Part shown: piece by piece, positions 1 to 64,000 of the stretch
Position numbering within the stretch: the stretch's first letter is position 1
Layout: every line of letters begins with the position of its first letter
Assembly: GCA_034522495.1 (NCBI GenBank)
Contig: JAXHLG010000002.1
Location: 401,541-465,540, forward strand
Length of the DNA: 64,000 nt
Direction of reading: 5' to 3'
Source: Candidatus Moraniibacteriota bacterium
Lineage (GTDB): Bacteria > Patescibacteriota > Minisyncoccia > Moranbacterales > DUUL01
Program-made: the position numbers and the translations under genes
Notes under the pieces: generated by a model
Database searches by the model: none
Told to the model about the DNA's origin: nothing
Seen by the model: the letters and a program-made list of their open reading frames with translations, nothing else

Positions 1-1638
1 TTCTCGGCAGTGAATTTCAGCGAGTCCACCAGCTATTTCTTCACCTTAGTTTCTACGGTGGGTATCTTGGGAGCCTTGTCTTTCCTGTTCTTGACCGGAA
101 CCGGTTTGGCGCTATTGTTCAAGGGAGTTATCCGGGTTATTTCCAAGAAATCCCAAGAAGGCGTTTCCATGAAAGACCATTTATTAATTGCTTCTGGCAT
201 GGTGTGGCTTTATTCCACTATCGTCCTCTTTTTCTATTTTGCCAACATTACCATTTTGACTATGTGGTGGTTCAGCCTGGCTCTTTATCTAAGCGTCTAT
301 TACCTCAAAACCAGGACTGATGAAGGGGAAGTTGTGGCTACCTCCAAAAATCCCAAGTCGTCTTTTGCTTTGTCATTCGTTTTCGTTTTGGTTATTATCG
401 GATTTATTACCGCTATTTACTTGCACGGTCAGAAATATGTGGCAGCCGCCCAATTCCAAGACGCTTTGCGAGCAAGCAACAACAATGAAAATCCGGAAGA
501 AATTGCTAGGAAAGTGGCAAGCGCCGTAGAATTGGATCCTAACAGGGATATTTATTACAGAAATTTAGCTATGGCTCACTTGGCATCGGCCAGGCAAAAA
601 ATCACTGAAAAAGGCTTGCAAAACTTGACTCCCGAGGAATCCAACACGGTTAGCTCTCGTTTCAGGAAGGCTCTGCAGGCTCTCAATCAAGCCAAAGCCT
701 TGGACAAAAATGATTCTCTCAATTTTGTTTCTATCGCCAATCTCTACAAAGAATTTATCCCCATTCAGGAAGAAGCTGGAGAGAAAGCTCTTGAAAACTA
801 CAGAAAAGCCATTGAATTGGATCCAAAGAACCCGGATCTTTATCAAGGGATAGCTAGTGTGTACGTTACTCTCTCCGACATGGCCCAGCAAAAACAGGCT
901 CAACAGCAGGCTCAAGCGGGCGGTCAAGCTCAGGAGGTGGAACTGCCCCAAAAAAGCAAAGAACACCTCAATATGGCCGAAGAAAACCTGAAAGCGGCTA
1001 CCTCCATTAAGCCCAGTCACCCAGGAGCTAACTTGATGCTGGTGACGGTTTATCAAAGAATGAAAGACACGGACAGAGCCATTGCCAAGGCCGAGGAGAA
1101 TATCAAGAAATTCCCCAACACTCCCGAACTTTATTTCAACCTGGGATTGATCCACTACAATCAAGAAGATTATGAGAACGCCAAAAATCAGCTACTGGAA
1201 GCGGTAAACATGAACGAAAAATACTCCAACGCTAGATACTTCTTGGGACTGGCCTACAGCGAGTTGGGCAACAATCAGCAAGCACTGTCCCAATTTAGGA
1301 AAGTCCAGGAGCTCAACCAAGACAATGAACAGGTTGGAAAAATCATAGAAAATTTGGAAAACGGAAACGATCCTCTGGAGGGGCTTCAGCAGCAACAAAA
1401 TCAGGCGCAACAGCAGCCAGAGCCAACCACTCCTACTCCTCAGGAAGAATTGCCGGCCGGTAGCGAGGCGATAACTCCGGGAGTGGGAGAAGAAACCGAA
1501 GCACCGGAACAGCCGGGCGAGGAACCTCAGCCGGCTGAAGAAGAAAACGAAGAAAATCCTGAAGAAGACAACACAGAAGAAACTCAAGAAGAGGAAATTA
1601 CTGAAGAAGAAACCGTTGACAACACCGAAGAAGAATAA
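1..1638 (+). CDS. TPR-repeat membrane protein; 5' end probably lies outside the window
   Basis: Frame is open from nt 1 (ttc tcg gca gtg...), so the listed GTG at 10 need not be the start. Hydrophobic helices are followed by TPR-like repeats (AIELDPKNPDLYQGIASVY; YFLGLAYSELGNNQQALSQFRKVQELN) and an E-rich acidic tail. Confidence 0.7.
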   Translation, partial: FSAVNFSESTSYFFTLVSTVGILGALSFLFLTGTGLALLFKGVIRVISKKSQEGVSMKDHLLIASGMVWLYSTIVLFFYFANITILTMWWFSLALYLSVYYLKTRTDEGEVVATSKNPKSSFALSFVFVLVIIGFITAIYLHGQKYVAAAQFQDALRASNNNENPEEIARKVASAVELDPNRDIYYRNLAMAHLASARQKITEKGLQNLTPEESNTVSSRFRKALQALNQAKALDKNDSLNFVSIANLYKEFIPIQEEAGEKALENYRKAIELDPKNPDLYQGIASVYVTLSDMAQQKQAQQQAQAGGQAQEVELPQKSKEHLNMAEENLKAATSIKPSHPGANLMLVTVYQRMKDTDRAIAKAEENIKKFPNTPELYFNLGLIHYNQEDYENAKNQLLEAVNMNEKYSNARYFLGLAYSELGNNQQALSQFRKVQELNQDNEQVGKIIENLENGNDPLEGLQQQQNQAQQQPEPTTPTPQEELPAGSEAITPGVGEETEAPEQPGEEPQPAEEENEENPEEDNTEETQEEEITEEETVDNTEEE

Positions 1639-1660
1639 AAACCCTTTCCCCTTCCCAAAA

Positions 1661-1692
1661 AAACGCCTTTGCCAGCCAAAGGCGTTTTTGTT
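1661..1692 (+). terminator. Intrinsic terminator after the TPR gene
   Basis: aaacgcctttg-ccagc-caaaggcgttt hairpin followed by ttgtt. Confidence 0.7.
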
Positions 1693-1789
1693 ATAATGTT
1701 ATTGTTATCCCATCTCTCTATTTTTGATTTTTGAATTAGGATCGTGGAGGCTCTGCCAACTTATGCTGTTTATAAATATTACATAAAAC

Positions 1790-2506
1790 ATGAGAAAAGA
1801 AGGATTTTACAACGGCGAATATTATCATATATACAACAGAGGAGTTGACAAAAGAGAGATATTTTTAAATGAGCAATATTTCAGGAGATTTTTGCTCTAC
1901 ATGAGAAAATTTAACAATAAATATGCGCCAGGGGGTCTTTATGAAGAATACTTAAGAAATAAAAAGAAGGATTCAAGCAATGAAGATGAAGGTGGTAGAG
2001 GGGGTGGTAGAGGTTCAGCCTCCACACTGGAGGCTGAACCTCTACCACCCTCGCAAGACGAAAAAATTGTCGAGATAATCGCCTATTGCCTCAATCCAAA
2101 TCATTTTCACTTATTGCTCAAGCAGAAAGAGGAGGGCGGAATTTCTTCTTATATGCAAAAAATTGGAACTGGCTTTACCATGTTCTTTAATAAGAAAAAC
2201 GACCGCTCTGGCTCACTTTTCCAAGGCAGGTATAAGTCAGTCCACATAGACACTAACGAATATCTCCTATACCTAAGTGCTTACATTAACTGCAATAATT
2301 TTATTCACGGATACAACAACAGCCCCGAAGATTGGCTCTATTCCAGCTACTTGGATTTTATAGGAAGAAGAGAAGGGATACTTCCTAAAAAAAGCATTAT
2401 CCTCGAACAATTTGACAACAGCTTTAAAGACTACAAAAAATTTTGTAAAATGAATATGGAATATCTTAAAGACAGAAAAGAAATGCAAAAGTATTTGCTG
2501 GAGTAA
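1790..2506 (+). CDS. Y1/HUH transposase of the IS200-like superfamily (RAYT-like), carrying an internal low-complexity/palindrome insertion
   Basis: YHIYNRGVDKREIF N-terminus, HUH motif NPNHFHLLL, GSLFQGRYKSVHI, and a Tyr-bearing helix EYLLYLSAYINCNN. Solitary gene with no IS ends recognised around it. Confidence 0.7.
   Translation: MRKEGFYNGEYYHIYNRGVDKREIFLNEQYFRRFLLYMRKFNNKYAPGGLYEEYLRNKKKDSSNEDEGGRGGGRGSASTLEAEPLPPSQDEKIVEIIAYCLNPNHFHLLLKQKEEGGISSYMQKIGTGFTMFFNKKNDRSGSLFQGRYKSVHIDTNEYLLYLSAYINCNNFIHGYNNSPEDWLYSSYLDFIGRREGILPKKSIILEQFDNSFKDYKKFCKMNMEYLKDRKEMQKYLLE
2003..2049. repeat. Perfect 47-bp REP-like palindrome inside the RAYT-like CDS
   Basis: ggtggtagaggttcagcctcca-cac-tggaggctgaacctctaccacc: 22-bp arms with a 3-nt loop. 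Read in frame as GGRGSASTLEAEPLPP. The core GGAGGCTGAACCTCC recurs at 13760-13794. Confidence 0.9.
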
Positions 2507-2535
2507 AAACCCCAAGGTTAAATCTTGGGGTTTGA
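2507..2535 (+). terminator. Intrinsic terminator after the RAYT-like gene
   Basis: aaaccccaag-gttaaat-cttggggttt hairpin directly after the stop codon. Confidence 0.6.
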
Positions 2536-2575
2536 AGAAAACCTTGGCTTGAAGATTTATTTTAGGATTATTTTA

Positions 2576-2603
2576 TTGACATATTTTAACAATTTGGTAT
2601 AGT
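2576..2603 (+). promoter_or_regulatory. Sigma70-like promoter upstream of rplJ
   Basis: TTGACA (2576-2581), 16-nt spacer, extended -10 TGgTATAGT (2595-2603). Confidence 0.45.
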
Positions 2604-2609
2604 TAAGGA

Positions 2610-2750
2610 TGTTGGAAAAAATTTTCCGCAGAAATTGGGCACAGTATAAGTCCCGACGAGGAAATTGTATAAAAATATGCTTGGTTTTGCCTTGCTTGTT
2701 GTGCAATTTTAATCTCTGCGGGAAGCAGGGGTTTTATTTTGGTGTATTGA
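2610..2750 (+). promoter_or_regulatory. Candidate L10 (rplJ) leader/attenuator
   Basis: Long-range pairing of ccgcaga (2626-2632) with tctgcgg (2715-2721). It competes with the terminator-like hairpin ctctgc-gggaa-gcaggg followed by gttttatttt (2714-2750). Sits between the promoter and rplJ. Confidence 0.35.
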
Positions 2751-2757
2751 TAACAAA

Positions 2758-2796
2758 ATTATTCTAATTATTCTAATTGCTCTAATTATTCTAAAA
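2758..2796. repeat. About 40-bp block of ctaattatt-type short repeats, copy 1 (upstream of rplJ)
   Basis: aattattctaattattctaattgctctaattattctaaaa. A near-identical direct copy lies at 3457-3498. Confidence 0.8.
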
Positions 2797-2890
2797 TTTT
2801 GTTTTTTGGAGCTTGTTAATTTATTAGGTCAATTAGTATAATTAGAAATTTTGTTAAAATGTTTGTATGTTAAAATGTTAAAATGATTTT

Positions 2891-3415
2891 ATGTTATCCA
2901 AAGAACAAAAGAAGAAGATAGTTAAAGAATTGGCTGAACAAATCAAGGAAAGCAAATCCACGGCCGTGTTTGATTATAAGGGGCTTTCGGTTTCCGATAT
3001 GGCGGATTTGAGAGGGAAGCTGAGAGAAAATCAGGCCGAGCTGAAAATTGCCAAAAAAACCTTGGCCACTTTGGCATTCAAAGAAGCGGGAATGGATGTT
3101 GATGTCAGGGAATTTGCAGGACAGGTGGCGCTGGCGCTCGGTGGAGAGAACGAGATTTCTGTTCCCAAAGCGCTGGTGGCTTTTGCCAAAGAAAAAGAAC
3201 AGCCGGAGAAAGTTCTGGGAGGCACGCTGGAGGGCAGCGTTATCTCCGGAGACAAGGTGATCGAGCTTTCCAAACTGCCTACCAGGGAAGAATTGCTTGG
3301 CAAGCTGGTCGGCACCATCCAAGGGCCGATTTCCGGATTCGTTGGAGCGCTTTCGGGGAATTTGAGGAATTTGGTTCAGGTGATGGATGGGATTAAGGAG
3401 CAAAAAGAGGGTTAA
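2891..3415 (+). CDS. rplJ: 50S ribosomal protein L10
   Basis: MLSKEQKKKIVKELAEQIKESKSTAVFDYKGLSVSDMADLRGKLREN... is a typical L10 N-terminus. rplL follows. Confidence 0.95.
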   Translation: MLSKEQKKKIVKELAEQIKESKSTAVFDYKGLSVSDMADLRGKLRENQAELKIAKKTLATLAFKEAGMDVDVREFAGQVALALGGENEISVPKALVAFAKEKEQPEKVLGGTLEGSVISGDKVIELSKLPTREELLGKLVGTIQGPISGFVGALSGNLRNLVQVMDGIKEQKEG

Positions 3416-3456
3416 TTGGTGTAATGGTTTATTGGTATATTTGGAAGTTGGGAAAG

Positions 3457-3498
3457 AATTATTCTAATTAATCTAATTACACTAATTATTCTAAAAAA
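3457..3498. repeat. About 40-bp ctaattatt-type repeat block, copy 2 (downstream of rplJ)
   Basis: aattattctaattaatctaattacactaattattctaaaaaa, in direct orientation relative to 2758-2796. Confidence 0.8.
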
Positions 3499-3639
3499 TT
3501 TACAATTCCCAATTCACAACCCTAAGTTAAAACTTGTTATTTGTAATTTTTTCGATTTCTTGATATTTGCTGCTAGAAATTTCTATTGGCTGATGGCTGT
3601 TTCAAGTTTTCACATCTTATAAAGTCAAATGTTTAATAT

Positions 3640-3771
3640 CCATTGTTCAATTGTTCAATTGTTGTGTTACACAGATACTCTATTTTTCTAGGTATTTGAC
3701 TAATTGAAGTTTATTGGGAATCGCAGAGTGTATACAATTAACAATGAAACAATGTAGCAATGGAACAATGA
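3640..3771. mobile_element. MITE-like element, family A (CATTGTT/AACAATG terminal repeat arrays), copy A1
   Basis: Left end ccattgttcaattgttcaattgttg, right end aacaatgaaacaatgtagcaatggaacaatg (its inverse complement). Core resembles 15431-15653 and 16600-16797. Confidence 0.6.
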
Positions 3772-3798
3772 TAACTAACTAATTAATAATATTATTCT

Positions 3799-4302
3799 AT
3801 GACAGAAGAAAAGAAGACTTCCGAGGCCAAAGAGGAGGCCAAAGAAGAAAAAAAGACAGCTGAAGCGGAGGAGAAAAAAGAAGGTGCCGCTGAAGCTAAA
3901 GAAGAATCTCAAGTAGAGGTTCCCGAGAAATTCAAGGGAATTGTTGAGGAGATTGAGAAGATGAGTGTTTTGGATTTATCCGAATTGGTGAAGGTATTGG
4001 AAGACAAATTCGGAGTTAGCGCCGCCGCTCCCGTGGCCGCCGCTCCTGCAGCTGCCGCCGCCGAAGGCGGGGAAGCTGCCGCCGAGGAGAAAAATGAGTT
4101 TGACGTTGAGTTGAGCGCCGCCGGCAACCAAAAGATCGGCGTGATCAAGGTAGTCAAGGAAATCACCGGCAAAGGACTCAAGGACGCCAAAGCTTTGGTG
4201 GACGGAGCTCCCGCGGTAATCAAGGAAAAAGCCGCCAAAGAAGAAGCGGAAGAATTGAAGGGAAAATTGGAAGAAGCGGGCGCAACTGTGGAATTGAAGT
4301 AA
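3799..4302 (+). CDS. rplL: 50S ribosomal protein L7/L12 with a K/E-rich N-terminal extension of about 40 aa
   Basis: [41 protein letters not shown] hinge, then C-terminal domain [38 protein letters not shown]...ATVELK. Confidence 0.95.
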
Positions 4303-4321
4303 GACCCCTTTACGCGTATTT

Positions 4322-4350
4322 GAAGCTGGTCCTTGGCGGGGCCGGCTTTA
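4322..4350 (+). terminator. Intrinsic terminator after rplL
   Basis: aagctggtcc-ttggcg-gggccggctt (two G-U pairs) followed by tatttttttatt. Confidence 0.6.
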
Positions 4351-4395
4351 TTTTTTTATTGTTTGCGTTTAAAATAGAGGACAGTGAAGAAGAGG

Positions 4396-4439
4396 CTCCA
4401 AGGTTCAACCTTCGGCTCGCCGAAGGTTGAACCTTGGAG
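4396..4439. repeat. REP-like palindrome, CCAAGGTTCAACCTTCGG variant
   Basis: ctccaaggttcaaccttcgg-ctcg-ccgaaggttgaaccttggag, with perfect 20-bp arms. Confidence 0.9.
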
Positions 4440-4475
4440 TCTCCTAAGATACTTTGAATAATAACAAAATTTAAA

Positions 4476-5633
4476 ATGCTAAAAGAGTTGATAAAATATT
4501 TTTATTATTTGCTTGATTCTGCGGTAATTTTATTGCGTAAAGGCGATAATGGATTCAAAGCAGCGAAAGAAAACAAAAAAGGGCTTTTCATTGTCAAGAC
4601 GGATTTAATCGGGGATTATATATTGTTTAGAAATTTCTTGGAAGAACTGAGAAAATCGGACAAGTTTAAAGACTGGAGAATAACAGTTTGCGGGAACCCA
4701 TCTTGGAAAGAATTAGCTTTAGAGCATGACAGCAAATGGGCGGATGAATTTATTTGGCTTGAGCCCTCCAAGTACGCCGGAAATGTTCTTTACCGACTGA
4801 AATTTAATTGGCGGTTAAGGGGAGAGAGATTTGATTTGTTGCTAAATCCTATATTTTCTAAGGATTTTATTATCGACGAGGCGGTTTCCAGGGCGGCCCG
4901 CGCAGACAAAAAAATCGGCCAAGAAGGGGATTTGTTGAATTTAAGCGCCAGACAAAAAAGGATCTCAAATAGTTGCTATGATAAGCTGATCGAGAGGCCA
5001 GAAAATACTTTTTTCGAATTTTATTTGAATAAAAATTTTGTAGAAAAAGTTATCGGTGATAAAATAGATATAGAAAAGCCCTATTTGGATACTGGCAAAA
5101 AAAACGGATATGCTTCCAAAAATCCTTATGCGGTTATTTTCCCGGGGGCGGGAGAAAAGTCCAGGCGTTGGAACGCGGTAGGCTTCGCTCGGGTGGCCGA
5201 TTATCTGGTTAAAAAATACGGGTGGGATGTCTATATCGAGGGGGCATCCGGAGATGCGGATTTGGCGCAAAGGGTGATTGATGAATGCCGAGAGAAGGAA
5301 AGGATAATTTCAAGAGCCGGGAGTTCCTTGACCGGATTTGCTAAGGTCTTGCATTCTGCTGAAATTTTGATTTCCAATGAAACCATGGCAGTTCACTTGG
5401 CGGCGACTCTGGATATCAAAACAGTCTGCATATCCAATGGAAAATATTATGGCAAGTGCTGCCCTTATCCGAAAAAGACCGGTTTTAGGGTCGAATATGT
5501 TTATCCAAAGGAAATAAGAAACTATGCCGGCGGTTATCGCGACAGAATAGAGAAGTTCGGCGCGAGCCAGGGATTTGATCTGGAAAGCGTTGGCGCCAAG
5601 ATTGTTGAAAAGGCGGTAGATGCGTTTAATTGA
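4476..5633 (+). CDS. Glycosyltransferase family 9 (heptosyltransferase-like)
   Basis: GT9-like motifs: LIGDYILFRNF, IFPGAGEKSRRW, LISNETMAVHLAATL. Confidence 0.7.
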   Translation: MLKELIKYFYYLLDSAVILLRKGDNGFKAAKENKKGLFIVKTDLIGDYILFRNFLEELRKSDKFKDWRITVCGNPSWKELALEHDSKWADEFIWLEPSKYAGNVLYRLKFNWRLRGERFDLLLNPIFSKDFIIDEAVSRAARADKKIGQEGDLLNLSARQKRISNSCYDKLIERPENTFFEFYLNKNFVEKVIGDKIDIEKPYLDTGKKNGYASKNPYAVIFPGAGEKSRRWNAVGFARVADYLVKKYGWDVYIEGASGDADLAQRVIDECREKERIISRAGSSLTGFAKVLHSAEILISNETMAVHLAATLDIKTVCISNGKYYGKCCPYPKKTGFRVEYVYPKEIRNYAGGYRDRIEKFGASQGFDLESVGAKIVEKAVDAFN

Positions 5634-5769
5634 TGACACTAAAGATATTGCGCACATGCTGCTTAGTGCCGTGTTAAATTAATTTTTACGGCTAGTCGAA
5701 AACCCAAAGTTGTTTTGGTTGATAAAATTTTTATTAACAAGGAGGCAAAATTAATTTATTACGGCGCTA

Positions 5770-5949
5770 GTGAGGGTCTGCCCCCCCTCTGCGGGGAAAA
5801 ATATATAAAATATTTATATTTTTAAAGCGGTGCGAAACCTGAAACCTTTCGGGCAAGAATTTTTATCTTATTTATTGGATTTTGGTTAAAATAATTTTTT
5901 CCCACAGGTCGGAAGTAGCAGTTTTTTTCAAAAATCAGCATCCCCTAGT
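5770..5949. mobile_element. MITE-like element, family C (TTAGGGCCTGCCCCGC...GCAGCCCCTAA), degenerate copy C1
   Basis: gagggtctgccccccctctgcgggg...aaatatttatatttttaaagcggtgcgaaa...tttttttcaaaaatcagcatcccctag aligns by eye with 59233-59392 and 63569-63746. Confidence 0.6.
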
Positions 5950-6097
5950 TAGTCTAATGTGGATATTTCCATCATTTCTCTTTTAAGAGGCTTATCCCCC
6001 TTTAAAGTGAGAAATCTCCGCTCGGTGCAATTAATTTTTACAAGGGGCGTGAAGGGGTGTGTAGCATCAATTAATAAAATGAAGATAAAAGTGGTTT

Positions 6098-7024
6098 ATG
6101 AAAGGAGAAACTTGTATTCATATAGGGTATCCGAAGTGCGGGAGCACTACTCTGCAGAGAAATTTGCTTAACAAGCATTCGGGGATAAATAGCTTTGGCA
6201 TAGTTTATCCTTTTAAAAAACAAGAATTTTTCAATGATGATATTGAATATTTTTCTAATCAAATTAGATATTTCCCAGAGTTGGAATTTCAAGAATGTTT
6301 TGATAGAAAATTCATCGACGAAAAGATAAGGAGTCTGGTTTTGCAAAACAAGACAAACATTTTTTCCAATGAAACTTTTTTGGCTCCTTTTCGAAGCGAC
6401 AACTACTTGAAAGCTCAAAGATTAAAAAAATGTTTTCCAGAAGCGAAAATAATGATTGTTATAAGAAATCAGGCAGATTTTCTGAGGTCGTTTTATGAAA
6501 TGTATCCTTTTTCTGTTTTTGGTCCCGGGAAAACCGGCAAATACAAAACTTTTGATAGATGGCTAAAAGAGGCTTTTGAAGATCCGCATACAAGTATCCT
6601 TTTTGCTCCCAAATATTATCAATTGGCAACTCATTATAAGAATTTATTTGACAAAAAAAATATTGGCATTTTTCTGTTTGAGGAAATGGTTAACGATACG
6701 GAAACTTTCTCCAGAAAAATAGCCAGTTTCCTTGGCATTGATAAGAAGGAAACGCTTCAGCTATTATCTCAAGCGAGTCAGAATCCAGCTTCAGAAGCCT
6801 TCTTGTATGTATTTAAAAAGAGATTTTTACCGGATATTGAGTATAAAAAGTATGTCGATGAAAAGATTTACAATTTTTCTTGCCGGCAAATATCAAAGCT
6901 GAGAAAAAAACCCGAGATGAGCGATTATTGGAAGCAGAAAATTATTGACTACTATAAAGAATCCAATAGGCAGTTGGCTGAGGAATTTAACCTTGACCTA
7001 AGTAAATATAATTATCCACTATGA
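6098..7024 (+). CDS. Sulfotransferase-family protein
   Basis: 5'-PSB-like YPKCGSTTLQRNL and 3'-PB-like IVIRNQADFLRSFY motifs. The stop overlaps the next start (ATGA). Confidence 0.65.
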   Translation: MKGETCIHIGYPKCGSTTLQRNLLNKHSGINSFGIVYPFKKQEFFNDDIEYFSNQIRYFPELEFQECFDRKFIDEKIRSLVLQNKTNIFSNETFLAPFRSDNYLKAQRLKKCFPEAKIMIVIRNQADFLRSFYEMYPFSVFGPGKTGKYKTFDRWLKEAFEDPHTSILFAPKYYQLATHYKNLFDKKNIGIFLFEEMVNDTETFSRKIASFLGIDKKETLQLLSQASQNPASEAFLYVFKKRFLPDIEYKKYVDEKIYNFSCRQISKLRKKPEMSDYWKQKIIDYYKESNRQLAEEFNLDLSKYNYPL

Positions 7025-7950
7025 TCTCTATTGTTATCCCGATTTTTAATGAAGAAAAAAACGTCCGGCCGCTTTTTGAAAGGCTGAAGGCGGTTTTTGA
7101 TAAACAGAGCATCAAGTGGGAGTTGATTTTCGTGGATGACGGCAGCCAAGACGGGAGCGTGATGGAAATAAGTGGTTTAGCCAAGAAAAACAAAAATGTC
7201 AAAGCCGTCTTTTTTTCCCGCAATTTCGGCAAAGAGGTGGCACTGTCGGCCGGCTGCCGGTATGCCCGCGGGGAAGCGGTGATAACTATGGACGGGGATT
7301 TGCAGCACCCGCCGGAGCTGATTCCGGAGATTTTGGAAAAATGGAGAAATGGAGGCGAAGTGGTTTATACTGTCAGGAAAGAAAATCAGGGGGCCGGGGC
7401 CTTGAAAAAATTAACTTCGGGAATTTATTGGTGGCTATTTGGCAAGATATCAACGCTTGACAGCGAGCCTCACTCCACCGATTTTCGATTAATGGACAGG
7501 AGGGTGGTGGATGAGATAAACAGGTTTTCCGAGAGAGGGAGGATTTTCCGAGGGATTGTGGACTGGACGGGATTCAAGAGAGAGAAAATGGAATTTTCCG
7601 CCGAGCAGAGGCGGAATGAAAAAGCGGGGTATTCTTACAAAAAACTTTTTCACCTGGGAGTGAACAGTTTGACCGCTTTTTCGCTCTTGCCTTTGAAGGT
7701 GGCGGGCTTTTTGGGGGTTTTGATAACCTCGGTCAGCAGTCTTTTATTTATTGTGATGATCATTGTCCGTTGGTTTATTGAACCCAAGTTCTTTTCTTCA
7801 CTGTCTTTCGTGGTGGTGATTAACACGGTTTTGATCGGCATCGTTTTGTCTTGTCTGGGAATGATTGCGCTTTACATCGCCCGGATTCATGATGAAGTCA
7901 CGGGGCGGCCGCTTTATATTGTTAGGAAGAAGATTAATATTGACGAGTAG
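7021..7950 (+). CDS. Glycosyltransferase family 2, polyprenyl-phosphate glycosyltransferase type (GtrB/ArnC/DPM1-like)
   Basis: ISIVIPIFNEEKNV, FVDDGSQDGS, TMDGDLQHPPE, plus two C-terminal TM helices. Confidence 0.85.
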   Translation: MISIVIPIFNEEKNVRPLFERLKAVFDKQSIKWELIFVDDGSQDGSVMEISGLAKKNKNVKAVFFSRNFGKEVALSAGCRYARGEAVITMDGDLQHPPELIPEILEKWRNGGEVVYTVRKENQGAGALKKLTSGIYWWLFGKISTLDSEPHSTDFRLMDRRVVDEINRFSERGRIFRGIVDWTGFKREKMEFSAEQRRNEKAGYSYKKLFHLGVNSLTAFSLLPLKVAGFLGVLITSVSSLLFIVMIIVRWFIEPKFFSSLSFVVVINTVLIGIVLSCLGMIALYIARIHDEVTGRPLYIVRKKINIDE

Positions 7951-7973
7951 ATGTCTTTTGATTTTTTTATACT

Positions 7974-8013
7974 CCAAGGTTCAACCTTCGGCCAGCCGAA
8001 GGTTGAACCTTGG
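7974..8013. repeat. REP-like palindrome, CCAAGGTTCAACCTTCGG variant
   Basis: ccaaggttcaaccttcgg-ccag-ccgaaggttgaaccttgg, lying between two GT genes of the same operon. Confidence 0.9.
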
Positions 8014-8030
8014 TCGTTGCCTATATTCAC

Positions 8031-9155
8031 ATGAAAAAAAATGAGAAAAAAAAGATTCTCTGGTTTTCCTGGAAAGACATCAAGAATCCGGCCGCTGGAG
8101 GAGCTGAGAAAATTGCAGATGTGCTGCTTTCAAAAATGGCCGAAGAAGGTTTTGAAGTGGTGCTTCTGACCTCTCGCTTCAAGGGATCCGGAAGCAGGGA
8201 AAGAATAAATGGCTATACGGTTATTCGGCAGGGAAACCGCTTTTTTGTTTATTGGAAAGCTTGGCGTTATTTCAGGAAGCATTTGCGAGATTGGCAGGGT
8301 TTGATAGTAGAGGAAGTCAACACTTTTCCATTTTTCACGCAGTTTTATTCCAATTGCCCCCGATTTTTGTTTTTTCATCAGCTTTGCCGAGAGGTTTGGT
8401 TTTATGAATTGCCACCGCCGCTGGGGTGGCTGGGCTATCGGCTGGAGCCGTGGTATTTGTGGGCGCTTAATAAAAACAAGGTAATAACCGTATCCGATTC
8501 AACAAAAAAAGATTTGGTCAAACTTGGCTTTAGTGAAAACAAGATCAAGACTATTCCCGAGAGCGTGGATTTGAAACCTTTGAAAAACCTGGAAGACGCT
8601 GAAAAATATGAAAATCCGACCTTGTTGTCTCTTGGCTACATGCGCCCCATGAAAAGAGTTTTAGACAAGATTGAAATTTTTGAAAGAGCCAAAAGAGAAA
8701 TTCCCGGGTTAAAGCTTGTCATTGCAGGAGGAGGAAAAGCGGACTACAAGAGAAGGGTGATAAAAAGAGTCAATGATAGCAAGTGGAGAGAGGATATTCA
8801 TTATCTTGGCTCAATCGATAAAAAAAAGAAAGTAGAAATTCTTCAAAAAAGCCATATTATCTTGGAGACATCCGTGAAAGAGGGCTGGGGGCTGACCGTC
8901 ACCGAGGCCGCCGGCCAAGGCACGCCGGCGGTAGTATATGATGTGGATGGATTGCGAGAGAGCGTTGTTGACGGGAAAACGGGATTGGTGGTGGAAAACA
9001 ATTCACCTGGCAAGGCCGCGGAAGCAGCTATTGAATTGTTAAATAATAAAAAAAGATACGAAAAAATGAGAAAAAATGCTTGGCAAGAATCTCATAAATT
9101 TAATTTTGAAAAATCATATAATAATTTTAAGAATATAATTGAAAATAATGAGTAG
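8031..9155 (+). CDS. Glycosyltransferase family 4 (GT-B fold)
   Basis: EGWGLTVTEAAGQGTPAVVYDVDGLRESVVDGKTGLVV (E-x7-E region). I prefer the ATG at 8031 because the TTG at 8010 lies inside the REP palindrome. Confidence 0.85.
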   Translation: MKKNEKKKILWFSWKDIKNPAAGGAEKIADVLLSKMAEEGFEVVLLTSRFKGSGSRERINGYTVIRQGNRFFVYWKAWRYFRKHLRDWQGLIVEEVNTFPFFTQFYSNCPRFLFFHQLCREVWFYELPPPLGWLGYRLEPWYLWALNKNKVITVSDSTKKDLVKLGFSENKIKTIPESVDLKPLKNLEDAEKYENPTLLSLGYMRPMKRVLDKIEIFERAKREIPGLKLVIAGGGKADYKRRVIKRVNDSKWREDIHYLGSIDKKKKVEILQKSHIILETSVKEGWGLTVTEAAGQGTPAVVYDVDGLRESVVDGKTGLVVENNSPGKAAEAAIELLNNKKRYEKMRKNAWQESHKFNFEKSYNNFKNIIENNE

Positions 9156-9963
9156 TGAGCTAGTGAGCATAATTGTTCCTACTAAAAATTCCCAAAATTT
9201 TATCGGGAATTGTTTGGAATCATTGAGCAGGCAAAGCTACTCTAACATCGAAATTATTGTGGTGGACAATTTCAGTTCGGATCGAACCAGGGAGATTGGG
9301 AAGAAATATACCAATAAAGTTTTCCAGAAAGGGCCGGAGAGGAGCGCTCAGAGAAATTTTGGCGCCAGGAAGTCCAAGGGTGATTATTTGCTTTTTGTGG
9401 ACAGCGATATGGTTGTGTTTGAGCAGGTGGTGGAAAAATGCGTGGAGAAAGTCAAAAAAAGCGGTGCCGAAGCTGTCGTAATTCCGGAATTTTCTTTCGG
9501 AAAGGGATTTTGGGCTAAATGCAAACAACTGGAAAAAGCTATTTATATGGGAGACGAATTGATTGAGGCCCCCAGGTTTTTTTCCAAAAAAGCCTTTGAG
9601 AAAGTCGGCGGCTATGACGAGCAGATAATAAGCGGAGAGGATTGGATGCTCAAGGAGAAGATTGAGAAAAAACATGCTATTGGGCGAATTGAAAAGCCTA
9701 TTTACCACAATGAAGGCGGACTTTCCTTTTTCAGGTCTTTGGGGAAGAAATATTACTACGGCAAGCATTTTCATCATTATAGAAAAAAAAGCGCTGAAGC
9801 GGCTGCGAGAATTGACCCCCTGATCCGCTCCAAGATTTTGTTGATGAAGTTTAATTTATATAAAAAACATCCTTTGGTTTTTGCCGGCTTAACAGTTTTG
9901 AAAACCGGAGAATTTTTGGCCGGCCGATGCGGCATGATTATTGCTAAATTTAAAAATAAATGA
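9139..9963 (+). CDS. Glycosyltransferase family 2
   Basis: VSIIVPTKNSQNFIGNCLESLSRQSY..IEIIVVDNFSSDRT, FVDSDM. Confidence 0.85.
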   Translation: MKIMSSELVSIIVPTKNSQNFIGNCLESLSRQSYSNIEIIVVDNFSSDRTREIGKKYTNKVFQKGPERSAQRNFGARKSKGDYLLFVDSDMVVFEQVVEKCVEKVKKSGAEAVVIPEFSFGKGFWAKCKQLEKAIYMGDELIEAPRFFSKKAFEKVGGYDEQIISGEDWMLKEKIEKKHAIGRIEKPIYHNEGGLSFFRSLGKKYYYGKHFHHYRKKSAEAAARIDPLIRSKILLMKFNLYKKHPLVFAGLTVLKTGEFLAGRCGMIIAKFKNK

Positions 9964-11000
9964 AAAAATCTCAGGCCTATTTTAAAAGAAAGCCGTTGAT
10001 CTCAGTGATTGTAGCGAACTACAATGGAAAAAAATGGCTCACGGAATGCTTTGAATCCATCTTTAAGCAAAAATATTCGCCGCTGGAAGTGATTTTAGTT
10101 GACAATGCGTCTTCTGACGGGAGTGTTGAATTTGCCAGAAGCAATTATCCGCAAATCAAGGTGATTCAAGCAAAAGAAAACCTCGGTTTTGCCGGAGGGA
10201 ACAATTTAGGCTTTGAAATGTCTTCGGGAAAATATATTTTGTTTTTGAATAATGATGTTAATTTTTCCGAGAATCTTATTGCGGAGCTCTTCAATGGGAT
10301 GCAAAAAAACAAGGGAGCGGGCTGTTTATGGCCGAAAATAAGGCTGATGGAGGAGCCGGAAAAACTGGATATGTGCGGAAGCTACTGGACTAACTCGACT
10401 CTTCTTTATCATGAGGGCTACAAAAAAAGGCAGGATAAAAAAAATTATAATCAACCAAGAAATTATTTTTCGGCCAAGGGGGCGGCTCTTCTGATGCCAA
10501 GAAGCGTAATTGAGGAGGCGGGTTTGTTTGATGGAGATTTCTGGTGTTTTTATGAAGAGACGGATTTTTGCCACCGGCTATGGCTCTCCGGCTACGAGTG
10601 TCTTTATTGGCCGGAAGCGGAAATCTTTCATGCGGTTGGCGGCACCAGTGTTTTACAGTTGCAATCTTATTTGCAATATCATAATTTCAAAAATAAGCTT
10701 TGCAGTTTTTTGAAAAATTTTGAAGGGAGAACGCTTATTAGAGTTCTGCCAATATTTTTTTTGGTTAACGCTTTTTTGTGGTGCTATTGGATTTTGACTT
10801 TTAAATGGGCAAACTCTTTTGCTTTGTGCCGGGCTTGGTGGTGGAATTTGTCTCATCTAAAAGAAACCTTGAAAAAGAGAAAAGGAGTGCAGCAGTGGAG
10901 AGAGGTTTCAGATAAAGATGTTTTCAGGCAAACTCAAAAAAATCCCCCCTTTAAATATTATTATTATCTTTTAACCGGACTGGAAAAGTATAAAAATTAA
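9960..11000 (+). CDS. Glycosyltransferase family 2
   Basis: ISVIVANYNGKKWLTECFESIFKQKY..VILVDNASSDGS, FLNNDV. ATGA overlap with the upstream gene. Confidence 0.85.
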   Translation: MKKSQAYFKRKPLISVIVANYNGKKWLTECFESIFKQKYSPLEVILVDNASSDGSVEFARSNYPQIKVIQAKENLGFAGGNNLGFEMSSGKYILFLNNDVNFSENLIAELFNGMQKNKGAGCLWPKIRLMEEPEKLDMCGSYWTNSTLLYHEGYKKRQDKKNYNQPRNYFSAKGAALLMPRSVIEEAGLFDGDFWCFYEETDFCHRLWLSGYECLYWPEAEIFHAVGGTSVLQLQSYLQYHNFKNKLCSFLKNFEGRTLIRVLPIFFLVNAFLWCYWILTFKWANSFALCRAWWWNLSHLKETLKKRKGVQQWREVSDKDVFRQTQKNPPFKYYYYLLTGLEKYKN

Positions 11001-11010
11001 TTTTGAAAAA

Positions 11011-11835
11011 GTGTTTGATTACAAAGTGAAGCCGGAAGAGTATGACGAGGAATATTTTCTCGGTGAAGATTATGGAGGCATAGAATTTTACAATTCAGGC
11101 GTCAAGAAGCCCTGTCCTTCAAGCGATAGGATTTTCAGCTTGATAAAAAGAGCTAATGAAGGGACTGCCTTGGATGCCGGTTGCGGAAAAGGGGAGATGC
11201 TTTATTTTTTGAGCAAGAAAGGCTTTGATGTCTATGGAATAGATTATTCCCAGGATGCTATTGCATTGGCAAAAAAAACGCTAAAGGAAAAGAAAGTAAA
11301 TGCTTGGGTGGGAAAGTCGGATGTTAGAAAAACTTCATTTGATGATAATTTTTTCGATGTTGTTGTTTCAACTGATTTGGTGGAGCATCTGGATGACGAT
11401 GATGCCGTAGTGGATTTTTTAAATGAAATGCATCGGGTGCTCAAACCCGGAGGTGTTTTTTATATGCATACTGCTCCCAACAAGCTTTATGTAGATTTTT
11501 TTCAGAGACTCTACAGAAGACAGGTTGATTTAGTTCTTTCTGGTTTGGCTAATTTGTTCCTTTCCCCAAAAAATAAAATTAAAATCAAGACTGAGTTCAG
11601 GGATCACAATGATAAAAAATTTCATATAAACGAGCAAACCTATTTCAGTATGAGAAATAACTTGAGCAGGTCAAAATTTAGTGATTATAAAATTGAAATG
11701 TTTGCGGATCCCTTCCGGTTTGAAATAAAAAAACTGCCCTATTATTTGATAGGCTATCTGTTCCCCTTGAATAAAATTTTCCCGCTGAGCATATTGCTAG
11801 GGAATCATATTTATTGCGTTCTCAAGAAAAGATAA
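11011..11835 (+). CDS. Class I SAM-dependent methyltransferase
   Basis: LDAGCGKGEMLYFLSKKGFDVYGIDYS (motif I), LKPGGVFYMHT. Confidence 0.8.
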   Translation: MFDYKVKPEEYDEEYFLGEDYGGIEFYNSGVKKPCPSSDRIFSLIKRANEGTALDAGCGKGEMLYFLSKKGFDVYGIDYSQDAIALAKKTLKEKKVNAWVGKSDVRKTSFDDNFFDVVVSTDLVEHLDDDDAVVDFLNEMHRVLKPGGVFYMHTAPNKLYVDFFQRLYRRQVDLVLSGLANLFLSPKNKIKIKTEFRDHNDKKFHINEQTYFSMRNNLSRSKFSDYKIEMFADPFRFEIKKLPYYLIGYLFPLNKIFPLSILLGNHIYCVLKKR

Positions 11836-11875
11836 ATTTCCGAGTTTTCTTAATCTCTACTAAGACTTTCTTGAG

Positions 11876-11912
11876 TGGAGGTTGAGCCACCATTATGGAG
11901 GCTCAACCTCCA
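11876..11912. repeat. REP-like palindrome, GGAGGTTGAGCC variant
   Basis: tggaggttgagcc-accattatgga-ggctcaacctcca, between convergent genes. Confidence 0.8.
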
Positions 11913-11967
11913 GGGAAGGAAATGCAGGGAAGGAAATATATATTTTAATCCGGATTTAAATATATAT

Positions 11968-13719
11968 TTATTTTGATTCAGACTTGGATTGGATTGCTTG
12001 GAGGGTTTTTTGGAGCTGTTGGTTTTCCGGGTTGATCTTGAGGGCTTTCTTGATTTCTTCAAGCGCTTTTTGATGATCTCCTTGGTTGAAATAGACGGCG
12101 GCTAACTGTTGGTGGGTTTGCCAAAGATTGGGATTGAACTCTAAAGCTTTTTGGAAATTTTCGATGGCTTTTTGGGTTTCTCCCATTTTGTAGAAAGTAT
12201 TGGCCAAGTTGTGGTAAGCGTCGGCGTAGCCGGGTTTTTGTTCGATGGCTTTTTTGAATTCTTTTACTGCTTTTTCATATTCTTCTCTTCTGGTATAAAC
12301 ATCCCCCAGGTTGTTGTGGATGTTACCGCCTTCTTGGGAGACTTCGGCCGTTGCCATCCAGAGGGTGTCGCGGTTTTTCCAGTCGGTGTTGCGCACGATT
12401 GTCCTGGCGCACAAGGCGATTAGCAGGATGGCCGCAAGGGTGTAGATAATTTGCCGGCCTCTTTGTCCCTTGAATTTGTTCAAAAGATAGTGTGCCAAAA
12501 TGGCGACGGCAGCTGTCAGGCCGATGAGGCCGGGGTAAACGTATCTTTCGGCTACCACCCAGGAGATTCTCAGGGGAGTTAAAGTGGGCAGAAGGGAGAT
12601 AACAAAAAAGGCTAGCCAGAAGAAAATAAACTTGTTTTTCTTGTAAGCTAAGATCAAAACACCTAAAAATGCCAGGAAAACAATCCAAATCAGGAAAAAT
12701 TCCAGTCTCCCGGGGCTTACGTTGGTGTGATAAAGGGTAAGGGATTGAGGCCAGGTGAATAGCTTTAAATAATTCACGATCGCCACCGGGACCTGCACCA
12801 AGGGATTTTCCAGTCCTTGCTGGCTTTGGTAGTGAACCTGCTGCAGGGTTTCTTTTCTTTCCCCTACTTTGCTTATCATCAAGACTCCGATGATTCCCGC
12901 CAAGCTTGCGTAAGGAATCATTTTTTTCCAATGCAGCCTCAAATTGCCGAACAAAAATTCATAGAGAGGAAAAACAAGAATCAGAGCGAAAGCTTTCTGG
13001 GAAGAAGTGACGCAAAGCAGGAAAGCGATGACAGAGAGAATGTAATATTTGCGGTTTTGTTTGCCAAGCAGGTAAAAAATAAAAGAAAAGAGAAAAAAGA
13101 AGGTGTATTGCGCGTAGGTTACCCCCGACATCCAAGTCACGGCCTCGCTTGCCAGCGGATGAACCGCAAAGAGGGAGGCTGCAATAACGGCAATTCTTTT
13201 TTTGGTTAGCAAGCTTAACAAGACAAAAATTCCCAGCACGCTTCCCAGGTGGTAGAAAATATTGAGCAAATGAAACGGCACCGGGCTGCCTTGGCTTATT
13301 TGATAAGCCAAAAAGTAAGTGATTCGAAAGAAATATCCGATCGGGGAAAACTGCAAAAAGATTTCCGGAGAGCGGATGTTTTCGTTTTGGGCGATGGATT
13401 TGATGTCATCGGAAACGTATTCGTTGCCGAGAATGTTTATGTAGCAAGCAAAAACCAAGGCGAAGAGAAGAATTAAAGTGAGCCGATTTTTGTAAAAAAA
13501 GCTTCGCCAGGAGAATGATTTTATTTCCCCGCTTGATTCTGTTGCGGGAGAAGATTTTTTTACTTCCACCACGCGCTTGTATTTTTTCTTGCTCCAGATT
13601 TTTCGGAGGTATTTTTCAATATCTTTTTCCGAGATATTCATTTCTCGCGCCAAATCCGGCAGGCTTCGCTGCCTTATTTCCCGCTTGATTTTCTTTTTTT
13701 GCCTGGAAGATAATGACAT
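11968..13719 (-). CDS. Polytopic membrane protein with C-terminal TPR repeats (possible PMT/ArnT-like glycosyltransferase)
   Basis: Basic N-terminus, about 10 hydrophobic helices, C-terminal TPRs (AYHNLANTFYKMGETQKAIENFQKALEFNPN; AAVYFNQGDHQKALEEIKKALKINPEN). The enzymatic assignment is a guess. Confidence 0.6.
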   Translation of the reverse strand: MSLSSRQKKKIKREIRQRSLPDLAREMNISEKDIEKYLRKIWSKKKYKRVVEVKKSSPATESSGEIKSFSWRSFFYKNRLTLILLFALVFACYINILGNEYVSDDIKSIAQNENIRSPEIFLQFSPIGYFFRITYFLAYQISQGSPVPFHLLNIFYHLGSVLGIFVLLSLLTKKRIAVIAASLFAVHPLASEAVTWMSGVTYAQYTFFFLFSFIFYLLGKQNRKYYILSVIAFLLCVTSSQKAFALILVFPLYEFLFGNLRLHWKKMIPYASLAGIIGVLMISKVGERKETLQQVHYQSQQGLENPLVQVPVAIVNYLKLFTWPQSLTLYHTNVSPGRLEFFLIWIVFLAFLGVLILAYKKNKFIFFWLAFFVISLLPTLTPLRISWVVAERYVYPGLIGLTAAVAILAHYLLNKFKGQRGRQIIYTLAAILLIALCARTIVRNTDWKNRDTLWMATAEVSQEGGNIHNNLGDVYTRREEYEKAVKEFKKAIEQKPGYADAYHNLANTFYKMGETQKAIENFQKALEFNPNLWQTHQQLAAVYFNQGDHQKALEEIKKALKINPENQQLQKTLQAIQSKSESK

Positions 13720-13759
13720 GGTTTGCTGATTGATGTTAGGAAATTATGAGCATTGGAGT

Positions 13760-13794
13760 TGGAGGCTGAACCTCCACTGGAGGTTCAGCCTCCA
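13760..13794. repeat. REP-like palindrome, GGAGGCTGAACCTCC variant
   Basis: tggaggctgaacctcca-c-tggaggttcagcctcca. Same core as the palindrome inside the RAYT-like CDS. Confidence 0.9.
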
Positions 13795-13895
13795 TTTTCG
13801 TAGCATGAAAGGAGAAATATCAAGGTTCAACCTCGAGATTTGTTAACTGTCAATTGTTAACTGTCAAGTGTTGAATAAAATCGCGATCCTGCCGT

Positions 13896-13943
13896 CCAAC
13901 ACACCTTCAAGGTGTGATGCATCACACCTTGAAGGTGTGTTGG
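13896..13943. repeat. Perfect 48-bp nested palindrome
   Basis: ccaacacaccttcaaggtgtgatg|catcacaccttgaaggtgtgttgg. Each arm is itself a hairpin (cacacctt-ca-aggtgtg). Followed by agtcttttttt. Confidence 0.9.
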
Positions 13944-14011
13944 AGTCTTTTTTTGCTTGGAATTTAAGTTGGAGTTAACTGTTAAGTGTCAATTGTTAAT
14001 TGTTGTCTCTG

Positions 14012-14083
14012 AGCCAGGGATGGGAATCGAACCCACAGCCTACGCGTTACGAATGCGTTGCTCTGCCATTGAGCCACCCTGGC
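14012..14083 (-). tRNA. tRNA-Thr (anticodon CGU)
   Basis: Reverse complement folds as GCCAGGG TG GCTC AATGGCA GAGC A ACGCA TTCGTAA CGCGT AGGCT GTGGG TTCGATT CCCAT CCCTGGC T. 72 nt, one A-C mismatch at 31-39, CCA not encoded. Confidence 0.8.
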
Positions 14084-14092
14084 TTATTTTGT

Positions 14093-14187
14093 TGTATTGG
14101 AATTTCAAAAAATCCTATAAGCCACTGATTTTACGCGGATTGCTACGCAGATTTACGCGGGATGCTAAATGTGCGAAGCTTAATTTT
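14093..14187. repeat. Family E element (about 95 bp), copy E1, upstream of prfB
   Basis: tgtattggaatttcaaaaaatcctataagccactgattttacgcggattgctacgcagatttacgcgggatgctaaatgtgcgaagcttaatt is nearly identical to 50101-50193. Confidence 0.85.
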
Positions 14188-14335
14188 TTTCTATGCCTAT
14201 CTCCAGCATCCAATCTCCCGCCTCCCGCTTCTCATTTCCCATCTAATAAATATTGGTTTGAAGAAAACCAATCATATGATAATATATTCTTGCGGAGTTT
14301 TCAAATTTTTTAAGTTGGTATATAATAGAGGCAGT

Positions 14336-15431
14336 ATGAAATTGGAAGAAATCAAAACATCTCTGAGGGAGATTGAAAGCAAATTCGTCCATTTGGACGA
14401 CTGTCTTTGACTGGAGCGGAAAACAAAAAGAAACAGAAAGGCTGGAAAAAGAAAGCCAGAAGGAGGATTTTTGGGACAATCCGCAAGAGGCCGGCAAGGC
14501 TTTGAAAAAATTGGAGAGAATGAAACAGGAAAAGGCCGACTGGAAAAGCCTGCAAGATCAAATGAGGGAGTTAAAAGAGTTTTTAAAGGAATTAAACGAA
14601 GAAAATGCCGGAGAGGAAGACTTGGAACTGGCATCGCAGGAGTTGCAGAAAATAAGCAAAAAACTGAATTATTTCGAGAAGAAAACTTTTTTCCGGGGAA
14701 AGTATGATGAGAATAATGCTATTCTGGAAATACATGCCGGAGCCGGCGGAGCGGATGCGCAGGATTGGTCGGAGATGCTGTTGCGGATGTATTTGCGGTT
14801 TTGTGAAAGAGCGGGATATAGGGCCGGCATAATCAGCAAGTCTTCGGGTTCGGAAGCCGGAATCAAGAGAGCCTCATTGGAAATTCAAGGTGAAAACGCT
14901 TACGGATATTTGAAAGGAGAAAAAGGGATTCATAGATTGGTCAGGCAGTCTCCTTTCAACGCCGATGCCCTGCGCCAGACATCGTTTGCGGCGGTTGAAG
15001 TTTGGCCGGTCTTGGAAAAGAGTCAAGAGGTTGAAATAAATCCCAAAGACTTGAGAGTGGACACCTTCAGAGCCTCGGGCGCCGGAGGGCAGCATGTCAA
15101 CACTACTGATTCGGCCGTCAGGATAACCCACTTGCCTACAAACACCGTGGCCAGCTGCCAAAGCGAAAGGTCTCAGCAACAAAACAGGGAGCAAGCCACG
15201 AAAGTCTTGAAGGCCAAGTTGCATGAACACTTTGAAGAAAAAAGAAAGAGCGAGGAAGAAGCTGTCAAAGGCGAAAAAAAGTCGGCCGAGTGGGGAAACC
15301 AGATTCGCTCCTACGTGTTTCATCCCTATAAAATGGTTAAAGATCACAGAATAAACTTGGAAACCAGCAATGTAGAGGACGTGATGGACGGGGGTATTGA
15401 AGGTTTTTTGGAGGGGTATCTAAGAAAATAA
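14336..15431 (+). CDS. prfB: Peptide chain release factor 2, with programmed +1 frameshift: join(14336..14407,14409..15431)
   Basis: Frame 0 gives MKLEEIKTSLREIESKFVHLDDCL, ending at CTT TGA C (14405-14411). The +1 frame continues DWSGKQKETERLEKE... with SPF (VRQSPFNA) and GGQ (SGAGGQHVN) motifs. Confidence 0.95.
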
Positions 15432-15653
15432 ATTGTTCCATTGCTTCATTGTTAAATTGTTTTATTTTCATTGTTTCATTGATAAATAATAAAATTGTTC
15501 CATTGCTCTATTGCTAAATTGTTATGATACATAAATACTGTGTTTTCTAAATATTTAGCTAGTTGAAGCCTATTGGCAATCGGATAGTGCTTACAATTAG
15601 CAATAAAATAATTTGACAATGTAACAATGAAACAATTGAACAATGAAACAATT
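15431..15653. mobile_element. MITE-like element, family A, copy A2 (upstream of ftsE)
   Basis: cattgtt-type repeats on the left, aacaatg-type on the right. The core ttctaaatatttagctagttgaagcctattggcaatcggatagtgcttacaatt is the inverse complement of the core at about 16600-16720. Confidence 0.7.
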
Positions 15654-15725
15654 AAAAGATTAAAAAATTTAAAGAATAGCAAGTTGTAAAGTTACTGACT
15701 GATAGTTTATTAATAAATATTATCT

Positions 15726-16412
15726 ATGATCGAATACAAAAACGTATCTAAAATATATCCTGGTAATGCTCCGGCCTTGGAGAATGTGAATTTTCATTTG
15801 GGAGGCGGAGAATTTGTTTCCGTGGTGGGGCAGTCCGGAGCAGGGAAGTCAACTCTGATCAAGCTGTTGCACGCCGAGGAAAAGCCGACCTCCGGAGATA
15901 TTGTTTTTAACAAAGAAAGCATTGTGGATTTGAAAAAGCGTCATCTGCCCAAGCACCGCAGGGATATCGGGGTGGTTTTTCAGGATTTCAAATTGCTTTC
16001 CAAGAAAAACTTGTTTGAAAATGTGGCTTTTGCCATGGAGGTGGCCGGAAAGTCCAATGATGAAATCGAGGAGGATGTGCCCCAGGTTTTGGAGATAGTG
16101 GGGCTGGAAAAACAAATGCACAAATATCCCCACGAAGTCTCCGGAGGAGAGCAGCAAAGAGCGGCCATCGCCCGGGCGCTGGTGAATCGGCCCAGGGTCT
16201 TGGTGGCCGATGAGCCTACCGGGAATTTGGATCCGGAAGCCAGCTGGGAGATTGTCCAGGCTTTGCTGAAGATAAACAAATATGGAACGACGGTTATTCT
16301 GGCTACCCATGACAAGGCTATCGTAGACAAGGTATGCAAAAGAGTGGTGGCTTTGAAAGACGGCAAAATTTACCGGGACACCAGTCAAGGGAAGTATTGT
16401 GTGGAAGAATGA
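15726..16412 (+). CDS. ftsE: Cell division ATP-binding protein FtsE
   Basis: Walker A GQSGAGKST, signature VSGGEQQRAAIARAL, Walker B VLVADEPTGNLD. ftsX lies downstream. Confidence 0.9.
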   Translation: MIEYKNVSKIYPGNAPALENVNFHLGGGEFVSVVGQSGAGKSTLIKLLHAEEKPTSGDIVFNKESIVDLKKRHLPKHRRDIGVVFQDFKLLSKKNLFENVAFAMEVAGKSNDEIEEDVPQVLEIVGLEKQMHKYPHEVSGGEQQRAAIARALVNRPRVLVADEPTGNLDPEASWEIVQALLKINKYGTTVILATHDKAIVDKVCKRVVALKDGKIYRDTSQGKYCVEE

Positions 16413-16448
16413 GATGTGAGACATGAGAAGTGAGAAGTTGGATGGTCG

Positions 16449-16797
16449 TTCCATTGTTCCATTGTTCCATTGCTAAATTGTTGTGTTACATATATATCGA
16501 GGCATTTTCTGATTTATAATCTTAAGTCATTTAAACATGCAAACATATAAACATATAAACATTTAAACATTTAAACAAATATTTTTTTAATTGTTCAATT
16601 GTTACATTGTCAAATTATTTTATTGCTAATTGTATTTACTATCCGATTACTGATAGGCTTAAACTAGCTAAATATTTAGAAAACACAGTATTTATGTAAC
16701 ATAACAATTTAACAATTTAACAATGAAACAATTTTATTATTTAACAATAAAACAATGAAAATACAACAATTTAACAATGAAGCAATGAAACAATGAA
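16449..16797. mobile_element. Composite MITE-like region: family A copy A3 inverted relative to A2, plus an 8-mer tract
   Basis: ttccattgttccattgttccattgct..., then a catttaaacat tract, then aattgttcaattgttacattgtcaaattattttattgctaattg...aacaatgaagcaatgaaacaatg. Confidence 0.7.
16528..16577. repeat. Degenerate tandem 8-mers (CATNTAAA)
   Basis: catttaaacatgcaaacatataaacatataaacatttaaacatttaaaca. Confidence 0.8.
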
Positions 16798-16821
16798 GGA
16801 ATTAAATTTTAAGAAACAAAA

Positions 16822-17766
16822 ATGTTTTTAAAGCTAGCCAGAACGTTTAAGACCGGATTTCAGAATTTTTACCGCAATGGGCTTTTGTCGGTTTTGACTA
16901 TCAGTGTGATTGTAATCGCCATATTTATTATCAATATCCAGGCAGGAGTGACTTATTCGGAAAATCTTTTGCTGGAGAACATTAAAAACAGGGTTAGCAT
17001 TTCGGTTTATTTCGATCCTGAAACTCCGGAAGGAAAAATCAAAAGCATCAGAAACGAATTCCAACAATTCGGAGAGGTGGAGTCTGTAGAATATGTTTCC
17101 AAAGAACAAGCCTTAAAAGAATTCAAGGCGGAGAATGAAGACAGTGAAATATTGCAGCAATCCATAGAAGAACTGGATGAAAATCCCTTTGAAGCTTCTT
17201 TGGGCATCAAGGCTTATAATCCTTCAGACTATCAGCTGATCGCCGAAGCCATAAAGCAAGGGCAGTACAGTGATACGATTTCCAGCGTTAATTATGATAA
17301 GTATGAGTCGGTGATTGATAATTTAAGCAGCCAGATTGAATCGAACCGGAAAATAGGCTTCATTCTCGGCGGAACGCTGTCTTTAATCGCGATTTTGATC
17401 ACCTTCAACAGCATCAGGATAACTATGTACGCTTATGGGAAGGAGATTGAAATTATGAAACTGGTAGGGGCTTCCAATAATTACATCAGAATGCCGTTCA
17501 TTTGGGAAGGATTGTTTTACGGGGTTATTTCTTCTTTGATAGCGCTTCCTCTTTCCTACGGGTATTTGAAGTTTGTGGCTACCAACGAGGTTTCCGGTTC
17601 GATCATGCCCTTCTCCAGCGGCATATACTTGAATGAATTTTTAAACGGCTTCTTTATGGAGAACCTGGTTTGGATAATTTTGGCCGAAATCGCGGCCGGC
17701 ATTCTGCTGGGAGTTGTAAGTTCGGTTATCGCTATCAGGAAATATTTGCAAGAGCCGAATAAATAA
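16822..17766 (+). CDS. ftsX: Cell division permease-like protein FtsX
   Basis: N-terminal TM, periplasmic domain, three C-terminal TM helices (MKLVGASNNYIRMPFIWEG). Partner of ftsE. Confidence 0.85.
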   Translation: MFLKLARTFKTGFQNFYRNGLLSVLTISVIVIAIFIINIQAGVTYSENLLLENIKNRVSISVYFDPETPEGKIKSIRNEFQQFGEVESVEYVSKEQALKEFKAENEDSEILQQSIEELDENPFEASLGIKAYNPSDYQLIAEAIKQGQYSDTISSVNYDKYESVIDNLSSQIESNRKIGFILGGTLSLIAILITFNSIRITMYAYGKEIEIMKLVGASNNYIRMPFIWEGLFYGVISSLIALPLSYGYLKFVATNEVSGSIMPFSSGIYLNEFLNGFFMENLVWIILAEIAAGILLGVVSSVIAIRKYLQEPNK

Positions 17767-18054
17767 CATGAGACTCTTTTAATATTTATTCTTTAATTGC
17801 TTGGCTGAATAATTTAAATATGCTAAGTCAATGGAATCGACTTTAAATCCTAAACCTTAAACTCTAAATCCTAAACAATAATCAAATTCCAAATTCAAAT
17901 GTCATAAATAAAAGTTTATTGTTTGTGTTTTTTATGAGTTTTTGTCATTAGAATTTAAAATTTAGTATTTTTGATTAACGGACTTGTTGTTTAGGAAAAA
18001 ATTGTTATAATTATTCTTGGAATAAAGAGTTTTATTATTATTAAGACATATTTT

Positions 18055-18366
18055 ATGGGAATGTTTAATTTTAAGAAGAAGAAAAAGGAAGAAGGAGAGC
18101 AAAAAGGCGATCAGATGGATCAGTTTGACGCTATGCTGAATCAGCTGGATGATTCCAAGATGTCAAGAAAAGAGCGATGGGCTTTGAAGCTGTTCAAGAA
18201 AATGCCGAAATCCAAAAGAGAAAAGGCTCTCAAAGAGGCTATGAATCCGCAAAACTTATACAAGGAAAAAGACAAAATTTTGAAGCAATTGGACGAGATG
18301 GTCAAAGACGGCCAGATGTCCAAAGAAGAGGCCGAGCAGATGAAAAGGCAGTTTGGGTTGAGATAG
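18055..18366 (+). CDS. Small K/E-rich hypothetical protein
   Basis: 103-aa ORF with no recognisable motif. Coding status rests only on ORF length and strand consistency. Confidence 0.4.
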   Translation: MGMFNFKKKKKEEGEQKGDQMDQFDAMLNQLDDSKMSRKERWALKLFKKMPKSKREKALKEAMNPQNLYKEKDKILKQLDEMVKDGQMSKEEAEQMKRQFGLR

Positions 18367-18370
18367 GTTT

Positions 18371-18413
18371 CATCTAAACATCTAAACATTTAAGCATTTA
18401 AACAGTTAAACAT
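18371..18413. repeat. Degenerate tandem 8-mers (CATNTAAA)
   Basis: catctaaacatctaaacatttaagcatttaaacagttaaacat. Confidence 0.75.
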
Positions 18414-18722
18414 CCGTGTTTATAAAGCTGCCATTAGTTGTAAGCAATTGTCTATAGCTTCTAGTAATTGTTAGCGGGGAGGTTATTTGTATTAGGGTGA
18501 TGGTGTATTAGGAGATGAATTTCAGTGTTTTATGGTTGATGTGAAATTTTTTGAAACTCATAGAAACTGATAGAAATTAAGAAATTGGGGAATTTGGAAA
18601 ATTAAACCCGACAAACACAGCTTGTCGGGTTTAGTAAACTCTTCATTGGCCGGTTATTTGAATATAAAGTTGGAATGAATGGTTGTATTTGATATATGAT
18701 AGAAGTTTTTTGAAACTTATTT

Positions 18723-19097
18723 AGGAATTACGCGCTTGCCTCTTTATTGCCTAAAAAAAGAGAGCAAAGCTAGGCTTGGTTTTTGCATTAGGGGACTGTT
18801 TCCAAACACCGTTTTAGTACGAAATTTCTTGTTTTTTAGATAAATTTTTCAAATAATTTTTGTCCCGCATTGCGGGATAGCCTTAGCTAAGGCAAAAAAA
18901 TTTTTGGAAAATTTAGCAAAAAAGGTGGGATTGCAGTAAAAACGGTGCTTGGAAACAGTCCCATTAGTTCGAAAAAATATTTTAGAAGCAAAAAGGGTTT
19001 TCTATTAAAAATATCTTAACAAGCCTGAAAGGCAAGTGCGCATAAAACCAAGCCTTGCTTTGCTCTCGGCATTGCCGGAGAGCAATTGCGTAATTCC
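18723..19097. mobile_element. MITE-like nested palindrome, family B, copy B1
   Basis: Outer arms aggaattacgcg.../...gcgtaattcct, middle arms agagcaaagc.aggcttggttt, inner arms gggactgtttccaaacacc/ggtgcttggaaacagtccc, central hairpin cccgcattgcggg. Confidence 0.75.
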
Positions 19098-19129
19098 TAT
19101 TATAGAAAAAAATTTAAAATTGTTTTTGT

Positions 19130-20797
19130 ATGGCTGGAGATAATCAGGGAGGGGAAAAGAATAAGAAAAATAGAAGAAATCAGTTGAGCTTGACGCCCGG
19201 AGTGGTGGGTTTGTTTGAAACGGCGTACGCGCAGCATAAAGAGAAGCAAAGCAAGAGTGGTGACAACGAGCCGAAAATAAAAGTTTCTACCGCTATCTCC
19301 AAGCTGTCTTTTTACTATGAAAAAATCCGCAACGCGGTGGACTATAAGGATGAGTATCTTCTCAGAAAAACTGCCATTGAAAGAATTTTAAAGAGGCAGA
19401 TTATTATCGAAAGCGTTCTTCAACCGGCCAAGAGCTCCAAGATTGCTCAGCATTTGATGATTGAGCTGATTCGAGGAGAGTATTTGGCAAACAACTCGGT
19501 TCCGGAAAAGAAAATAGATGAGGTTGCCAAGGTTGTTCAAAAGTATATCAAGCTTCACAACAAAGCCATCAGGGGAAGTTTGGCCTCCAAGCGCAACAAA
19601 GAACTGTCCGATTGGATAATAGCCTTGATGGCCAGCGAGATAGAAGAAGAATTGGGAAGAGATAAGGTGGTGGAGAAGGCGATCAGTTTTATGTTTCAGG
19701 TTTTAAGGGACAAGGTTATTTTACCCGATGACGCCGACTATAATCAAAACAAGGATATTCAAATATATGTTAGCATTTATCGAACCTTTCTCAAATTTGA
19801 TACCGATATGGTCAGCTTTATTTTATTTAAATCCGCTGTAGATAGTTGGAAAAACGCGGGCGAGGAGACCATTGAAAAAACAGCAAGAGAGCTGGACTCG
19901 ATCCGAGCCACTATTGAAAATCAAGTTAACAGCCCGATTTCCAATAAGCTAAAGAGAGTTATTTCCAGATACACGGTTTTTTTCGAGATTTTGACGGAGG
20001 TGATCAAAAAAGATCCGGTAAAGGCATATAGCAAGGCCAGCAGAGACCCGGACTCTTTCAGGGAAATGATACGGGAGAGTTGTAGGAAGAAATATGAGAC
20101 TGTCCGAGCTAAAATCTGGAGAGCCAGCTTCAGAAGCATTGTGTATATTTTCATAACCAAAAGCCTGCTGGTGTTTGCGCTTGAAATCCCCGTTATTAAT
20201 CTTTTGGGCGAGTCGGTGAATTATATTTCTTTGGCTGTGAACATCGGTTTTCCTCCGCTTCTTTTGTTTTCCATCATAATGACGACTAAAACGCCTACAA
20301 GCCGCAACACTCAAAAAATCATTGAAGGCATAGAGGGGCTGGTCCATCCCGGCAAGGAGGTTCAAGCGTATCGGCTGAGGACTTCCGCCTTGAGAGGAAA
20401 GACTTTGAACACGGTATTCGGAATTATTTATCTGGGAACTTTTTTGATAACTTTTGGAGGTATTGTTTGGATTTTGAATATGATAGGATTTCACTTTGTC
20501 AGCATCGTAATATTCTTGTTTTTCTTGGCTTTAGTTAGCTTCTTCAGCGCCAGAATCAGAAAAAAAGCTCATGAGCTGATGGTGGTGGAGCCCAAGGAGA
20601 GTATTTTCCGACTTTTCACCGACTTTTTCTACACCCCGGTTCTAGCGGCGGGAAAGTGGCTGAGCGAGAATTTCTCCAAACTGAACGTGTTCGTCATTGT
20701 TCTGGATTTCATCATCGAGGCCCCGTTCAAATTTTTCGTGGAAGCCACAGAGGAATGGTCCAAGTATGTCAAAGAGAGGAGAGAGGAGATAGAGTGA
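19130..20797 (+). CDS. Hypothetical protein with a soluble N-terminal half and a C-terminal multi-TM domain
   Basis: 555-aa ORF with hydrophobic helices from about aa 330 onward. No family recognised. Confidence 0.6.
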   Translation: MAGDNQGGEKNKKNRRNQLSLTPGVVGLFETAYAQHKEKQSKSGDNEPKIKVSTAISKLSFYYEKIRNAVDYKDEYLLRKTAIERILKRQIIIESVLQPAKSSKIAQHLMIELIRGEYLANNSVPEKKIDEVAKVVQKYIKLHNKAIRGSLASKRNKELSDWIIALMASEIEEELGRDKVVEKAISFMFQVLRDKVILPDDADYNQNKDIQIYVSIYRTFLKFDTDMVSFILFKSAVDSWKNAGEETIEKTARELDSIRATIENQVNSPISNKLKRVISRYTVFFEILTEVIKKDPVKAYSKASRDPDSFREMIRESCRKKYETVRAKIWRASFRSIVYIFITKSLLVFALEIPVINLLGESVNYISLAVNIGFPPLLLFSIIMTTKTPTSRNTQKIIEGIEGLVHPGKEVQAYRLRTSALRGKTLNTVFGIIYLGTFLITFGGIVWILNMIGFHFVSIVIFLFFLALVSFFSARIRKKAHELMVVEPKESIFRLFTDFFYTPVLAAGKWLSENFSKLNVFVIVLDFIIEAPFKFFVEATEEWSKYVKERREEIE

Positions 20798-20801
20798 GGT
20801 T

Positions 20802-20842
20802 CATATTATCATATTATCATTTTAACATTTTATCATATTAAC
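20802..20842. repeat. 8-mer tract (CATNTTAN), left part, interrupted by IS copy 1
   Basis: catattatcatattatcattttaacattttatcatattaac continues at 22175-22268 on the other side of the IS. Confidence 0.75.
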
Positions 20843-22174
20843 ATCACTCGTGTCCGGTTCACAAATCCCACAAACAAGCCTGTTTTCCGCCGCTTCTTTT
20901 AAAATTTTGCAATTCAGGATTACTAAACAGCTCAACCATGGGAGTTTTAGTTAGGACTGACACGTTCAAAATTTGTAATATTTCGTAGAGGTTCTTTTCA
21001 ATCTTCCATTGTTTTTTGAAAATGGCTACTACAAGATAAGCGCAAATGGCAATGCAGATTTGGGTTTTTACCGCGTTCTCTGAGCGGCCCCAGAAGGCTT
21101 TGATCTTGAGATGCTGCTTGATCCACTTGAAAAACAATTCAATTTGCCAGCGGTGCTTGTACAGGGCGGCTATTTTCTCAGCAGAAAGATTAAAATCGTT
21201 GCTCAAGTAAGTGAAATACTTTTTGCTTTCTTGATCAAAGAATTTAATCCTCCTTAATTTCTCCGGATACCTCTTAGAGCTTTTCCAATTGCTAAGCTTG
21301 ATTATCTGATCGCAGCAAATCCCTGTTCCTTTTTCCTTCCTGTTGGAATAAATTCTTTCAAATCCCAGACACTCCTTGGCTCTGATAACAAAGAAGGCTC
21401 CTTTTCGGTGAATTTTGTAAAGCCTGCCGTAATCTATGTAGCCCCGGTCCAGAATGTAATGCGCTTCCGGTTCAATTTCGATCGAATCCAGGAATTCCAG
21501 ATCGTGCCTTTTGGCGCTAGTGATTTCAAACATGGCGGGAATATTGCCGTCAAGGTCCATTTGCAGATTCAGCTTCACCCCGGCTCTTACAGTCTTGAGC
21601 TTGGCCCAGGAGAAAAGAGAAAGGCAGAGTTCGATTACCGATGAATCTATAATGTAGCAAGCCCCGTTCAGTTCCAAATTAAAATTGTCATCGCCTGCAT
21701 ACAGCTTTCTGGCTTTATCAATCAATATTCCCGCCAGGTCCCTGTAAATCCTCCAATCCCTTTTTTCGCTGGCATCGGAAAGAGTTGATCTTGAAATAAT
21801 GCTGGAAAAACCCAAGTTGCGGATTTTTCCCTGCTGGGAGCTCAAGCAGTTGACAACGTCCCGGAGACTTTCCCGATGAGAAATCTGCCCAAAAAAGAGA
21901 GCTAGGAATTGATTCCAGCAAGTAAGTTTTTTTACTGCCGAATTGCCCCGGTATCTATCCACGCATCGGTTGAATTCATAACGTGGGATGTGATCTGCAA
22001 GCTGAGAAAGAACATATTTTCCATGATACATTTGAGTAATTGATAATTGCTTAAAAAACAATATCAATTATCCCATTATTTCCGTTCAAGCCAAAAAAAA
22101 TTCTTGTCCCTTGATTTTGGCTCTGGAAAGCCAAAATCAGGAGATGAGAAAAAAATTAACCGGACACGAGTGAT
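20843..22174 (-). mobile_element. IS4-family insertion sequence, copy 1 (1332 bp)
   Basis: Perfect 17-bp terminal inverted repeats ATCACTCGTGTCCGGTT. Flanking direct repeat attaac (6 bp; 10 bp atattaacat if the ends are taken as CACTCG). Single DDE transposase ORF. Confidence 0.9.
20859..22067 (-). CDS. IS4-family DDE transposase
   Basis: 402 aa. DUF4372-like N-terminus (YHGKYVLSQLADHIPRYEFNRCVDRYRGN), D in YIIDSSVIE, D in YILDRGYIDY, and Y(2)R(3)E(6)K in YKHRWQIELFFKWIK. Confidence 0.85.
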   Translation of the reverse strand: MILFFKQLSITQMYHGKYVLSQLADHIPRYEFNRCVDRYRGNSAVKKLTCWNQFLALFFGQISHRESLRDVVNCLSSQQGKIRNLGFSSIISRSTLSDASEKRDWRIYRDLAGILIDKARKLYAGDDNFNLELNGACYIIDSSVIELCLSLFSWAKLKTVRAGVKLNLQMDLDGNIPAMFEITSAKRHDLEFLDSIEIEPEAHYILDRGYIDYGRLYKIHRKGAFFVIRAKECLGFERIYSNRKEKGTGICCDQIIKLSNWKSSKRYPEKLRRIKFFDQESKKYFTYLSNDFNLSAEKIAALYKHRWQIELFFKWIKQHLKIKAFWGRSENAVKTQICIAICAYLVVAIFKKQWKIEKNLYEILQILNVSVLTKTPMVELFSNPELQNFKRSGGKQACLWDL

Positions 22175-22268
22175 ATTAACATATAAACATTTTAACATAT
22201 TATCATATTATCATTTTATCATATGAACATTTAAGCATTCAAACATACAAGCATCTAAACATTTAATC
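22175..22268. repeat. 8-mer tract, right part
   Basis: attaacatataaacattttaacatattatcatattatcattttatcatatgaacatttaagcattcaaacatacaagcatctaaacatttaatc. Confidence 0.75.
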
Positions 22269-22349
22269 AATTTTATTTTTAGGGACTGCTTCCAAACACC
22301 ATTTCGTTACGAAATTTCCAATTATTTCTTGAACTCGGGAACTAAAAAC

Positions 22350-22372
22350 TTGACAGGATTTATTATAGATAT
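22350..22372 (+). promoter_or_regulatory. Orphaned -35 half of the promoter of the 148-aa anchor-protein gene, split by IS copy 2
   Basis: TTGACA (22350-22355) plus 17 nt, then the IS end. The homologous intact promoter is at 32271-32298. Confidence 0.4.
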
Positions 22373-23704
22373 ATCACTCGTGTCCGGTTCACAAATCCCA
22401 CAAACAAGCCTGTTTTCCGCCGCTTCTTTTAAAATTTTGCAATTCAGGATTACTAAACAGCTCAACCATGGGAGTTTTAGTTAGGACTGACACGTTCAAA
22501 ATTTGTAATATTTCGTAGAGGTTCTTTTCAATCTTCCATTGTTTTTTGAAAATGGCTACTACAAGATAAGCGCAAATGGCAATGCAGATTTGGGTTTTTA
22601 CCGCGTTCTCTGAGCGGCCCCAGAAGGCTTTGATCTTGAGATGCTGCTTGATCCACTTGAAAAACAATTCAATTTGCCAGCGGTGCTTGTACAGGGCGGC
22701 TATTTTCTCAGCAGAAAGATTAAAATCGTTGCTCAAGTAAGTGAAATACTTTTTGCTTTCTTGATCAAAGAATTTAATCCTCCTTAATTTCTCCGGATAC
22801 CTCTTAGAGCTTTTCCAATTGCTAAGCTTGATTATCTGATCGCAGCAAATCCCTGTTCCTTTTTCCTTCCTGTTGGAATAAATTCTTTCAAATCCCAGAC
22901 ACTCCTTGGCTCTGATAACAAAGAAGGCTCCTTTTCGGTGAATTTTGTAAAGCCTGCCGTAATCTATGTAGCCCCGGTCCAGAATGTAATGCGCTTCCGG
23001 TTCAATTTCGATCGAATCCAGGAATTCCAGATCGTGCCTTTTGGCGCTAGTGATTTCAAACATGGCGGGAATATTGCCGTCAAGGTCCATTTGCAGATTC
23101 AGCTTCACCCCGGCTCTTACAGTCTTGAGCTTGGCCCAGGAGAAAAGAGAAAGGCAGAGTTCGATTACCGATGAATCTATAATGTAGCAAGCCCCGTTCA
23201 GTTCCAAATTAAAATTGTCATCGCCTGCATACAGCTTTCTGGCTTTATCAATCAATATTCCCGCCAGGTCCCTGTAAATCCTCCAATCCCTTTTTTCGCT
23301 GGCATCGGAAAGAGTTGATCTTGAAATAATGCTGGAAAAACCCAAGTTGCGGATTTTTCCCTGCTGGGAGCTCAAGCAGTTGACAACGTCCCGGAGACTT
23401 TCCCGATGAGAAATCTGCCCAAAAAAGAGAGCTAGGAATTGATTCCAGCAAGTAAGTTTTTTTACTGCCGAATTGCCCCGGTATCTATCCACGCATCGGT
23501 TGAATTCATAACGTGGGATGTGATCTGCAAGCTGAGAAAGAACATATTTTCCATGATACATTTGAGTAATTGATAATTGCTTAAAAAACAATATCAATTA
23601 TCCCATTATTTCCGTTCAAGCCAAAAAAAATTCTTGTCCCTTGATTTTGGCTCTGGAAAGCCAAAATCAGGAGATGAGAAAAAAATTAACCGGACACGAG
23701 TGAT
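22373..23704 (-). mobile_element. IS4-family insertion sequence, copy 2 (1332 bp), same orientation as copy 1
   Basis: Same 17-bp TIRs. Flanking direct repeat agatat (or atagatatat). The transposase and all listed spurious ORFs translate identically to copy 1. Confidence 0.9.
22389..23597 (-). CDS. IS4-family DDE transposase (identical to 20859..22067)
   Basis: 402-aa translation identical to copy 1. Confidence 0.85.
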   Translation of the reverse strand: MILFFKQLSITQMYHGKYVLSQLADHIPRYEFNRCVDRYRGNSAVKKLTCWNQFLALFFGQISHRESLRDVVNCLSSQQGKIRNLGFSSIISRSTLSDASEKRDWRIYRDLAGILIDKARKLYAGDDNFNLELNGACYIIDSSVIELCLSLFSWAKLKTVRAGVKLNLQMDLDGNIPAMFEITSAKRHDLEFLDSIEIEPEAHYILDRGYIDYGRLYKIHRKGAFFVIRAKECLGFERIYSNRKEKGTGICCDQIIKLSNWKSSKRYPEKLRRIKFFDQESKKYFTYLSNDFNLSAEKIAALYKHRWQIELFFKWIKQHLKIKAFWGRSENAVKTQICIAICAYLVVAIFKKQWKIEKNLYEILQILNVSVLTKTPMVELFSNPELQNFKRSGGKQACLWDL

Positions 23705-23749
23705 AGATATATTATAAAGAATAAGTATTGAAATTTTTAAAAAACCAAA

Positions 23750-24196
23750 ATGCAAAATAAAAAGACGGTTATATTGATAGTTTTGATTGTTCTACTCCTT
23801 TCAGGAGTGGGAGTTTTCGGGTATTTGATTTATGCGGAAAAAAACAAACAAGCAAAGGAGATTCAGGGAGAAGTCTCAAAGCAGAAAAATCTTCAAGACA
23901 ACCAAAATCAATCGAAGGTTAAAGAATTAAAAAGTTTCGAGGGCATGGTTAAGGCCAGGGAGGAAAACTTTTTGAGGGTGGAATTTAGTTATGAAGGAAA
24001 AACGTGGCAGTCTAAAGTTGATAAAAACGAGGAAACTTTTATCGGGAAAGCTTCAAGAGATGAAAACTCTTTTCCTCAAGAGTTGGCCATGGAAGAAATT
24101 AAAGAAGGAGACTTGGTAATTGTTAGTTCTCAAGAAAACATATTGGCCAAAGAATCGTTTCCGGCTAGCATGATAATGGTGGCGGAAAAAAAATAG
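23750..24196 (+). CDS. Small N-terminally membrane-anchored protein, paralog family member 1
   Basis: MQNKKTVILIVLIVLLLSGVGVFGYLIYAEK. The N-terminus and 5' UTR are homologous to 32331..32723. Confidence 0.65.
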   Translation: MQNKKTVILIVLIVLLLSGVGVFGYLIYAEKNKQAKEIQGEVSKQKNLQDNQNQSKVKELKSFEGMVKAREENFLRVEFSYEGKTWQSKVDKNEETFIGKASRDENSFPQELAMEEIKEGDLVIVSSQENILAKESFPASMIMVAEKK

Positions 24197-24202
24197 AAAT
24201 TT

Positions 24203-26879
24203 CTTTTCGGCGCGCGCGAAAAAAGCAGTTGAAAAAAGCGGGTCAACAGCCCCATAAAACGCCAAGGCCGTTCATATATATCTTAGGGAAAAAGCTATGA
24301 AATATTTAAATAAATCAAGTCCGATATCCTGTATATTATTATTGGCCTTGTTTTCCCTCCTCTTTTCCTTCTCAACGCTAGGCGGCAATAACGCTTCAGC
24401 TGTTGTTATGATACCCTCGGGAGAAGACGGCGCTGAGGATAAAACAATTGCTGATATTAGCATCAGCCAATTAAAAGTGGTTGAACAAAAAGACCATCAA
24501 GTCAAGCTGTCTTTTGCTGTTTACAATCTTTCCAACAGATTTCAGCCGGATGTTGAATATGGCATAAGATTATTCAGGAAAGAGGCGGTTGAGTCGGAGC
24601 ACGGCACGGAAGAAGAGGGAACAAGCTCCAAAGAGTTTCACCCGGGGGATGTCTTGTATGAGAAAATAGATCCCGAGAGCATGGATTTATCTCCAGGAGA
24701 GAAAATTGACAAGAAAGAGGCCTACGAGATGCCTTCCCATCTGGAAGGAGAATTCCTAATCCAGTTATTTGCCAAGACTTCCTCCGGCCTGTTTTTGGGT
24801 ATGGCCGAAACTGAAGTTGTAAAAATGGAAAAAGGAGAAGACGGCATAGAGCTGGACCACAAAGAATGCCGCCTTCTGAAGAATTCCAATACAGAAGAAG
24901 AATACGCTCTGTCCGATCCGATATACATTAATTCTCAAGAGCAATTAGCCATCAAATGCTTATTGAGCAATGATTCCCCGGAAACAAGAACGATAATGCC
25001 CGCCTTTGATATTTATGAAGAAAGCATTTTCGGGGAAAAAATAGAAACGGAATCAAACCCCGGCAAGATTTCAATTGAACCGAAAGAATCCAGAGAGATA
25101 AGCCTGAATGTACCGAAAACTAAATCCCCCGGTTCGTATTATGCTGCTTTGCATTTAAAGCAGGGGGAAGCGGCGGTTTCTAACAGGATATATTTCAACT
25201 ATGCCGTAGAAGGGTTATCCGCCTCCATTTATGACATCAAGGCGAATCAAGAAGAAAATCAAAACATCTCGGTTTCTTTTTACTGGAGCGGAATCAGGGA
25301 GAATTTTGCTCCCGGGACTCAAGAAAGGCCAAGCCCAAAAAATCAAGACCTTCAACTAAGCCTAAGAATCGTTGACCAGCATGGAAAAGACTGCGCTTCT
25401 CCCGTAACAAAATCTTTAAGCGGCGAAAAGAATTACTCGGAATTTTCTACTTCCGTGATCAAAAGCTGCGCTTCTCCTTACGCGGAAGCCAAGATAAAAA
25501 ACCAAAAAGGCGAGGTTCTCGACGAAATTAAAGTTAGAGCCGCCTCCATGGAAAAGAAAGAAAAGAAAGAAGCTGCTCCCGGGGAAAACGCTTCCGAGGA
25601 CAACGCCCTGATTTTAATTGCCTCAGCTCTGATTGTTTTGTTCTTGATTTTTCTTCTGTGGTGGCTTTTGGTTAAGAAAAAGCTGCTCAAAAAGAGCTTT
25701 CTGGCCTTGTTTGTCTTTTTGTCAGCTTTTGTTTTTCTGGCATGGGATATTGGAGAGGTGAACGCGGGAGGTTGGAAATGGCTTGGTTATCGTATGCTAG
25801 GATATACTAGTCAACCTAACCACTGGGAACCTAAGGATTATTACACATATCATTATTATGAAGATGAAAGCTACCCCGCTCAGGCGGATGATGAGATTAC
25901 CGGTCAAATTTATGGGAAACTTTATGGAAAGCACTGTAGCGGCTGGATGAAGGTTAACGGTGTTACGGTGTGGCGCCTACGGTTTCCAACAGACTTTGGC
26001 AGTGGTTCTGGTCCTGGTACTTATATTAGCGGTCAAAGGAGCTGGCCGCATGGATGTGAAGGTACTTACCGGGTTGAATATGAGTGGATGTTTAATTATG
26101 ATAGTAGTGGTGATGGTGTTTGCAACGAAACAGCTGAAGGAGATAACACTCAGAAGTATAAAATTATTTGCGATGAAGCCGAAGATTATCGCTGCCGCTG
26201 GAATAGCGTGTGGAAATACGACGCCTGCGGCTGCCCCGACGAATATATTGAAAGCTGCCCCACCGGATACTGCGATTACGGAGGCGACGTGGATTATTAT
26301 TGTTCCGGAGACAAGCTGATGGGCGTGTATGATTACGTAAGACAAGGCTGCCGGGCGGGAGCTTGCTATACTGGCAATGTATGGCACAACTCCTGCGGAT
26401 CATTTGTAAAAGAGGATTGCTCTGATCTGCCCAACTATTGCGAAGAGTGGGATGATGACTGGACTTGTAAAGACGAAACCACGAAAATGAAAAGCAGGGA
26501 ATGCTATAATTCCGGCTGTTCTTCCGCCTCTTGCTACGGAGATTCATATACTGAAACTAAAGAAGAGGAATGCTTGAAAGACGGAGTTCAGGGCAGATGC
26601 ATCAACGGCGCTTGTTTCTATCAAGGAGCCTGCGGCAGCGCAAATGACTCGGATCCGACGTGCGAGGCGCCGAAAGACAATTTATGTTTAATTAATTTTT
26701 ATGACGACCCAGTGGTCCGGTACGACAGCGCTGACGGCGATAAGTCAAAAGACAAATACTACTGGACCTGCGAAGGAGCCGATCAAGACAGCGATCAGGA
26801 TGATGCTAATTGCAGCGTGGAAAGAGATTGCCAAGTAACGTCAGAGGGCTGGCGCGAGGCGTCGTTTTGATTGTTCTGC
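24203..26879 (+). repeat. Tandem repeat unit 1 (2677 bp)
   Basis: Starts at cttttcggcgcgcgcgaaaaaagc. The same junction recurs at 26880 and 29560. Confidence 0.95.
24297..26870 (+). CDS. Surface protein, copy 1 (857 aa): signal peptide, about 430-aa N-terminal domain, TM hairpin, Cys-rich C-terminal domain
   Basis: SP LLLALFSLLFSFSTLGGNNASA. TM1 ALILIASALIVLFLIFLLWWLLV, loop KKKLLKKS, TM2 FLALFVFLSAFVFLAW. 28 Cys after TM2 (my count). Terminal CGSAN...LC...YWTC...CSV module. Confidence 0.8.
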   Translation: MKYLNKSSPISCILLLALFSLLFSFSTLGGNNASAVVMIPSGEDGAEDKTIADISISQLKVVEQKDHQVKLSFAVYNLSNRFQPDVEYGIRLFRKEAVESEHGTEEEGTSSKEFHPGDVLYEKIDPESMDLSPGEKIDKKEAYEMPSHLEGEFLIQLFAKTSSGLFLGMAETEVVKMEKGEDGIELDHKECRLLKNSNTEEEYALSDPIYINSQEQLAIKCLLSNDSPETRTIMPAFDIYEESIFGEKIETESNPGKISIEPKESREISLNVPKTKSPGSYYAALHLKQGEAAVSNRIYFNYAVEGLSASIYDIKANQEENQNISVSFYWSGIRENFAPGTQERPSPKNQDLQLSLRIVDQHGKDCASPVTKSLSGEKNYSEFSTSVIKSCASPYAEAKIKNQKGEVLDEIKVRAASMEKKEKKEAAPGENASEDNALILIASALIVLFLIFLLWWLLVKKKLLKKSFLALFVFLSAFVFLAWDIGEVNAGGWKWLGYRMLGYTSQPNHWEPKDYYTYHYYEDESYPAQADDEITGQIYGKLYGKHCSGWMKVNGVTVWRLRFPTDFGSGSGPGTYISGQRSWPHGCEGTYRVEYEWMFNYDSSGDGVCNETAEGDNTQKYKIICDEAEDYRCRWNSVWKYDACGCPDEYIESCPTGYCDYGGDVDYYCSGDKLMGVYDYVRQGCRAGACYTGNVWHNSCGSFVKEDCSDLPNYCEEWDDDWTCKDETTKMKSRECYNSGCSSASCYGDSYTETKEEECLKDGVQGRCINGACFYQGACGSANDSDPTCEAPKDNLCLINFYDDPVVRYDSADGDKSKDKYYWTCEGADQDSDQDDANCSVERDCQVTSEGWREASF

Positions 26880-29559
26880 CTTTTCGGCGCGCGCGAAAAA
26901 AGCAGTTGAAAAAAGCGGGTCAACAGCCCCATAAAACGCCAAGGCCGTTCATATATATCTTAGGGAAAAAGCTATGAAATATTTAAATAAATCAAGTCCG
27001 ATATCCTGTATATTATTATTGGCCTTGTTTTCCCTCCTCTTTTCCTTCTCAACGCTAGGCGGCAATAACGCTTCAGCTGTTGTTATGATACCCTCGGGAG
27101 AAGACGGCGCTGAGGATAAAACAATTGCTGATATTAGCATCAGCCAATTAAAAGTGGTTGAACAAAAAGACCATCAAGTCAAGCTGTCTTTTGCTGTTTA
27201 CAATCTTTCCAACAGATTTCAGCCGGATGTTGAATATGGCATAAGATTATTCAGGAAAGAGGCGGTTGAGTCGGAGCACGGCACGGAAGAAGAGGGAACA
27301 AGCTCCAAAGAGTTTCACCCGGGGGATGTCTTGTATGAGAAAATAGATCCCGAGAGCATGGATTTATCTCCAGGAGAGAAAATTGACAAGAAAGAGGCCT
27401 ACGAGATGCCTTCCCATCTGGAAGGAGAATTCCTAATCCAGTTATTTGCCAAGACTTCCTCCGGCCTGTTTTTGGGTATGGCCGAAACTGAAGTTGTAAA
27501 AATGGAAAAAGGAGAAGACGGCATAGAGCTGGACCACAAAGAATGCCGCCTTCTGAAGAATTCCAATACAGAAGAAGAATACGCTCTGTCCGATCCGATA
27601 TACATTAATTCTCAAGAGCAATTAGCCATCAAATGCTTATTGAGCAATGATTCCCCGGAAACAAGAACGATAATGCCCGCCTTTGATATTTATGAAGAAA
27701 GCATTTTCGGGGAAAAAATAGAAACGGAATCAAACCCCGGCAAGATTTCAATTGAACCGAAAGAATCCAGAGAGATAAGCCTGAATGTACCGAAAACTAA
27801 ATCCCCCGGTTCGTATTATGCTGCTTTGCATTTAAAGCAGGGGGAAGCGGCGGTTTCTAACAGGATATATTTCAACTATGCCGTAGAAGGGTTATCCGCC
27901 TCCATTTATGACATCAAGGCGAATCAAGAAGAAAATCAAAACATCTCGGTTTCTTTTTACTGGAGCGGAATCAGGGAGAATTTTGCTCCCGGGACTCAAG
28001 AAAGGCCAAGCCCAAAAAATCAAGACCTTCAACTAAGCCTAAGAATCGTTGACCAGCATGGAAAAGACTGCGCTTCTCCCGTAACAAAATCTTTAAGCGG
28101 CGAAAAGAATTACTCGGAATTTTCTACTTCCGTGATCAAAAGCTGCGCTTCTCCTTACGCGGAAGCCAAGATAAAAAACCAAAAAGGCGAGGTTCTCGAC
28201 GAAATTAAAGTTAGAGCCGCCTCCATGGAAAAGAAAGAAAAGAAAGAAGCTGCTCCCGGGGAAAACGCTTCCGAGGACAACGCCCTGATTTTAATTGCCT
28301 CAGCTCTGATTGTTTTGTTCTTGATTTTTCTTCTGTGGTGGCTTTTGGTTAAGAAAAAGCTGCTCAAAAAGAGCTTTCTGGCCTTATTTGTCTTTTTGTC
28401 AGCTTTTGTTTTTCTGGCATGGGATATTGGAGAGGTGAACGCGGGAGGTTGGAAATGGCTTGGTTATCAAATGCTAGGATATAGTTATCAGGATGGACAT
28501 ACTTATGTATATCATTATTATAATGATGAAAACTACTCCTGGTCGGTGGATAATTGGCAGGCGGATGATGAGATCACCGGTCGAATTTTTGGGAGACTTT
28601 ATGGAAAGCACTGCAATGGCTGGATGAAGGTTAACGGTGTTACGGTGTGGCGCCTACGGTTTCCAACAGACTTTGGTAGTAGTTCTGGTCCTGGTACTTC
28701 TGTTAGCGGTCAAAGGAGCTGGCCGCATGGATGCGCCGAAGGTACCTATCGGGTTAAATATGAGTGGATGTTTAATTATGATAGTAGTGGTGATGGTGTT
28801 TGCAACGAAACAGCTGAAGGAGATCTCACTCAGAAGTATAAAATTATTTGCGATGAAGCCGAAGATTATCGCTGCCGCCGGAATAGCGTGTGGAAATACG
28901 ACGCCTGCGACTGTCCCGACGAATATATTGAAAGCTGCCCCACCGGATACTGCGATTACGGAGGCGACGTGGATTATTATTGTTCCGGAGACAAGCTGAT
29001 GGGCGTGTATGATTACGTAAGACAAGGCTGCCGGGCGGGAGCTTGCTATACTGGCAATGTATGGCACAACTCCTGCGGATCATTTGTAAAAGAGGATTGC
29101 TCTGATCTGCCCAACTATTGCGAAGAGTGGGATGATGACTGGACTTGTAAAGACGAAACCACGAAAATGAAAAGCAGGGAATGCTATAATTCCGGCTGTT
29201 CTTCCGCCTCTTGCTACGGAGATTCATATACTGAAACTAAAGAAGAGGAATGCTTGAAAGACGGAGTTCAGGGCAGATGCATCAACGGCGCTTGTTTCTA
29301 TCAAGGAGCCTGCGGCAGCGCAAATGAATCGGAGTCGACATGCGAGGCGCCGAAAGACAATTTATGTTTAATTAATTTTTATGACGACCCAGTGGTCCGG
29401 TACGACAGCGCTGACGGCGATAAGTCAAAAGACAAATACTACTGGACCTGCGAAGGAGCCGATCAAGACAGCGATCAGGATGATGCTAATTGCAGCGTGG
29501 AAAGAGATTGCCAAGTAACGTCAGAGGGCTGGCGCGAGGCGTCGTTTTGATTGTTCTGC
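26880..29559 (+). repeat. Tandem repeat unit 2 (2680 bp)
   Basis: ORF start offset 26974-24297 = 2677. Identical upstream 94 nt. Confidence 0.95.
26974..29550 (+). CDS. Surface protein, copy 2 (858 aa)
   Basis: First 498 aa identical to copy 1. Different variable cassette. Private substitutions CRRNS, ACDCP, ANESESTCE. Confidence 0.8.
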   Translation: MKYLNKSSPISCILLLALFSLLFSFSTLGGNNASAVVMIPSGEDGAEDKTIADISISQLKVVEQKDHQVKLSFAVYNLSNRFQPDVEYGIRLFRKEAVESEHGTEEEGTSSKEFHPGDVLYEKIDPESMDLSPGEKIDKKEAYEMPSHLEGEFLIQLFAKTSSGLFLGMAETEVVKMEKGEDGIELDHKECRLLKNSNTEEEYALSDPIYINSQEQLAIKCLLSNDSPETRTIMPAFDIYEESIFGEKIETESNPGKISIEPKESREISLNVPKTKSPGSYYAALHLKQGEAAVSNRIYFNYAVEGLSASIYDIKANQEENQNISVSFYWSGIRENFAPGTQERPSPKNQDLQLSLRIVDQHGKDCASPVTKSLSGEKNYSEFSTSVIKSCASPYAEAKIKNQKGEVLDEIKVRAASMEKKEKKEAAPGENASEDNALILIASALIVLFLIFLLWWLLVKKKLLKKSFLALFVFLSAFVFLAWDIGEVNAGGWKWLGYQMLGYSYQDGHTYVYHYYNDENYSWSVDNWQADDEITGRIFGRLYGKHCNGWMKVNGVTVWRLRFPTDFGSSSGPGTSVSGQRSWPHGCAEGTYRVKYEWMFNYDSSGDGVCNETAEGDLTQKYKIICDEAEDYRCRRNSVWKYDACDCPDEYIESCPTGYCDYGGDVDYYCSGDKLMGVYDYVRQGCRAGACYTGNVWHNSCGSFVKEDCSDLPNYCEEWDDDWTCKDETTKMKSRECYNSGCSSASCYGDSYTETKEEECLKDGVQGRCINGACFYQGACGSANESESTCEAPKDNLCLINFYDDPVVRYDSADGDKSKDKYYWTCEGADQDSDQDDANCSVERDCQVTSEGWREASF

Positions 29560-32235
29560 CTTTTCGGCGCGCGCGAAAAAAGCAGTTGAAAAAAGCGGGT
29601 CAACAGCCCCATAAAACGCCAAGGCCGTTCATATATATCTTAGGGAAAAAGCTATGAAATATTTAAATAAATCAAGTCCGATATCCTGTATATTATTATT
29701 GGCCTTGTTTTCCCTCCTCTTTTCCTTCTCAACGCTAGGCGGCAATAACGCTTCAGCTGTTGTTATGATACCCTCGGGAGAAGACGGCGCTGAGGATAAA
29801 ACAATTGCTGATATTAGCATCAGCCAATTAAAAGTGGTTGAACAAAAAGACCATCAAGTCAAGCTGTCTTTTGCTGTTTACAATCTTTCCAACAGATTTC
29901 AGCCGGATGTTGAATATGGCATAAGATTATTCAGGAAAGAGGCGGTTGAGTCGGAGCACGGCACGGAAGAAGAGGGAACAAGCTCCAAAGAGTTTCACCC
30001 GGGGGATGTCTTGTATGAGAAAATAGATCCCGAGAGCATGGATTTATCTCCAGGAGAGAAAATTGACAAGAAAGAGGCCTACGAGATGCCTTCCCATCTG
30101 GAAGGAGAATTCCTAATCCAGTTATTTGCCAAGACTTCCTCCGGCCTGTTTTTGGGTATGGCCGAAACTGAAGTTGTAAAAATGGAAAAAGGAGAAGACG
30201 GCATAGAGCTGGACCACAAAGAATGCCGCCTTCTGAAGAATTCCAATACAGAAGAAGAATACGCTCTGTCCGATCCGATATACATTAATTCTCAAGAGCA
30301 ATTAGCCATCAAATGCTTATTGAGCAATGATTCCCCGGAAACAAGAACGATAATGCCCGCCTTTGATATTTATGAAGAAAGCATTTTCGGGGAAAAAATA
30401 GAAACGGAATCAAACCCCGGCAAGATTTCAATTGAACCGAAAGAATCCAGAGAGATAAGCCTGAATGTACCGAAAACTAAATCCCCCGGTTCGTATTATG
30501 CTGCTTTGCATTTAAAGCAGGGGGAAGCGGCGGTTTCTAACAGGATATATTTCAACTATGCCGTAGAAGGGTTATCCGCCTCCATTTATGACATCAAGGC
30601 GAATCAAGAAGAAAATCAAAACATCTCGGTTTCTTTTTACTGGAGCGGAATCAGGGAGAATTTTGCTCCCGGGACTCAAGAAAGGCCAAGCCCAAAAAAT
30701 CAAGACCTTCAACTAAGCCTAAGAATCGTTGACCAGCATGGAAAAGACTGCGCTTCTCCCGTAACAAAATCTTTAAGCGGCGAAAAGAATTACTCGGAAT
30801 TTTCTACTTCCGTGATCAAAAGCTGCGCTTCTCCTTACGCGGAAGCCAAGATAAAAAACCAAAAAGGCGAGGTTCTCGACGAAATTAAAGTTAGAGCCGC
30901 CTCCATGGAAAAGAAAGAAAAGAAAGAAGCTGCTCCCGGGGAAAACGCTTCCGAGGACAACGCCCTGATTTTAATTGCCTCAGCTCTGATTGTTTTGTTC
31001 TTGATTTTTCTTCTGTGGTGGCTTTTGGTTAAGAAAAAGCTGCTCAAAAAGAGCTTTCTGGCCTTATTTGTCTTTTTGTCAGCTTTTGTTTTTCTGGCAT
31101 GGGATATTGGAGAGGTGAACGCGGGAGGTTGGAAATGGCTTGGTTATCAAATGCTAGGATATAGTTATCAGGATGGACATACTTATGTATATCATTATTA
31201 TAATGATGAAAACTACTCCTGGTCGGTGGATAATTGGCAGGCGGATGATGAGATCACCGGTCGAATTTTTGGGAGACTTTATGGAAAGCACTGCAATGGC
31301 TGGATGAAGGTTAACGGTGTTACGGTGTGGCGCCTACGGTTTCCAACAGACTTTGGTAGTAGTTCTGGTCCTGGTACTTCTGTTAGCGGTCAAAGGAGCT
31401 GGCCGCATGGATGCGCCGAAGGTACCTATCGGGTTAAATATGAGTGGATGTTTAATTATGATAGTAGTGGTGATGGTGTTTGCAACGAAACAGCTGAAGG
31501 AGATCTCACTCAGAAGTATAAAATTATTTGCGATGAAGCCGAAGATTATCGCTGCCGCTGGAATAGCGTGTGGAAATACGACGCCTGCGGCTGCCCCGAC
31601 GAATATATTGAAAGCTGCCCCACCGGATACTGCGATTACGGAGGCGACGTGGATTATTATTGTTCCGGAGACAAGCTGATGGGCGTGTATGATTACGTAA
31701 GACAAGGCTGCCGGGCGGGAGCTTGCTATACTGGCAATGTATGGCACAACTCCTGCGGATCATTTGTAAAAGAGGATTGCTCTGATCTGCCCAACTATTG
31801 CGAAGAGTGGGATGATGACTGGACTTGTAAAGACGAAACCACGAAAATGAAAAGCAGGGAATGCTATAATTCCGGCTGTTCTTCCGCCTCTTGCTACGGA
31901 GATTCATATACTGAAACTAAAGAAGAGGAATGCTTGAAAGACGGAGTTCAGGGCAGATGCATCAACGGCGCTTGTTTCTATCAAGGAGCCTGCGGCAGCG
32001 CAAATGACTCGGATCCGACGTGCGAGGCGCCGAAAGACAATTTATGTTTAATTAATTTTTATGACGACCCAGTGGTCCGGTACGACAGCGCTGACGGCGA
32101 TAAGTCAAAAGACAAATACTACTGGACCTGCGAAGGAGCCGATCAAGACAGCGATCAGGATGATGCTAATTGCAGCGTGGAAAGAGATTGCCAAGTAACG
32201 TCAGAGGGCTGGCGCGAGGCGTCGTTTTGATTGTT
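29560..32235 (+). repeat. Tandem repeat unit 3 (ends just after the stop codon)
   Basis: ORF start offset 29654-26974 = 2680. Homology ends at tgattgtt|aataaagg. Confidence 0.95.
29654..32230 (+). CDS. Surface protein, copy 3 (858 aa), chimeric between copy 2 (5' part) and copy 1 (3' part)
   Basis: The variable cassette equals copy 2. Downstream sites (CRWNS, ACGCP, ANDSDPTCE) equal copy 1. Confidence 0.8.
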   Translation: MKYLNKSSPISCILLLALFSLLFSFSTLGGNNASAVVMIPSGEDGAEDKTIADISISQLKVVEQKDHQVKLSFAVYNLSNRFQPDVEYGIRLFRKEAVESEHGTEEEGTSSKEFHPGDVLYEKIDPESMDLSPGEKIDKKEAYEMPSHLEGEFLIQLFAKTSSGLFLGMAETEVVKMEKGEDGIELDHKECRLLKNSNTEEEYALSDPIYINSQEQLAIKCLLSNDSPETRTIMPAFDIYEESIFGEKIETESNPGKISIEPKESREISLNVPKTKSPGSYYAALHLKQGEAAVSNRIYFNYAVEGLSASIYDIKANQEENQNISVSFYWSGIRENFAPGTQERPSPKNQDLQLSLRIVDQHGKDCASPVTKSLSGEKNYSEFSTSVIKSCASPYAEAKIKNQKGEVLDEIKVRAASMEKKEKKEAAPGENASEDNALILIASALIVLFLIFLLWWLLVKKKLLKKSFLALFVFLSAFVFLAWDIGEVNAGGWKWLGYQMLGYSYQDGHTYVYHYYNDENYSWSVDNWQADDEITGRIFGRLYGKHCNGWMKVNGVTVWRLRFPTDFGSSSGPGTSVSGQRSWPHGCAEGTYRVKYEWMFNYDSSGDGVCNETAEGDLTQKYKIICDEAEDYRCRWNSVWKYDACGCPDEYIESCPTGYCDYGGDVDYYCSGDKLMGVYDYVRQGCRAGACYTGNVWHNSCGSFVKEDCSDLPNYCEEWDDDWTCKDETTKMKSRECYNSGCSSASCYGDSYTETKEEECLKDGVQGRCINGACFYQGACGSANDSDPTCEAPKDNLCLINFYDDPVVRYDSADGDKSKDKYYWTCEGADQDSDQDDANCSVERDCQVTSEGWREASF

Positions 32236-32270
32236 AATAAAGGAAAAAGATTGATAAGGTAAAAGTTTTA

Positions 32271-32298
32271 TTGACAGGTTTTTCTCGAGATGTATTAT
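32271..32298 (+). promoter_or_regulatory. Sigma70-like promoter of the 130-aa anchor-protein gene
   Basis: TTGACA (32271-32276), 16-nt spacer, TATTAT (32293-32298). Homologous to the split promoter at 22350 / 23705. Confidence 0.45.
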
Positions 32299-32330
32299 AG
32301 GAGATAAGTACTGAAATTAAAAAAACCAAA

Positions 32331-32723
32331 ATGCAAAATAAAAAAATGGTTATATTAATAGTTTTGATTGTTTTAGTCCTCTTGTGTGCAGGAGTTTTTG
32401 GTTATTTGATTTATGCGGAAAAAGCTGAGCAAAAAAAGTCGGGACGAAACAATCAGGATTTGTTAGATCAAGAAAAGGAGGATGAGGGAAAAGAAGAAAA
32501 AAGCTGGGGTGATATGTCGGATGAAGAAAAGGATAAAATTTTGAACGAGAGAGTTCCCTTGGAAGAGTCATCAGGTGGCACTAATGATAATAGTGAAACA
32601 GGTGGCGGGAACACCAAGATTCATTCAGAAGAAGAGGTGCAGGGGTTGCTTCTTAATGAAAGAGAGTCTGCGCCGGAAGGAGGACCCACCAAAGAGGACG
32701 CACTCAAGGTTTTAAATGAATAA
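32331..32723 (+). CDS. Small N-terminally membrane-anchored protein, paralog family member 2
   Basis: MQNKKMVILIVLIVLVLLCAGVFGYLIYAEK followed by an acidic, low-complexity ectodomain. Confidence 0.65.
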   Translation: MQNKKMVILIVLIVLVLLCAGVFGYLIYAEKAEQKKSGRNNQDLLDQEKEDEGKEEKSWGDMSDEEKDKILNERVPLEESSGGTNDNSETGGGNTKIHSEEEVQGLLLNERESAPEGGPTKEDALKVLNE

Positions 32724-32762
32724 TTGCTGTTATCTTAAGATTTTATAATTAAAATAATAATA

Positions 32763-34889
32763 ATGAAAAAAATAGTAAATTTTGCGAATTGGTCGCTGGG
32801 AGTAGCTTTGCTTGGCATGTTCGGAGGTTTGATCCTTCAAAAAGTTGAGGCATGGAGTGAGCCGCCTGATAGTCCACCCAATTCAAATGTTGGAGCGCCT
32901 CTTAATACCGGAGAGCAAGGACAAATGAAACAAGCCAAGTTGATTTTGAACATGCCGGCTGATGATGGCAGTGTCCAAACAAGCGGCTTGCTTGTTCCTT
33001 ACGGGAAAGTAGGATTAGGAACATTGTTTCCGGAGTCCAAGTTGCACATAGAAGAAAGCCTTACAACTGATACCTCTGGATACGGGGATGTCACTATGGA
33101 CGCTACCATTAGAACCGGAGCTGTTAATTATGATGGCGGTTATGGTGACTGGCCGGCCGGATTTTCTGTAAAGGTCAATGATGTCGACACTAATCTTCCC
33201 GGCGGCAGTGCAGGAATAGAGGTTTATAGCGGTATTGACGGTGTTTCCAGAGCTACTATGTTAGTTAATGCAGACTGGCAGGGAAAGACAGGAAAGCCAA
33301 CCTGGGGCGCGCTCTTGGGAGTGGTTCAAGATAGAATCAACACTCGCGGATTTGCATCTTGGATTGAAGATGGTTTGGATAACAAAGTAGATGGAAGCCA
33401 TGCTTATCTAAGCAACAGGGATAGTGACGGAAAGCTATTTTCAGGAAAGTTCGAAGGAGACGTTTATGTAAGAGATGATTTAGGTGTCGGAACAAGAGAT
33501 CCCAATGAAAAGTTGGATGTAAGAGGCAACATTGTTGCTAGCGGAACCATTTGCGATACCAATGGATGTATTGGAGATGGAGGAGGATCTTCTTTGTGGA
33601 ATCAAAACGGGAGTGATATTTATTATAATGGGGGTAACGTTGGCATTGGCAGAAACAATCCGCAGGATGAACTCGATGTTAATGGAGATCTATTGTTAAG
33701 CAAAGAAGATATTTATGCGGATACTTTTAGTTTCGGCAATGCAGCTAAAGTCTATACGGGAAGAAATGACGGATATTTGCTTCTTGCGGGGGGTAATGCC
33801 CAAGGGGACACAACAAATGGATCCGTCTTGGCGTTAACCGGGAAAAATATAAGCGATAGCTTTAGCGGTGTTCAGCCAAGGGATGACGGGGTAATAGCAG
33901 CTGGGATAAAAGGAAACTCTAACGGTTTTTACGTTTATGATTACAATACTTTTCAATGGCGTTTTAGCGTAAACGCCGAAAGAACATATGTTCATGATAA
34001 CCTTGGTGTCGGAACTGAAAATCCGCTGGGTAAGCTCCACGTAGAGGAGGAGAAGGTAACTAACGTAGCTGGAACGGATTATACTATGGATGCCACTATT
34101 CGGACCGGAGCGGTTAATTATACGGGCTATGGAGATTATCCCGCCGGCTTGTCGGTCAAAGTCAATAGTATTAGCAATGATGTGCCTGGAGGGACTGCTG
34201 GAGTAGAAGTTTACAGCGGTAAAGATAATGTTTCAAGGGCTACATTGCTGGTAAATGGGGATTGGGACAACAACGGAAGAGATACCTGGGGAGCTATTTT
34301 GGGAGTAGTGAAAGATGGAAATAATGTTAGAGGCTTGAATACTTGGATAGAGAGTGATTTAGGTGGCAGCAGCAAGTCCGGTGACGCTAAATTAAGTTAT
34401 AAGGATCCAAGCGGAAACCTTTATTCGGCATACTTTAGTGATTATGTATATGTAAACGACGATTTAAGGGTGAATGGGACGGTGCACCATAAAGGATTAA
34501 ATAATTACTCGGATATGAGGTTGAAGCAATCTGTAAATTCAATAGAGGGGTCTTCGTTGGAAAAACTGACCAAGCTTAGAGGAGTTTCTTTTGAATGGAA
34601 AGATAATCCGGGAGAAAAAGAAATTGGATTGATCGCTCAAGAAGTAGAAAAAATATACCCGGAATTAGTTGAGGAGGACAGAGAAGGAATGAAGGGAGTA
34701 CAATATTCTGCATTGGTAGCTCCAATTATAGAGGCTGTTAAAGAGCTAAAAGAAAGCTTTAGCGAAGTTAAAGACAAAATAGCAATTATCTTTGAAAGAC
34801 AAGATCGCCAAGCAGACTTATTAGAGCAACAAAATGAGCGGATTAAAGAGCTGGAAAGCAAAATAGAGGAATTGAAAAAAGCAGAATAA
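32763..34889 (+). CDS. Secreted tail-fibre-like protein with a C-terminal Peptidase_S74 intramolecular chaperone domain
   Basis: Signal/anchor WSLGVALLGMFGGLILQKVEA. Internal duplication of about 165 aa. C-terminus from 34509: SDMRLKQSVNSIEG..LRGVSFEWKD..EIGLIAQEVEKIYPELV..VQYSALVAPIIEAVKEL plus a coiled coil. Confidence 0.8.
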   Translation: MKKIVNFANWSLGVALLGMFGGLILQKVEAWSEPPDSPPNSNVGAPLNTGEQGQMKQAKLILNMPADDGSVQTSGLLVPYGKVGLGTLFPESKLHIEESLTTDTSGYGDVTMDATIRTGAVNYDGGYGDWPAGFSVKVNDVDTNLPGGSAGIEVYSGIDGVSRATMLVNADWQGKTGKPTWGALLGVVQDRINTRGFASWIEDGLDNKVDGSHAYLSNRDSDGKLFSGKFEGDVYVRDDLGVGTRDPNEKLDVRGNIVASGTICDTNGCIGDGGGSSLWNQNGSDIYYNGGNVGIGRNNPQDELDVNGDLLLSKEDIYADTFSFGNAAKVYTGRNDGYLLLAGGNAQGDTTNGSVLALTGKNISDSFSGVQPRDDGVIAAGIKGNSNGFYVYDYNTFQWRFSVNAERTYVHDNLGVGTENPLGKLHVEEEKVTNVAGTDYTMDATIRTGAVNYTGYGDYPAGLSVKVNSISNDVPGGTAGVEVYSGKDNVSRATLLVNGDWDNNGRDTWGAILGVVKDGNNVRGLNTWIESDLGGSSKSGDAKLSYKDPSGNLYSAYFSDYVYVNDDLRVNGTVHHKGLNNYSDMRLKQSVNSIEGSSLEKLTKLRGVSFEWKDNPGEKEIGLIAQEVEKIYPELVEEDREGMKGVQYSALVAPIIEAVKELKESFSEVKDKIAIIFERQDRQADLLEQQNERIKELESKIEELKKAE

Positions 34890-34908
34890 ATAAATCTTAA
34901 AGAAATTT

Positions 34909-35244
34909 ATGAAAAATGTAGTTTTAATTTTAATTGTTATCTTTGTTGTTGCTAGTGGATATTTTGGGTGGATGATTTACAAGGGGGACTCTAATGATAA
35001 AGAGGTGTCAGACAAAAATGTTTCTTCACCTAAAGAATCCCAAAAAGACAACCTTGATTCAACAAGCAATAACACCCAAATAAATACTAAACCGAGCAAT
35101 GGAGAAGATGATCCTGTAGGCACAAAAGATGCTGAATCTAGAACTTTGCCCGGTGGAGCGAACCGTGACACAACAACTGAAGTTGAAAGTAAAGAGGAAA
35201 GTGAAACGTCGAAGCCTTTTCCAAGGGTTCCGCAGGATGGTTAA
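34909..35244 (+). CDS. Small N-terminally membrane-anchored protein, paralog family member 3 (more distant)
   Basis: MKNVVLILIVIFVVASGYFGWMIYKG followed by a low-complexity S/T/D/E-rich tail. Confidence 0.55.
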   Translation: MKNVVLILIVIFVVASGYFGWMIYKGDSNDKEVSDKNVSSPKESQKDNLDSTSNNTQINTKPSNGEDDPVGTKDAESRTLPGGANRDTTTEVESKEESETSKPFPRVPQDG

Positions 35245-35311
35245 TGATTTAGAATAATAAAGATTGCAAAATTTTGTGGAAAAAGTGTGGATAAGTGAAT
35301 AGAGATTTTGG

Positions 35312-35339
35312 AAAAATGGCCTAAAAAGGCCATTTTTTT
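35312..35339 (+). terminator. Intrinsic terminator closing the surface island
   Basis: aaaaatggcc-taaaaa-ggccattttt followed by ttg. Confidence 0.7.
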
Positions 35340-35364
35340 GTGGCTTGAAAATGAATGAAAATGT

Positions 35365-35415
35365 TTGACAAGGGTAACATTGTGGAATATAATGTAATCA
35401 AGTGGTGAGAAGTGG
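35365..35415 (+). promoter_or_regulatory. mraZ/dcw promoter with candidate MraZ operator boxes
   Basis: TTGACA (35365-35370), 17-nt spacer, TATAAT (35388-35393). GTGG boxes at 35382, 35402 and 35412, spaced 20 and 10 nt. Confidence 0.5.
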
Positions 35416-35546
35416 GGAATTGCAAAGAATTTGAAATTTGAAATTTTTAATTTGAAATGCCCCGCAAAAACAGTTGCAAGAGGTTTAAAAATGTTTCTTA
35501 AAGGTTAATTCAAAATTGAAAATTTCGAATTAAAAATTGTTTTATT

Positions 35547-35981
35547 ATGTTCATCGGCGAGTATCAACATTCTATTGACGCGAAAAAGAGGCTGGCTATG
35601 CCTTCCAAGTTCAGGCGGAACTTTAAAAATAAAGCGGTGGTGACGAGGGGTTTGGACAATTGCTTGTTTGTTTACCCGATGAAAGAGTGGGAAAAGATTG
35701 CGGAGAAACTTGGCAATATGCCGGTGGGGGAAAGCGCCACCAGAAGCTTTGTCAGGCTTATGCTTGCCGGAGCGGTGGATGTGGAGCTGGATTCTCAGGG
35801 AAGGGTTTTGGTTCCGGATTATTTGAAAAAATACGCCGGCCTGAACAAAGAAGTGGTTATCGCCGGTTTGTATAATCGGTTGGAAATTTGGGACAAGAAG
35901 AACTGGGAAAAATACAAAGAAAGCGCCGAAAAGAATCAGGACAAAATTGCGGAGGAATTGGGAAAGCTGGGAATATATTGA
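35547..35981 (+). CDS. mraZ: Transcriptional regulator MraZ
   Basis: MFIGEYQHSIDAKKRLAMPSKFR..., a second DxxGR repeat (ELDSQGRVLVPDYL), position upstream of rsmH. Confidence 0.95.
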   Translation: MFIGEYQHSIDAKKRLAMPSKFRRNFKNKAVVTRGLDNCLFVYPMKEWEKIAEKLGNMPVGESATRSFVRLMLAGAVDVELDSQGRVLVPDYLKKYAGLNKEVVIAGLYNRLEIWDKKNWEKYKESAEKNQDKIAEELGKLGIY

Positions 35982-35983
35982 TT

Positions 35984-36009
35984 CATTTAAACATATAAGC
36001 ATTTAAACA
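35984..36009. repeat. Short 8-mer tract (CATNTAAA)
   Basis: catttaaacatataagcatttaaaca. Confidence 0.6.
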
Positions 36010-36092
36010 AGATTTTCTACAAAGTTCATAAAGTTATCGAGATTCTTAACATTGGACGCTAATTACCAATTACCAATCACAATTATAAAAAT

Positions 36093-37154
36093 ATGCATAT
36101 TCCGGTTTTGTTGGGGGAGGCGGTTGAAAAATTAAATTTAAAAAAAGGGGATGCGGTTGTGGACGCCACTCTGGGGGGAGGCGGGCACAGCCGGGAAATA
36201 ATGAATAAAATTGGCAAAAATGGTATATTAGTTGCCTTTGACCTGGATTCAGAAGCTGTCTCTGAATTTGAAAAATCTCTGAAAAAACAAAAAAAGGAGC
36301 CGGAAGTTTTTTTGAAAATTGAAAATTTTGCCAAAATCGACGAAGTTCTTGAATCGGAAAATTTGAGCAAAGTTGATGCGATTCTTGCTGACTTGGGCTG
36401 GCGGTCCGATCAAATGGAGAATGAGAATTATGGAATGAGCTTTCAAAAGGACTCTCCTCTGGATATGCGACTAGCCCCGAACCATACGGTACTGGGCAAG
36501 GCTCAGAACCATGCGGATCGGGGCAAGGTCCAGAACCATGCGGTACGGGGCAACGCCCAGAACCATGCGGTACGGGGCAACGCCCAGAACCATGCGGTAC
36601 TGGGTAAAACAGGAGGGTTGACGGCTGGAGAAATTGTCAATACTTGGAAAGCTGAAGATTTAAAAAGATTGTTCAAGGAATATGGAGAAGAGAAATTTGC
36701 CGGAAGAGCGGCCAAGGCTATTGAAAAACAAAGAAAAATCAAGGAAATAGAGACAACGAAAGAGTTGTCTGAGGTAATTAAAAAAGCTATTGGCGGGCAT
36801 TACAAAACAGCTAAGATTCATCCGGCTACCCGAGTCTTCCAAGCTTTAAGAATTGCAGTTAATAATGAGTTGGAGAATTTGCGGGAATTTTTGGAAGCCA
36901 GTCTGAGGATACTCAAGCCGGGAGGGAGGATTGCAATTATCAGTTTCCACTCGCTGGAGGACAGGACGGTTAAAAAATTCTTTCGGGTAAATGCCGGGGG
37001 ATGTATTTGCCCAAAAGAATTTCCGGTGTGCGTTTGCGGCAAGAAGCCAAAGATTAAAATCATCACCAAAAAGCCGATTACTCCGACTGATGAAGAAATT
37101 AGACGGAACCCGAGGTCTCGGAGCGCCAAGATGCGCGTAGCGGAAAAATTATAA
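36093..37154 (+). CDS. rsmH: 16S rRNA (cytosine1402-N4)-methyltransferase RsmH with an in-frame repeat insertion
   Basis: HIPVLLGEAVEKL, DATLGGGGHS, DLGWRSDQ, PLDMRL, ISFHSLEDRTVKKFF, plus dcw context. Confidence 0.95.
   Translation: MHIPVLLGEAVEKLNLKKGDAVVDATLGGGGHSREIMNKIGKNGILVAFDLDSEAVSEFEKSLKKQKKEPEVFLKIENFAKIDEVLESENLSKVDAILADLGWRSDQMENENYGMSFQKDSPLDMRLAPNHTVLGKAQNHADRGKVQNHAVRGNAQNHAVRGNAQNHAVLGKTGGLTAGEIVNTWKAEDLKRLFKEYGEEKFAGRAAKAIEKQRKIKEIETTKELSEVIKKAIGGHYKTAKIHPATRVFQALRIAVNNELENLREFLEASLRILKPGGRIAIISFHSLEDRTVKKFFRVNAGGCICPKEFPVCVCGKKPKIKIITKKPITPTDEEIRRNPRSRSAKMRVAEKL
36479..36613 (+). repeat. In-frame tandem repeat, 27-bp unit x about 5, inside rsmH
   Basis: Units start at 36479, 36506, 36533, 36560, 36587 (gaaccatgcggtacggggcaacgccca). 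They encode QNHAVRGNA-type nonapeptides. Confidence 0.9.
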
Positions 37155-37545
37155 GAGAGGCATGAAACTATATTTAAACCTCTGGAATTTTTTTGGTTTG
37201 CGGTTTGGAGTGGCTGGTTTTGCAAAATAAATCCAAATGTCCCACCGCCCCGCGGGGTCCCGCTTTCATCAGGTAGATAAAAGTAGCGGGAAAAGCTCAA
37301 ATGACAATTCAAAGTCAAAATTTAAATGACCAATAAAATTTAATGGTGTAAATGTTGCGAGAAAAACACAAATTAAAAAAGTTGCAAGTTTGTTATTTGA
37401 GTTTTGTAATTTGGGAATTGTTTGTAATTTGTAATTTGTGTATTTCCGGACTTTGCTTTAAGAATGGGTTGCGTGACTAAATTATGTATATTATCAGTTG
37501 AATTATTGTAAGAATTAATATTGGGGGGGGGGTGTGTTAAATAAT

Positions 37546-37932
37546 ATGGCAAAATCATTGAATGTTAAAAACTCCGGCAATTATTGCCAAAGGAAAGAAA
37601 AAAACAAACCGGCCAGCGCCGGCAGGGCTGTTTGCGGTGTTTTGAATCCAAGATTTATTTCTTTTGCCCTGCTTTTTATGATTTGCTTATCCGGAATGGC
37701 GTATATTTTCCAAGTTAATAAAATAGCCACTATGGGCTATTTGGTTAACAAGAAACAGGAAAAACTGGACGAATTAAGGGAGGAGAAGAGGGGGCTGGAA
37801 ATCAAGATGGCCAGCTTGAAATCGGCTTATAGATTCAAAGATGAAGAAAATGTCTTTAAAAATAAAATGGTAAAGCCAGATAAGGTCGGCTATATTGAAG
37901 TGGACTCTGTTGAACCGGTAGCTATGAAGTAA
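37546..37932 (+). CDS. ftsL: FtsL-like cell division protein
   Basis: Single TM (FISFALLFMICLSGMAYIF) followed by a coiled-coil-like segment. Lies between rsmH and ftsI. I prefer the ATG at 37546 to the GTG at 37534. Confidence 0.6.
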   Translation: MAKSLNVKNSGNYCQRKEKNKPASAGRAVCGVLNPRFISFALLFMICLSGMAYIFQVNKIATMGYLVNKKQEKLDELREEKRGLEIKMASLKSAYRFKDEENVFKNKMVKPDKVGYIEVDSVEPVAMK

Positions 37933-37948
37933 AACTAAGGTCAATAAC

Positions 37949-39799
37949 ATGGTCAAAAATGCCAACAAAAGCGATGGCGGCGAAAATGTTTTTAGATGGC
38001 GGATAAATCTACTCTCTTTACTGATTATTTTTTTAGGGGGAGTAGTTTTTTTTAGGCTTTATTCCCTCCAGATTCAAGCCCATGACAGTTATAAAGAAAA
38101 AGCCCGGGATCAGTACATGGTAAGCCGGAATTTGGAGCCTAGAAGAGGGGAGATTTTTCTCGCAGAGCAGGAGAATCTATTTCCGGCGGCGGTAAATAAG
38201 AATATGCCGACGGCTTTTGCCATACCCAAAATAATTCAAGACGGGGAAAAGCGGGAAGTTGCCAGATTGGTGGCGGATAAGCTCGAATTGGATTTAGAGG
38301 AAGTGGAGAAGAAAATTTCCAAAAAGGATGATTTATATGAACCTCTAAAAAAAAGGCTTTCCGAAGAAGATATTAAAAAAGTTAAAGATATAGGCCACGA
38401 AGGCATAAAATTAAGAGAAGAAAGCTGGCGTTATTATCCCGGAGGCAGCCTGGCGGCTCAATCCGTTGGGTTTGTCGGCTACAATGATCACAAAAGAGAG
38501 GGCATTTATGGCTTAGAGAAATATTATCAAAAGAAATTAGAAGGTTCGCCGGGATATCTTCATCAAGAAAGAGATGCGGCCAATCGCTGGATGTCCGTGG
38601 GGGAAAGGCTTTTCAAACCCGCGCAAGATGGAAATGATTTGATTTTGGGGCTGGATCATATTGTCCAGCACAAAGCGGAAGAAGCGCTAGAAAACGCTAT
38701 GAAAAAACATGACGCGGATAGCGGAAAAATAGCAATCATGGACCCCTACTCCGGAGAAATTTTGGCTATGGCTCAATATCCCGTTTTCGATTTAAATAAT
38801 TATTCCGAAGTTGAAGATATTTCTGTTTTTAAAAACGCTTTAGTTTCAGATGCTTACGAATGCGGGTCTGTTTTTAAGGCGATTACTATGGCCGCGGCGC
38901 TTGATGACGGAGCGATTGAATATGATGAAACGTACGTCGATACCGGCCAGGTCGAAGAAGGGGGGTATGTGATCAAAAACTCCCAGGAAAAAGTTCACGG
39001 AAAGCAGACTATGAAAGAAGTGATCGAGAAATCAATTAATACGGGAATGATCTACGTGGAAAAAAAGCTGGGCAATAAGAAATTTTATGACTATATAAAG
39101 AAATTCGGCTTTGGCGAAAAAACCGGCATAGACCTGCCAAGCGAAGCCAAGGGCGACCTTTCCAATCTGGACACCAATAGAGACATCGAATATTTCACCG
39201 CTTCTTTCGGACAGGGGATCACGGTAACGCCCATCCAGCTGGTTAGCGCTTACGCGGCGATTGCCAATGGCGGAGAATTGTTCCAGCCCCGGCTGGTGGA
39301 TTATATTTTGGCGTCTTCGGGAAAAAAAGAGGAGCTAAGAAACGAGGTCAGGAGCAAAGTTATATCTCAAGACGCGGCTAACAAAATCAGCTTAATGCTG
39401 GAGAGCAATGTGGATAATGGCCATGGCAAGCCGGCCGCTGTCCCCGGTTACAGGGTGGCGGGAAAGACCGGAACCGCGCAGATAGCTGATAAAGAAAAAG
39501 GCGGTTACTTGGAAGATGCTACCGTGGGATCTTTTGCGGGGTTTGCGCCGGTGGACAACCCCAAGTTTGCAATGCTAGTTGTGGTGGAAAATCCCAAGGA
39601 TGTGGAATGGGCCGAAAACACTGCCGCGCCCATCTTCGGCGAATTGTCCAAGTTCTTGTTTGACTATTACGGCATAGAGCCGAGCAGGGATTTTACCCAA
39701 GAAGAGCTAGACAAATTCGACAAAACCCATAATTATTTAAGAGGACCGAGCGAGGAGGAGAAAGAAGAAGAGGGGGAAGATAACTCTGAAGAAGATTAG
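37949..39799 (+). CDS. ftsI: Class B penicillin-binding protein (FtsI-type transpeptidase)
   Basis: N-terminal TM, SxxK (GSVFK), SxN (SINT), KTGT motifs. Acidic C-terminal tail. Confidence 0.9.
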   Translation: MVKNANKSDGGENVFRWRINLLSLLIIFLGGVVFFRLYSLQIQAHDSYKEKARDQYMVSRNLEPRRGEIFLAEQENLFPAAVNKNMPTAFAIPKIIQDGEKREVARLVADKLELDLEEVEKKISKKDDLYEPLKKRLSEEDIKKVKDIGHEGIKLREESWRYYPGGSLAAQSVGFVGYNDHKREGIYGLEKYYQKKLEGSPGYLHQERDAANRWMSVGERLFKPAQDGNDLILGLDHIVQHKAEEALENAMKKHDADSGKIAIMDPYSGEILAMAQYPVFDLNNYSEVEDISVFKNALVSDAYECGSVFKAITMAAALDDGAIEYDETYVDTGQVEEGGYVIKNSQEKVHGKQTMKEVIEKSINTGMIYVEKKLGNKKFYDYIKKFGFGEKTGIDLPSEAKGDLSNLDTNRDIEYFTASFGQGITVTPIQLVSAYAAIANGGELFQPRLVDYILASSGKKEELRNEVRSKVISQDAANKISLMLESNVDNGHGKPAAVPGYRVAGKTGTAQIADKEKGGYLEDATVGSFAGFAPVDNPKFAMLVVVENPKDVEWAENTAAPIFGELSKFLFDYYGIEPSRDFTQEELDKFDKTHNYLRGPSEEEKEEEGEDNSEED

Positions 39800-39819
39800 G
39801 AGAAAAAGAATTATTTAAT

Positions 39820-39970
39820 TCCATTGTTTCATTGTTTCATTGTTCCATTGTTGAATTGTTATGTTACACAAGAAAACACTATTTCTCTTTTATGCTTTAA
39901 AGGTTAAATAAATCAATGATTTATATGTATGTAGCATAACAATGAAGCAATTGAGCAATGGAACAATGAA
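39820..39970. mobile_element. MITE-like element, family A-related, copy A4 (between ftsI and murF)
   Basis: tccattgtttcattgtttcattgttccattgttgaattgtt...cataacaatgaagcaattgagcaatggaacaatgaag. Confidence 0.6.
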
Positions 39971-40046
39971 GATAAACTATTCAACCGTAATTAGTGACAA
40001 GTGGCTGAACTATCGCTTATAATTAATGTTTTAACGAAAACACCTT

Positions 40047-41315
40047 ATGAAAAAAAGAATTTTGGAGAAAATGCTGAGGATGATGGCCGGGAGGGTGCTT
40101 AAGAAATATAAGCCGGAAGTTATTGCTATTACCGGGAGCGTGGGGAAAACTACGACCAAAGAGATGGCCGGCAGGATGCTTTCGGATTACAAAAACGTAA
40201 GATTCAGCAAAAAAAACTATAACAACGAAGTCGGAGTCCCGCTGGGAATTATTGGAGTCAATATCGAGCCGGAAAGGTCAAAACTGATTCAATACGGCAA
40301 AGTTTTTCTTGTTTGGGCGGCGCTGGCTTTGTTTAAAAGCAAAAACTATCCGGAGGTGATTGTTTTGGAATTCGGGGCGGATCATCCGGGAGATATTAAA
40401 TATTTATGTGATTTTGTGCCTGTTTCGGTTGGTATTCTCACCGATATCGGCATTTCCCATCTGGAGAATTTCGACTCCAAGGATGCCATTGCAAGAGAAA
40501 AAGGAACTTTGCTAAGAAGCTTGTCTTCGGGCGCATTGGCAGTTTATAATATTGATAATGAGCGAGTTAAAGAAGTCGGAGAGAAGGTAAGCGCCAACTC
40601 TTTAAGCTATGGATTCAGCCGGGATGCTAAGCTGAAAGCATCCGATTTTTATTATGATTACAGGGAAAGCGAGGCCGGAAATGCAAAAATTTTAGACGGA
40701 GTTGGGTTTAAACTCGCTTACCAAGGCAAATTGATGCCTATGAAGCTGAACCATTGCATCGGAAAGGGAAGCGTTTACGCGGCTCTGGCCGCGCTTGGCG
40801 CGGGAATTTATTTTGATTTGAACATGGTGGAAATGGCTCGGTCATTGAAAAAAGCCAGACCCGCGCCGGGGAGAATGAATCTTCTGAGGGGAATAAAAAA
40901 AACCAATATCATTGATGACACCTACAACAGCGCGCCGTCCAGCTTAAAAGTTGCCCTGGAAACCATGCAAGACTTAAAAGCCAAGAGAAAAATCTTGGCG
41001 CTGGGAGACATGCTGGAGCTTGGCGAAGAAGAAGAGAATGCGCACAAGCAAGCTCTGCGCGATGCCTTGGAAATAAACCCGGAAGCGGTGCTCTTGGCGG
41101 GAAAAAGATTCAAGAAGGCGGCAGATAGCTTGAAGAAAGAACAAAAAGAAAGGGTAGAGTGTTTCAATAATTCTATTGAAGCCGGCAATTATTTGCAGAA
41201 ATTTATGGAGCCGGGCGATTTGATTTTAGTAAAAGGATCCAGGGGAATGGAAATGGAGAAGGCGGTTAAAGAGGTAATGAGGCATCCGGAGAGAGCGGAA
41301 GAATTGTTGGTTTGA
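40047..41315 (+). CDS. murF: UDP-N-acetylmuramoyl-tripeptide--D-alanyl-D-alanine ligase
   Basis: Mur ligase P-loop ITGSVGKTTTKEM, DTYNSAPSS, and a C-terminal LVKGSRGMEMEK motif. Confidence 0.85.
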   Translation: MKKRILEKMLRMMAGRVLKKYKPEVIAITGSVGKTTTKEMAGRMLSDYKNVRFSKKNYNNEVGVPLGIIGVNIEPERSKLIQYGKVFLVWAALALFKSKNYPEVIVLEFGADHPGDIKYLCDFVPVSVGILTDIGISHLENFDSKDAIAREKGTLLRSLSSGALAVYNIDNERVKEVGEKVSANSLSYGFSRDAKLKASDFYYDYRESEAGNAKILDGVGFKLAYQGKLMPMKLNHCIGKGSVYAALAALGAGIYFDLNMVEMARSLKKARPAPGRMNLLRGIKKTNIIDDTYNSAPSSLKVALETMQDLKAKRKILALGDMLELGEEEENAHKQALRDALEINPEAVLLAGKRFKKAADSLKKEQKERVECFNNSIEAGNYLQKFMEPGDLILVKGSRGMEMEKAVKEVMRHPERAEELLV

Positions 41316-41344
41316 TATTATATTTCAACCCAAGGGGCGCTTCG

Positions 41345-41465
41345 CATTTCATTGTTTAATTGAAATAGGAATTACACGCTTTGCTCTCGGCATTGCCGGA
41401 GAGTAATCGCGTAATTCTATTAAAGATTATTTCATTGTTTCATTGCTCCATTGTTTAAAATGAAA
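41345..41465. repeat. Composite repeat: cattgtt-type arms around a short family-B outer-arm palindrome
   Basis: aggaattacacgctttgctctcggcattgccggagagtaatcgcgtaattct flanked by tttcattgtttaattgaaat and tttcattgtttcattgctccattgttt. Confidence 0.6.
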
Positions 41466-41602
41466 TGACCTGCAATTTTCCACTGGGTCGAAATTGGCAG
41501 AAATTTGTAGAAATTGAGAAATTTTTTTCCACCGCATTTGTGAGTCTCAATGGAAGCGGCTAACACAACGGCCGGTGATTAACGACCAACTTCAAGGCTT
41601 CT

Positions 41603-42859
41603 ATGAAAAATATATCAGTTGCCATAAAATTGGCTCTCAAGAATCTGGCCGGAAATAAGGCGCGGACATTTTTTTCGTTGCTCGGGGTGATAATCGGCGT
41701 GATGCTGGTGATTGTTGTTTTGTCTTTGGGGGCGGGAATGAAAGAGTATATAACGAATCAGCTGGAATCCTTCGGGACGGATATCATCGAAGTAGAGATA
41801 AAGACGCCGGGGAAGAGCGCTGTTTCTGCCGGGAATATGGGCGGAATTGCCACGGGTATCTCTATTACCACTTTCAAGCTGCATGAAGCTGAAAGGATCG
41901 CGGGATTGGAGGGCATCGGTCCTTGGTATGCGGGATTGATGCATCAAGATGTGATTAGCTACAAGGAGGAGAATCAAAGCGCGATGATTATGGGCGTAAC
42001 GGCGAGAGTGAAGGAAGTGGATCAAAAGTTTGGAATCGCTGCGGGAGAGATGTTTACCGACGAGGACGACAAGAACCTGAAAAATTTTATCATCATGGGA
42101 AGCAAAATAGCCAAGGACTTTTTCGGCTCGGAGAAAGAAGCTGTGGGAAAAAGAGTTAAAATGGGCAATCAGCGCTTTATGGTCAAGGGAGTTTTGCAAG
42201 AGAGAGGCGGCGCCGGTTTTTTTGATTTTGACGAATTGATTTATATGCCGGCTCAAACGCTGCAGAAGAAAGTTCTGGGAGCGGATCATATTCAGTTTGC
42301 CATGTTTAAATATAAGGACGAGGAACAAGAGGATTTGCTGGTGGAGAATATAAATGCCATTTTGAAGGAAGAGCATAATATAAATAGCCCGGATGAGCAG
42401 GATTTTGCGGTAATTTCTATGTCGGAGGCGGCGGATATTATAGACGATGTCTTTCGAGTGCTTAATTTTCTGTTGATTGGGCTGACTTCCATTTCTTTGA
42501 TTGTGGGAGGGGTGGGTATTATGAATGTAATGTATGTGGCCGTTACGGAAAGGACTTTTGAAATCGGGTTAAGAAAGTCCCTCGGAGCCAAAGAGGGGGA
42601 TATCTTGAAACAGTTTTTGTTTGAAGCGCTGTTTTTAACTTTGTTCGGTGGTGTTTTGGGAATTTTAGCCGGTTTTATATTTACCAAGTTAGCTGAGTTA
42701 GCGGCTTTGCGGTTTGACTTTTTCCTCACATTTCCCGTAACTCCATTTTCCATATTATTAGCTCTGGGATTTTCGATTATAGTAGGAGTAGTGTTCGGCT
42801 ACAAGCCGGCAAAAAAAGCGGCGAAACTTTCTCCCATGGAAGCTATGCGGGATGAATAA
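41603..42859 (+). CDS. ABC transporter permease, MacB/FtsX family
   Basis: N-terminal TM, large extracytoplasmic domain, C-terminal FtsX-type 3-TM bundle (ERTFEIGLRKSLGAKEGDILKQFLFEAL). No adjacent ATPase gene. Confidence 0.8.
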   Translation: MKNISVAIKLALKNLAGNKARTFFSLLGVIIGVMLVIVVLSLGAGMKEYITNQLESFGTDIIEVEIKTPGKSAVSAGNMGGIATGISITTFKLHEAERIAGLEGIGPWYAGLMHQDVISYKEENQSAMIMGVTARVKEVDQKFGIAAGEMFTDEDDKNLKNFIIMGSKIAKDFFGSEKEAVGKRVKMGNQRFMVKGVLQERGGAGFFDFDELIYMPAQTLQKKVLGADHIQFAMFKYKDEEQEDLLVENINAILKEEHNINSPDEQDFAVISMSEAADIIDDVFRVLNFLLIGLTSISLIVGGVGIMNVMYVAVTERTFEIGLRKSLGAKEGDILKQFLFEALFLTLFGGVLGILAGFIFTKLAELAALRFDFFLTFPVTPFSILLALGFSIIVGVVFGYKPAKKAAKLSPMEAMRDE

Positions 42860-42983
42860 AGGAAAAGCAAATTCCAGCCCTAAAAAGCAAAATTCATAAT
42901 ACAGAATTCATAATACAATTTTTGTTGATTTAATTTCATCTTATTGTTATTATGTAAACAGTATCTAAGAAAGCTTTAAAAAT

Positions 42984-44036
42984 ATGGAAGAGAATCAAGA
43001 GCGGAAAAAAAATAGAATATTCACAAAGAAAAGACTAGCCTTGCTTGCATTGGCGGTTTTGGTTTTATTGGCGGGCTCGGGCATTGCCTTGTATTGCTTT
43101 GGCTGTCTTAACTCTTGGATGAGACCGATTGCCGGGACTGTTCCGTATCCGGCGGTTATTGTTGAAGGTAAAAATGTTATAACCACCAAGGAGCTGATTT
43201 CCAATACGGACGCTATGAAGAAATTTTATGAAGAAAATGATTTGTCCGAAGTCGGCATGAGAGTTGATTTTAGCACTGAAGACGGAAAAATGAGGCTAAG
43301 GATAAAAGAGAAAGATGTTTTGAACAAACTAGTGGAAAACGAGTTGATTAAATCAGCCGCTGAAAAGAGGGGTATTTCGGTCAGCCAAAAAGAGGCCGGC
43401 GAGGAAATAGCTTCCAAGGCAAAAAAATCCGGCAATCTGAATAATTTAGCAGCCAATTTGCGGAGATTGTACGGGTGGGAGCTGGAAGATTTTCAAGACA
43501 AGGTGGTTATTCCCCAGATGTACATGGAAAAGATGATGCGGCGCCACCGGGAAGAAATTGCCGGCAAGAATAAATTGAAAAAAATCAACGAAGCGAAGAA
43601 ACTGTTGGATGAAGATGGAGATTTTTCCGAAATCGCGAAAAAATATTCCGAAGGAGAGGCGGCTGAACAGGGGGGCAATCTCGGATGGCTCAAAGAAAAG
43701 CATATGGCGCCGGCTGTGGCGGAGAAGATTGCCGGCATGGAAAAAGAGACTTATTCTGATATCATAAAAAGCTCGCTTGGCAATCATATTGTTTATTTGG
43801 AAGACACTCGGGAAAAAAATGGAGAAAAGGAAGTTAAGATAAAACAAGTTTTCACCCGGGAAGGAAATTTTTTGTCATGGCTGAACGAGCTAAAGGCAAG
43901 CTCTTCCGTAAGAGTTCTATTGCATGAATATAAGTGGGACAAGGAAGAGGCGAAAATCAAGTTTAGCGATCCTGGACTTGAAAAAAAAGAAGAGCAAATA
44001 CGTATGAAGTCTGAGGGCGATCCCAGCGTGAATTAA
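42984..44036 (+). CDS. Membrane-anchored parvulin-type peptidyl-prolyl isomerase (PrsA/SurA-like)
   Basis: N-terminal TM. Rotamase region DFSEIAKKYSEGEAAEQGGNLGWLKEKHMAPAVAEKI...GNHIVYLED. Confidence 0.75.
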   Translation: MEENQERKKNRIFTKKRLALLALAVLVLLAGSGIALYCFGCLNSWMRPIAGTVPYPAVIVEGKNVITTKELISNTDAMKKFYEENDLSEVGMRVDFSTEDGKMRLRIKEKDVLNKLVENELIKSAAEKRGISVSQKEAGEEIASKAKKSGNLNNLAANLRRLYGWELEDFQDKVVIPQMYMEKMMRRHREEIAGKNKLKKINEAKKLLDEDGDFSEIAKKYSEGEAAEQGGNLGWLKEKHMAPAVAEKIAGMEKETYSDIIKSSLGNHIVYLEDTREKNGEKEVKIKQVFTREGNFLSWLNELKASSSVRVLLHEYKWDKEEAKIKFSDPGLEKKEEQIRMKSEGDPSVN

Positions 44037-44090
44037 TCGTATGGGATTTTTAAAAAATCCCATACTCCACTAAAAATTAATGATAAGACA

Positions 44091-44288
44091 ATGAATATCA
44101 GCATAGATGAAGATAAATGTATCGGATGCGGTGTTTGCCAGTCTCTTTGCCCGGAATGTTTTGAATTGAAAGGCAATACAGCACAGGTGATTAAAGAAGA
44201 ATGCGAAGAATGCGCCGTGGAGGATGTAGCGAAAAGCTGCCCCACGGAAGCGATTGTTGTTTCCCGCGGACAAGAGAAGGAGGATTAA
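44091..44288 (+). CDS. Small 4Fe-4S ferredoxin
   Basis: 65 aa with CIGCGVCQSLCP, C-terminal cysteines and a ...SCP motif. Confidence 0.75.
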   Translation: MNISIDEDKCIGCGVCQSLCPECFELKGNTAQVIKEECEECAVEDVAKSCPTEAIVVSRGQEKED

Positions 44289-44305
44289 TATTAACCTTTA
44301 AATAT

Positions 44306-45625
44306 ATGAATAACAATTCAAGCCGGGAAAAAATGGACAAAGAACAGAGCCAAAATAGCGTCAAAGGAGAATTAAATCCGCAAGGATTTAAAAAAATTTT
44401 TGTTCTGTCTGTAGTTTTTGTAGTTTTATTGAGTGCCATTTTTGGCGGTATAGCCGGATTTTTGGCCGGCGGAAGCCTGGGCGGAGAGATAGATGAATAT
44501 TTCAGCCAAAACGGCCGGAAAATTCAAGAAAACCAGGAACAGCCGGACCCGGAACAGAAAGCCCAACTATCTTTGAGGGAAGAAGATTCGGCGGTGGTTG
44601 ATGCCGTCAAACAAGCTTCGCCTGCGGTGGTAAGCATAATTGTTACCAAGGATGTTCCGAAGCTTGATGATTTTTTCAACGACCCTTTTTCCAACGATCC
44701 CTTTTTTAACCCCTTCGGTTCAAGGCAGGAGAGGCAGCAACCGGAGACCGAAAGGCGGGAAATCGGCGGCGGAACAGGTTTCATTATTGACAAAAACGGA
44801 CATATTCTGACCAATCGACACGTGGTAAGCGATGAACAGGCCGACTATACGGTTATGACCAATGATGGGGAAGAGCTGAAGGCGGAAGTTTTAGCCCGGG
44901 ATCAGTTTCTGGACATGGCGTTCTTGAAAGTAGAAGCAAAGGAAGATTTGCCAACAATCGAAATGGGAGATTCGGATAAGCTGGAAATCGGCCAAACGGT
45001 CATCGCTATCGGAAACTCGCTGGGAGAATTTAGAAACACCGTATCCAAGGGGATTGTTTCCGGTCTGAAAAGAAATATCGAAGCCGGAAATCAACTTGGC
45101 AGAACAGAAGCGCTTGAAGAGGTGATTCAAACAGATGCGGCTATTAATCCGGGAAATTCCGGAGGGCCTTTGCTGGACTTGAGCGGTCAAGCGGTGGGCG
45201 TAAATGTAGCTATGGCTCAGGGGGCAGAGAATATCGGTTTTTCCATTCCCATCAATCAAGTGAAAGATATATACCAAAGCGTGAAAGAAGAAGGCAGAAT
45301 CATAAGGCCGTATTTGGGTGTTAGATACGTGTTGATCAATGAAAAAATTCAGGAGGCCAATAACTTGCCCGTAGATCACGGAGCGCTGGTAATCAGAGGC
45401 GAGCAAGTGGGCCAGCTGGCCGTGGTTCCGGGGAGCCCGGCCGACAAAGCCGGTATCGAGGAGAATAACATAATTCTTGAAGTGGACGGCCGGAAGATCA
45501 CAGAGAAAAACGGACTGGCGGACATTATCAGGAAAAAAGATGTAGGGGATAAAGTTAAGCTAAAAGTTTGGCAAAAAGGAGAAACGCAAGAAATGGAAGC
45601 GACACTGGAAGAGTCAAATTTGTGA
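44306..45625 (+). CDS. htrA: HtrA/DegP-family serine protease with a PDZ domain
   Basis: N-terminal TM; catalytic H (LTNRHVV), D, and S in GNSGGPL; C-terminal PDZ (VVPGSPADKAGIEENNIILEVDG). The ATG at 44306 avoids overlap with the ferredoxin gene. Confidence 0.9.
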   Translation: MNNNSSREKMDKEQSQNSVKGELNPQGFKKIFVLSVVFVVLLSAIFGGIAGFLAGGSLGGEIDEYFSQNGRKIQENQEQPDPEQKAQLSLREEDSAVVDAVKQASPAVVSIIVTKDVPKLDDFFNDPFSNDPFFNPFGSRQERQQPETERREIGGGTGFIIDKNGHILTNRHVVSDEQADYTVMTNDGEELKAEVLARDQFLDMAFLKVEAKEDLPTIEMGDSDKLEIGQTVIAIGNSLGEFRNTVSKGIVSGLKRNIEAGNQLGRTEALEEVIQTDAAINPGNSGGPLLDLSGQAVGVNVAMAQGAENIGFSIPINQVKDIYQSVKEEGRIIRPYLGVRYVLINEKIQEANNLPVDHGALVIRGEQVGQLAVVPGSPADKAGIEENNIILEVDGRKITEKNGLADIIRKKDVGDKVKLKVWQKGETQEMEATLEESNL

Positions 45626-45840
45626 TAAACATTATTTCGTATTTATCAGGGTTTTTGTTGTTTCCTGGTTCAGGAGAGTGGAATTGGTTAATTTTATATC
45701 CTAAAGCCCAAACGGTAAATCCTAAATAAATTCAAAATAGAAAAATCAAATAAGAAAACACGATTTGTCATTTGAAATAGAGGATTTGATATAGTTTAGG
45801 ATTTAGTGCTTTGAATTTAGTGTTTTGATCTAATTAGCAC

Positions 45841-46216
45841 AGGAATTACGCGATTGCGCTTCTATGGCACCGAGAGCAAAGCAAGGCTTGGTTTTATGCG
45901 CACATTCCTTTTCGTCTTATGAAGATACACTTGAAAGAAAAACAATTTGCTTCTAAAGGGACTGTTTCCAAACACCATTTCGTTACGAAATTTCTAATTT
46001 TTTAGATAAATTTTTCAAACAATTTTTGAAGCTTTAGCAGAGTTAAGGCAAAAAAATTTTTGGAAAATTTAGCAAAAAAGGTGGAATTGCAGTAGGAATG
46101 GTGTTTGGAAACAGTCCCCTAGAATCTTTTTTCGAACGAATGCAAAAACCAAGCCTTGCTTTGCTCTCTTTAATATAAATAATTTGGCAAACAAGAAGCT
46201 TAACCGCATAATTACT
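45841..46216. mobile_element. MITE-like nested palindrome, family B, copy B2
   Basis: aggaattacgcgattgcg...gagagcaaagcaaggcttggtttt...gggactgtttccaaacacc...ggtgtttggaaacagtccc...aaaccaagccttgctttgctctc...gcataattac. Confidence 0.75.
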
Positions 46217-46291
46217 ATAGCATTTAATTTGGAAAACAGTCCTTATAAAATTAATGAGCTTAAAAAACTTCAATAAGTATTATTTATTATC

Positions 46292-48937
46292 ATGGATTTT
46301 CAAAAATTTACTTACAAATCTCAAGAAGCGGTCAAAAACGCCCAAGGTATTGCCACCGAAAACAGCCAGCAGCAAGTGGATGTCTGGCATCTGGCTTACG
46401 CGCTTGCCGCCCAAGAAGAGTCTATTGTTCCGGACATAATGAAGCAATTGAGTGTTTCTGCGGAGGAGCTGAAGAACAAGCTGAGGGAAGGGATAAACAA
46501 AATGCCGAAAGTTCAGCAGCCCGGAGGCGGAGCCGGGAATATATATGCTACCAGAGACTTGGCCGGGGTTTTGTCCCAAGCGGAAAAAGAAGCGGGAAAT
46601 ATGAAGGATGAGTATGTTTCTACTGAGCATCTTCTGCTGGCTGTCTTAAGGTCGGGCCACGAGGCGGCGAAGGTTTTGTCCGAAGCCGGAGCTTCCGAGG
46701 AAAAAGTTTTGAATGTGCTGAAAGATGTCAGAGGGTCTCAATCGGTGGACAGTCCCGAGCCGGAAGGAAAATACAAAACTTTGGAAAAATATACTTTGAA
46801 TCTCACCCAAAGAGCTAAAGAGGGCAAGATGGATCCCATCATCGGCCGGGACAACGAAATCCGCAGGGTTATTCAAGTGCTCTCCAGGAGAACCAAAAAC
46901 AATCCGGTGCTGCTGGGAGAGCCGGGTACCGGAAAAACAGCTATAGCGGAAGGACTGGCCCAAAGGATTGTTAGCGGGGACGTGCCGGAGACGCTAAAAA
47001 ACAGAGAATTGATTTCCTTGGATATGGGCTCTCTGCTGGCCGGCACCAAGTTCCGGGGTGAATTTGAAGAGCGGTTGAGGGCAATAGTAAAAGAAATCGA
47101 AAGCTCTGACGGCAAATACGTTACCTTTATCGACGAATTGCACACTTTGGCCGGAGCCGGAGCCACCGAAGGAGCCATGGACGCCTCCAATATGCTTAAG
47201 CCCGCCTTGGCCAGGGGAACGCTGAGGATGATCGGCGCCACCACCTTGCAGGAATATCAAAAATATATCGAAAAAGACGCCGCCCTGGAGAGAAGATTTC
47301 AGCCGGTGCAGGTGCAGGAACCGTCTGAGGAAGACGCGGTCGCCATTTTAAGGGGAGTGAAAGAAAAATACGAATTGCATCACGGAGTCAAGATAACCGA
47401 CGAGGCTATTATGGAAGCGGTTAACTTGTCCAACCGGTACATAACGGACAGATTTCTTCCCGACAAAGCCATTGATTTAGTGGATGAAGCGGCTTCCACC
47501 CTGAGGATGGAAATTGAGTCTATGCCGACTGAAATTGATAAAATGGAAAGAGAGAAGAGAAAGCTGGAAATTGAAGAGAAGGCTCTCAAAAAAGAAAAAG
47601 ATGGAAAAAACAAGCAAAAGCTGGATGAAATTAAAAAACAAAAGGCTGAAATTGAGGAAAAATTGAAAAAGAGCAGGCTGCAATGGAGAAAGGAGAAAGA
47701 ACTGATTACCAAGATAAGAGACTATAAAAAGGAAATTGACGATTTGCGCGGCCAAGCGGAGCAAAAAGAGCGCGACGGCCAGCTGGACAAAGTGGCCGAG
47801 ATTAGATATGGAAAAATACCCGAATTAAAAAAATCCATCAAAGAGGAAGAAAAAAAGTTAAATCAAATTCAAGGGGATGATCCAGTTTTGAAGGAAGAAG
47901 TTACCAAGGAGGATATTGCCAGGGTGGTCGCGGGATGGACGGGCATTGCCGTTTCCAGAATCGTGGAAGAAGAGGCGGAAAAACTAACTCGCATGGAAGA
48001 GGAGTTGGCCGGCAGAGTGATTGGCCAAAAGGAGGCCATTGAAGCGGTTTCCAACGCGGTTCGCCGCTCCAGGGCCGGCATTTCCGAAGAGAGCCGCCCC
48101 ATCGGGTCGTTTATGTTTCTCGGACCGACGGGAGTGGGTAAAACGGAACTAGCCAAAGCGTTGGCGGAATTTTTGTTTAATGAAGAGGAAGCGATGGTAA
48201 GACTGGATATGAGTGAATTTATGGAATCCCATAGCATATCCAAAATTATAGGATCTCCTCCCGGTTATGTAGGATATGAAGAGGGCGGCCAATTAACCGA
48301 GAAAATAAGAAGGCGGCCGTACAGCGTTATTTTGTTTGACGAAATCGAAAAAGCGCATCCGGATATTTTCAACACTCTTTTGCAAGTGTTGGATGACGGG
48401 AGACTGACTGACGCCAAAGGCAGGACAGTTAATTTTAAAAACGCGGTCATCATTTTGACTTCCAACGTGGGCAGCGAAATTATAAACGAAATGCAGAGCA
48501 TCGGGTTTGAAAATCAGGAAAACAAAACCGGCAATAAATTTGATGAAAAAGAGATGCAGAGAAAAGTAATGAACGAGATAAGAACCAGGTTCCGTCCGGA
48601 GTTTTTAAACCGCTTGGACGATATAATAATTTTTCACCCGCTTAGAGAATCCCAAATAAAAAAGATTATCGAGCTTCAAATCAAAGAAGTGAATCAAAGA
48701 ATGAAAGAAAAAAACATCGAGTTGGCGTTGACTGACAAGGCCAAGAATTTCTTAATGAAAAAAGGCTTTGATCCGGTTTACGGAGCCCGTCCGCTGAAAA
48801 GAGTAATTCAAAAAAGCATTTTGAACGAACTGGCGATGAAGGTAATTCAAAATGAAGTCCGGGAAGGAGAAATTGAAGTGGATTTAAGCGGCCAGAAATT
48901 AGTTTTTAACAGTAAAAAGAATGCTTCAAGCAAATAA
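46292..48937 (+). CDS. clpB: ATP-dependent chaperone ClpB
   Basis: Clp N-domain, two AAA+ modules ([15 protein letters not shown]; [15 protein letters not shown]) and a long middle coiled coil typical of ClpB. Confidence 0.95.
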
Positions 48938-49667
48938 TTTGACTATCTCGTCAAAAAACGGCGAGGCCAGGCTTTTGAAGGAAGTTAACCTGGAAGTAAA
49001 AGAGAAGGAAATCCATTGTCTTTTGGGAAGGAACGGCAGCGGAAAAACTACTTTGGCATACGCTATTTTAGGCTTGGGCGACTATAAAAAAGAGGGAGGC
49101 CAAATATTTTTTTATGGCGAGGATATTTCCGATTTGCCTACTTTTGAGCGGGCAAGGAAAGGGATAACGCTTGCTTTCCAGGAGCCGGCCAGATTTGACG
49201 GCCTCTCGGTGGAAGAGTTTATTAAGGCGGGGAATCCGTCTATTAAAGAAGAGGAGCTGGAAGAAATCATCAACACAGTTGGAATTAATAAGGAGATATT
49301 ATCCAGAAATATAGATGAAAAACTAAGCGGCGGGGAGAGGAAGAGGATAGAATTGGCTTCTGTAGTTGCTATGCGGCCGAAGCTGATGATTTTGGATGAG
49401 CCGGATGCGTCTCTGGATATTATTGTTTACAATGAATTATATGATATACTTTTAAATATAAAAGAAAAATTTCACAGCTCGATATTGTTGATAACTCATC
49501 GGGAAGAAGCTGGTATGATAGCCGACAAAGCAACGCTTATAGAGAAAGGCGAACAAGTCGCCGCCGGTACGTTTAGGCATGTGATGAGGAAGTATTGCGA
49601 CTTGACCGGGAGGCGGGACAGATGCATGGCCGGGCGGAAAGCGGGGTATAAAGGCAAAAAATCCTAA
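48921..49667 (+). CDS. ABC transporter ATP-binding protein (SufC-like)
   Basis: [36 protein letters not shown]. No sufB/sufD nearby. Confidence 0.7.
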
Positions 49668-49967
49668 ATCATAAATCTGAAAGTTCGAACAAGCTTGACC
49701 GCGGAATCTCAAAGACTTTTAAAATTAACAGTATCGCGCTGGGGCGGGTCTCCGGCCCGGCCCGCTGTTTAAAGTTCAACGGAAGCGAATCAAGATTAAA
49801 TCTTTGGAAATCCAAAGGTTGAACCTTGGGGTTATAAGCATAATACTTGCTTCGTGATATGCGGCCCTAAACACTGGGGGCCCACCCTTTTCCCTCAATA
49901 AGAGCGCGCAGGGTCAATTTCAATGGAATTATTATAATTTTGTGATATAATTAGGGCAGCTGTCTTG

Positions 49968-50097
49968 AAACCACTAAAGAATGTCATTCTGAACTTGTTT
50001 GTCCGTCTCTGCCTGGATTCAGAATCTATAAATTTGCAAAAATGGCTTGTTCAGGAGATCCTGATTTTCATCAGGATGACAAAATCTTAAAATAATT
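49968..50097. mobile_element. MITE-like element, family D (TGTCATTCTGA...TCAGRATGACA), copy D1
   Basis: gaaaccactaaagaatgtcattctgaac...ctgattttcatcaggatgacaaaatcttaaaataatt matches 59083-59232 at both ends. Confidence 0.75.
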
Positions 50098-50100
50098 CAT

Positions 50101-50193
50101 TGTATAGGAATTTCAAAAAATCCTATACTCCGCTGATTTTACGCGGATTACAACGCAGATTTATGCGGGATGCTAAATGTGCGAAGCTTAATT
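50101..50193. repeat. Family E element, copy E2, upstream of ftsA
   Basis: tgtataggaatttcaaaaaatcctatactccgctgattttacgcggattacaacgcagatttatgcgggatgctaaatgtgcgaagcttaatt. Confidence 0.85.
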
Positions 50194-50253
50194 TATTATC
50201 CGGCGGTTTCTGCCTTATTGTTGAAATAAAAAAAGTAAAAAAGCAAAAATAAA

Positions 50254-51528
50254 ATGAAAAAATTCAATCTTATGTTCAGCAAGAGCAAGAAAGAGTCCGA
50301 AGTGGTTTTGGCTTTGGATATCGGGACAGAGTTTGTCAAAAGCATTATTTTCAAGCCCATAGACAACAACCAGAAAGGAATAATTATCGGCGTGGGTACG
50401 GCCAGGCAAAAGGTGGGCAACATGACTTCTGGCGCGGTAAGCGATATCAACGGCGTAATAAAAACCTGCTCCAAATCGATTGAAAAAGCCAAAAATCAGG
50501 CCGGCATAGAAGAAGTGAAAGATTGCATAGTCGGAATTGCCGGAGAATTCGTCAAAGGAACCACCACCACGGTTCATTACGAAAGAGCCAAGCCGGAAGT
50601 AAGAATTGATATGCCGGAGCTGAAAAACATTGTTCAAAAAATCCAATGGAAGGCTCTGGAAAGAATCAGAAAGCAGTTTTCTTATGAAACCGGCCACAGC
50701 GATATTGATGTTAAATTAATCAATGCTTCCATCGTGGGAGTAAAAATCGACGGCTACCGCGTAACCAATCCGATGGGATTCCAAGGGAAAGACGTTTCCA
50801 TCGGAATTTTCAACGCTTACGCGCCGATGATTCACTTGGGGGCGATCGAGGCTATTGTCAAAGAGCTCGGGCTGAAGCTGCATTCAATCGCCGCTGAACC
50901 GTATGCTGTAGTTCAAGGCACCGGCTTGAAAGAAAGCCCGGATTTCGGAGGAATTTTTATTGATATCGGCGGTGGGACCACGGATGTTGCGGTGGTTAAA
51001 AACGGAGGACTTGAAGGAACTTCCATGTTTGCCCTGGGCGGCCGGGCATTCACCAAAAGATTAGTGTCCGAATACGGGTTGACTTTTAATCAAGCGGAGG
51101 AGTTGAAACTAATGTATGCCAAAAATGAGCTGAAGGACGATGAAGCCGAAGATGTGCACAAAGTATTGAGAAATGATTGCAAGGTTTGGCTGTCCGGCGT
51201 AGAAATAGCTCTGGAAAATTTCTGTTCTTCCAACTTGGATGTTCTGCCGTCTCGAATTTTTCTTTGCGGAGGAGGAAGCGGATTGCCGGGAATTTATGAG
51301 CAATTAAGCTCCGCCGATTGGGTTGGCAATCTTCCTTTTGCAAGCAAGCCGAAAATAAGCTTTGTTCAGCCCAGGGACATGGTTTATATGGTTGATCAAA
51401 CCAAGTCTTTGACCAATCCCCAGGATGTAACGCCAATGGGCTTGGCTACGCTTACTCTTGACTTGGACGATAAAGACAACGTGATGTCGAGTGTTTTGAA
51501 AAGGGCTGTTAAAATAATTCAAAATTAA
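50254..51528 (+). CDS. ftsA: Cell division protein FtsA (actin-like ATPase)
   Basis: VLALDIGTEFVK (phosphate 1), IDIGGGTTDVAV (phosphate 2), LCGGGSGLPGI (adenosine). Confidence 0.8.
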   Translation: MKKFNLMFSKSKKESEVVLALDIGTEFVKSIIFKPIDNNQKGIIIGVGTARQKVGNMTSGAVSDINGVIKTCSKSIEKAKNQAGIEEVKDCIVGIAGEFVKGTTTTVHYERAKPEVRIDMPELKNIVQKIQWKALERIRKQFSYETGHSDIDVKLINASIVGVKIDGYRVTNPMGFQGKDVSIGIFNAYAPMIHLGAIEAIVKELGLKLHSIAAEPYAVVQGTGLKESPDFGGIFIDIGGGTTDVAVVKNGGLEGTSMFALGGRAFTKRLVSEYGLTFNQAEELKLMYAKNELKDDEAEDVHKVLRNDCKVWLSGVEIALENFCSSNLDVLPSRIFLCGGGSGLPGIYEQLSSADWVGNLPFASKPKISFVQPRDMVYMVDQTKSLTNPQDVTPMGLATLTLDLDDKDNVMSSVLKRAVKIIQN

Positions 51529-51537
51529 TTCATTTTT

Positions 51538-53535
51538 ATGCACAAGACCATCTATATTGACGCAGACGAGGAGATTACCAGTATTATAGAAAAAATTGAG
51601 ATCGAAGAGTCGAGAGAAATTTTTTTAGTGGTTCCCAAAGACGCTATGCTTGTTCAAGGAGTTGTAAACTTGAAGCTGCTAAAAAAGGAAGCGGAAAAGC
51701 TGGGTAAAAAGATAGTGTTGGTTACTTCGGATAAATATGCCAAAAGAGTGATAAAAAGCGTTGGCTTCCAAACCAAGGACAAAACTTCGCAAGATTTTTC
51801 TTCTCAACAAGAAAAGCCTGTTCCGGCAAAAAAAGCAAAGATTAAAGAAGAAGAAGCCCCTTCACGGCAATCCGAAGAAGATGAAAAAAAACCAGCCAAG
51901 CGAACCATAGGCAGTCCGAATTTTTTTGATGGCGACCCGGATGATAATGAAGACATTGAAGAAGATCGGGCGGGAGAAACCAGTCCAAGCGAAGAAGAGG
52001 AGAGGCCGGCCGGCCAAAGAAGTCCAAGCGCCAGAAACGCCAGCTTTTCAAAAAGGCGAACTAGAAAACTGCCGGTCCGGGGAGGGTTCATTGCCGACAA
52101 AGAAGAGGAGAAAGAAAGAGAAAGAAATGAAGAATCAAGAAGACGAAACAGGGAGGAGACCGAGCATTCAGAGAGTTTAAGTCAAACAGAGAATTCAGAG
52201 GCCCATCTTTTTAACAAAAAACCCGAAAAGAGAGAAGCCGGCACCGGGAAAACCGAATTTATTGATGAAAGCAAGTTGGAAAGTTTTTACAATGGGCATG
52301 AGAACTCATCAGGGAGAATGAATAATCGTGGGAGCCTGTTTTCGAAAAACAATAGAAAAGATAAGCACAGCAAGCCTTCCGCGGCGAGTCTCTTGTATGG
52401 AATTGGAGGATTGGTTTTGCTGGCCGTTTTTTCCTTTGCCGGGTATTGGCTGTACTTCAAATTGCCGAGAGTGGACATAGAGATCCATCCCCGATTCAAG
52501 GAAGCTTCCGGTAAATTGGAATTGAAAGCCAAGGAGGCCGGGGCGGTTTCTTCTTCGGACAAAGCTGTTATTCAAGGGCATTTAAACGACTTTGAAGTAA
52601 CGCAATCTCAAACATTTCAAGCTACCGGTGAAAAATTCAGCTCGGATAAAGGAAAAGCCAGGGGAAGAGTTAAAATTTACAATCGCTACTCCGGCCAGAA
52701 TCAGCCTTTGGTGGCCACCACGAGAGTGCTGTCCGAGGAAGGAAAGCTTTTCAGGCTGACCGAGGGGGTGACTGTTCCCGGCATGAAAGGTGAAGAGCCG
52801 GGAGTGGTCGAGGCTAAAGTAATTGCCGACGAGCCGGGGGATGAATACAACATTGAACCTTCTAAATTTACTATTGAGGGATTCAAGGGAGGCCCCAAGT
52901 ACGAAAAATTCGAAGTTGAATCCGAACAAAAAATGCAAGGAGGGGAAGAAAGCGTGGAAAATCAGAAAGTCAAAGCAGTGACAGAGCAAGACATTGACAA
53001 AGCCAGGGAAGAAACAGTGGATAAGCTCAAGTCTTCTTTGGCAAGCAAAATAAGATCAAAAGCGGGCCAAGGGATGATTTTCTTGGAAGGTTCGGCCGAG
53101 AAGGAAATTATTGAGAACACTTCCAGCCACCAAGCGGGGGATATCGCTCAAGAGTTTGAATATACGGTAAAAGAAAAAGTTAAAATCATCACTTTTAGTG
53201 AAAATGAGCTGAACGAACAAATCAAGAAAAGCTTGGGCGCGAAAATGGAAGAAGGCTATGCTTTTGATAAAATTATTGAAATCGAATATGTCAAAGATAT
53301 CGCCGATTACGAAAATAAAGAGCTTGACTTAACCGTGGAGGCTCGGGCCGCTTATCGCCCCCTCATAGAAAAAGAAAAAATAAAAAGCGAACTTAACGGA
53401 GAAAAAAGCGAAGAGATAAAACAATATTTATCCACTTTGGACAAAATAGAAAAAGCCGTAATAACCTACGACCCGGCTTGGCTGAGCAGCTTTTCTGTAA
53501 GGAAGGAAAACATCTCCATCCGGGGGCGCCAGTAG
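51538..53535 (+). CDS. Hypothetical bitopic protein downstream of ftsA
   Basis: 665 aa: conserved-looking N-terminal about 80 aa, a charged disordered region of about 200 aa, one TM (LLYGIGGLVLLAVFSFAGYWLYF), and a beta-rich C-terminal half. No family recognised with confidence. Confidence 0.6.
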   Translation: MHKTIYIDADEEITSIIEKIEIEESREIFLVVPKDAMLVQGVVNLKLLKKEAEKLGKKIVLVTSDKYAKRVIKSVGFQTKDKTSQDFSSQQEKPVPAKKAKIKEEEAPSRQSEEDEKKPAKRTIGSPNFFDGDPDDNEDIEEDRAGETSPSEEEERPAGQRSPSARNASFSKRRTRKLPVRGGFIADKEEEKERERNEESRRRNREETEHSESLSQTENSEAHLFNKKPEKREAGTGKTEFIDESKLESFYNGHENSSGRMNNRGSLFSKNNRKDKHSKPSAASLLYGIGGLVLLAVFSFAGYWLYFKLPRVDIEIHPRFKEASGKLELKAKEAGAVSSSDKAVIQGHLNDFEVTQSQTFQATGEKFSSDKGKARGRVKIYNRYSGQNQPLVATTRVLSEEGKLFRLTEGVTVPGMKGEEPGVVEAKVIADEPGDEYNIEPSKFTIEGFKGGPKYEKFEVESEQKMQGGEESVENQKVKAVTEQDIDKAREETVDKLKSSLASKIRSKAGQGMIFLEGSAEKEIIENTSSHQAGDIAQEFEYTVKEKVKIITFSENELNEQIKKSLGAKMEEGYAFDKIIEIEYVKDIADYENKELDLTVEARAAYRPLIEKEKIKSELNGEKSEEIKQYLSTLDKIEKAVITYDPAWLSSFSVRKENISIRGRQ

Positions 53536-53830
53536 TAGCAAGGGGCAAATATCAAGGGTTAAGGGAGAAAACAGTAATTCTCTCTTACTAGTTGTAACGT
53601 TTTCTCCCGGCTGAGGGCCTCTCTAAACCCGTCATACTGCCGTTTGTCGTATTTAGGAGAAGGTTTTGGCTATTAGTTGGAAAAACTGCCTCTCCGGCGC
53701 GTAAGGCAAAAGAAGGCCTGTTCTAGCCTTGAGAATGACAAATTTTCTATTTTTCTGCATTAGGACTTGATTTGAAATTTGAGCTTTTAGTGTATACTGA
53801 ATATATTGAATATAAATATACTGAATATAC

Positions 53831-53859
53831 TTGACAAGAAAAAAATAATGGATTAGTAT
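53831..53859 (+). promoter_or_regulatory. Sigma70-like promoter upstream of infA
   Basis: TTGACA (53831-53836), 17-nt spacer, TAGTAT (53854-53859). Preceded by direct repeats atactgaatata. Confidence 0.4.
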
Positions 53860-53946
53860 TCATTTCAGGCTTGGAATGAGCTTAAAATAATCATTTACCG
53901 ACTGGTTTTCGGGAAGATTTTTTTTATTGTAGCGATATAAATTATC

Positions 53947-54159
53947 ATGGCTAAAGAAATTGTCAAATTAGAAGGAGAGATTGTGGAGCTTCTGCCGAGC
54001 ACCATGTTTCGGGTAAAGCTTGAAAATGGGCATATCATACTGGCTCATATTTCCGGCAAGATGAGAATAAATTTTATAAAATTGATGCCCGGAGACAAAG
54101 TGGAGATCGAAATGAGCCCCTACGATTTGACCAAAGGAAGAATAATTAAAAGATTGTAA
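53947..54159 (+). CDS. infA: Translation initiation factor IF-1
   Basis: [40 protein letters not shown]... Confidence 0.95.
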
Positions 54160-54160
54160 T

Positions 54161-54274
54161 ATGAAGGTTCAAGCATCCGTTAAAAAAAGATGCGATAAGT
54201 GCAAGGTGGTTAAAAGAAAGGGGAGAGTATATGTAGTCTGCAAAAACCCCAGGCACAAGCAAAGACAAGGTTAA
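54161..54274 (+). CDS. rpmJ: 50S ribosomal protein L36 (absent from the supplied ORF track)
   Basis: Manual translation: [37 protein letters not shown], stop TAA at 54272-54274. Canonical position between infA and rpsM. Confidence 0.9.
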
Positions 54275-54334
54275 GGCCTTTTTAAAAACATTTAAGGCTA
54301 TTTTTTTGTCACTTAATTATAATTATCGAAACTT

Positions 54335-54688
54335 ATGGCTGTTAGAATTGCGCGGGTAACTATTCCAAACGAAAAGAGAATAGAAATTGCTCTAACATAT
54401 ATTTACGGAATAGGGCTATCCAGGTCTCAAAAAATTCTGGAGAAGCTTTCCGTTGATGGAAACAAGAGAACGAAAGACTTGACGGCAGAGGAGATTAACA
54501 AGCTCAGAGAAGAACTTGAAAATAGATACACCCTGGAAGGAGAATTGAAAAGGCAGGTTCAAATGAACGTGAAAAGATTGAAAGAGAACAGTTCCTACAG
54601 GGGCAAAAGGCACGTTGCCGGGCTTCCCTCCAGAGGCCAGAGAACCAAAACAAACACCAGGACGGCCAAAAGGTTTAGGAAAAGATAA
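54335..54688 (+). CDS. rpsM: 30S ribosomal protein S13
   Basis: [35 protein letters not shown]... Confidence 0.95.
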
Positions 54689-54728
54689 TATCGGCATAAA
54701 TTAGTAAACAATAATTTTTTGAATAATT

Positions 54729-55361
54729 ATGACTGAAAAAAAGAAGAAAAAAGCGGAAACGGCGGAAAACAAGAAGGAAGAAAAGCAAGAATCCGCCAAA
54801 AAAGAGCAGAACAAAGAACAATCCGATAGAAAAGAAGAAAAGGCGGAGAAAAGCAAGAGCGCCAAAAGCGAGGAAGGAAAAAAGACGCAAGACGCTGCAG
54901 CTCAGGCTGATCAGCAACAGGACGAGAAGGGAAGCGACCAAGTAAGTGAAGAATCGGAACAAAAGGCGGATGCTGTAAAGGTCAAGAGAAAAAAGAAAAG
55001 AAGAATTCGAAGACAAGTGCAGAAAGGGCAAGCATTTGTTAAGTCCACCTATAATAATACCATGGTGACATTGTGTGATTTGCACGGAAATACGCTGGCA
55101 TGGTCTTCCTCCGGATTGCTGGGCTTCAAGGGCGCCAAAAAAGCCACCACCTACGCGGCTTCCCAGGTTGTGAACGATGTGACGGAAAAAGTTCAGAAAT
55201 ACGGGCTGAAAGATTTGGAAGTTTTTGTCAAAGGAGTGGGTTCAGGCAGGGAATCAGCCATAAGAACCTTGGCTCAAAAAGGCTTCAATCTGAACATGAT
55301 CAAGGACAGGACTCCGATTCCTCATAATGGATGCAGACCGCCGAAACCCAGAAGAGTTTAA
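54729..55361 (+). CDS. rpsK: 30S ribosomal protein S11 with a K/E-rich N-terminal extension of about 85 aa
   Basis: Core GQAFVKSTYNNTMVTLCDLHGNTLAWSSSG...PIPHNGCRPPKPRRV. Confidence 0.95.
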   Translation: MTEKKKKKAETAENKKEEKQESAKKEQNKEQSDRKEEKAEKSKSAKSEEGKKTQDAAAQADQQQDEKGSDQVSEESEQKADAVKVKRKKKRRIRRQVQKGQAFVKSTYNNTMVTLCDLHGNTLAWSSSGLLGFKGAKKATTYAASQVVNDVTEKVQKYGLKDLEVFVKGVGSGRESAIRTLAQKGFNLNMIKDRTPIPHNGCRPPKPRRV

Positions 55362-55402
55362 GTTCATAAAATTTAGTAATTTTTAACAGAATATTTTAAA
55401 AA

Positions 55403-56038
55403 ATGGCAACAAACGGAGAATCAAAATGCAAATTGTGCAGGAGAGCGGGAGAAAAACTTTTTCTTAAGGGAGAGAAGTGCGCTACTCCGAAATGCCCCGT
55501 AGTAAGAAAACCCTACGCTCCGGGCGTTCATGGCGGCAAAGGCAGGCAAAAAAGCTTAAGCGAATACGGGAAGCAGCTATTGCAGAAGCAGAAAGTGCGC
55601 AGGATTTACGGGGTAAGCGAAAAACAGTTCAGAAAACATCTCAAGGAGGCGACAAGCAAAAAAGGCGTGGCCGGGGATAATTTGGTGGGAAGACTCGAAT
55701 TGAGGCTTGACAACGTCGTTTTTCGGCTTGGGTTGGCCGACTCCAGGGCCAGAGCCAGGCAAATTGTGAAGCACGGTCATTTTATAATAAACGGCAAGAA
55801 GCTTGACATTCCATCCGCGTGCTTGAAAGTGGGCGATGAAATTTCCATTAAACAAACCAAGCTAGAAAAAAAATATTTTGCGGATAAAAAAATGATATTG
55901 GGCAAAAATGCAGGTACTCCCAGCTGGCTGAGCCTGGACCCGAAAAAGATGACTGGAAAAATATTGGCTGCTCCGGTGAAAGACGAAACTGAAGTAAGCG
56001 TGGATATGCAGGAAGTGGTTGAGTTTTATTCCAGGTAA
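55403..56038 (+). CDS. rpsD: 30S ribosomal protein S4
   Basis: CKLCRRAGEKLFLKGEKC zinc-ribbon-like N-terminus and an S4 domain RLDNVVFRLGLADSRARARQIVKHGHFIING. Confidence 0.95.
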   Translation: MATNGESKCKLCRRAGEKLFLKGEKCATPKCPVVRKPYAPGVHGGKGRQKSLSEYGKQLLQKQKVRRIYGVSEKQFRKHLKEATSKKGVAGDNLVGRLELRLDNVVFRLGLADSRARARQIVKHGHFIINGKKLDIPSACLKVGDEISIKQTKLEKKYFADKKMILGKNAGTPSWLSLDPKKMTGKILAAPVKDETEVSVDMQEVVEFYSR

Positions 56039-56110
56039 TTAGAAGTATTAAATTTATTTGCCGGCGCAATATTTGTTCGGCTAAAGTTTTTTAAAGATTA
56101 ACAATAAAAA

Positions 56111-57046
56111 ATGTTATCAGTTACACTTCCAGAGTCTCCCAAGTTTGAAAAAATAGACAACAACAAAAGCAAGTTTATTGTAGAATCTTGCTACCCGGGC
56201 TATGGCATCACCCTGGGAAACGCTCTCAGGAGAGTTTTGTTGTCTTCTTTGGGGGGCAGCGCCGTAACCGAAGTTAAGATTAAAGGGGTTACGCACGAAT
56301 TTACCACTTTAAAAAATGTCAAAGAAGACGTAGTGCAGATTGTGCTGAATCTTAAAGATATCAGATTCAAGCTGCACGACTCGGACAACGCCGAAGTGAA
56401 ACTCAAGGCGAAAGGTCAGAAAGAGGTTACCGCCAAAGACATAAAGTTGCCCGCCGGAATCGAAATTGCCAATCCCGAGCAGCACATTGCCACTCTGACA
56501 TCCAAAACGGCCGACTTGGAAATTGATATCAAAGTGGAAAAAGGAGTCGGATATGTGGCCGTGGAACAGCAAGAAAAAGAAGAAAAAGAATTGGGGGCTA
56601 TAGCGCTGGATGCGGCTTTCAGTCCCATAAAAAGGGTTAATTTTAGTGTTGACAATATGCGCGTGGGCAAGAGGACTGATTATGACAAGATTACCTTGGA
56701 GGTGGAGACAGACGGAACCATTACGCCGGAGGAGGCTTACGGAGAGGCTGTCGAGGCCTTGATGTCCCAATTTAATGCTTTGATTGACTTTAAGGAAACA
56801 AGCGCTGTCGAAGAAGAGGACGAGGCGGAAGAAGAAAAAGAAGTCAAGCAAAATAAGACCGAAATATCAGCTCTGGAGCTTTCCACCCGCATTCACAACG
56901 TTTTAGAAAGCAACGGCATTAGAACGGTGGAAGATATTTCTTCCATGGCGGAGAAGGAGCTCAAAGACCTGAGCGGAATGGGAGCCAAGGGAGTGGAGGA
57001 AATTAAGAGCGCTATGAAAAGGCTGGGGTATAATTTGGAAGCCTAA
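56111..57046 (+). CDS. rpoA: DNA-directed RNA polymerase alpha subunit
   Basis: GYGITLGNALRRVLLSSLGGSAV and C-terminal domain LELSTRIHNVLESNGIRTVEDI. Confidence 0.95.
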   Translation: MLSVTLPESPKFEKIDNNKSKFIVESCYPGYGITLGNALRRVLLSSLGGSAVTEVKIKGVTHEFTTLKNVKEDVVQIVLNLKDIRFKLHDSDNAEVKLKAKGQKEVTAKDIKLPAGIEIANPEQHIATLTSKTADLEIDIKVEKGVGYVAVEQQEKEEKELGAIALDAAFSPIKRVNFSVDNMRVGKRTDYDKITLEVETDGTITPEEAYGEAVEALMSQFNALIDFKETSAVEEEDEAEEEKEVKQNKTEISALELSTRIHNVLESNGIRTVEDISSMAEKELKDLSGMGAKGVEEIKSAMKRLGYNLEA

Positions 57047-57159
57047 TTAGGGCCTGCCCCGCTGCGGGCAAAATATGTAAAATATTTATATTATTAAAGT
57101 GGTGCGAAAAATAATTTTTCAGGGGCAGCAGATTTTTTTCAAAAATCAGCAGCCCCTAA
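57047..57159. mobile_element. MITE-like element, family C, short copy C2, abutting the rpoA stop codon
   Basis: ttagggcctgccccgctgcgggcaaaatatgtaaaatatttatatt...tttttttcaaaaatcagcagcccctaa. Confidence 0.7.
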
Positions 57160-57208
57160 TTACATTGCCCGCCGGGCAAACATAATAAACGATGGTTAAA
57201 CCTAAATT

Positions 57209-57763
57209 ATGAGAAAAAGAACTAAAGGAAAAAAACTGCAAAGGCAAAAGGGGCAGAGAGTCGCTTTGCTAAGAACTCTCTTAGTTAGCTTGATTGAAAA
57301 CAAGAGCATTGTTACCACCTTGCCCAAGGCCAAAGAACTAAAGCCTTTTGCTGAAAAGAAAGTGACGATTGCCAAAAGAGGCTTAGCCGGAGATGCTCTA
57401 ACCAAGTTAGCCAAGTTGAGACTTCTGAAAGAAGACTTGCCAAATCAGGAAACAGTGAAGAAATTATTCGAAATAGCCGAAAGATCCAAGAATAGAAACG
57501 GAGGATATGTTCGCATTCTAAAATTAATGCCCAGAAAAAGCGACTCCACCGACTTAGCTTTAGTTGAATGGGTGGATGGCGGCAAGCGGGAAGAAACTGA
57601 AAAGAAAACCAAGGAAAGCAAGAAAAAAGAGGATAAAACCAGGGAAGGCGGCCCAAGCCGGAAGAAGGCCGAAGAGCAGGGAGGCAAAAAAGAAGAAGCC
57701 TCTGGCAAAGCGAAGGAATCCGAGAAGAATAAAACCGGCCAAGAGAAAACCGAAGAAAAATAA
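57209..57763 (+). CDS. rplQ: 50S ribosomal protein L17 with a K/E-rich C-terminal extension of about 60 aa
   Basis: RALLRTLLVSLIENKSIVTTLPKAKELKPFAEK...NGGYVRILKL. Confidence 0.9.
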   Translation: MRKRTKGKKLQRQKGQRVALLRTLLVSLIENKSIVTTLPKAKELKPFAEKKVTIAKRGLAGDALTKLAKLRLLKEDLPNQETVKKLFEIAERSKNRNGGYVRILKLMPRKSDSTDLALVEWVDGGKREETEKKTKESKKKEDKTREGGPSRKKAEEQGGKKEEASGKAKESEKNKTGQEKTEEK

Positions 57764-57782
57764 CATTTAGAGATGATAAACT

Positions 57783-58187
57783 ATGAATAAGCAAATCAAC
57801 AATAAGGAAAAATTTGTTTTATACGATGCCAAGGGAGAGATTTTGGGCAGAATAGCGACTCGTATCGCCAAGGATTTATCCGGAAAAAATGAAGTTAATT
57901 ATGACCCGAGAATCGGCGGAGATACGCGAGTGGTGGTGATTAATTCAAGCAAGGTAAGGTTGAGCGGAGAAAAGGACAAGAAAAAAATTTACTGGCGCCA
58001 CTCCGGCTTTCCGGGAGGAATATACGCCAGGAGTTTTGAAGAAATGAAAGAAAAAGATTCACGGGAGATAATACATAAAGCGGTAAAGGGGATGATGCCG
58101 AAGAACAAAATATCCAAAGAAGCAATGAAAAGGCTGCGGGTGTTTGAAAGCGAAGAGCATCCCTATAAAGATAAGTTTTCCGCATAG
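57783..58187 (+). CDS. rplM: 50S ribosomal protein L13
   Basis: ILGRIATRIAKDLSGK...VVVINSSKVRLSG.KDKKKIYWRHSGFPGG. Confidence 0.9.
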   Translation: MNKQINNKEKFVLYDAKGEILGRIATRIAKDLSGKNEVNYDPRIGGDTRVVVINSSKVRLSGEKDKKKIYWRHSGFPGGIYARSFEEMKEKDSREIIHKAVKGMMPKNKISKEAMKRLRVFESEEHPYKDKFSA

Positions 58188-58244
58188 AGAAGTTTTGTCT
58201 GATCTAAGCGCCGATAAAGAAGATAAGTAAACTATTTTAAATTT

Positions 58245-58652
58245 ATGGCAAAAAAAGATAAGAAATTTTTTGAAGGCTTGGGGAGAAGAAAAGAAAGCGT
58301 GGCCAGAGTTAGGCTGACTGAAACCGAAAAAGATCCCGGCATTTCCATCAATGAGAAAGATCTTGAGGTATTTCTGCCTATTCTGGAATTAAAGGAAACG
58401 GTTACGGCTCCTCTTAGGGCTACCGGCATGGATAAAAAGTTCGATATTACCGTTCGAGCCAAGGGAGGCGGAGTGCGAGGCCAAGCGGAAGCTATCAAAA
58501 TGGGATTGTCCAGGGCTCTGGTCAAATATAATGGCGAATTTCACCAAACTTTAAAAGATTTGGACTACTTGAAACGCGATTCCAGGCGAAAAGAGCGAAA
58601 AAAACCCGGACTCAAAAAAGCCCGAAGGGCCGCCCAGTGGAGAAAAAGATAA
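58245..58652 (+). CDS. rpsI: 30S ribosomal protein S9
   Basis: GLGRRKESVARVRL...GGGVRGQAEAIKMGLSRAL...RDSRRKERKKPGLKKARRAAQWRKR. Confidence 0.95.
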   Translation: MAKKDKKFFEGLGRRKESVARVRLTETEKDPGISINEKDLEVFLPILELKETVTAPLRATGMDKKFDITVRAKGGGVRGQAEAIKMGLSRALVKYNGEFHQTLKDLDYLKRDSRRKERKKPGLKKARRAAQWRKR

Positions 58653-58678
58653 TACTCATGAATGCAAATTTACGAACT

Positions 58679-58705
58679 AACAGCCCCGTTCAAGGGCTGT
58701 TTTTG
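58679..58705 (+). terminator. Intrinsic terminator after rpsI
   Basis: aacagccc-cgttcaa-gggctgtt followed by tttg. Confidence 0.7.
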
Positions 58706-58791
58706 ATAAATTTTATAACGTTCTAAGAAAAATTATCAAATTTGTTAAGATGTTTATGTGAGATTCGCCAGCATTATTTACAGTTTTACTT

Positions 58792-58965
58792 CGCTCGGGA
58801 ATATAAAATTTGAAAGAAAAATCTAGCTCGTCGCGTCGTTCGCGAACGACGTGACTCGCTTTCTGATTTTCTAACTAAATTTTCTTCCAAGGCTTCAGAA
58901 AATTTAGAGAAAATTCCGAACCGCTCAAACAGACGATTTTGTCTTCAAATTTTATATCCCCTCGC
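58792..58965. repeat. Palindromic element, single copy in this window
   Basis: Arms cgctcgggaatataaaatttgaaag / cttcaaattttatatcccctcgc around the perfect 18-bp palindrome cgtcgttcgcgaacgacg (58834-58851). Confidence 0.6.
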
Positions 58966-59082
58966 TCTTGTGATGTGTAAACAACGCTCTGGGTTCTAAC
59001 AGTTAATATGCTAAAATGTTAAAATGAAAATAACTTGATTTTACAAATTTCGGATATTGGTTTATTCTATGTTAGAGAAAAG

Positions 59083-59232
59083 AAACCACTAAAGAATGTC
59101 ATTCTGAACTTGCTTGTCCGGCTTTGACGAGCCGCGTCCGCCTCTGGCGGGACATCAAAATCCAATGAATACCAAAAAAGGCCTTGTAAAGAGACTCTGA
59201 TTTTCATCAGAATGACAAAATTTTCAAAATAA
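59083..59232. mobile_element. MITE-like element, family D, copy D2
   Basis: gaaaccactaaagaatgtcattctgaac...ctgattttcatcagaatgacaaaattttcaaaataa. Directly abuts C3. Confidence 0.75.
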
Positions 59233-59392
59233 TTAGGGCCTGCCCCGCATTGCGGGGCAAATAAGGTAAAATATTTATATTTTTAAAGCGGTGGGAAAAA
59301 TTATTTTGCCTTATTTGTGAGATTTTAGTTAAAATAATTTTTTCCCGCAAAGCGGGAGCAGCAGATTTTTTTCAAAAATCAGCAGCCCCTAA
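59233..59392. mobile_element. MITE-like element, family C, copy C3 (full length, about 160 bp)
   Basis: ttagggcctgccccgcattgcggggcaaat...atatttatatttttaaagcggtgggaaaa...cccgcaaagcggg...tttttttcaaaaatcagcagcccctaa. Imperfect TIR TTAGGG(C/G)CTGC. Confidence 0.8.
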
Positions 59393-59442
59393 TCAATTCT
59401 TCAGTGATTTCAGAAATACAAACCAATTAAATTAAATGAAAA

Positions 59443-60504
59443 ATGGCCGGATTTATCAAAAAAAAGATTCAATCCTTTACTTTGGGGGAAAAATTAAAAA
59501 AAATAAGGGAGAAAAGAGGGGTTTCTTTGGCGGAAATCTCTAATTTTACCAAAGTAAAGCAAGACCATCTGCAAAAAATCGAGGATGGAGACTTTGAAAA
59601 ATTGCCTCCCGATGTATATGTTAAAGGATTTTTGAAAAGTTATGCCAAATTCTTCAATCTTGATCCAGACGAGATTATAAGTTATTACGAAAAAGAAATC
59701 GGCATTAGAAATAACATCAAAAAATACCAAAACCCTATCCAAAGAAAAAAAAGGGAGCTTTTTCCTAATATTGCCATAACGCCCAAGGTGTTCACCGCAT
59801 TATTTTCCGCTCTTGTCGTGATTGGAGGTTTTGCGTATTTTTATCTTGAAATCGAAAAATTTTCCAAAGATCCGAGACTGGTTATTTTGCAGCCATCAAG
59901 CCAGTCATCGGTGGATAAAAGCTCGGTCGAGATTATTGGTTTGACCGACGAAGAGAATAAGGTGACGATCAACGGGCAGCCCATTAGAATTAACAATCAA
60001 GGGGAATTTAAGGAAAACTTAGGTCTTCACAAAGGAGTAAACAAAGTTGTAATTCAGGCTAAGAATAAATTTGGAGCTGCAACAGAGAGGGAATTGAATA
60101 TATCCGCCGACTTCAAAGTAGCCTCGGTTCGGGGAGTGGAAGACGGACAGGACGGGGAAACAAAAGAAGAAAAAGAGGGAGGCCAGAAAAAAGAATTCAG
60201 TTTTTCCATAGAAGCCAGGGATGATCCTGTCTGGATAGCAGTTGAAGTCGACGGCGAGAAGAAGCAGGACGGAACTATGCTTCCCGGATCGGTGCAAGCC
60301 TTCAAAGTAAAAGAAAAAATCAAAGTTACCTCCGGAAAGGCGGACAAGACTTATGTAAAAATTGACGGAAAAGAGCCAGTTAAACTGGCAGATCATCCCG
60401 GAGTGGAGAGGGGAGCGGTGTTTGACAAAAACGGAAAGATAAAAGAGAATGAAGAGAATGAAAATCAATCGGAAAAGGAAAAGGAGGGGGATAGTGCCGA
60501 TTAA
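59443..60504 (+). CDS. rodZ: RodZ-like cytoskeleton protein (XRE HTH, TM, DUF4115-like C-terminus)
   Basis: LGEKLKKIREKRGVSLAEISNFTKVKQDHLQKIEDGDFEKLPPDVYVKGFLKSYAKFFNLD, TM FTALFSALVVIGGFAYFYL, C-terminal VWIAVEVDGEK... Confidence 0.7.
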   Translation: MAGFIKKKIQSFTLGEKLKKIREKRGVSLAEISNFTKVKQDHLQKIEDGDFEKLPPDVYVKGFLKSYAKFFNLDPDEIISYYEKEIGIRNNIKKYQNPIQRKKRELFPNIAITPKVFTALFSALVVIGGFAYFYLEIEKFSKDPRLVILQPSSQSSVDKSSVEIIGLTDEENKVTINGQPIRINNQGEFKENLGLHKGVNKVVIQAKNKFGAATERELNISADFKVASVRGVEDGQDGETKEEKEGGQKKEFSFSIEARDDPVWIAVEVDGEKKQDGTMLPGSVQAFKVKEKIKVTSGKADKTYVKIDGKEPVKLADHPGVERGAVFDKNGKIKENEENENQSEKEKEGDSAD

Positions 60505-60598
60505 AATTAAAAAATTTAACATAATTTGATTCATATTTCGCTAAGCGATATGAATTATGCAGTTTAGGAGGGATAATAAGCAATTAATATAAAGAAAA

Positions 60599-61630
60599 AT
60601 GGCGAATAAGAAAAAAACTCAAAAAAAGTCTCCGGAAAAAGAAGGGAAAAAGAACGCGGAAGAAGTTATAAGCGAAATACAATCCAAATTTGGAGAGGGA
60701 TCTATTATGAAGCTGGGTGAGGCAAAGAAGGTGGATGTTGCTTCCATCTCCAGCGGATCGCCTTCTTTGGATATCGCTTTGGGAATCGGAGGAGTTCCCA
60801 GGGGCCGAGTGATTGAAATTTACGGTCCAGAATCTTCCGGAAAAACTACTCTGGCTCTTCATATCGCCGCCAACGCTCAGAACGACGGAGGATCGGTGGC
60901 CTTCGTGGATGCTGAACATGCTCTCGACCCCGCTTACGCCAAAAGACTGGGAGTAAACACGGACGAATTGCTAGTTTCTCAGCCGGATGCCGGAGAGCAA
61001 GCGCTTGATATTGTGGAAACCTTGGTGAGATCCAATTCGGTGGATGTTATCGTGGTGGACTCTGTGGCCGCGTTAACTCCCAAAGCGGAAATCGAAGGAG
61101 AGATGGGAGATAAGCACGTGGGTCTTCAGGCCAGATTGATGTCCCAAGCTTTGAGAAAACTTACCAGTATTGTTTCCAAGACGAATGTAGCGGTGATATT
61201 TATAAACCAAATAAGAATGAAGATAGGAGTGATGTTTGGCAATCCCGAAACGACTACCGGAGGCAACGCTTTGAAGTTTTATTCCTCGGTTAGGATTGAA
61301 GTAAGGCGGGCCGCTCAGATAAAGCAAGGAGAGCAAATTATCGGCAACCGGGTTAAAGCGAAAGTGGTTAAAAACAAGGTGGCGCCGCCGTTTCAGACTT
61401 CCGAATTCGATGTTATGTACAACAAGGGCATTTCCAAGGAAGGAGACGTGCTTGACTTGGGAGAAAAATTCGGAGTCGTTTCCAAAACGGGGTCCTGGTA
61501 TAATTATCAAGACGAAAAGATCGGCCAAGGCCGGGAAGCTGCCAAAAAGTATTTGCAAGAAAACCCCGAGAGCTATAACAAAATATTGAAGGAAGTCAAA
61601 GAAAAGGCCAAGGAAGAAAACGACTGGTAA
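60599..61630 (+). CDS. recA: Recombinase RecA
   Basis: [11 protein letters not shown], Walker [61 protein letters not shown]. Confidence 0.97.
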
Positions 61631-61637
61631 ACCTTGC

Positions 61638-62185
61638 AAGGGACTGTTTCCAAACCCCGTTCCTATTTAGAGCCTGCCCCGCTCTGCGGGACAAAATAAT
61701 AGTAATTACGCGGTTAAGTTTCTTGCTTGCCAAATTATTTATATTAAAGAGAGCAAAGCAAGGCTTGGTTTTTGCATTCGTATCGAAAAAAGATCTTAGG
61801 GGACCGTTTCCAAACACCATTCCTACTGCAATTCCACCTTTTTTGCTAAATTTTCCAAAAATTTTTTTGCCTTAACTCTGCTATCCCGCAATGCGGGACA
61901 AAAATTGTTTGAAAAATTTATCTAAAAAATTAGAAATTTCGTAACGAAATGGTGTTTGGAAACAGTCCCTTAAGAAGCAAATTGTTTTTCTTTCAAGCGT
62001 ATCTTCACAAGATGAAAAGGAATGTGCGCATAAAACCAAGCCTTGCTTTGCTCTCGGCGCTGTAGAAGCGCAATCGCGTAATTCCTGAATATGTAAAATA
62101 TTTATATCTTTAAAGCAGCGCTGTTCCGTTTCAGCGGGGCCGTGTTAAATTTAGCAATGAAATAGTGTTTGGAAACAGTCCCTGT
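61638..62185. mobile_element. Nested repeat region: family B copy B3 (61701-62086, inverted relative to B2) inside another GGGACTGTTTCCAAAC-armed element
   Basis: Outer pair gggactgtttccaaacccc (61640) / gtgtttggaaacagtccc (62165). Inner element agtaattacgcgg...cgcgtaattcct is the reverse complement of 45841-46216. Confidence 0.75.
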
Positions 62186-62212
62186 AAATAAACTATAAAA
62201 ATTAATTGTCGT

Positions 62213-63154
62213 ATGAGCAAGAAAAAGATTGTTCAAGTGTTGGTATTAGTGTTGCTGGGAGCTTCTATGCCCGGATATATTTTTTGGAAAAACATTTTTC
62301 CGGATTTTGAATATTATTTAAATGAAGATACTTATTTCGGAGTGAAGATTTTCAAGAAAGAGGCGGGCGAAAAAGATTTTTTAGTCCTGCCCGAGCTGGA
62401 AAATTATTTTTTTGATAAAGTGAAAATAACCGGAAGGATAGATCCGCCGGCGGAAAAGGATTTCCAAGTAAAAGCGTTCAAGGGCTACCAAGCCTTTTAC
62501 TACCAAGAAGGGGAAGCAATCAAAACAAAAGAAGAACTTGAAGAAATTATCAACAACAATCCGGTGGATGTTCCCAATGGCGCGCTTTTTGCCTACAATG
62601 ACTCAGTCAATGTTGTTTCCGGGGAATATTTTTACCCGGTGTTCTCCGAGGAGCTGTTTGGCAAGCTGGGGTATAGTTGGGAGGAGGTGGCAGAAAAGGG
62701 TGGCGATTTTACGGGAAAATTAACTGAAGGAGATAGATTGCACTATGGCGGCCCGCATCCGGATGGAACAATTCTTAAATCTTTTTCCGGCGATTATTAT
62801 CTGATTTCCCGGGAAGCAAAAAGAAGACTGTCTTTCCCCGGCGCAGAAGAATTTATTCAAAAACAAAATTATACTGTCATAGAGACCTCGGAAGAAAATA
62901 GCAAAGAATTTGGCAAGTGCTCTTCGGGCGCAGGCGCCTCGAGCATCAACTGTCAATTTAATAAAAAAGCCTCTATAGAAGGAATGGATTATGTTTTCCA
63001 ATTAGAAAATCTGGATATAAAGAAAGTAACGGATGCGCAGGTTGAATTGTCCGCCACTCCATCCTTGAAGGGAGCCAAGCGAAATATAAGAGTCTTTTAT
63101 TGGAATTTAAGAGATAATTTAGCGCAAAGATATAAGGGTCATCTATTCAATTAA
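62213..63154 (+). CDS. Hypothetical N-terminally anchored/secreted protein
   Basis: 313-aa ORF with the signal-anchor IVQVLVLVLLGASMPGYIFW. No family recognised. Confidence 0.55.
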   Translation: MSKKKIVQVLVLVLLGASMPGYIFWKNIFPDFEYYLNEDTYFGVKIFKKEAGEKDFLVLPELENYFFDKVKITGRIDPPAEKDFQVKAFKGYQAFYYQEGEAIKTKEELEEIINNNPVDVPNGALFAYNDSVNVVSGEYFYPVFSEELFGKLGYSWEEVAEKGGDFTGKLTEGDRLHYGGPHPDGTILKSFSGDYYLISREAKRRLSFPGAEEFIQKQNYTVIETSEENSKEFGKCSSGAGASSINCQFNKKASIEGMDYVFQLENLDIKKVTDAQVELSATPSLKGAKRNIRVFYWNLRDNLAQRYKGHLFN

Positions 63155-63163
63155 ATTTTTAGT

Positions 63164-63571
63164 ATGGAAAAAAGTGTTAAAAAAGCTCAGGAATTAATAG
63201 AAAGAAAACTGAATGATAATTACAAGTTTGCCCTGTGGCTTTTAATAGTTCTTACCTTTGATTATATGGGGCTTTTTGTCCTTGAAACCATTTTGCCCGG
63301 ATTTGTAATGAATTTTTTTAATTTAAACCTATTGCTGTTCGTTGTTTTGGCAGGATGGCTTTTTCTGGCTTTTTTTACGGAGGATCAAAAAAAAGCGGAA
63401 ATTGGAAGCAAGGTCTCGGCCTTTTTGCTGACGGCCTTTCTGGCCTTGCTAGCGCTGGGACTGTTGTTTTCTCTTTATAAGGCGGCCGCCTTGGAGTTTA
63501 CTGTCTATTTTGTCTTGGCCGCTATCGCCGGGAAGCTTCTTTTTGACCATTGGGCTGAAAATAATAAATAG
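63164..63571 (+). CDS. Hypothetical small integral membrane protein
   Basis: 135 aa with four hydrophobic helices. The stop codon TAG lies within the end of MITE C4. Confidence 0.5.
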   Translation: MEKSVKKAQELIERKLNDNYKFALWLLIVLTFDYMGLFVLETILPGFVMNFFNLNLLLFVVLAGWLFLAFFTEDQKKAEIGSKVSAFLLTAFLALLALGLLFSLYKAAALEFTVYFVLAAIAGKLLFDHWAENNK

Positions 63572-63746
63572 GGGCTGCTGGTTTTTGAAAAAATCTATCG
63601 CTCTCGCTTTGCGGGAAAAAATTATTTTAACTAAAATCCCACAAATAAGGCAAAATAATTTTTGCCCGGAGAATTTCGGGTTTCGTACCGCTTTTAAAAT
63701 ATAAATATTTTACATATTTTGCCCCGCAGAGCGGGGCAGGCCCTAA
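63569..63746. mobile_element. MITE-like element, family C, copy C4 (inverted relative to C3)
   Basis: taggggctgctggtttttgaaaaaat...cgctttgcggg...ccgcttttaaaatataaatattttacatattttgccccgcagagcggggcaggccctaa. Confidence 0.8.
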
Positions 63747-63816
63747 ATAGTGAAACCAAAATAATCCTTTCTTCCTCCTTTTTGAAAGGAGTTTTTTTAA
63801 TCAGTGATTCAAGCCG

Positions 63817-64000
63817 ATGCGGCGAGAGGAGAACAAGAAAATAAAAAGCTATTCATTGGGATGCAAAGTTAACCAGTATGACGGCAATTATTTAGCGGGA
63901 GTAATTTCCTCCCGGTTCGGCCTGGCAAAACTGGCCAAGGAAAACCGGGAAAAAGCGGACTTTGTTATTATTAACACCTGTGCGGTAACTTGCTCGGCTG
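63817..64000 (+). CDS. Radical-SAM methylthiotransferase (MiaB/MtaB/RimO family), N-terminal fragment running off the window
   Basis: Manual translation: MRREENKKIKSYSLGCKVNQYDGNYLAGVISSRFGLAKLAKENREKADFVIINTCAVTCSA. This is the UPF0004 N-terminal domain pattern GC.(V/L)NQ.D....ADvvvINTCaV. Confidence 0.7.
   Translation, partial: MRREENKKIKSYSLGCKVNQYDGNYLAGVISSRFGLAKLAKENREKADFVIINTCAVTCSA

Follow-up and report, generated by a model that had tools for sequence, protein, structure and literature searches.

The transposase gene and its internal palindrome

The window, meaning the whole 64-kb stretch of DNA that was analysed, carries a transposase gene with a palindrome inside its reading frame. 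The features of this gene are as follows.

1790..2506, + strand: intact ORF of 238 aa for a RAYT-like Y1 HUH tyrosine transposase, from the ORF list
1961..2065, + strand: insert peptide region, residues ~58-92, a disordered surface loop in the AlphaFold2 model
1991..2014, + strand: 12-nt tandem duplication GGTGGTAGAGGG / GGTGGTAGAGGT at the 5' edge of the palindrome, read from the sequence
2002..2050, no strand: perfect 49-bp palindrome, an in-frame, REPIN-like inverted doublet of a REP-type hairpin unit, encoding residues ~71-87
2102..2110, + strand: codons of the HUH motif (H105-F-H107), aligned with H59/H61 of E. coli TnpA_REP
2282..2284, + strand: catalytic tyrosine candidate Y165, aligned with Y115 of 4ER8
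2315..2332, + strand: site 2, residues ~176-181, in the loop after the Tyr helix; empty in the window genome

The original prediction called this protein a RAYT-like Y1 transposase with HUH and C-terminal motifs, and that held on the Pfam match, the motifs and the fold. A profile search of the 238-aa protein matches Y1_Tnp (PF01797, E=1.1e-8) across residues 90-167. The motifs NHFHLLL and QGRYKS...EYLLYLSAYINCNN are both present. The top Foldseek match in the PDB is 4er8_A, which is TnpA_REP with a REP hairpin (E=1.7e-6, TM(target) 0.65), and the next-best fold matches are the TnpA proteins of IS608, ISDra2 and IS200. The HUH histidines and Y165 are invariant across 31 homologs. The pairing of Y165 with Y115 was assigned by counting residues on the HMMER alignment. 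The protein therefore has the Y1 HUH fold, the HUH motif and the single Tyr, and is RAYT-like by fold, while its activity is inferred. It scores only 47.2 bits against NCBIfam NF047646 (REP_Tyr_transpos), under the cut-off of 80, so this equivalog model is not passed. The match is confined to residues 89-185. Since the score is low and the match partial, we treat the protein as a member of a divergent RAYT subfamily.

A pseudogene can be ruled out. The ORF is uninterrupted and the catalytic residues are intact. Misaligned HUH and Tyr residues would have marked a degraded gene, but they align with E. coli TnpA_REP. The identical NCBI protein record is named 'MAG: transposase [Candidatus Moranbacteria bacterium]'. 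A tblastn search of the protein against the 64-kb window finds only its own gene, so there is one copy.

The insert was predicted to lie in a preserved frame between the N-terminal strand and the HUH motif. This held too, and the model places the loop between helix 50-63 and the HUH-bearing strand 94-101. Mean pLDDT is 80, and residues 70-86 fall below 50 (a low-confidence loop). Both the length and the sequence of the insert vary among homologs.

The palindrome had been described as 47 bp at 2003-2049. It is slightly larger, with perfect 23-nt arms (2002-2024 and 2028-2050) around a 3-nt loop, and it reaches 1998-2054 if one mismatch is allowed. As single-stranded DNA it folds at -31.2 kcal/mol (z = -9.2), a stability that none of 200 shuffles equals. 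Each arm is also a small hairpin on its own (AGAGG-TTCAG-CCTCC). The loops of the two arms are reverse complements of each other rather than identical copies, which is expected of a doublet that is inverted and not tandem. The reading frame stays intact throughout, which makes this an in-frame member of a dispersed palindromic family in a tolerant loop. That is what defines an intragenic repeat of the REP or RPE type. The tandem duplication at the 5' edge had been missed. Its copies lie at 1991-2002 and 2003-2014, encode GGRG-GGRG, and allow an alternative pairing of 1988-2001 with 2039-2052.

The hairpin family in the window

Further members and possible members of the hairpin family were found around the gene and away from it.

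1745..1752, + strand: possible remnant of an upstream flanking hairpin, a TGGAGGCT half-site ~37 nt before the ATG, read from the sequence
2507..2533, no strand: hairpin 1 nt past the stop codon, whose core at 2512-2528 is a 2-mismatch member of the CCAAGGTTCAACCTTGG subfamily
4390..4445, no strand: intergenic REP doublet of the CCAAGGTTCAACCTTCGGC subfamily, from palindrome and pattern searches
7974..8013, no strand: intergenic REP doublet of the CCAAGGTTCAACCTTCGGC subfamily with perfect 19-nt arms, from palindrome and pattern searches
11876..11912, no strand: intergenic REP doublet between convergent ORFs, TGGAGG[CT]T[CG]A[AG]CC[AT]CCA subfamily
13757..13797, no strand: intergenic REP doublet with the core of the RAYT ORF (one compensated base pair apart), from palindrome and pattern searches
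13820..13836, no strand: single intergenic REP-like unit TCAAGGTTCAACCTCGA, from the pattern search
13895..13944, no strand: intergenic perfect 50-bp palindrome, a ACACCTTCAAGGTGT doublet of a third subfamily, from the palindrome search
49813..49829, no strand: lone intergenic REP unit; every other family member that was found lies within 12 kb of the RAYT gene

There are 9 copies of the family in the window, 8 of which are no more than 12 kb from the RAYT gene. The core pattern has 7 matches at up to 2 mismatches where 0.12 are expected. The family is thus enriched in the window relative to shuffles, so the prediction survives the test that a lack of enrichment would refute it. The hairpins that it listed at 11876, 4396 and 7974 are all real and intergenic. 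It also held that the core inside the gene is the same as the one at 13760-13794, and this is only partly correct. The core in the gene is GGAGGCTGAACCTCT and the intergenic core at 13761/13779 is GGAGGCTGAACCTCC. They are one base pair apart, and the change is compensated in both arms.

The doublets in the window have arms of 17-25 nt, every arm is itself a small hairpin, and the copy number is modest. This meets the definition of a REPIN as an inverted doublet. At the gathering threshold of Rfam the only match in the window is a tRNA, so the palindrome belongs to no known RNA family.

The core of the downstream hairpin begins 6 nt past the RAYT stop codon, and the position of this hairpin agrees with the norm in orthologs. 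It also resembles a terminator. The evidence for an upstream copy in the window is weak. The half-site has no partner arm, and the full 17-mer is unmatched there at up to 3 mismatches.

In-frame hairpins across the Patescibacteria

Folding energy was profiled without bias along 79 Patescibacteria orthologs in segments of 36 nt, for which the background is -3.2 kcal/mol. Site 1 (residues 74-82 of the window protein) averages ~-12 kcal/mol, and at each position 51-67% of orthologs reach -10 or lower. Roughly two thirds of the 79 orthologs have a strong DNA hairpin here, just before the HUH strand, and the centres coincide at one alignment column. Site 2 (residues 176-183) averages ~-6.5 kcal/mol and holds a hairpin in ~25% of orthologs. 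At the C-terminus, which we call site 3, ~20% reach -10 kcal/mol or lower. In the protein model each of the three sites falls in a loop or a tail. More than 50 independent assemblies, produced by many studies, have hairpins at site 1, and these are invariably in frame. The orthologs that carry them are only 34-53% identical.

The hairpin unit is regular. It is 21 nt long in 73 of 76 external copies and in 37 of 37 internal ones, and codon phase is fixed per site (identical in 22 of 23 single-hairpin orthologs at site 1). The common unit of the single-hairpin lineages is therefore exactly 7 codons (CTTRG-N11-CYAAG). The feet follow the consensus (C)ACTTGG...CCAAGT(G) in most lineages, and are TGGAGG / CCAAGG in the window. 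GTAG is absent from the feet in both the window and the orthologs, so the conserved 5' GT(A/G)G head that is expected of REPs is not found. The close relatives among the Moranbacteria (L081-L085) have perfect palindromes of 38-53 nt at site 1, and the cores of these belong to the family seen in the window. Site 2 in the Moranbacteria holds several hairpin families in several phases. One further gene (L027) has hairpin-type peptides at sites 1 and 2 as well. In some orthologs a decayed segment of unchanged length stands in place of the hairpin and the ORF is retained.

Flanking copies complete the picture. An upstream hairpin lies within 120 nt in 54 of 75 loci, a median of 17 nt before the ATG, and a downstream hairpin is present in 38 of 78, a median of 3 nt past the stop. 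The gene is thus flanked by cognate palindromic repeats, upstream and downstream in many orthologs and by the downstream hairpin in the window, where the upstream side has only a possible half-site remnant. The order along a locus is hairpin, N-terminal part, site 1, catalytic core, site 2, C-terminal part, and site 3 or a hairpin after the stop. This layout is conserved in a RAYT subfamily that spans the Patescibacteria, and it comprises as many as three in-frame sites together with the flanking copies. The original prediction treated it as a single insertion, and in that respect its scope was too small. Three genomes of the locus set carry two divergent paralogs each (L008/L017, L010/L032 and L050/L054).

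Pairing is conserved and sequence is not

All 12 stem pairs covary in the ortholog alignment, with both sides changing. The alignment has 130 compensatory cells where shuffles give 34, and not one of 500 shuffles reached the observed score. What is conserved is the pairing, not the sequence, and the hairpins are palindromes at the level of DNA. The prediction would have failed if orthologs had the same peptide without palindromic DNA. The opposite was found, since orthologs have palindromic DNA at the same site with a sequence that is specific to each genome.

One can propose that the palindrome is a chance product of low complexity, an assembly artefact, or a protein motif that happens to be palindromically encoded. 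Contigs often break at the palindrome and L001 has NN at its centre, which means that assemblers struggle there. However, chance and low complexity are ruled out by the shuffles, and neither the z-score of the fold nor the recurrence of hairpins at the same site in independent assemblies is expected of an artefact. A protein motif does not fit either. Pairing persists although the peptides (GGSAS, GSSTP, GRQTS, GNPVS, GHRMS and others) change from one ortholog to another, and the model shows a disordered loop. We consider this group of explanations all but excluded.

Another proposal is an mRNA structure that acts in translation pausing, stability or termination and has nothing to do with REPs or the RAYT. 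The transcript would indeed fold too, with strong predicted stability. However, the hairpins are DNA palindromes with perfect Watson-Crick pairing, intergenic copies on either strand are identical to them, and Rfam has no match. The loops are randomly oriented, and A-C mismatches (9) are about as common as G-T mismatches (8). Statistical power is low for both, but together these two observations point to a structure in DNA rather than mRNA. An mRNA element is very unlikely.

Internal copies match the flanks of the same gene

The inner stem and loop of the internal copies are genome-specific and are the same as in the copies that bracket the gene. Over the central 14-15 nt the median identity of internal copies to their own flanking copies is 1.00, against 0.40 to other loci. 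The presence of internal hairpins is also correlated with that of flanking hairpins (Fisher p=0.015).

Qualifying hairpins occur inside RAYT ORFs at 1.35 per kb. It must be said that this density counts hairpins of any family, while those outside count family-related hairpins alone. The latter reach 0.06-0.13 per kb where the distance to the gene is 150-1000 nt, and 0.02-0.05 per kb where it is 1-10 kb. In the ortholog loci the last figure would imply tens of copies per Mb. About 10 of ~105 related copies outside the RAYT gene fall within other coding sequences. Proximity alone was considered as the cause of occupancy in the ORF and was rejected, since copies are at least 10 times rarer in the neighbouring DNA at 150-1000 nt.

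There is one case of change between strains. L088 and L089/L090 are ~98% identical, and L088 has a 23-nt hairpin, ACTTGGGGACTAAGTCCCTAAGT, at site 2. The same hairpin family also forms an intergenic doublet in L089 (20073-20116). The hairpin at site 2 was gained recently, between L088 and L089. The event replaced 12 nt with 24 nt and was not a clean insertion. The presence or absence of the intergenic doublet in L088/L090 versus L089 was not used as a second case, because the whole spacer differs and no clean insertion can be read.

These data bear on a rival in which each site received a single ancient insertion that has since been homogenised with the flanking copies, by template switching in replication or by short-patch conversion, without the RAYT. 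The fixed codon phase at site 1 supports this, and so do the decayed segments of the same length in some orthologs. In L081, L082, L085 and the window, complementarity continues past the common core into outer arms that are specific to each copy, which is typical of hairpin-templated correction. However, the same inner sequence is found in dispersed copies kilobases away, and that requires a transposition-like process. The L088 strain has a different hairpin family at site 2, and the several families and phases at this site in the Moranbacteria mean that insertion there is recurrent. We regard a single ancient insertion without the RAYT as unlikely.

Comparison with known systems

The nearest system is the E. 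coli REPtron, which consists of RayT (TnpA_REP, yafM) and REP/BIME elements (Nunvar 2010 PMC2817692; Ton-Hoang 2012 PMC3333891; Messing 2012 PDB 4ER8). Both have the Y1 HUH fold with the HUH motif and catalytic Tyr, and the E. coli protein is the best structural match. Both genes are bracketed by cognate palindromic hairpins that are also dispersed intergenically, and there is one gene copy in the 64-kb window. The difference is that the E. coli REPs flank rayT and none is internal, whereas the Patescibacteria ORFs hold one to three in-frame copies at conserved positions. No hairpin of at least 9 bp was found in the E. coli rayT ORF as a control. The Patescibacteria hairpins have ACTTGG/CCAAGT feet and perfect stems in place of the GTAG head and the obligatory stem mismatch. 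They are low-copy and concentrated at the locus. The window protein scores under the NCBIfam RAYT cut-off. It is also longer by ~70 aa and has one more helix as well as a helical domain at its C-terminus.

In the REPIN-RAYT systems of Pseudomonas and enterobacteria (Bertels & Rainey 2011 PMC3116915; Bertels 2017 PMC5581495) inverted doublets of a short palindromic unit form one long hairpin, as they do in the window. Hairpin sequence and enzyme co-vary between genomes in both. However, the window doublets have spacers of 0-3 nt and a total length of 35-55 nt, and copies number in the tens rather than the hundreds. Copies inside the RAYT ORF are unreported in those papers as far as they could be searched.

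Palindromic repeats within genes are known from the Rickettsia palindromic elements and from the GTAG/CGTC REPs (Di Nocera et al. 2013 PMC3733652). There too a short palindromic repeat sits in frame, leaves the gene intact and adds a peptide in a presumably tolerant region. Dimers that encode 20-30 aa also exist among the repeats of the latter study. Occasional copies in other genes are seen in the Patescibacteria genomes as well. What differs is that the host gene here is the element's own presumed transposase, that the same sites are filled in orthologs across a phylum-level radiation, and that the internal copies match the flanks of that very gene. Di Nocera et al. report occupancy of the same site for recB only, in two Xanthomonas species.

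The IS200/IS605 elements also have a Y1 HUH enzyme gene between hairpins that are recognised in ssDNA, although recognition is only inferred in our case, and their TnpA proteins are the fold matches next after TnpA_REP. However, no repeated unit of gene plus flanks was found in the window or the loci, so the definition of such an element is not met. The neighbourhoods of relatives differ without repeated copies, and nothing suggests that gene and flanks move together as a unit. The Patescibacteria hairpins are symmetric palindromes, and there are extra ones inside the ORF.

The searchable literature has intragenic REPs in other genes and none inside a RAYT ORF. We found no prior description there of a REP within its own RAYT ORF that recurs at the same sites across the Patescibacteria.

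A tolerated putative substrate or a selected element

We argue, with moderate confidence, that the palindrome is an in-frame copy of the REP on which the enzyme acts, resident in a disordered loop that tolerates any peptide and renewed by REP turnover. By analogy with E. coli TnpA_REP, the enzyme would bind and cut hairpins in single-stranded DNA and join strands. If it acts mostly at its own locus, as we propose, then insertion or replacement of hairpin units would recur within and next to the gene that encodes it. Selection would spare only the in-frame copies at the three permissive loops. REP turnover, together with hairpin-templated repair that makes the arms perfectly complementary, would keep the internal copies matched to the current hairpin family. 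Any effect on expression of the RAYT gene itself would be a secondary consequence. A REP tolerated in a loop was one of the two options in the original prediction, and it is well supported. The other, autoregulation in cis by the internal hairpin, is possible and unproven. It is neither supported nor excluded.

There are points against our scenario. Action of this enzyme on hairpins has no biochemical support, and the family is under the NCBIfam RAYT cut-off. E. coli TnpA_REP requires a GTAG head and a stem mismatch, and the hairpins have neither. Away from the gene the family is low-copy (~0.02-0.05 per kb), unlike classical REP families. The fixed phase of site 1 and the decayed segments of unchanged length fit one ancient insertion with local conversion better than repeated insertion. 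Adjacent genes are just as near to the flanking hairpins and are at least 10 times less occupied, so proximity and loop tolerance are possibly insufficient, and targeting or selection is conceivable.

This leads to the strongest rival, in which the hairpins are a selected element for regulation in cis or for self-recognition. Here the enzyme would bind the upstream, internal and downstream hairpins of its own gene, as ssDNA or mRNA. Binding might limit its own expression or keep 'master' substrate copies that are protected by the ORF, and it is selection rather than mere tolerance that would maintain them. Several observations are in its favour. Site 1 is kept in most orthologs at a constant codon phase despite their low identity, and the internal copies follow the genome-specific flanking sequence. 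Hairpins are at least 10 times denser in the ORF than in neighbouring genes at equal distance. Internal and flanking presence are correlated, and an upstream copy that ends so close to the start codon could affect initiation. Against it, sites 2 and 3 are patchy, some lineages show decay in place without loss of the ORF, and the strand and G-U signatures of an RNA element are absent. The same hairpins are occasionally in frame in other genes. There are no expression data, and trapping plus conversion can yield every observation in its support. The rival remains possible.

The bolder form of this reading is that selection keeps cognate hairpins upstream, at up to three in-frame sites, and downstream, and that the enzyme recognises its own gene as ssDNA or mRNA. 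Recognition would again be an assumption, and we consider this reading less likely than not. If it were true it would mean autoregulation, or master copies protected in the ORF that seed the dispersed hairpin family and bring it back into step. Physical linkage would then explain the long-term matching of RAYT and REP.

Whether the copies are tolerated, as we prefer, or selected, the subfamily bears on a wider problem. The long-standing puzzle of RAYTs and REPs is how an enzyme encoded by one gene copy and a population of short hairpins stay matched over millions of years, what limits the activity of the enzyme, and how REPs move. This subfamily offers internal, codon-phased copies of the putative substrate that match the flanks, and at least one gain at the strain level. 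It is a compact natural system for testing substrate recognition, targeting and possible self-regulation. In-frame palindromic repeats are present in genes of at least several of the sampled Patescibacteria genomes, so they are not confined to Rickettsia and a few proteobacteria.

The palindromes also add genome-specific peptides to a conserved protein and break metagenome assemblies at the RAYT gene. Several truncated cluster members (70-81 aa and 151 aa) were considered as genes split or inactivated by a hairpin and were rejected, since they look like assembly breaks and not biology. In the two that were checked the short product is encoded by the outermost gene call at one end of its locus, consistent with a contig that ends at the palindrome. 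One of them (P0164) begins at base 6 of the contig end.

The palindrome in the RAYT gene and its family in the window

The gene and the nine copies of the hairpin family in the window are as follows.

1790-2506, plus strand: RAYT-like transposase ORF, 238 aa
1991-2014: 12-nt tandem duplication preceding the in-ORF palindrome
2002-2050: perfect palindrome in the RAYT ORF, arms of 23 nt (2002-2024 and 2028-2050), loop of 3 nt
2512-2528: family copy, core of a hairpin (2507-2533) beginning directly after the RAYT stop codon
4390-4445: intergenic family copy
7974-8013: intergenic family copy
11876-11912: intergenic family copy
13757-13797: intergenic family copy
13820-13836: intergenic family copy
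13895-13944: intergenic family copy
49813-49829: intergenic family copy

The original prediction was a 47-bp palindrome in this ORF belonging to an enriched hairpin family. The palindrome was confirmed and slightly exceeds that length; it reaches 1998-2054 if one mismatch is allowed. Folded as single-stranded DNA it gives -31.2 kcal/mol (z=-9.2). Either arm taken alone forms a small hairpin (AGAGG-TTCAG-CCTCC), which makes the palindrome as a whole a short unit doubled in inverted orientation. The enrichment also holds within the window, far above expectation: three related patterns have 7, 13 and 10 matches where about 0.1 is expected. Eight of the nine copies lie within 12 kb of the RAYT gene, and all but the in-ORF copy are intergenic. 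Short direct repeats (TTGTTAACTGTCAA and similar) flank the palindrome at 13895-13944 on both sides (13840-14010) and adjoin a minus-strand tRNA gene (14012-14083).

The encoded enzyme

The protein matches Pfam Y1_Tnp (PF01797) over residues 90-167 (E=1.1e-8), and NCBI lists the identical protein, from a 1.31-Mb contig, under the title 'MAG: transposase [Candidatus Moranbacteria bacterium]'. Aligned by HMMER with TnpA_REP of E. coli (4ER8), the protein has the HUH histidines at H105/H107 and the counterpart of catalytic Y115 at Y165, and all 31 homologs compared keep these residues unchanged. The AlphaFold2 model (pLDDT 80, pTM 0.76) has the Y1 core, and its top PDB match is 4er8_A, TnpA_REP with a REP hairpin (E=1.7e-6), followed by the IS608, ISDra2 and IS200 transposases. 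The predicted identity as an HUH/Tyr enzyme held. It had also been proposed that the insert be placed on the fold and orthologs compared. Both were done: the palindrome encodes a disordered loop before the HUH strand, and orthologs have DNA hairpins at the same site with differing sequences and peptides. The loop spans residues 64-91 (pLDDT below 50 at 70-86), after helix 50-63 and before strand 94-101, which leads into HUH. Since the catalytic residues are aligned and invariant, the Y1 fold is present and the insert sits in a disordered loop, the gene appears functional and the location tolerant. This is inferred from sequence and a predicted model, without biochemical data.

Hairpins recur at three sites in orthologs

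Homologs 50-63% identical have palindrome-like peptides at the same place in a protein alignment (e.g. GGSTSIMEVEP, GSKSPIGLLEP, GLSPHKGDLVP), and a few have them at two further places. From GTDB species genomes we collected 80 ortholog loci (34-53% identity), spanning Moraniibacteriota, Paceibacteria, Nomura-, Giovannoni-, Falkow-, Uhrbacteria and others; ten metagenome loci were added to these. A hairpin scan of the ORFs finds a perfect or near-perfect hairpin directly before the HUH strand (site 1), often a second in the loop that follows the helix of the catalytic Tyr (site 2, window residues ~176-181), and sometimes a third in the C-terminal tail (site 3). As an unbiased test, the minimum free energy (MFE) of every 36-nt window in 79 full-length orthologs was mapped onto the protein alignment.

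Folding profile of the orthologs
Background: mean MFE -3.2 kcal/mol; ~1% of orthologs at or below -10
Site 1, window residues 74-82: mean ~-12 kcal/mol; 51-67% per position at or below -10
Site 2, window residues 176-183: mean ~-6.5 kcal/mol; ~25% at or below -10
Site 3, C-terminus: mean ~-4.5 kcal/mol; ~20% at or below -10

The profile supports a regular three-site pattern, and an artefact is an unlikely explanation. In the control, E. coli rayT, REPs flank the gene at both ends and none of these hairpins lies within it. Internal and flanking hairpins are both missing from the most distant orthologs of the set (CLMPNHFH / HxNP type).

Metagenome contigs often end in the site-1 palindrome, including those with the homologs P0133 and P0164 (locus L091, 6-461), and one scaffold (L001) has NN at the palindrome centre (768-819). 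Site-1 palindromes fragment assemblies and yield truncated gene calls. One locus (L027, 481-1400) has a truncated N-terminal RAYT fragment with several clustered hairpin copies, upstream of a full-length RAYT gene whose sites 1 and 2 both encode hairpin-type peptides. It may be the remnant of a rearrangement at hairpins.

Pairing is conserved at the DNA level

For covariation, 36 single site-1 hairpins were aligned on their centres. Both partners have changed in all 12 stem pairs. Compensatory cells number 130, compared with 34 in shuffles, and none of 500 shuffles reaches the observed score. Shifting the partner by one column drops pairing from 92% to 42-50%. Because only sequences already picked as hairpins entered the alignment, the selection itself accounts for part of the pairing percentage, but not for the diversity of pair types. 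Peptides encoded at the site vary between orthologs, and pairing rather than sequence is conserved. One can imagine an mRNA element instead, and Rfam has no match at the hairpin. The loops show no preferred orientation with respect to the gene and A-C mismatches are as frequent as G-T, both comparisons having low statistical power. This is a symmetric DNA palindrome and not a sense-strand RNA element; we consider the mRNA scenario improbable.

Internal and flanking copies are the same element

An upstream hairpin lies within 120 nt at 54 of 75 loci, ending a median 17 nt before the ATG, and a downstream one at 38 of 78, starting a median 3 nt after the stop. Over the central 14-15 nt, internal hairpins have a median identity of 1.00 to the flanking hairpins of their own locus (at least 0.85 in 76% of pairs) versus 0.40 to other loci (2% of pairs). 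Inside the ORF and on its flanks, the hairpin is one and the same element. In single-hairpin lineages the common unit is exactly 21 nt, CTTRG-N11-CYAAG (73/76 external and 37/37 internal copies), which is seven codons; its middle 11 nt are genome-specific. The bases flanking it are C...G in external copies and A...T/C in internal ones, so only the core is common to both. The unit begins at a codon first base at site 1 (22/23) and site 2 (10/10), and is in another phase at site 3 (4/4).

Within RAYT ORFs the density of qualifying hairpins, whatever their family, is 1.35 per kb. For family-related hairpins it is 0.06-0.13 per kb in the zone 150-1000 nt away from the gene and 0.02-0.05 per kb further out, at 1-10 kb, so the family is low-copy and centred on the RAYT locus. 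Outside the RAYT gene, family-related hairpins are mostly intergenic (~10 of ~105 in other coding sequences), though ~85% of the DNA is coding. RAYT ORF occupancy is at least 10 times that of equally near neighbouring genes. The main rival to our reading is that selection maintains the hairpins, for autoregulation or as master copies protected by the ORF. This is possible but less likely. Both this excess and the depth of site-1 conservation favour it; the patchiness of sites 2 and 3, and decay in place there, count against it.

Other intact genes have occasional in-frame copies of the same families, so in-frame palindromic repeats are more general in these small genomes.

L081, 1125-1167: in frame in a radical-SAM gene
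L007, 5018-5042 and 11222-11265; L023, 12399-12443; L053, 5856-7125: in frame in large ORFs

Age and turnover

Some orthologs have a decayed segment of unchanged length. Together with the fixed codon phase at site 1, this points to an old, inherited site. At site 2 in the Moranbacteria, both the hairpin family and its phase vary between loci (L081, L084, L088), which points to recurrence; both signals are present. Strains ~98% identical over the RAYT gene differ here. L089 and L090 have an ancestral-looking CAC GGT TAT CAT GGA (HGYHG). L088 has CAT AAC TTG GGG ACT AAG TCC CTA AGT, where a 23-nt REP hairpin ACTTGGGGACTAAGTCCCTAAGT (9944-9966) stands in place of 12 nt. Its family also forms an intergenic doublet in L089 (20073-20116). 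In the cluster (at least 90% identity) holding these three, the remaining amino-acid variation is mostly in the site-1 peptide.

The window's nearest relatives have perfect 38-53-nt palindromes at site 1 with the core ATGGAGG[CT]T[CG]A[AG]CCTCCAT, which is the window family. Their outer arms vary from copy to copy and are still complementary, which suggests hairpin-templated correction or extension. Conversion independent of the enzyme could also be proposed, but we think it unlikely.

Interpretation

E. coli TnpA_REP is a strand-transferring enzyme: it binds single-stranded DNA at REP hairpins and cuts at C|T. We lean towards the most economical scenario, by analogy with that enzyme: the RAYT enzyme's REP-type substrate has a copy residing in the enzyme's own ORF, in a loop that tolerates it, and the palindrome is this copy. 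It is part of a conserved arrangement, with the hairpin on either side of the RAYT gene and at intervals within it. The enzyme would act mainly at its own locus, where hairpin units would be inserted or replaced repeatedly. Only in-frame copies in three tolerant loops would persist, and turnover would keep them matched to the current hairpin family.

The system would operate like RAYT/REP (the REPtron), and the protein shares the catalytic residues and, as predicted by the model, the fold. It fails two RAYT criteria: the NCBIfam RAYT model scores 47 bits against a cut-off of 80, and the GTAG head of REPs is absent. It is best called a member of a divergent RAYT subfamily. REPs flanking RAYT genes are already known and are found here too, but the Patescibacteria loci add copies inside the ORF. 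In-frame intragenic REPs are also known (Rickettsia RPEs; uvrA, recB and others in Di Nocera et al. 2013, PMC3733652). We found no report of cognate REPs inside a RAYT ORF in searchable full text and the main RAYT/REP papers, nor did the same searchable literature yield anything about RAYTs from the candidate phyla radiation. Most subscription papers fall outside these searches, so this is absence of evidence.

Other repeats in the window

AT-rich 8-nt periodic arrays, several units long, occur in many intergenic regions, often just upstream of genes. Their types are AACAATGA, AACATTTA and ATCATATT (repeat families D1, D6, D7, D10, D11). Possibly they are phased promoter-region or protein-binding arrays. 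A second small family, unrelated, has a CCCCGC...GCGGGG hairpin followed by AAAATATTTATATTTTTAAAGCGGTG (D19). A ~170-nt element is MITE-like because it is bounded by inverted GGGACTGTTTCCAAACACC / GGTGTTTGGAAACAGTCCC.

3719-3786, 15578-15689, 16513-16831, 18371-18426, 20786-20852, 22164-22283, 35977-36023, 39831-39984: 8-nt periodic arrays
5782-5837, 57054-57109, 59243-59298; also 18863, 57165, 59241, 61884, 63720: CCCCGC...GCGGGG family
18792-18962 and 45958-46118 (also 22282-22352): ~170-nt element, copies 90-92% identical (D16, D20)
20829-21128 and 22359-22658: duplication, 98% identical, 1.53-kb spacing
22101-22150 and 23631-23680: imperfect inverted repeat with 22-nt arms, after each duplication copy
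24203-32000: ~2.68-kb unit present three times in tandem, 94-100% identity between copies (D2-D5, D8)
36476-36610: 27-nt tandem repeat CCAGAACCATGCGGTACGGGGCAACGC, 4-5 copies (D12)

Weak tblastn echoes of the RAYT protein at 24204, 26875 and 29555 are probably chance. The 27-nt tandem repeat is likely a 9-aa repeat in a coding region.

Follow-up and report, generated by a model that had tools for sequence, protein, structure and literature searches.

In this article I describe the A-B-C surface cassette of Moranbacterales, a previously undescribed set of genes that is defined here from an accessory island of about 17 kb in the genome of an ultra-small uncultured Moraniibacteriota bacterium. 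It combines two classes of surface cargo, A and B, with small bitopic membrane proteins encoded beside them, and both cargo classes carry a short motif: A proteins have [GS]-W-x-E(-x-x-P) at their very C-terminus, and in B proteins A-W-x-E-P follows immediately on the signal-anchor. Comparison of gene neighbourhoods across the order shows the small bitopic proteins to be cognate, co-inherited neighbours of the cargo that shares this motif. The explanation that I favour, namely that the island would be a mobile or accessory insertion with two units of a lineage-conserved cassette whose small membrane proteins hold or assemble surface proteins in a cell without sortase, has, taken as a whole, about an even chance of being right. 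It bears on the host attachment of ultra-small CPR/Patescibacteria cells and on how large, fast-evolving, disulfide-rich surface proteins can be retained when there is no sortase.

The island and its borders

The features are listed below; coordinates refer to the window, that is, the whole stretch of 64,000 nucleotides that was analysed.

18055..18366, plus strand: conserved small gene, ~105 aa, ending ...LGLR; left edge of the insertion
19130..20797, plus strand: orphan membrane protein of 555 aa, inside the accessory insertion
20843..22175, minus strand: IS4-family IS copy 1, with a 402-aa transposase at 20859-22067 (NF033592)
22350..22355, plus strand: ancestral anchor-1 promoter -35 box TTGACA, which aligns with the intact anchor-2 promoter once the IS is removed
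22373..23705, minus strand: IS4-family IS copy 2, within the anchor-1 promoter; target duplication AGATAT
23710..23715, plus strand: anchor-1 promoter -10 box TATTAT, now parted from the -35 box by IS copy 2
23750..24196, plus strand: anchor 1 (class C), 148 aa; N-terminal TM helix, helical stalk, short linker, OB-type beta-barrel
24297..26870, plus strand: A-type cargo copy 1, 857 aa; signal peptide, ~440-aa ectodomain, TM hairpin, Cys-rich end domain
26974..29550, plus strand: A-type cargo copy 2, 858 aa; tandem repeat
29654..32230, plus strand: A-type cargo copy 3, 858 aa; mosaic
32271..32298, plus strand: intact sigma-70-like promoter of the anchor2-B-anchor3 unit (TTGACA, 16 nt, TATTAT; 11/12 matches)
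32331..32723, plus strand: anchor 2 (class c'), 130 aa; anchor-1 TM cassette, then an acidic tail
32763..34889, plus strand: B-type cargo, 708 aa; signal-anchor, duplicated body, Peptidase_S74 domain, coiled coil
34909..35244, plus strand: anchor 3, 111 aa; single TM plus a Ser/Thr/Asn/Asp/Glu-rich tail
35310..35339, plus strand: intrinsic terminator hairpin (-15.9 kcal/mol) flanked by an A-tract and a U-tract
35547..35981, plus strand: mraZ (PF02381, E = 2e-42), opens the dcw cluster and borders the insertion on the right

Synteny comparison of relatives places the insertion in an ftsX-small gene-mraZ junction that is conserved in at least five genera, with homologs of the small gene (48-63% identity) lying between ftsX and mraZ, directly upstream of the latter, in G065, G072, G051, G086, G058 and others. 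A sequence-only reading had set the block between the 555-aa gene and mraZ and had counted the 555-aa gene as housekeeping; insertion into a conserved junction is borne out, but the 555-aa gene lies inside the inserted segment and must be called accessory, because it has no homolog at E<=1e-10 in 27 genomes of the family, its own genus included, and no match in Pfam and NCBIfam searches. The order of genes was read correctly (three small single-pass ORFs, three tandem 857/858-aa genes and an S74 fibre-like gene), as was the position of the block directly downstream of two IS copies. The block divides into C - A x3 (unit 1), in which anchor 1 precedes the three Cys-rich genes, and c' - B - c'' (unit 2), with the S74 fibre-like protein between anchors 2 and 3. 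The IS copies are identical over 1333 bp and belong to the IS4 family by their DDE transposase model match (260 bits for copy 1 against NF033592, cut-off 115), their identity and the AGATAT duplicated at copy 2.

In silico removal of IS copy 2 leaves anchors 1 and 2 with a shared stretch of 155 bp (81% identity) that reaches from the -35 box up to and including codon 31, and they are unrelated beyond it, so that a common promoter, 5' UTR and TM segment joined to unlike ectodomains holds as originally proposed, except that the anchor-1 promoter is now split by the IS. Unit 1 may be poorly expressed because of this split, and TTAACC in the IS end, 16-18 nt upstream of the anchor-1 -10 box, could supply a hybrid promoter. 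Unit 2 has gaps of 39 and 19 nt and is bounded by its promoter and by the terminator after anchor 3, which is confirmed as real (z = -3.1; 0/200 shuffles equally stable). Several steps in the evolution of such a surface island can be read from the locus, namely an insertion at the conserved ftsX-mraZ junction, a tandem triplication that left mosaic copies, the repeated use of one promoter and TM cassette and a promoter-splitting IS insertion.

The cargo proteins

Part A of the cassette is defined as a secreted Cys-rich protein ending C-x(5-12)-[GS]-W-x-E-x(0-4), and all three copies, which end ...ERDCQVTSEGWREASF, fit it. In copy 1 the TM hairpin (approximately residues 457-510) is followed by a Cys-rich beta-hairpin domain that runs to this end; AlphaFold2 modelled the C-terminal tail with low confidence, at a pLDDT of 37-55 from a 7-sequence alignment. 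The genes repeat with a period of 2677/2680 bp, and copy 3 resembles copy 2 in a variable patch and copy 1 farther downstream. The second TM helix of these proteins resembles a signal peptide in an internal position (VNA↓GG), and a 347-aa paralog elsewhere in the genome corresponds to the C-terminal half of the 857-aa protein, with a signal peptide of its own where the internal TM sits. The strict tail ...ERDC....W.E occurs in 5 genes at 3 loci of this genome, each locus with a small N-TM gene immediately upstream, and tail-bearing genes without a small partner are found at C2:825212-826387 and C2:1087636-1090986. The sortase/LPXTG route does not describe this cargo, which ends in W-x-E with no TM segment there, and sortase (PF04203) was not found in the 94.6%-complete genome by a search that was positive in three control genomes.

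The B-type protein has a conserved signal-anchor, W..GV...G...G...Q...A-W-S-E-P-P, an internally duplicated body and a Peptidase_S74 domain (PF13884) at residues 583-636 (59.2 bits, cut-off 22). Fibres with this domain are trimers, and the S-D-x-R-L-K motif at its start, present here as YSDMRLKQ, is in this family the site of self-cleavage, at the conserved Ser, after trimerisation. The class motif at the end of the signal-anchor is F-x-x-A-W-x-E-P, and the class takes in S74 fibres; the 708-aa protein (...LILQKVEAWSEPPDSPP) belongs to it by its A-W-x-E-P and reads K-V-E where most B proteins read F-x-x. Of the order's 151 genomes, 32 contain B-type N-termini, whereas control hits numbered 0. 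Neither the B proteins, which carry ...Q-F-x-x-A-W-x-E-P, nor the anchors, which start MQNKK/MKN and go directly into the TM, have the prepilin signal G↓F-T-L-x-E, which is seen as KGFTLIE in the true pilins encoded at other places in this genome.

The small membrane proteins

The ectodomain of anchor 1 is confidently modelled as a barrel, apparently of OB type and related to DUF5666. Its AlphaFold2 model has a mean pLDDT of 86.8, rising to ~98 over barrel residues 61-146, and the PDB structures that Foldseek ranks highest are without exception OB domains (Rpt N-domain, LysRS, S1, RPA), albeit as weak matches (E = 5e-3 to 5e-2, TM-scores 0.25-0.45). Anchor 1 itself has no PF18914 (DUF5666) match at E<=1; such matches were obtained for 8 of 21 aligned members of its family, the best at E = 5e-07. 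The barrel shows the DUF5666 trait of a small all-beta domain of ~60-90 residues, and a trimmed anchor-domain profile retrieved 3,683 protein clusters, a large number of which contain the domain 2-10 times in tandem. A full-length paralog (47% identity) adjoins the gene for the 347-aa A-type protein. Anchor 1 therefore exemplifies part C, a small bitopic protein with an OB/DUF5666-like ectodomain beside A or B.

Anchors 2 and 3 have low-complexity tails, with no OB/DUF5666-like domain and no folded ectodomain. The acidic tail of anchor 2 is probably disordered and contains three ...[IL]LNE-like motifs; approximately three short amphipathic repeats are significant in 8 of 12 c' proteins, and those of anchor 2 itself fall short of significance (p3 = 0.11). 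It has positional and N-terminal orthologs directly upstream of B genes in G160, a genome of the same genus in which OB-type and c'-type proteins have one TM sequence, FAIAGVFIYLSIQEK, in common. Anchor 3 holds the slot after B that an OB-type C protein takes in other genomes, and no convincing ortholog of it was found. It had been called a distant relative of the other two, and this stands for an 8-10-residue motif at the end of the TM, G-[VY]-F-G-[YW]-[LM]-I-Y, and for nothing beyond it (BLAST with composition correction, E = 0.03-0.06 against six sequences). Paralogy of all three anchors likewise reduces to the promoter and TM cassette of anchors 1 and 2, since there are at least two classes, one with an OB barrel and one with an acidic tail. 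All three genes are coding in the annotated frame only (+0.17 to +0.25 per codon, as for A, B and mraZ), and control intergenic DNA scores negative in every frame.

Gene neighbourhood across the order

Starting from the anchors, a Cys-rich gene ending in W-x-E lies within two genes of the OB-type gene at 11 of 13 evaluable loci (P ~ 8e-17 against the own-genome frequency). Starting from B (18 independent loci, 20 B units), an adjacent small N-TM gene was present in 15/20 units, 7 of OB type and 8 of c' type, and absent from 5/20, and 10/20 units have an A gene no more than two genes away (P = 4e-9 to 3e-6). Anchor homologs thus do sit beside surface genes in relatives, as had been anticipated. 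In the 151 genomes, an OB match falls within 3 kb of 20 of the 50 B-motif sites (0.7 expected, P ~ 2e-22), which puts co-localisation of the OB-domain class ~28-fold above chance, and the two also co-occur by genome (Fisher p = 4e-4). Both the sequence of the OB-domain class and its place among neighbouring genes are conserved between families of the order. The layout of the island recurs in G072 (A-C-c'-B(S74)-C-Cys-rich) and G068 (A-C-B(S74)-x-C); G103 has A-B-C three times in tandem, and the orders A-B-C and A-c'-B are kept in distant genera. The pairing of a small single-pass protein with a large secreted one applies, in many genera, to cargo with W-x-E or A-W-x-E-P, but fails as a general rule: in the own genome, where small N-TM genes make up 7.9% of genes, a small TM gene adjoins 11 of 70 large secreted genes against 15% expected, which is the chance level. 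What recurs is a compact set of parts, two cargo classes with a common end motif and two classes of small membrane partner.

A possible mechanism and its alternatives

In the favoured mechanism, Sec would export the cargo while the small proteins, with almost no cytoplasmic part (MQNKK), would remain membrane-bound and hold or assemble it non-covalently on the outer face of the membrane. The W-x-E end motif would probably dock on the class C barrel, which is carried on a helical stalk, and the conserved small-residue patterns of the TM segments (G-V-F-G in the anchors, G...G...G in B) suggest helix-helix packing in addition. If the 857-aa proteins were cleaved at VNA↓GG, the half with the Cys-rich domain and the tail would come away from a base anchored in the membrane. 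As the cell has no sortase, such a system would replace covalent wall anchoring, and its likely role would be attachment, for example to a host cell. Against this mechanism count the tail-bearing genes and the B units that have no small partner, the lack of folded ectodomains in anchors 2 and 3, the weakness of the OB matches, the low confidence for the A tail and the split anchor-1 promoter. One can go further and propose that W-x-E(-P) is a new, short, TM-less sorting or retention signal, at the extreme C-terminus of A and the mature N-terminus of B, which is read by small bitopic receptors beside the cargo (either stalked OB barrels or acidic tails that contain three repeats) in a two-component non-covalent display; I consider this extension somewhat unlikely. 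If it were true, the display system would replace sortase anchoring in Moranbacteria and build the attachment surface of episymbiont-like cells.

The alternative that survives best, although unlikely, is that the small proteins are transient helpers of assembly or export rather than lasting tethers, either membrane-bound holdases for disulfide-rich cargo or loading factors for type IV pili, released after folding. Several A/C pairs do lie in or beside pilin or type IV pilus clusters, in the own genome (C2:1267339-1269862, and a pilB-pilC-pilin-pilin-A operon at C2:1087636-1096389) and in others (L038 and L042), but most cassettes are away from pilus genes and the island has no pilin gene. The S74 domain, which fibre-type B proteins bring as an intramolecular chaperone of their own, shows that such cargo does not fold unaided; fibres with this domain are trimers, and the approximately three amphipathic repeats of c' proteins would suit a helper; in family profile searches, however, the small proteins resemble no known chaperone family.

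Slightly more doubtful is the proposal that the small proteins are co-regulated envelope components with no cargo contact, be they spacers or matrix, or products of a duplicating promoter and signal-anchor cassette that gives rise to new genes within rapidly evolving surface islands. It draws on anchors 1 and 2 having only that cassette in common, on the single TM sequence shared by two classes in G160, on the low complexity of anchors 2 and 3 and on how common small N-TM genes are. Against it stand the conservation and above-chance co-localisation of the OB class and the gene orders held in distant genera.

That the block is a prophage or tailocin-like remnant, with a tail fibre and holin-, spanin- or superinfection-exclusion-like small TM genes, is very improbable. 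Many tail-fibre families of PHROG do match the 708-aa protein at its C-terminus (E down to 6e-28), and anchor 1 has marginal matches to Sie-like and Rz-like PHROGs (E 0.005-0.07), but the tail-fibre matches are confined to the S74 domain and coiled coil (residues ~550-706), profile searches of the block proteins turned up neither capsid, portal or tail-tube genes nor a terminase or an integrase, the Sec-type B signal-anchor is conserved in cellular genomes of 22/76 genera, and the cassette adjoins ribosomal-protein operons in other genomes. Equally implausible is that anchors 2 and 3 are no genes at all but open reading frames that intergenic DNA contains by chance, as their low-complexity ectodomains without a family match above noise might suggest, given that the codon-usage score is positive in the annotated frame only, even for the ectodomains alone, that anchor 2 has its orthologs in G160, and that equivalent small N-TM genes lie beside B genes in many genomes.

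Relation to known systems

PilY1/PilC-type adhesins end minor-pilin operons, and some tail-bearing A genes likewise end pilin or pilB-pilC operons; there is, however, no homology, and the island and most other cassettes are without pilin genes. Phage S74 tail fibres and endosialidases share with the 708-aa protein the S74 domain followed by a coiled coil, whereas the B protein is cellular and Sec-exported, with a conserved signal-anchor, a non-phage context and small membrane proteins beside it. The high- and low-molecular-weight subunits of Clostridioides difficile SlpA, a case of non-covalent display through a dedicated anchor, and the sortase/LPXTG system of Gram-positives resemble the proposed logic, in that secreted cargo is retained at the surface by a partner subunit or by a short signal at its terminus, and the 857-aa proteins may also be cleaved from one precursor into base and cargo. 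Sequence and domain relations to either system are lacking, no sortase or wall-binding domain was found, and the proposed anchor would instead be a bitopic membrane protein with an OB barrel that acts on a signal without a TM segment.

Large extracellular proteins of CPR bacteria (Peribacteria) have been described as very Cys-rich, unannotated and strain-variable, with a signal peptide, and were proposed to serve in attachment (Anantharaman et al. 2016, PMC4736985). The three A copies are of the same kind, but that description includes no small partners, no end motif [GS]-W-x-E, no signal-anchor class with A-W-x-E-P and no cassette structure, and the Peribacteria genomes encode sortase, in contrast to the one analysed here. 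Finally, DUF5666 is listed in Pfam as a small beta-barrel repeat without an assigned function; here the domain is present in one or two copies, carried by a bitopic membrane protein whose gene has a fixed set of neighbours.

The insertion site and its cargo

The genome carrying the window spans 1.33 Mb in 3 contigs, and the open reading frames listed for the island by a sequence-only reading were confirmed, together with the terminator and the two IS copies upstream. That reading also proposed a synteny comparison, in which the gene order prfB-ftsE-ftsX-small gene-mraZ proved to be conserved across five or more genera of the family and to lack the block, while in this genome about 17 kb separates the small gene from mraZ. 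The insert consists of a repeat element, an orphan 555-aa gene, two identical IS4 copies of 1333 bp each and the island; the 555-aa protein matches no protein family and lacks a homolog among 27 genomes of the taxonomic family, and the island and the 555-aa gene arrived together.

Features of the insert and its edges (window positions)
18055-18366, small gene of the conserved order
19130-20797, 555-aa protein, N-terminal half soluble, C-terminal half multi-TM
22373-23705, IS copy 2
23750-24196, forward strand, anchor 1, small single-pass protein (148 aa)
25792-26146, 28469-28826 and 31149-31506, variable patch of A copies 1, 2 and 3
26850-26864, 29530-29544 and 32210-32224, short GC hairpin plus T-run at the three A stop codons
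32271-32298, anchor-2 promoter
32331-32723, forward strand, anchor 2, small single-pass protein (130 aa)
34909-35244, forward strand, anchor 3, small single-pass protein (111 aa)
35310-35339, hairpin terminator (-15.9 kcal/mol, z = -3.1)
35547-35981, mraZ, right edge of the insertion

Since the cargo at the same junction differs in same-genus genomes, the block is accessory and the ftsX/mraZ-proximal site seems to be a hot spot that receives insertions repeatedly. Pfam, NCBIfam and PHROG searches found no phage structural genes in the block, and on these searches a prophage origin is rejected. A search for related loci with a narrow family alignment matched solely two same-genus MAGs, JAWOGA01 and CAZDHE01, placing the window in Candidatus Moraniibacteriota (Patescibacteria/CPR). 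In the same-genus genome G100, a C-A-C locus (see the part types below) is located elsewhere, and the ftsX/mraZ-proximal position upstream of mraZ (L111, G100:C2) is taken up by unrelated cargo, one part of which is a 486-aa protein whose N-terminus resembles a resolvase (…VIIVFHTSRFARN…).

The three small proteins

Codon usage is gene-like solely in the annotated frame of all three small ORFs, and likewise when the low-complexity parts are taken alone. In silico removal of the IS brings out a 155-bp stretch that anchors 1 and 2 have in common at 81% identity; it begins with the -35 box (TTGACA) and extends through codon 31, beyond which the two genes are unrelated. Anchor 3 has in common with them only G-[VY]-F-G-[YW]-[LM]-I-Y, located where the TM helix ends on the outer side, and a profile of the anchor-1 ectodomain matches, in this genome, only anchor 1 and a full-length paralog with 47% identity (C2:284985-285449). 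The earlier description of three paralogous anchors is therefore overstated: a promoter and TM cassette is indeed common to anchors 1 and 2, but there are at least two ectodomain classes and anchor 3 has a short motif only in common with them. The first two promoters, described earlier as nearly identical, align with the IS removed, but the anchor-1 promoter is interrupted by IS copy 2 exactly between -35 and -10, flanked by the target duplication AGATAT, and because of this separation unit 1 (anchor 1 and three A genes) may rely on a hybrid promoter formed at the end of the IS; the paralogous anchor-2 promoter is intact.

In a same-genus genome (G160; L050, L051), OB-type and acidic-type small proteins have one TM sequence in common, FAIAGVFIYLSIQEK, unlike the GVFGYLIYAEK common within the present genome. 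One TM sequence per genome, differing between genomes, suggests that the cassette is homogenised within each genome or co-evolves with a common partner.

The 857/858-aa proteins

Three tandem genes, spaced at a period of 2677/2680 bp, encode the 857/858-aa proteins (type A), which match no Pfam, NCBIfam or PHROG family. Given almost no matches in a word-indexed search (2 matches, and one distant homolog in 5.8 billion proteins), the 857-aa protein is close to an orphan, P0005 being the only distant homolog of the N-terminal half. From the N-terminus it comprises a signal peptide, an ectodomain of about 440 aa, an acidic linker and two TM helices joined by a K-rich loop; then come a patch in which the copies differ, Cys-rich beta-hairpins (pLDDT 80-89 in an AlphaFold2 model of the C-terminus) and the tail ...ERDCQVTSEGWREASF, where that model has low confidence (pLDDT 37-55). 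The second TM helix ends VNA|GG and so may be an internal signal peptide, at which we infer cleavage. Beside the anchor-1 paralog lies a 347-aa paralog that matches the C-terminal half of the 857-aa protein and has its own signal peptide at the place of the second TM helix, and in G100 the N-terminal half and the hairpin plus Cys-rich half are neighbouring ORFs in one reading frame.

Split homolog of the 857-aa protein
9196-12120, minus strand, L031 (G100:C5), 395-aa ORF and 570-aa ORF in the same frame, divided by an in-frame stop codon that precedes the second start by 24 nt, with OB-type anchors on either side

Divergence between the A copies lies almost wholly in a single patch, rich in aromatic residues, that follows closely on the second TM helix. 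There copy 3 equals copy 2; at 7 downstream sites it equals copy 1, a pattern that marks copy 3 as a recombination or gene-conversion mosaic of the two. The hairpin and T-run overlapping the stop codon of each copy may act as a weak terminator or attenuator between repeat units.

A recurrent cassette across the order

In this genome a strict ...ERDC....W.E ending is found in five genes at three loci, each with a small N-TM gene directly upstream, and in the neighbourhoods of OB-type small genes across the order the same parts, A, B and C, recur together, often with a further small gene, c', between A and B.

Cassette parts
A, secreted, Cys-rich, extreme C-terminus C-x(5-12)-[GS]-W-x-E, often then x-x-P, e.g. 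CGWIETNP
B, conserved signal-anchor ending ...Q-F-x-[RK]-A-W-[VT]-E-P-x-x-x-P-P, body small Cys-rich or an S74 fibre
C, OB-type small protein
c', about 110-150 aa, TM helix, polar/acidic tail, about three short amphipathic repeats

The window's own 708-aa protein bears the B head (VEAWSEPPDSPP) and, at its C-terminus, the intramolecular chaperone domain Peptidase_S74 (PF13884, 59 bits), and together with anchors 2 and 3 makes up unit 2. Layouts like that of the window recur in other genomes.

Layouts in other genomes
G072, A-C-c'-B(S74)-C-Cys-rich
G068, A-C-B(S74)-x-C
G160 (same genus), c'-B(S74)-Cys-rich, the c' being an anchor-2 ortholog
G103, A-B-C, three in tandem

As the exact ending W-x-E-T-N-P-stop had 1 true match in about 380 genomes outside the order, this form of the tail is restricted to the lineage.

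A co-occurrence check, also proposed earlier, found small-gene homologs beside surface genes from either direction. Starting from the anchors, an A gene lies within two genes at 11 of 13 evaluable loci; starting from B, in 18 loci not used before with 20 B units, 15 units adjoin a small N-TM gene (7 type C, 8 type c') and 10 have an A gene within two genes. As a DNA pattern the B motif gave 50 matches in 32 of 151 genomes (reversed control, 0), and 20 of the 50 sites have an OB match within 3 kb, against 0.7 expected. The P values (about 8e-17 anchor-first, 4e-9 to 3e-6 B-first, about 2e-22 genome-wide; Fisher p = 4e-4 for co-occurrence of B and OB across genomes) overstate independence because the loci have ancestry in common. 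The association is not absolute, the partner being absent at 2 of 6 tail-bearing loci of this genome and at 5 of the 20 B units. The suggested pairing of small single-pass with large secreted proteins thus stands for W-x-E-type cargo but is rejected as a general rule, since large secreted genes of this genome have a small N-TM neighbour at chance level (11/70 vs 15% expected), and the association is specific to the A and B cargo classes.

What the small proteins may do

Comparative genomics shows the small proteins to be conserved neighbours, specific to the cassette, of cargo with a common W-x-E motif, and candidate readings of their role are a tether, a transient helper and a non-interacting neighbour. 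We infer that they are membrane-embedded docking or assembly partners, in which case Sec-exported, adhesin-like cargo would be held at the cell surface by the OB barrel or by TM helices, and this would operate in a cell whose genome encodes no sortase.

The AlphaFold2 model of anchor 1, from a 21-sequence family alignment, has a mean pLDDT of 86.8. Residues 3-45 form a helix that makes up the TM segment and the stalk; a weak linker follows, then a barrel at residues 61-146 with pLDDT of about 98, for which the best Foldseek matches in the PDB are all OB domains, but weak (E >= 5e-3). Pfam DUF5666 is matched by 8 of the 21 family members, not by anchor 1 itself, and a literature search found no function for it; a word-indexed homolog search with anchor 1 gave 2 matches, and a trimmed domain profile matched 3,683 clusters in a set of 1.84 billion representative proteins, frequently with the domain repeated in tandem. 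A 154-aa small protein upstream of a 560-aa A gene bears only a weak resemblance to the OB family (hhalign probability of 23%).

Compared with shuffled sequences, the c' repeats reach significance in 8 of 12 proteins; in anchors 2 and 3 a three-repeat motif is not supported (p3 = 0.11 and p = 0.86, respectively). Between A and B (L091, L093, L090, L040, L104), c' proteins carry a short motif three times, e.g. DPEIIKSLTAP or QEEIQKEFDAL. Because S74 fibres are trimers, the threefold occurrence may be meaningful.

In CPR bacteria, large Cys-rich surface proteins that vary between strains have been described before (PMC4736985), and the DUF5666 and S74 domains are likewise known. No Pfam or NCBIfam model matches the cassette, its end motifs or the partner classes, and a literature search found no paper describing them, nor anything relevant on S74 in Patescibacteria.

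Type IV pilus neighbourhoods

Some A/C pairs lie inside pilin or pilB-pilC operons, in this genome and in relatives, and type IV pilus or pseudopilin clusters of this genome (G000) encode two more proteins with a W-x-E-x-x-P/L ending.

Pilus-associated clusters
G000:C2:1087636-1096389, pilB-pilC-pilin-pilin-1116-aa protein
G000:C2:1266745-1273999, pilins-428-aa MQNKK anchor-like protein-406-aa protein-pilin

Beyond the insertion, rsmH contains a series of about five 27-bp units, in frame, within the methyltransferase (window 36479-36613), encoding ...QNHA[VD]RG[NK][AV]...

Follow-up and report, generated by a model that had tools for sequence, protein, structure and literature searches.

How a small genome comes to carry three near-identical copies of one large gene in a row, and whether all three are real, is the question raised by this locus. 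The DNA analyzed, a stretch of 64,000 nt (the window), belongs to the chromosome of an uncultured Candidatus Moranbacteria (Patescibacteria) bacterium, a metagenome-assembled genome (MAG), and lies on a 1.31-Mb contig. The original prediction was that a small genome contains a head-to-tail triplication of a complete surface-protein gene and the region upstream of it, and the analysis supported this. The three ORF starts and the periods between them (2677 and 2680 nt) were re-found exactly, and the unit boundary was located 94 nt before each ATG, as had been claimed (Table 1). The units were adjacent and co-oriented, with the same novel junction at both internal boundaries, and all three ORFs were intact, every indel being a multiple of 3. 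An origin by chance is excluded for three units of 2.68 kb that are at least 97.6% identical. The array is a gene amplification of a well-known type, in a protein family that is uncharacterised; its copy number of 3 and tandem arrangement were read from one MAG assembly, together with an indirect argument from a contig break. We hold it slightly more probable than an even chance that a cell-surface gene was amplified from one copy to three specifically in this lineage, and that homologous recombination or gene conversion still moves sequence between the copies.

Table 1. Coordinates of the array, its flanking genes and the domains of the encoded protein, as positions in the window.
Feature	Positions	Strand	Description	Basis
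Upstream small protein gene	23750..24196	+	148 aa, N-terminally anchored	
Repeat unit 1	24203..26879	+	2677 nt: 94-nt upstream region, CDS, 5 nt and filler CTGC	MAFFT, BLAST of units
CDS copy 1	24297..26870	+	857 aa; U5L10_01910, MDZ7611493.1	
Patch A, copy 1	25709..26146	+	equivalents 28386-28826 and 31066-31506	
Internal junction 1	26864..26879	+	GTTTTGATTGTTCT + GC	
Repeat unit 2	26880..29559	+	2680 nt	MAFFT, BLAST of units
CDS copy 2	26974..29550	+	858 aa; U5L10_01915, MDZ7611494.1	
Signal peptide	26974..27078	+	aa 1-35, ...NASA↓VV; copy 2 shown, same in all copies	predicted from sequence and hydropathy
Conserved N-module	27115..28218	+	aa 48-415, three beta-sandwich domains, family-defining	AF2 pLDDT above 90
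TM helix 1, basic loop KKKLLKK and second hydrophobic segment	28273..28440	+	aa 434-460; aa 463-489	
C-module proximal domain	28441..28863	+	aa 490-630, beta-rich; contains the main variable patch	
Patch B, copy 2	28879..29340	+	equivalents 26199-26660 and 31559-32020	
Cysteine-rich distal domain	28885..29547	+	aa 638-858	
Internal junction 2	29544..29559	+	same sequence as junction 1	
Repeat unit 3	29560..32235	+	2676 nt; terminal ...GATTGTT; unique sequence from 32236	
CDS copy 3	29654..32230	+	858 aa; U5L10_01920, MDZ7611495.1	
Downstream small protein gene	32331..32723	+	130 aa, paralogue of the upstream 148-aa protein	

Self-BLAST aligned 24203-29555 with 26880-32235 at 98.5% identity and 24203-26875 with 29560-32235 at 97.6%, and pairwise identity among the three copies was 97.6-99.7%. 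The earlier claim of near-perfect identity was right for the opening 1,506 nt of the unit, which were the same in all three copies, but it overlooked a diverged patch with indels and a small patch in which the copies group the opposite way. The first nucleotide difference (G/A/A) was the synonymous TTG/TTA change at codon 471, at the position given before, and the first amino-acid difference was at codon 499, in agreement with 498 identical leading codons. The opposite-strand ORFs named at the same time also exist. Consensus polishing with cross-mapped reads could have inflated in part the 100% identity of the 5' 1.5 kb.

That an assembler expanded a one- or two-copy gene with strain variants into three units is, in our judgement, highly improbable. 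The sequence comes from a single MAG, the differences between the "copies" resemble allelic variants, and the region is rich in repeats, with two 100%-identical IS4 copies in tandem (20843-22175 and 22373-23705) just upstream of the array; assembly errors are known to arise at tandem repeats. However, assemblers as a rule collapse repeats and do not expand them, the junction ...GATTGTT+CTGC+CTTTTCGG must occur in the reads to be assembled at all, two independent patches tell the three copies apart, and the single 1.31-Mb contig suggests long reads. An indirect hint at read level came from an independent k-mer assembly, in which contig L008 (Logan, run SRR26473339) begins exactly 30 nt inside the right boundary of the array. 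Logan assemblies presumably use k = 31, and a break k-1 = 30 nt from the boundary is where the junction is expected to make the graph branch. The 148-aa flanking protein had no record in the contig index, so this comparison covers the right boundary of the array.

Both internal junctions read ...GATTGTT-CTGC-CTTTTCGG. The four nucleotides CTGC (26876-26879 and 29556-29559) are orphans that match neither outer flank, a detail overlooked earlier. A 14-mer of the junction was found again at 23780-23793, within the upstream small gene (0.06 occurrences expected by chance), and an 82% direct repeat links the 5' region of the downstream small gene (32317-32438) with 23736-23857. The first junction may have been made by an illegitimate event, through microhomology or template switching, to which the flanking small gene, the source of the shared 14-mer, perhaps contributed its 5' region. 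RecA-type unequal exchange between units would then have added the third copy, and the same type of exchange may still be homogenising most of each unit. In Salmonella and E. coli, duplication and amplification proceed by unequal RecA-dependent exchange, as a rule where long repeats (IS, rrn, REP) recombine or where selection is strong. The array resembles these amplifications in its head-to-tail units with one novel junction per boundary, and an unstable copy number and a dosage effect would be expected here too; it differs in the short homology and 4 filler nt at the junction and in IS4 elements that do not bracket the unit. Amplification between bracketing IS elements was rejected as an origin, since the IS4 copies lie outside the array with the small gene in between and the junctions contain no IS sequence. 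As RNA, the junction with the upstream region was predicted to fold no more stably than shuffled sequences (z = +1.15).

The differences between the copies are mosaic and strongly clustered, in two patches. In patch A (codons 471-623; dS up to 0.29), copy 1 stands apart from the other two, with 20 codons changed nonsynonymously, 10 changed synonymously and in-frame indels of 15, 15 and 3 nt. In patch B (codons 641-652 and 790-794), copy 2 is the odd one, set off from copies 1 and 3 by two clusters that total 7 substitutions. The opposite grouping of the copies in the two patches directly implies that copies or alleles have recombined, and these differing segment histories indicate recombination or gene conversion, not simple drift after duplication. 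The value of dS was 0 over codons 1-470 (0 of 300 synonymous sites) in comparison with 0.29 in a 66-codon patch (codons 495-560), a pattern that requires recent duplication or homogenisation, as the original prediction had held. One unequal crossover from a two-copy array was considered and rejected: it would leave the hybrid copy in the central position, and the observed order of patches is different, so a further conversion event, or more than one, has to be postulated. Homogenisation may have bypassed the proximal part of the C-module, or this part may have been imported from a diverged allele.

The same data could also describe a very recent, neutral and transient amplification that is not maintained and whose diverged patch came from another strain, for example by natural competence. 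This would account for the zero differences over more than 1.6 kb of each unit and for a patch dS far above that of the rest, as for foreign allelic DNA, and bacterial duplications are generally gained and lost at high rates. However, the density of differences falls gradually over about 450 nt, without the sharp borders of an import, the second patch with its other copy grouping requires another event, and a neutral addition of 5.4 kb to a streamlined 1.3-Mb genome would be expected to vanish quickly. We therefore regard a neutral array as unlikely. This explanation overlaps the one we favour, and the denial of maintenance is the sole difference between them.

The tandem lpl (lipoprotein-like) paralogues on the nuSa-alpha island of Staphylococcus aureus (Tsuru and Kobayashi, 2008, PMC2568036) offer the closest pattern for continued exchange between copies. 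Both clusters consist of tandem genes for surface or host-interaction proteins in which homologous recombination shuffles segments between copies, and conservation is highest, in each cluster, over a stretch that begins at the 3' end of an ORF, spans the intergenic region and ends in the 5' part of the following ORF (PMC2568036). The lpl copies are old and diverged, their conserved central region is short, and the comparison took in many genomes (PMC2568036), whereas the array copies are 97.6-99.7% identical, are conserved over most of the unit, were seen in one genome and belong to an unrelated protein family.

The array proteins had been taken for surface proteins, and the predicted signal peptide, beta-sandwich ectodomain and TM segments agreed with this, a function that we wholly infer. 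Hydropathy analysis gave segments at aa 10-28, 437-455 and 463-488, and the AF2 model placed helices at aa 434-460 and 464-482. The second hydrophobic segment (aa 463-489) resembles an internal signal peptide and ends in VNA↓GG. The protein would be exported by its N-terminal signal peptide, with three Ig/FN3-like beta-sandwich domains tethered to the membrane by TM1. After the basic loop, the second hydrophobic segment could direct re-export of the C-module, which would pair a variable, beta-rich domain with a disulfide-rich one and might then be cut off its anchor by signal peptidase. Foldseek comparison of the full-length AF2 model with the PDB gave only generic FN3/Ig/macroglobulin/transglutaminase beta-sandwich matches with TM-scores of 0.17 or less, which permit no functional inference. 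For the C-module alone, an AF2 model from a 5-sequence alignment had a mean pLDDT of 35.5, and our searches gave no homologue of the proximal domain.

SlpA and CwpV of Clostridioides difficile are surface-layer precursors cleaved into conserved anchoring and variable exposed subunits. The array protein is predicted to resemble them, one precursor yielding a conserved cell-anchored module and a variable outward module, but the proteins are unrelated in sequence and fold. The array protein has a TM helix as its anchor, SlpA and CwpV have cell-wall-binding repeats; cleavage of the former is predicted to be by signal peptidase at the internal signal peptide, whereas the latter are cleaved by Cwp84 or autoproteolysis. 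An extracellular Cys-rich domain fits the CPR-enriched, disulfide-forming MdbA-like oxidoreductase with VKOR described earlier (10.1101/335083).

Word-indexed homologue search was nearly blind for this family: it retrieved 2 matches for the full protein, 1 for the alignment and 0 for the C-module, so an exhaustive search was needed. With phmmer, 1,036 clusters had E<=1e-3, of which 825 reached E<=1e-10; almost all aligned to aa 15-480, and the HMM built from alignment A4 scored 461 bits on each array copy. The array protein matched no family of Pfam-A or NCBIfam even at E<=10 and no PDB sequence at E<=1. The protein had been called unrecognised; it is indeed uncharacterised and has no Pfam or NCBIfam model, but it is no orphan, because its family of more than 1,000 clusters is widespread in Patescibacteria. 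As that family is itself uncharacterised, the novelty claimed for the protein is not undone by a place in a well-characterised family.

The array protein has the signal peptide, the TM helix after the ectodomain, the basic loop and the second hydrophobic segment of this family. The basic loop was present in 123 of 127 members, and AxA followed the second hydrophobic segment in 80 of 127, in comparison with 9 of 127 for a control window. At this putative signal-peptidase site the array protein has a permissible, non-consensus motif, VNA↓GGW, where AKA↓DTF is common in the family. Some members (16 of the 145 listed with TM1) end within 40 aa after TM1. In NTV44436.1 (Yonathbacteria), MFH0969443.1 and P0002 (Pacebacteria), the N-module aligned over aa 15-480 at 24-32% identity (E 1e-30 to 1e-51), and the TM hairpin and a variable C-module were placed as in the array protein. 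The C-module of the array is rare within the family and its proximal domain is unique. The Cys-rich distal domain was found in only four other proteins, with 46-49% identity to P0005, P0007 and the L009 protein and 36% to P0118; P0007 (U5L10_01335) is encoded in the same genome as the array.

We also looked for relatives with fewer copies, which had been proposed as a check. In the syntenic locus L002/L012 a single copy of the big gene lies between two small genes, and in L009 one Cys-rich gene follows a small gene; these relatives are distant, with 24-48% amino-acid identity. The upstream 148-aa protein was 45-46% identical to the small proteins that flank the single-copy homologue in L002. 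In a census of about 45 loci, a locus generally had a single gene of the family, neighbouring paralogues being only 35-59% identical, and near-identical tandem copies were absent from these other loci. Scans of genome and metagenome contigs with the array protein gave no close relative, and the literature searched contained no account of tandem duplication in Patescibacteria. Assembly from short reads would collapse arrays of this type, which biases how rare they seem among relatives, and we caution that arrays of near-identical genes of this kind are hidden in short-read MAGs.

The original prediction that each copy carries its own upstream signals was only partly upheld. The 94 nt are identical in all copies and contain the candidate ribosome-binding site AGGGA 7 nt upstream of each ATG, as claimed, but no sigma-70-like promoter was found in them. 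Good sigma-70-like promoters were found upstream of the flanking small genes. With no promoter-like site within the unit, a dosage effect needs read-through or a promoter of an unrecognised type. TRF detected no tandem array within the unit, inverted repeats flanking a promoter were not significant, and no recombinase other than the IS4 transposases adjoined the array.

These results also bear on whether the array serves programmed variation, in which variants would be expressed together or alternately and selection would keep the C-module patch different while the rest is homogenised, giving the cell surface a switchable or combinatorial specificity. The differences are confined to the exposed C-terminal module, immediately after the internal export signal; all copies are intact and inter-copy exchange is evident; and across Patescibacteria the family combines a conserved anchor with highly variable C-modules and has diverged paralogue pairs at other loci. 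However, silent or promoterless cassettes are absent and the 5' regions of all copies are identical, the unit contains no invertase, inverted repeats or simple-sequence tracts, dN/dS in the patches is 0.4-0.7 with no sign of diversifying selection, and the main patch exists in just two distinct versions among the copies. Such a programme would thus appear rather improbable. The hallmarks of mycoplasma vlp/vsa and Neisseria pilE/pilS (silent cassettes, an invertible promoter, slippage repeats) were likewise not seen. A DGR target was rejected as well: the window ORFs scanned include no reverse transcriptase, and the substitutions are of all types, not adenine-specific, and are accompanied by the indels.

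A bolder and still less probable proposal is that the array works as a variation device of an episymbiotic CPR bacterium, with a membrane-anchored "stalk" kept identical through gene conversion, exposed C-modules that stay different, are reshuffled between copies and are set free through an internal signal peptide shared by the whole family, and fast change of copy number, the family being an "anchor plus exchangeable passenger" polyprotein system. If this were true, attachment to host or substrate would be tuned by a device that needs no dedicated recombinase or retroelement.

On the favoured reading, a lineage-specific amplification with continuing exchange, the array would provide a higher dose of surface protein together with two or three slightly different exposed C-modules, and the gene is probably under recent selection for dosage or variants. 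Attachment or interaction of the episymbiotic cell with its host or a substrate is a plausible role. The genomes of Patescibacteria (CPR) are minimal and these bacteria rely on other cells, which makes surface proteins prime candidates for host contact, and almost none of these have been characterised. A near-identical 8-kb array in a 1.3-Mb genome means that duplication and recombination act on surface genes even in streamlined genomes. The description of the family may be the more useful by-product, because its triple beta-sandwich anchor, TM helix, apparent internal signal peptide and exchangeable C-module yield predictions on processing, topology and host binding.

The genes around the array are chromosomal (ftsEX, prfB, mraZ, rsmH), and the Rfam scan of the window gave one tRNA and nothing else. 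A prophage or phage tail-fibre locus was rejected on the basis of this setting and of the array protein, which had 0 PHROG matches. Beside the array, the one protein with a PHROG match was a neighbouring 708-aa protein, which matched through its C-terminal S74 chaperone domain.

The triplication was confirmed in the assembled sequence: three co-oriented ORFs, each with an exact protein match, lay in three consecutive repeat units (table below). As in the original prediction, the unit boundary fell 94 nt upstream of each ATG, with the candidate ribosome-binding site AGGGA 7 nt ahead of the ATG. Self-BLAST showed that units 1-2 were 98.5% identical to units 2-3 and that unit 1 was 97.6% identical to unit 3. 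In the three-unit alignment, 85 of 2,695 columns were variable, none of them among the first 1,506. The first nucleotide difference was the predicted synonymous G/A at 25709/28386/31066, in codon 471, and the 498 leading codons did translate alike, the first amino-acid difference being at codon 499.

Coordinates of features in the window
Feature	Position	Remark
8-nt-period short tandem arrays, intergenic	15432-15481, 15616-15656, 16528-16581, 16702-16778, 18371-18414, 39822-39860	
Inverted pair, 212 nt, around ftsE	15432-15643, 16583-16794	90%
~390-nt dispersed repeat, non-coding	45840-46218, 61699-62087	inverted, 93.6% identical
~390-nt repeat, partial copies	18981-19116, 22268-22327	
8-nt periodic AT-rich arrays	20801-20844, 22173-22275	adjoin each IS4 element
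IS4-family elements, 1,333 nt each	20843-22175, 22373-23705	minus strand, direct orientation, 197 nt apart
Sigma-70-like candidates ahead of small genes	23686-23715, 32271-32298	11/12 matches for the latter
Small-gene 5' direct repeats	23736-23857, 32317-32438	82% identical
Small gene upstream, 148 aa	23750-24196	
Repeat unit 1	24203-26879	
ORF copy 1, 857 aa	24297-26870	co-oriented; MDZ7611493.1, U5L10_01910
Repeat unit 2	26880-29559	
ORF copy 2, 858 aa	26974-29550	co-oriented; MDZ7611494.1, U5L10_01915
Repeat unit 3	29560-32235	
ORF copy 3, 858 aa	29654-32230	co-oriented; MDZ7611495.1, U5L10_01920
Small gene downstream, 130 aa	32331-32723	anchored
708-aa protein	32763-34889	secreted or anchored
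Small anchored protein	34909-35244	
rsmH	36093-37154	
27-nt tandem repeat in rsmH	36474-36604	in frame, 4.9 copies, 87% matches

The copies differed only within the C-terminal 45% of their ORFs, in a mosaic pattern. Over codons 471-623, copies 2 and 3 were the same, and copy 1 was set apart by 20 nonsynonymous codon changes, 10 synonymous ones and three indels, of 5, 5 and 1 codons. Over codons 641-652 and 790-794, copies 1 and 3 were the same, and copy 2 differed by 5 nonsynonymous and 2 synonymous codons. Estimates by the Nei-Gojobori method gave a dS of 0 over about 300 synonymous sites and a dN of 0 for every pair in codons 1-470. Copy 1 versus copy 2 gave a dS of 0.29 and a dN of 0.19 in codons 495-560, and copy 2 versus copies 1 and 3 gave 0.015 and 0.009 in the 3' patch (codons 631-863). 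The dS heterogeneity and the mosaic differences ruled out a single duplication with uniform drift; the segments of the unit have different histories, which calls for gene conversion or unequal exchange, or for a diverged allele having been imported. The prediction that a surface-protein gene was amplified in tandem, recently or with homogenisation, was essentially right, and is sharpened by this clear evidence of recombination between copies. All indels preserved the frame, all three ORFs were intact, and the dN/dS of 0.4-0.7 in the patches gave no evidence of diversifying selection. A DGR was rejected, as no reverse transcriptase was found among the scanned window ORFs, substitutions were of all kinds and indels were present. 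Invertible or slippage-controlled phase variation was also rejected because repeats of such type were not found.

The assembly was checked indirectly, using L008, a Logan k-mer contig of run SRR26473339, which also encodes the 130-aa downstream protein and corresponds to window positions 32206-37256 at 99.88% identity. This contig starts exactly 30 nt before 32236, the first position at which the array exit departs from the internal junction. With the Logan k, which we take to be 31, a contig end k-1 nt inside shared sequence is the expected product of a de Bruijn graph branch, which implies both continuations in the reads. Because the contig breaks at the array exit as at such a branch, and the copies can be distinguished from one another, it is improbable that the array is purely an artefact of assembly. 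The number of three copies and the perfect 5' identity are apparent values from the assembly; polishing can homogenise repeats.

The left flank of the array read ...GAAATTT/CTTTTCGG, both internal junctions read ...GTTTTGATTGTT-CTGC-CTTTTCGG, and the right exit read ...GTTTTGATTGTT/AATAAAGG; comparison of the three identified CTGC at the internal junctions as a 4-nt filler. Within the 64 kb, the 14-mer GTTTTGATTGTTCT was confined to the two junctions and to the flanking small genes, where it lies in the 5' part that codes for the TM segment (exact at 23780, one mismatch at 32361); 0.06 occurrences are expected by chance. The 5' regions of the small genes are direct repeats that bracket the array. 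Microhomology or template switching, with this 14-mer taking part, may have created the founding junction; alternatively, it could derive from a [small][big][small] repeat and a subsequent deletion. IS-mediated amplification was rejected, because the two 100% identical IS4 elements do not flank the unit on both sides and are absent from the junctions. Each encodes a 402-aa DDE transposase, and the adjoining 8-nt periodic arrays suggest either very recent transposition into 8-nt repeats or a target preference for them.

In a consensus scan, the 94 nt upstream of each ATG contained nothing resembling a sigma-70 promoter, CPR promoters being poorly known; good candidates preceded both small genes. 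A weak terminator-like hairpin overlaps the stop codon of each copy, and the junction RNA had no unusual structure.

The array protein had no match among Pfam, NCBIfam or PDB sequences, even at permissive thresholds. An exhaustive phmmer search of 1.84 billion representatives matched 1,036 clusters at E<=1e-3; 825 of them reached <=1e-10 and 104 reached <=1e-30. Almost all aligned to aa 15-480, with 24-32% identity, and the matched proteins were 405-1,887 aa long. The named members all carried the label 'hypothetical protein' and came from Patescibacteria (Moranbacteria/Moraniibacteriota, Yonathbacteria and Pacebacteria). An AlphaFold2 model built on a 59-sequence alignment showed three beta-sandwich domains at aa 48-415 (the N-module; pLDDT mostly above 90), helices at aa 434-460 and 464-482, and a poorly defined C-terminal part. 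Compared with PDB by Foldseek, the model matched only generic FN3/Ig/macroglobulin/transglutaminase beta-sandwiches (TM-score <=0.17).

Hydropathy was analyzed in the 145 members, among the matches listed, whose N-module is followed by a strong TM helix. The chain ended within 40 aa of this helix in 16 of them, and a second hydrophobic segment followed in 127. A basic loop was present in 123 of these 127, and AxA (typically AKA/DTF) occurred <=18 residues past the second segment in 80, compared with 9/127 for a control window. The equivalent in each array copy is KKKLLKK-SFLALFVFLSAFVFLAW-DIGEVNA/GGW (aa 456-492). The basic loop, second segment and AxA form an apparent internal signal peptide signature, from which we infer a predicted topology with both the N-module and the C-module outside the cell. 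Release of the C-module by signal peptidase is possible, and these sequence features suggest a polyprotein-like precursor from which the N-module would stay anchored and the C-module would be exported. The proximal C-module domain (aa 490-630) is beta-rich, holds the main variable patch and had no detected homologue. The distal domain (aa 638-858) is cysteine-rich and 46-49% identical to the homologues P0005 and P0007 (U5L10_01335) and a 726-aa protein of locus L009, and 36% to P0118. U5L10_01335 is a separate 329-aa protein of the same genome (10.9% Cys, 49% identical to the array domain), about 115 genes upstream of the array by locus-tag number, which makes the Cys-rich domain a mobile module within this genome. 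CPR genomes are reportedly enriched in an MdbA-like thiol-disulfide oxidoreductase with VKOR (10.1101/335083), which would suit an extracellular disulfide-rich domain.

Distant relatives with fewer copies were found. One Patescibacteria contig, recovered in two assemblies (L002/L003/L012), has its genes in the same order but only one big gene: a 165-aa small protein, a 395-aa N-module ORF, an in-frame TAA, a 570-aa part with TM hairpin and Cys-rich C-part, and a 149-aa small protein. Its small proteins are 45-46% identical to the 148-aa upstream protein. The TAA (L002 9974-9976; also in L003, L004 and L012) lies exactly between N-module and TM hairpin in three independent assemblies; the gene may be a pseudogene or split, or the stop may be read through. 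L009, from a Moraniibacteriota MAG, has a small protein and then one Cys-rich protein without N-module. A census of about 45 fetched loci, using an N-module HMM on six-frame translations, showed that most have one family gene, that L001, L007 and L032/L034 have two, and that L005 has two N-modules in a single ORF. These neighbouring paralogue pairs or fused modules were 28-59% identical, so the family does duplicate locally; no near-identical array was seen in these loci, which are mostly short-read assemblies that cannot represent such arrays. P0008 (L005 10001-12610) and P0006, of 869 and 1,887 aa, each carry two N-modules, each followed by TM segments, and look as if neighbouring tandem genes had merged once the stop codon between them was lost.

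Tandem amplification of a surface-protein gene is an already known phenomenon. Of the systems described so far, the lpl lipoprotein cluster of S. aureus, which recombines too, comes nearest; in it a conserved stretch runs from the 3' end of an ORF over the intergenic region into the 5' part of the next (PMC2568036), the same extent as in the array. Literature searches found no report of such tandem duplication in Patescibacteria. What is new is this host lineage for a recombining surface-gene array, and a widespread, uncharacterised protein family that appears to carry an internal signal peptide.

The array lies on a 1,308,268-bp contig of a Candidatus Moranbacteria MAG, among ordinary chromosomal genes (ribosomal proteins L10 and L7/L12, glycosyltransferases, prfB, ftsEX, two IS4 transposases, mraZ, rsmH, clpB, htrA and ftsA). 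A prophage was rejected on these surroundings and on the lack of any PHROG match for the array protein. Matches to phage tail-fibre families came from the neighbouring 708-aa protein alone, and there only from the Peptidase_S74 domain at its C-terminus, an intramolecular chaperone of the kind that phage tail fibres and endosialidases have. This protein lies directly downstream of the array, contains an internally duplicated block of about 170 aa, and forms with two small anchored proteins a surface-protein island upstream of mraZ. The intergenic 8-nt arrays, with units including ACAATGAA, CATATAAA and TAACAATT, could represent a regulatory or structural motif used across the genome, and the ~390-nt repeat and 212-nt pair are possibly MITE-like elements or else conserved modules of intergenic DNA. 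In rsmH, the 27-nt repeat breaks the Pfam match of RsmH (16S rRNA methyltransferase) into two stretches, and the L008 contig has 1-2-nt indels in and after this repeat that break the ORF there.
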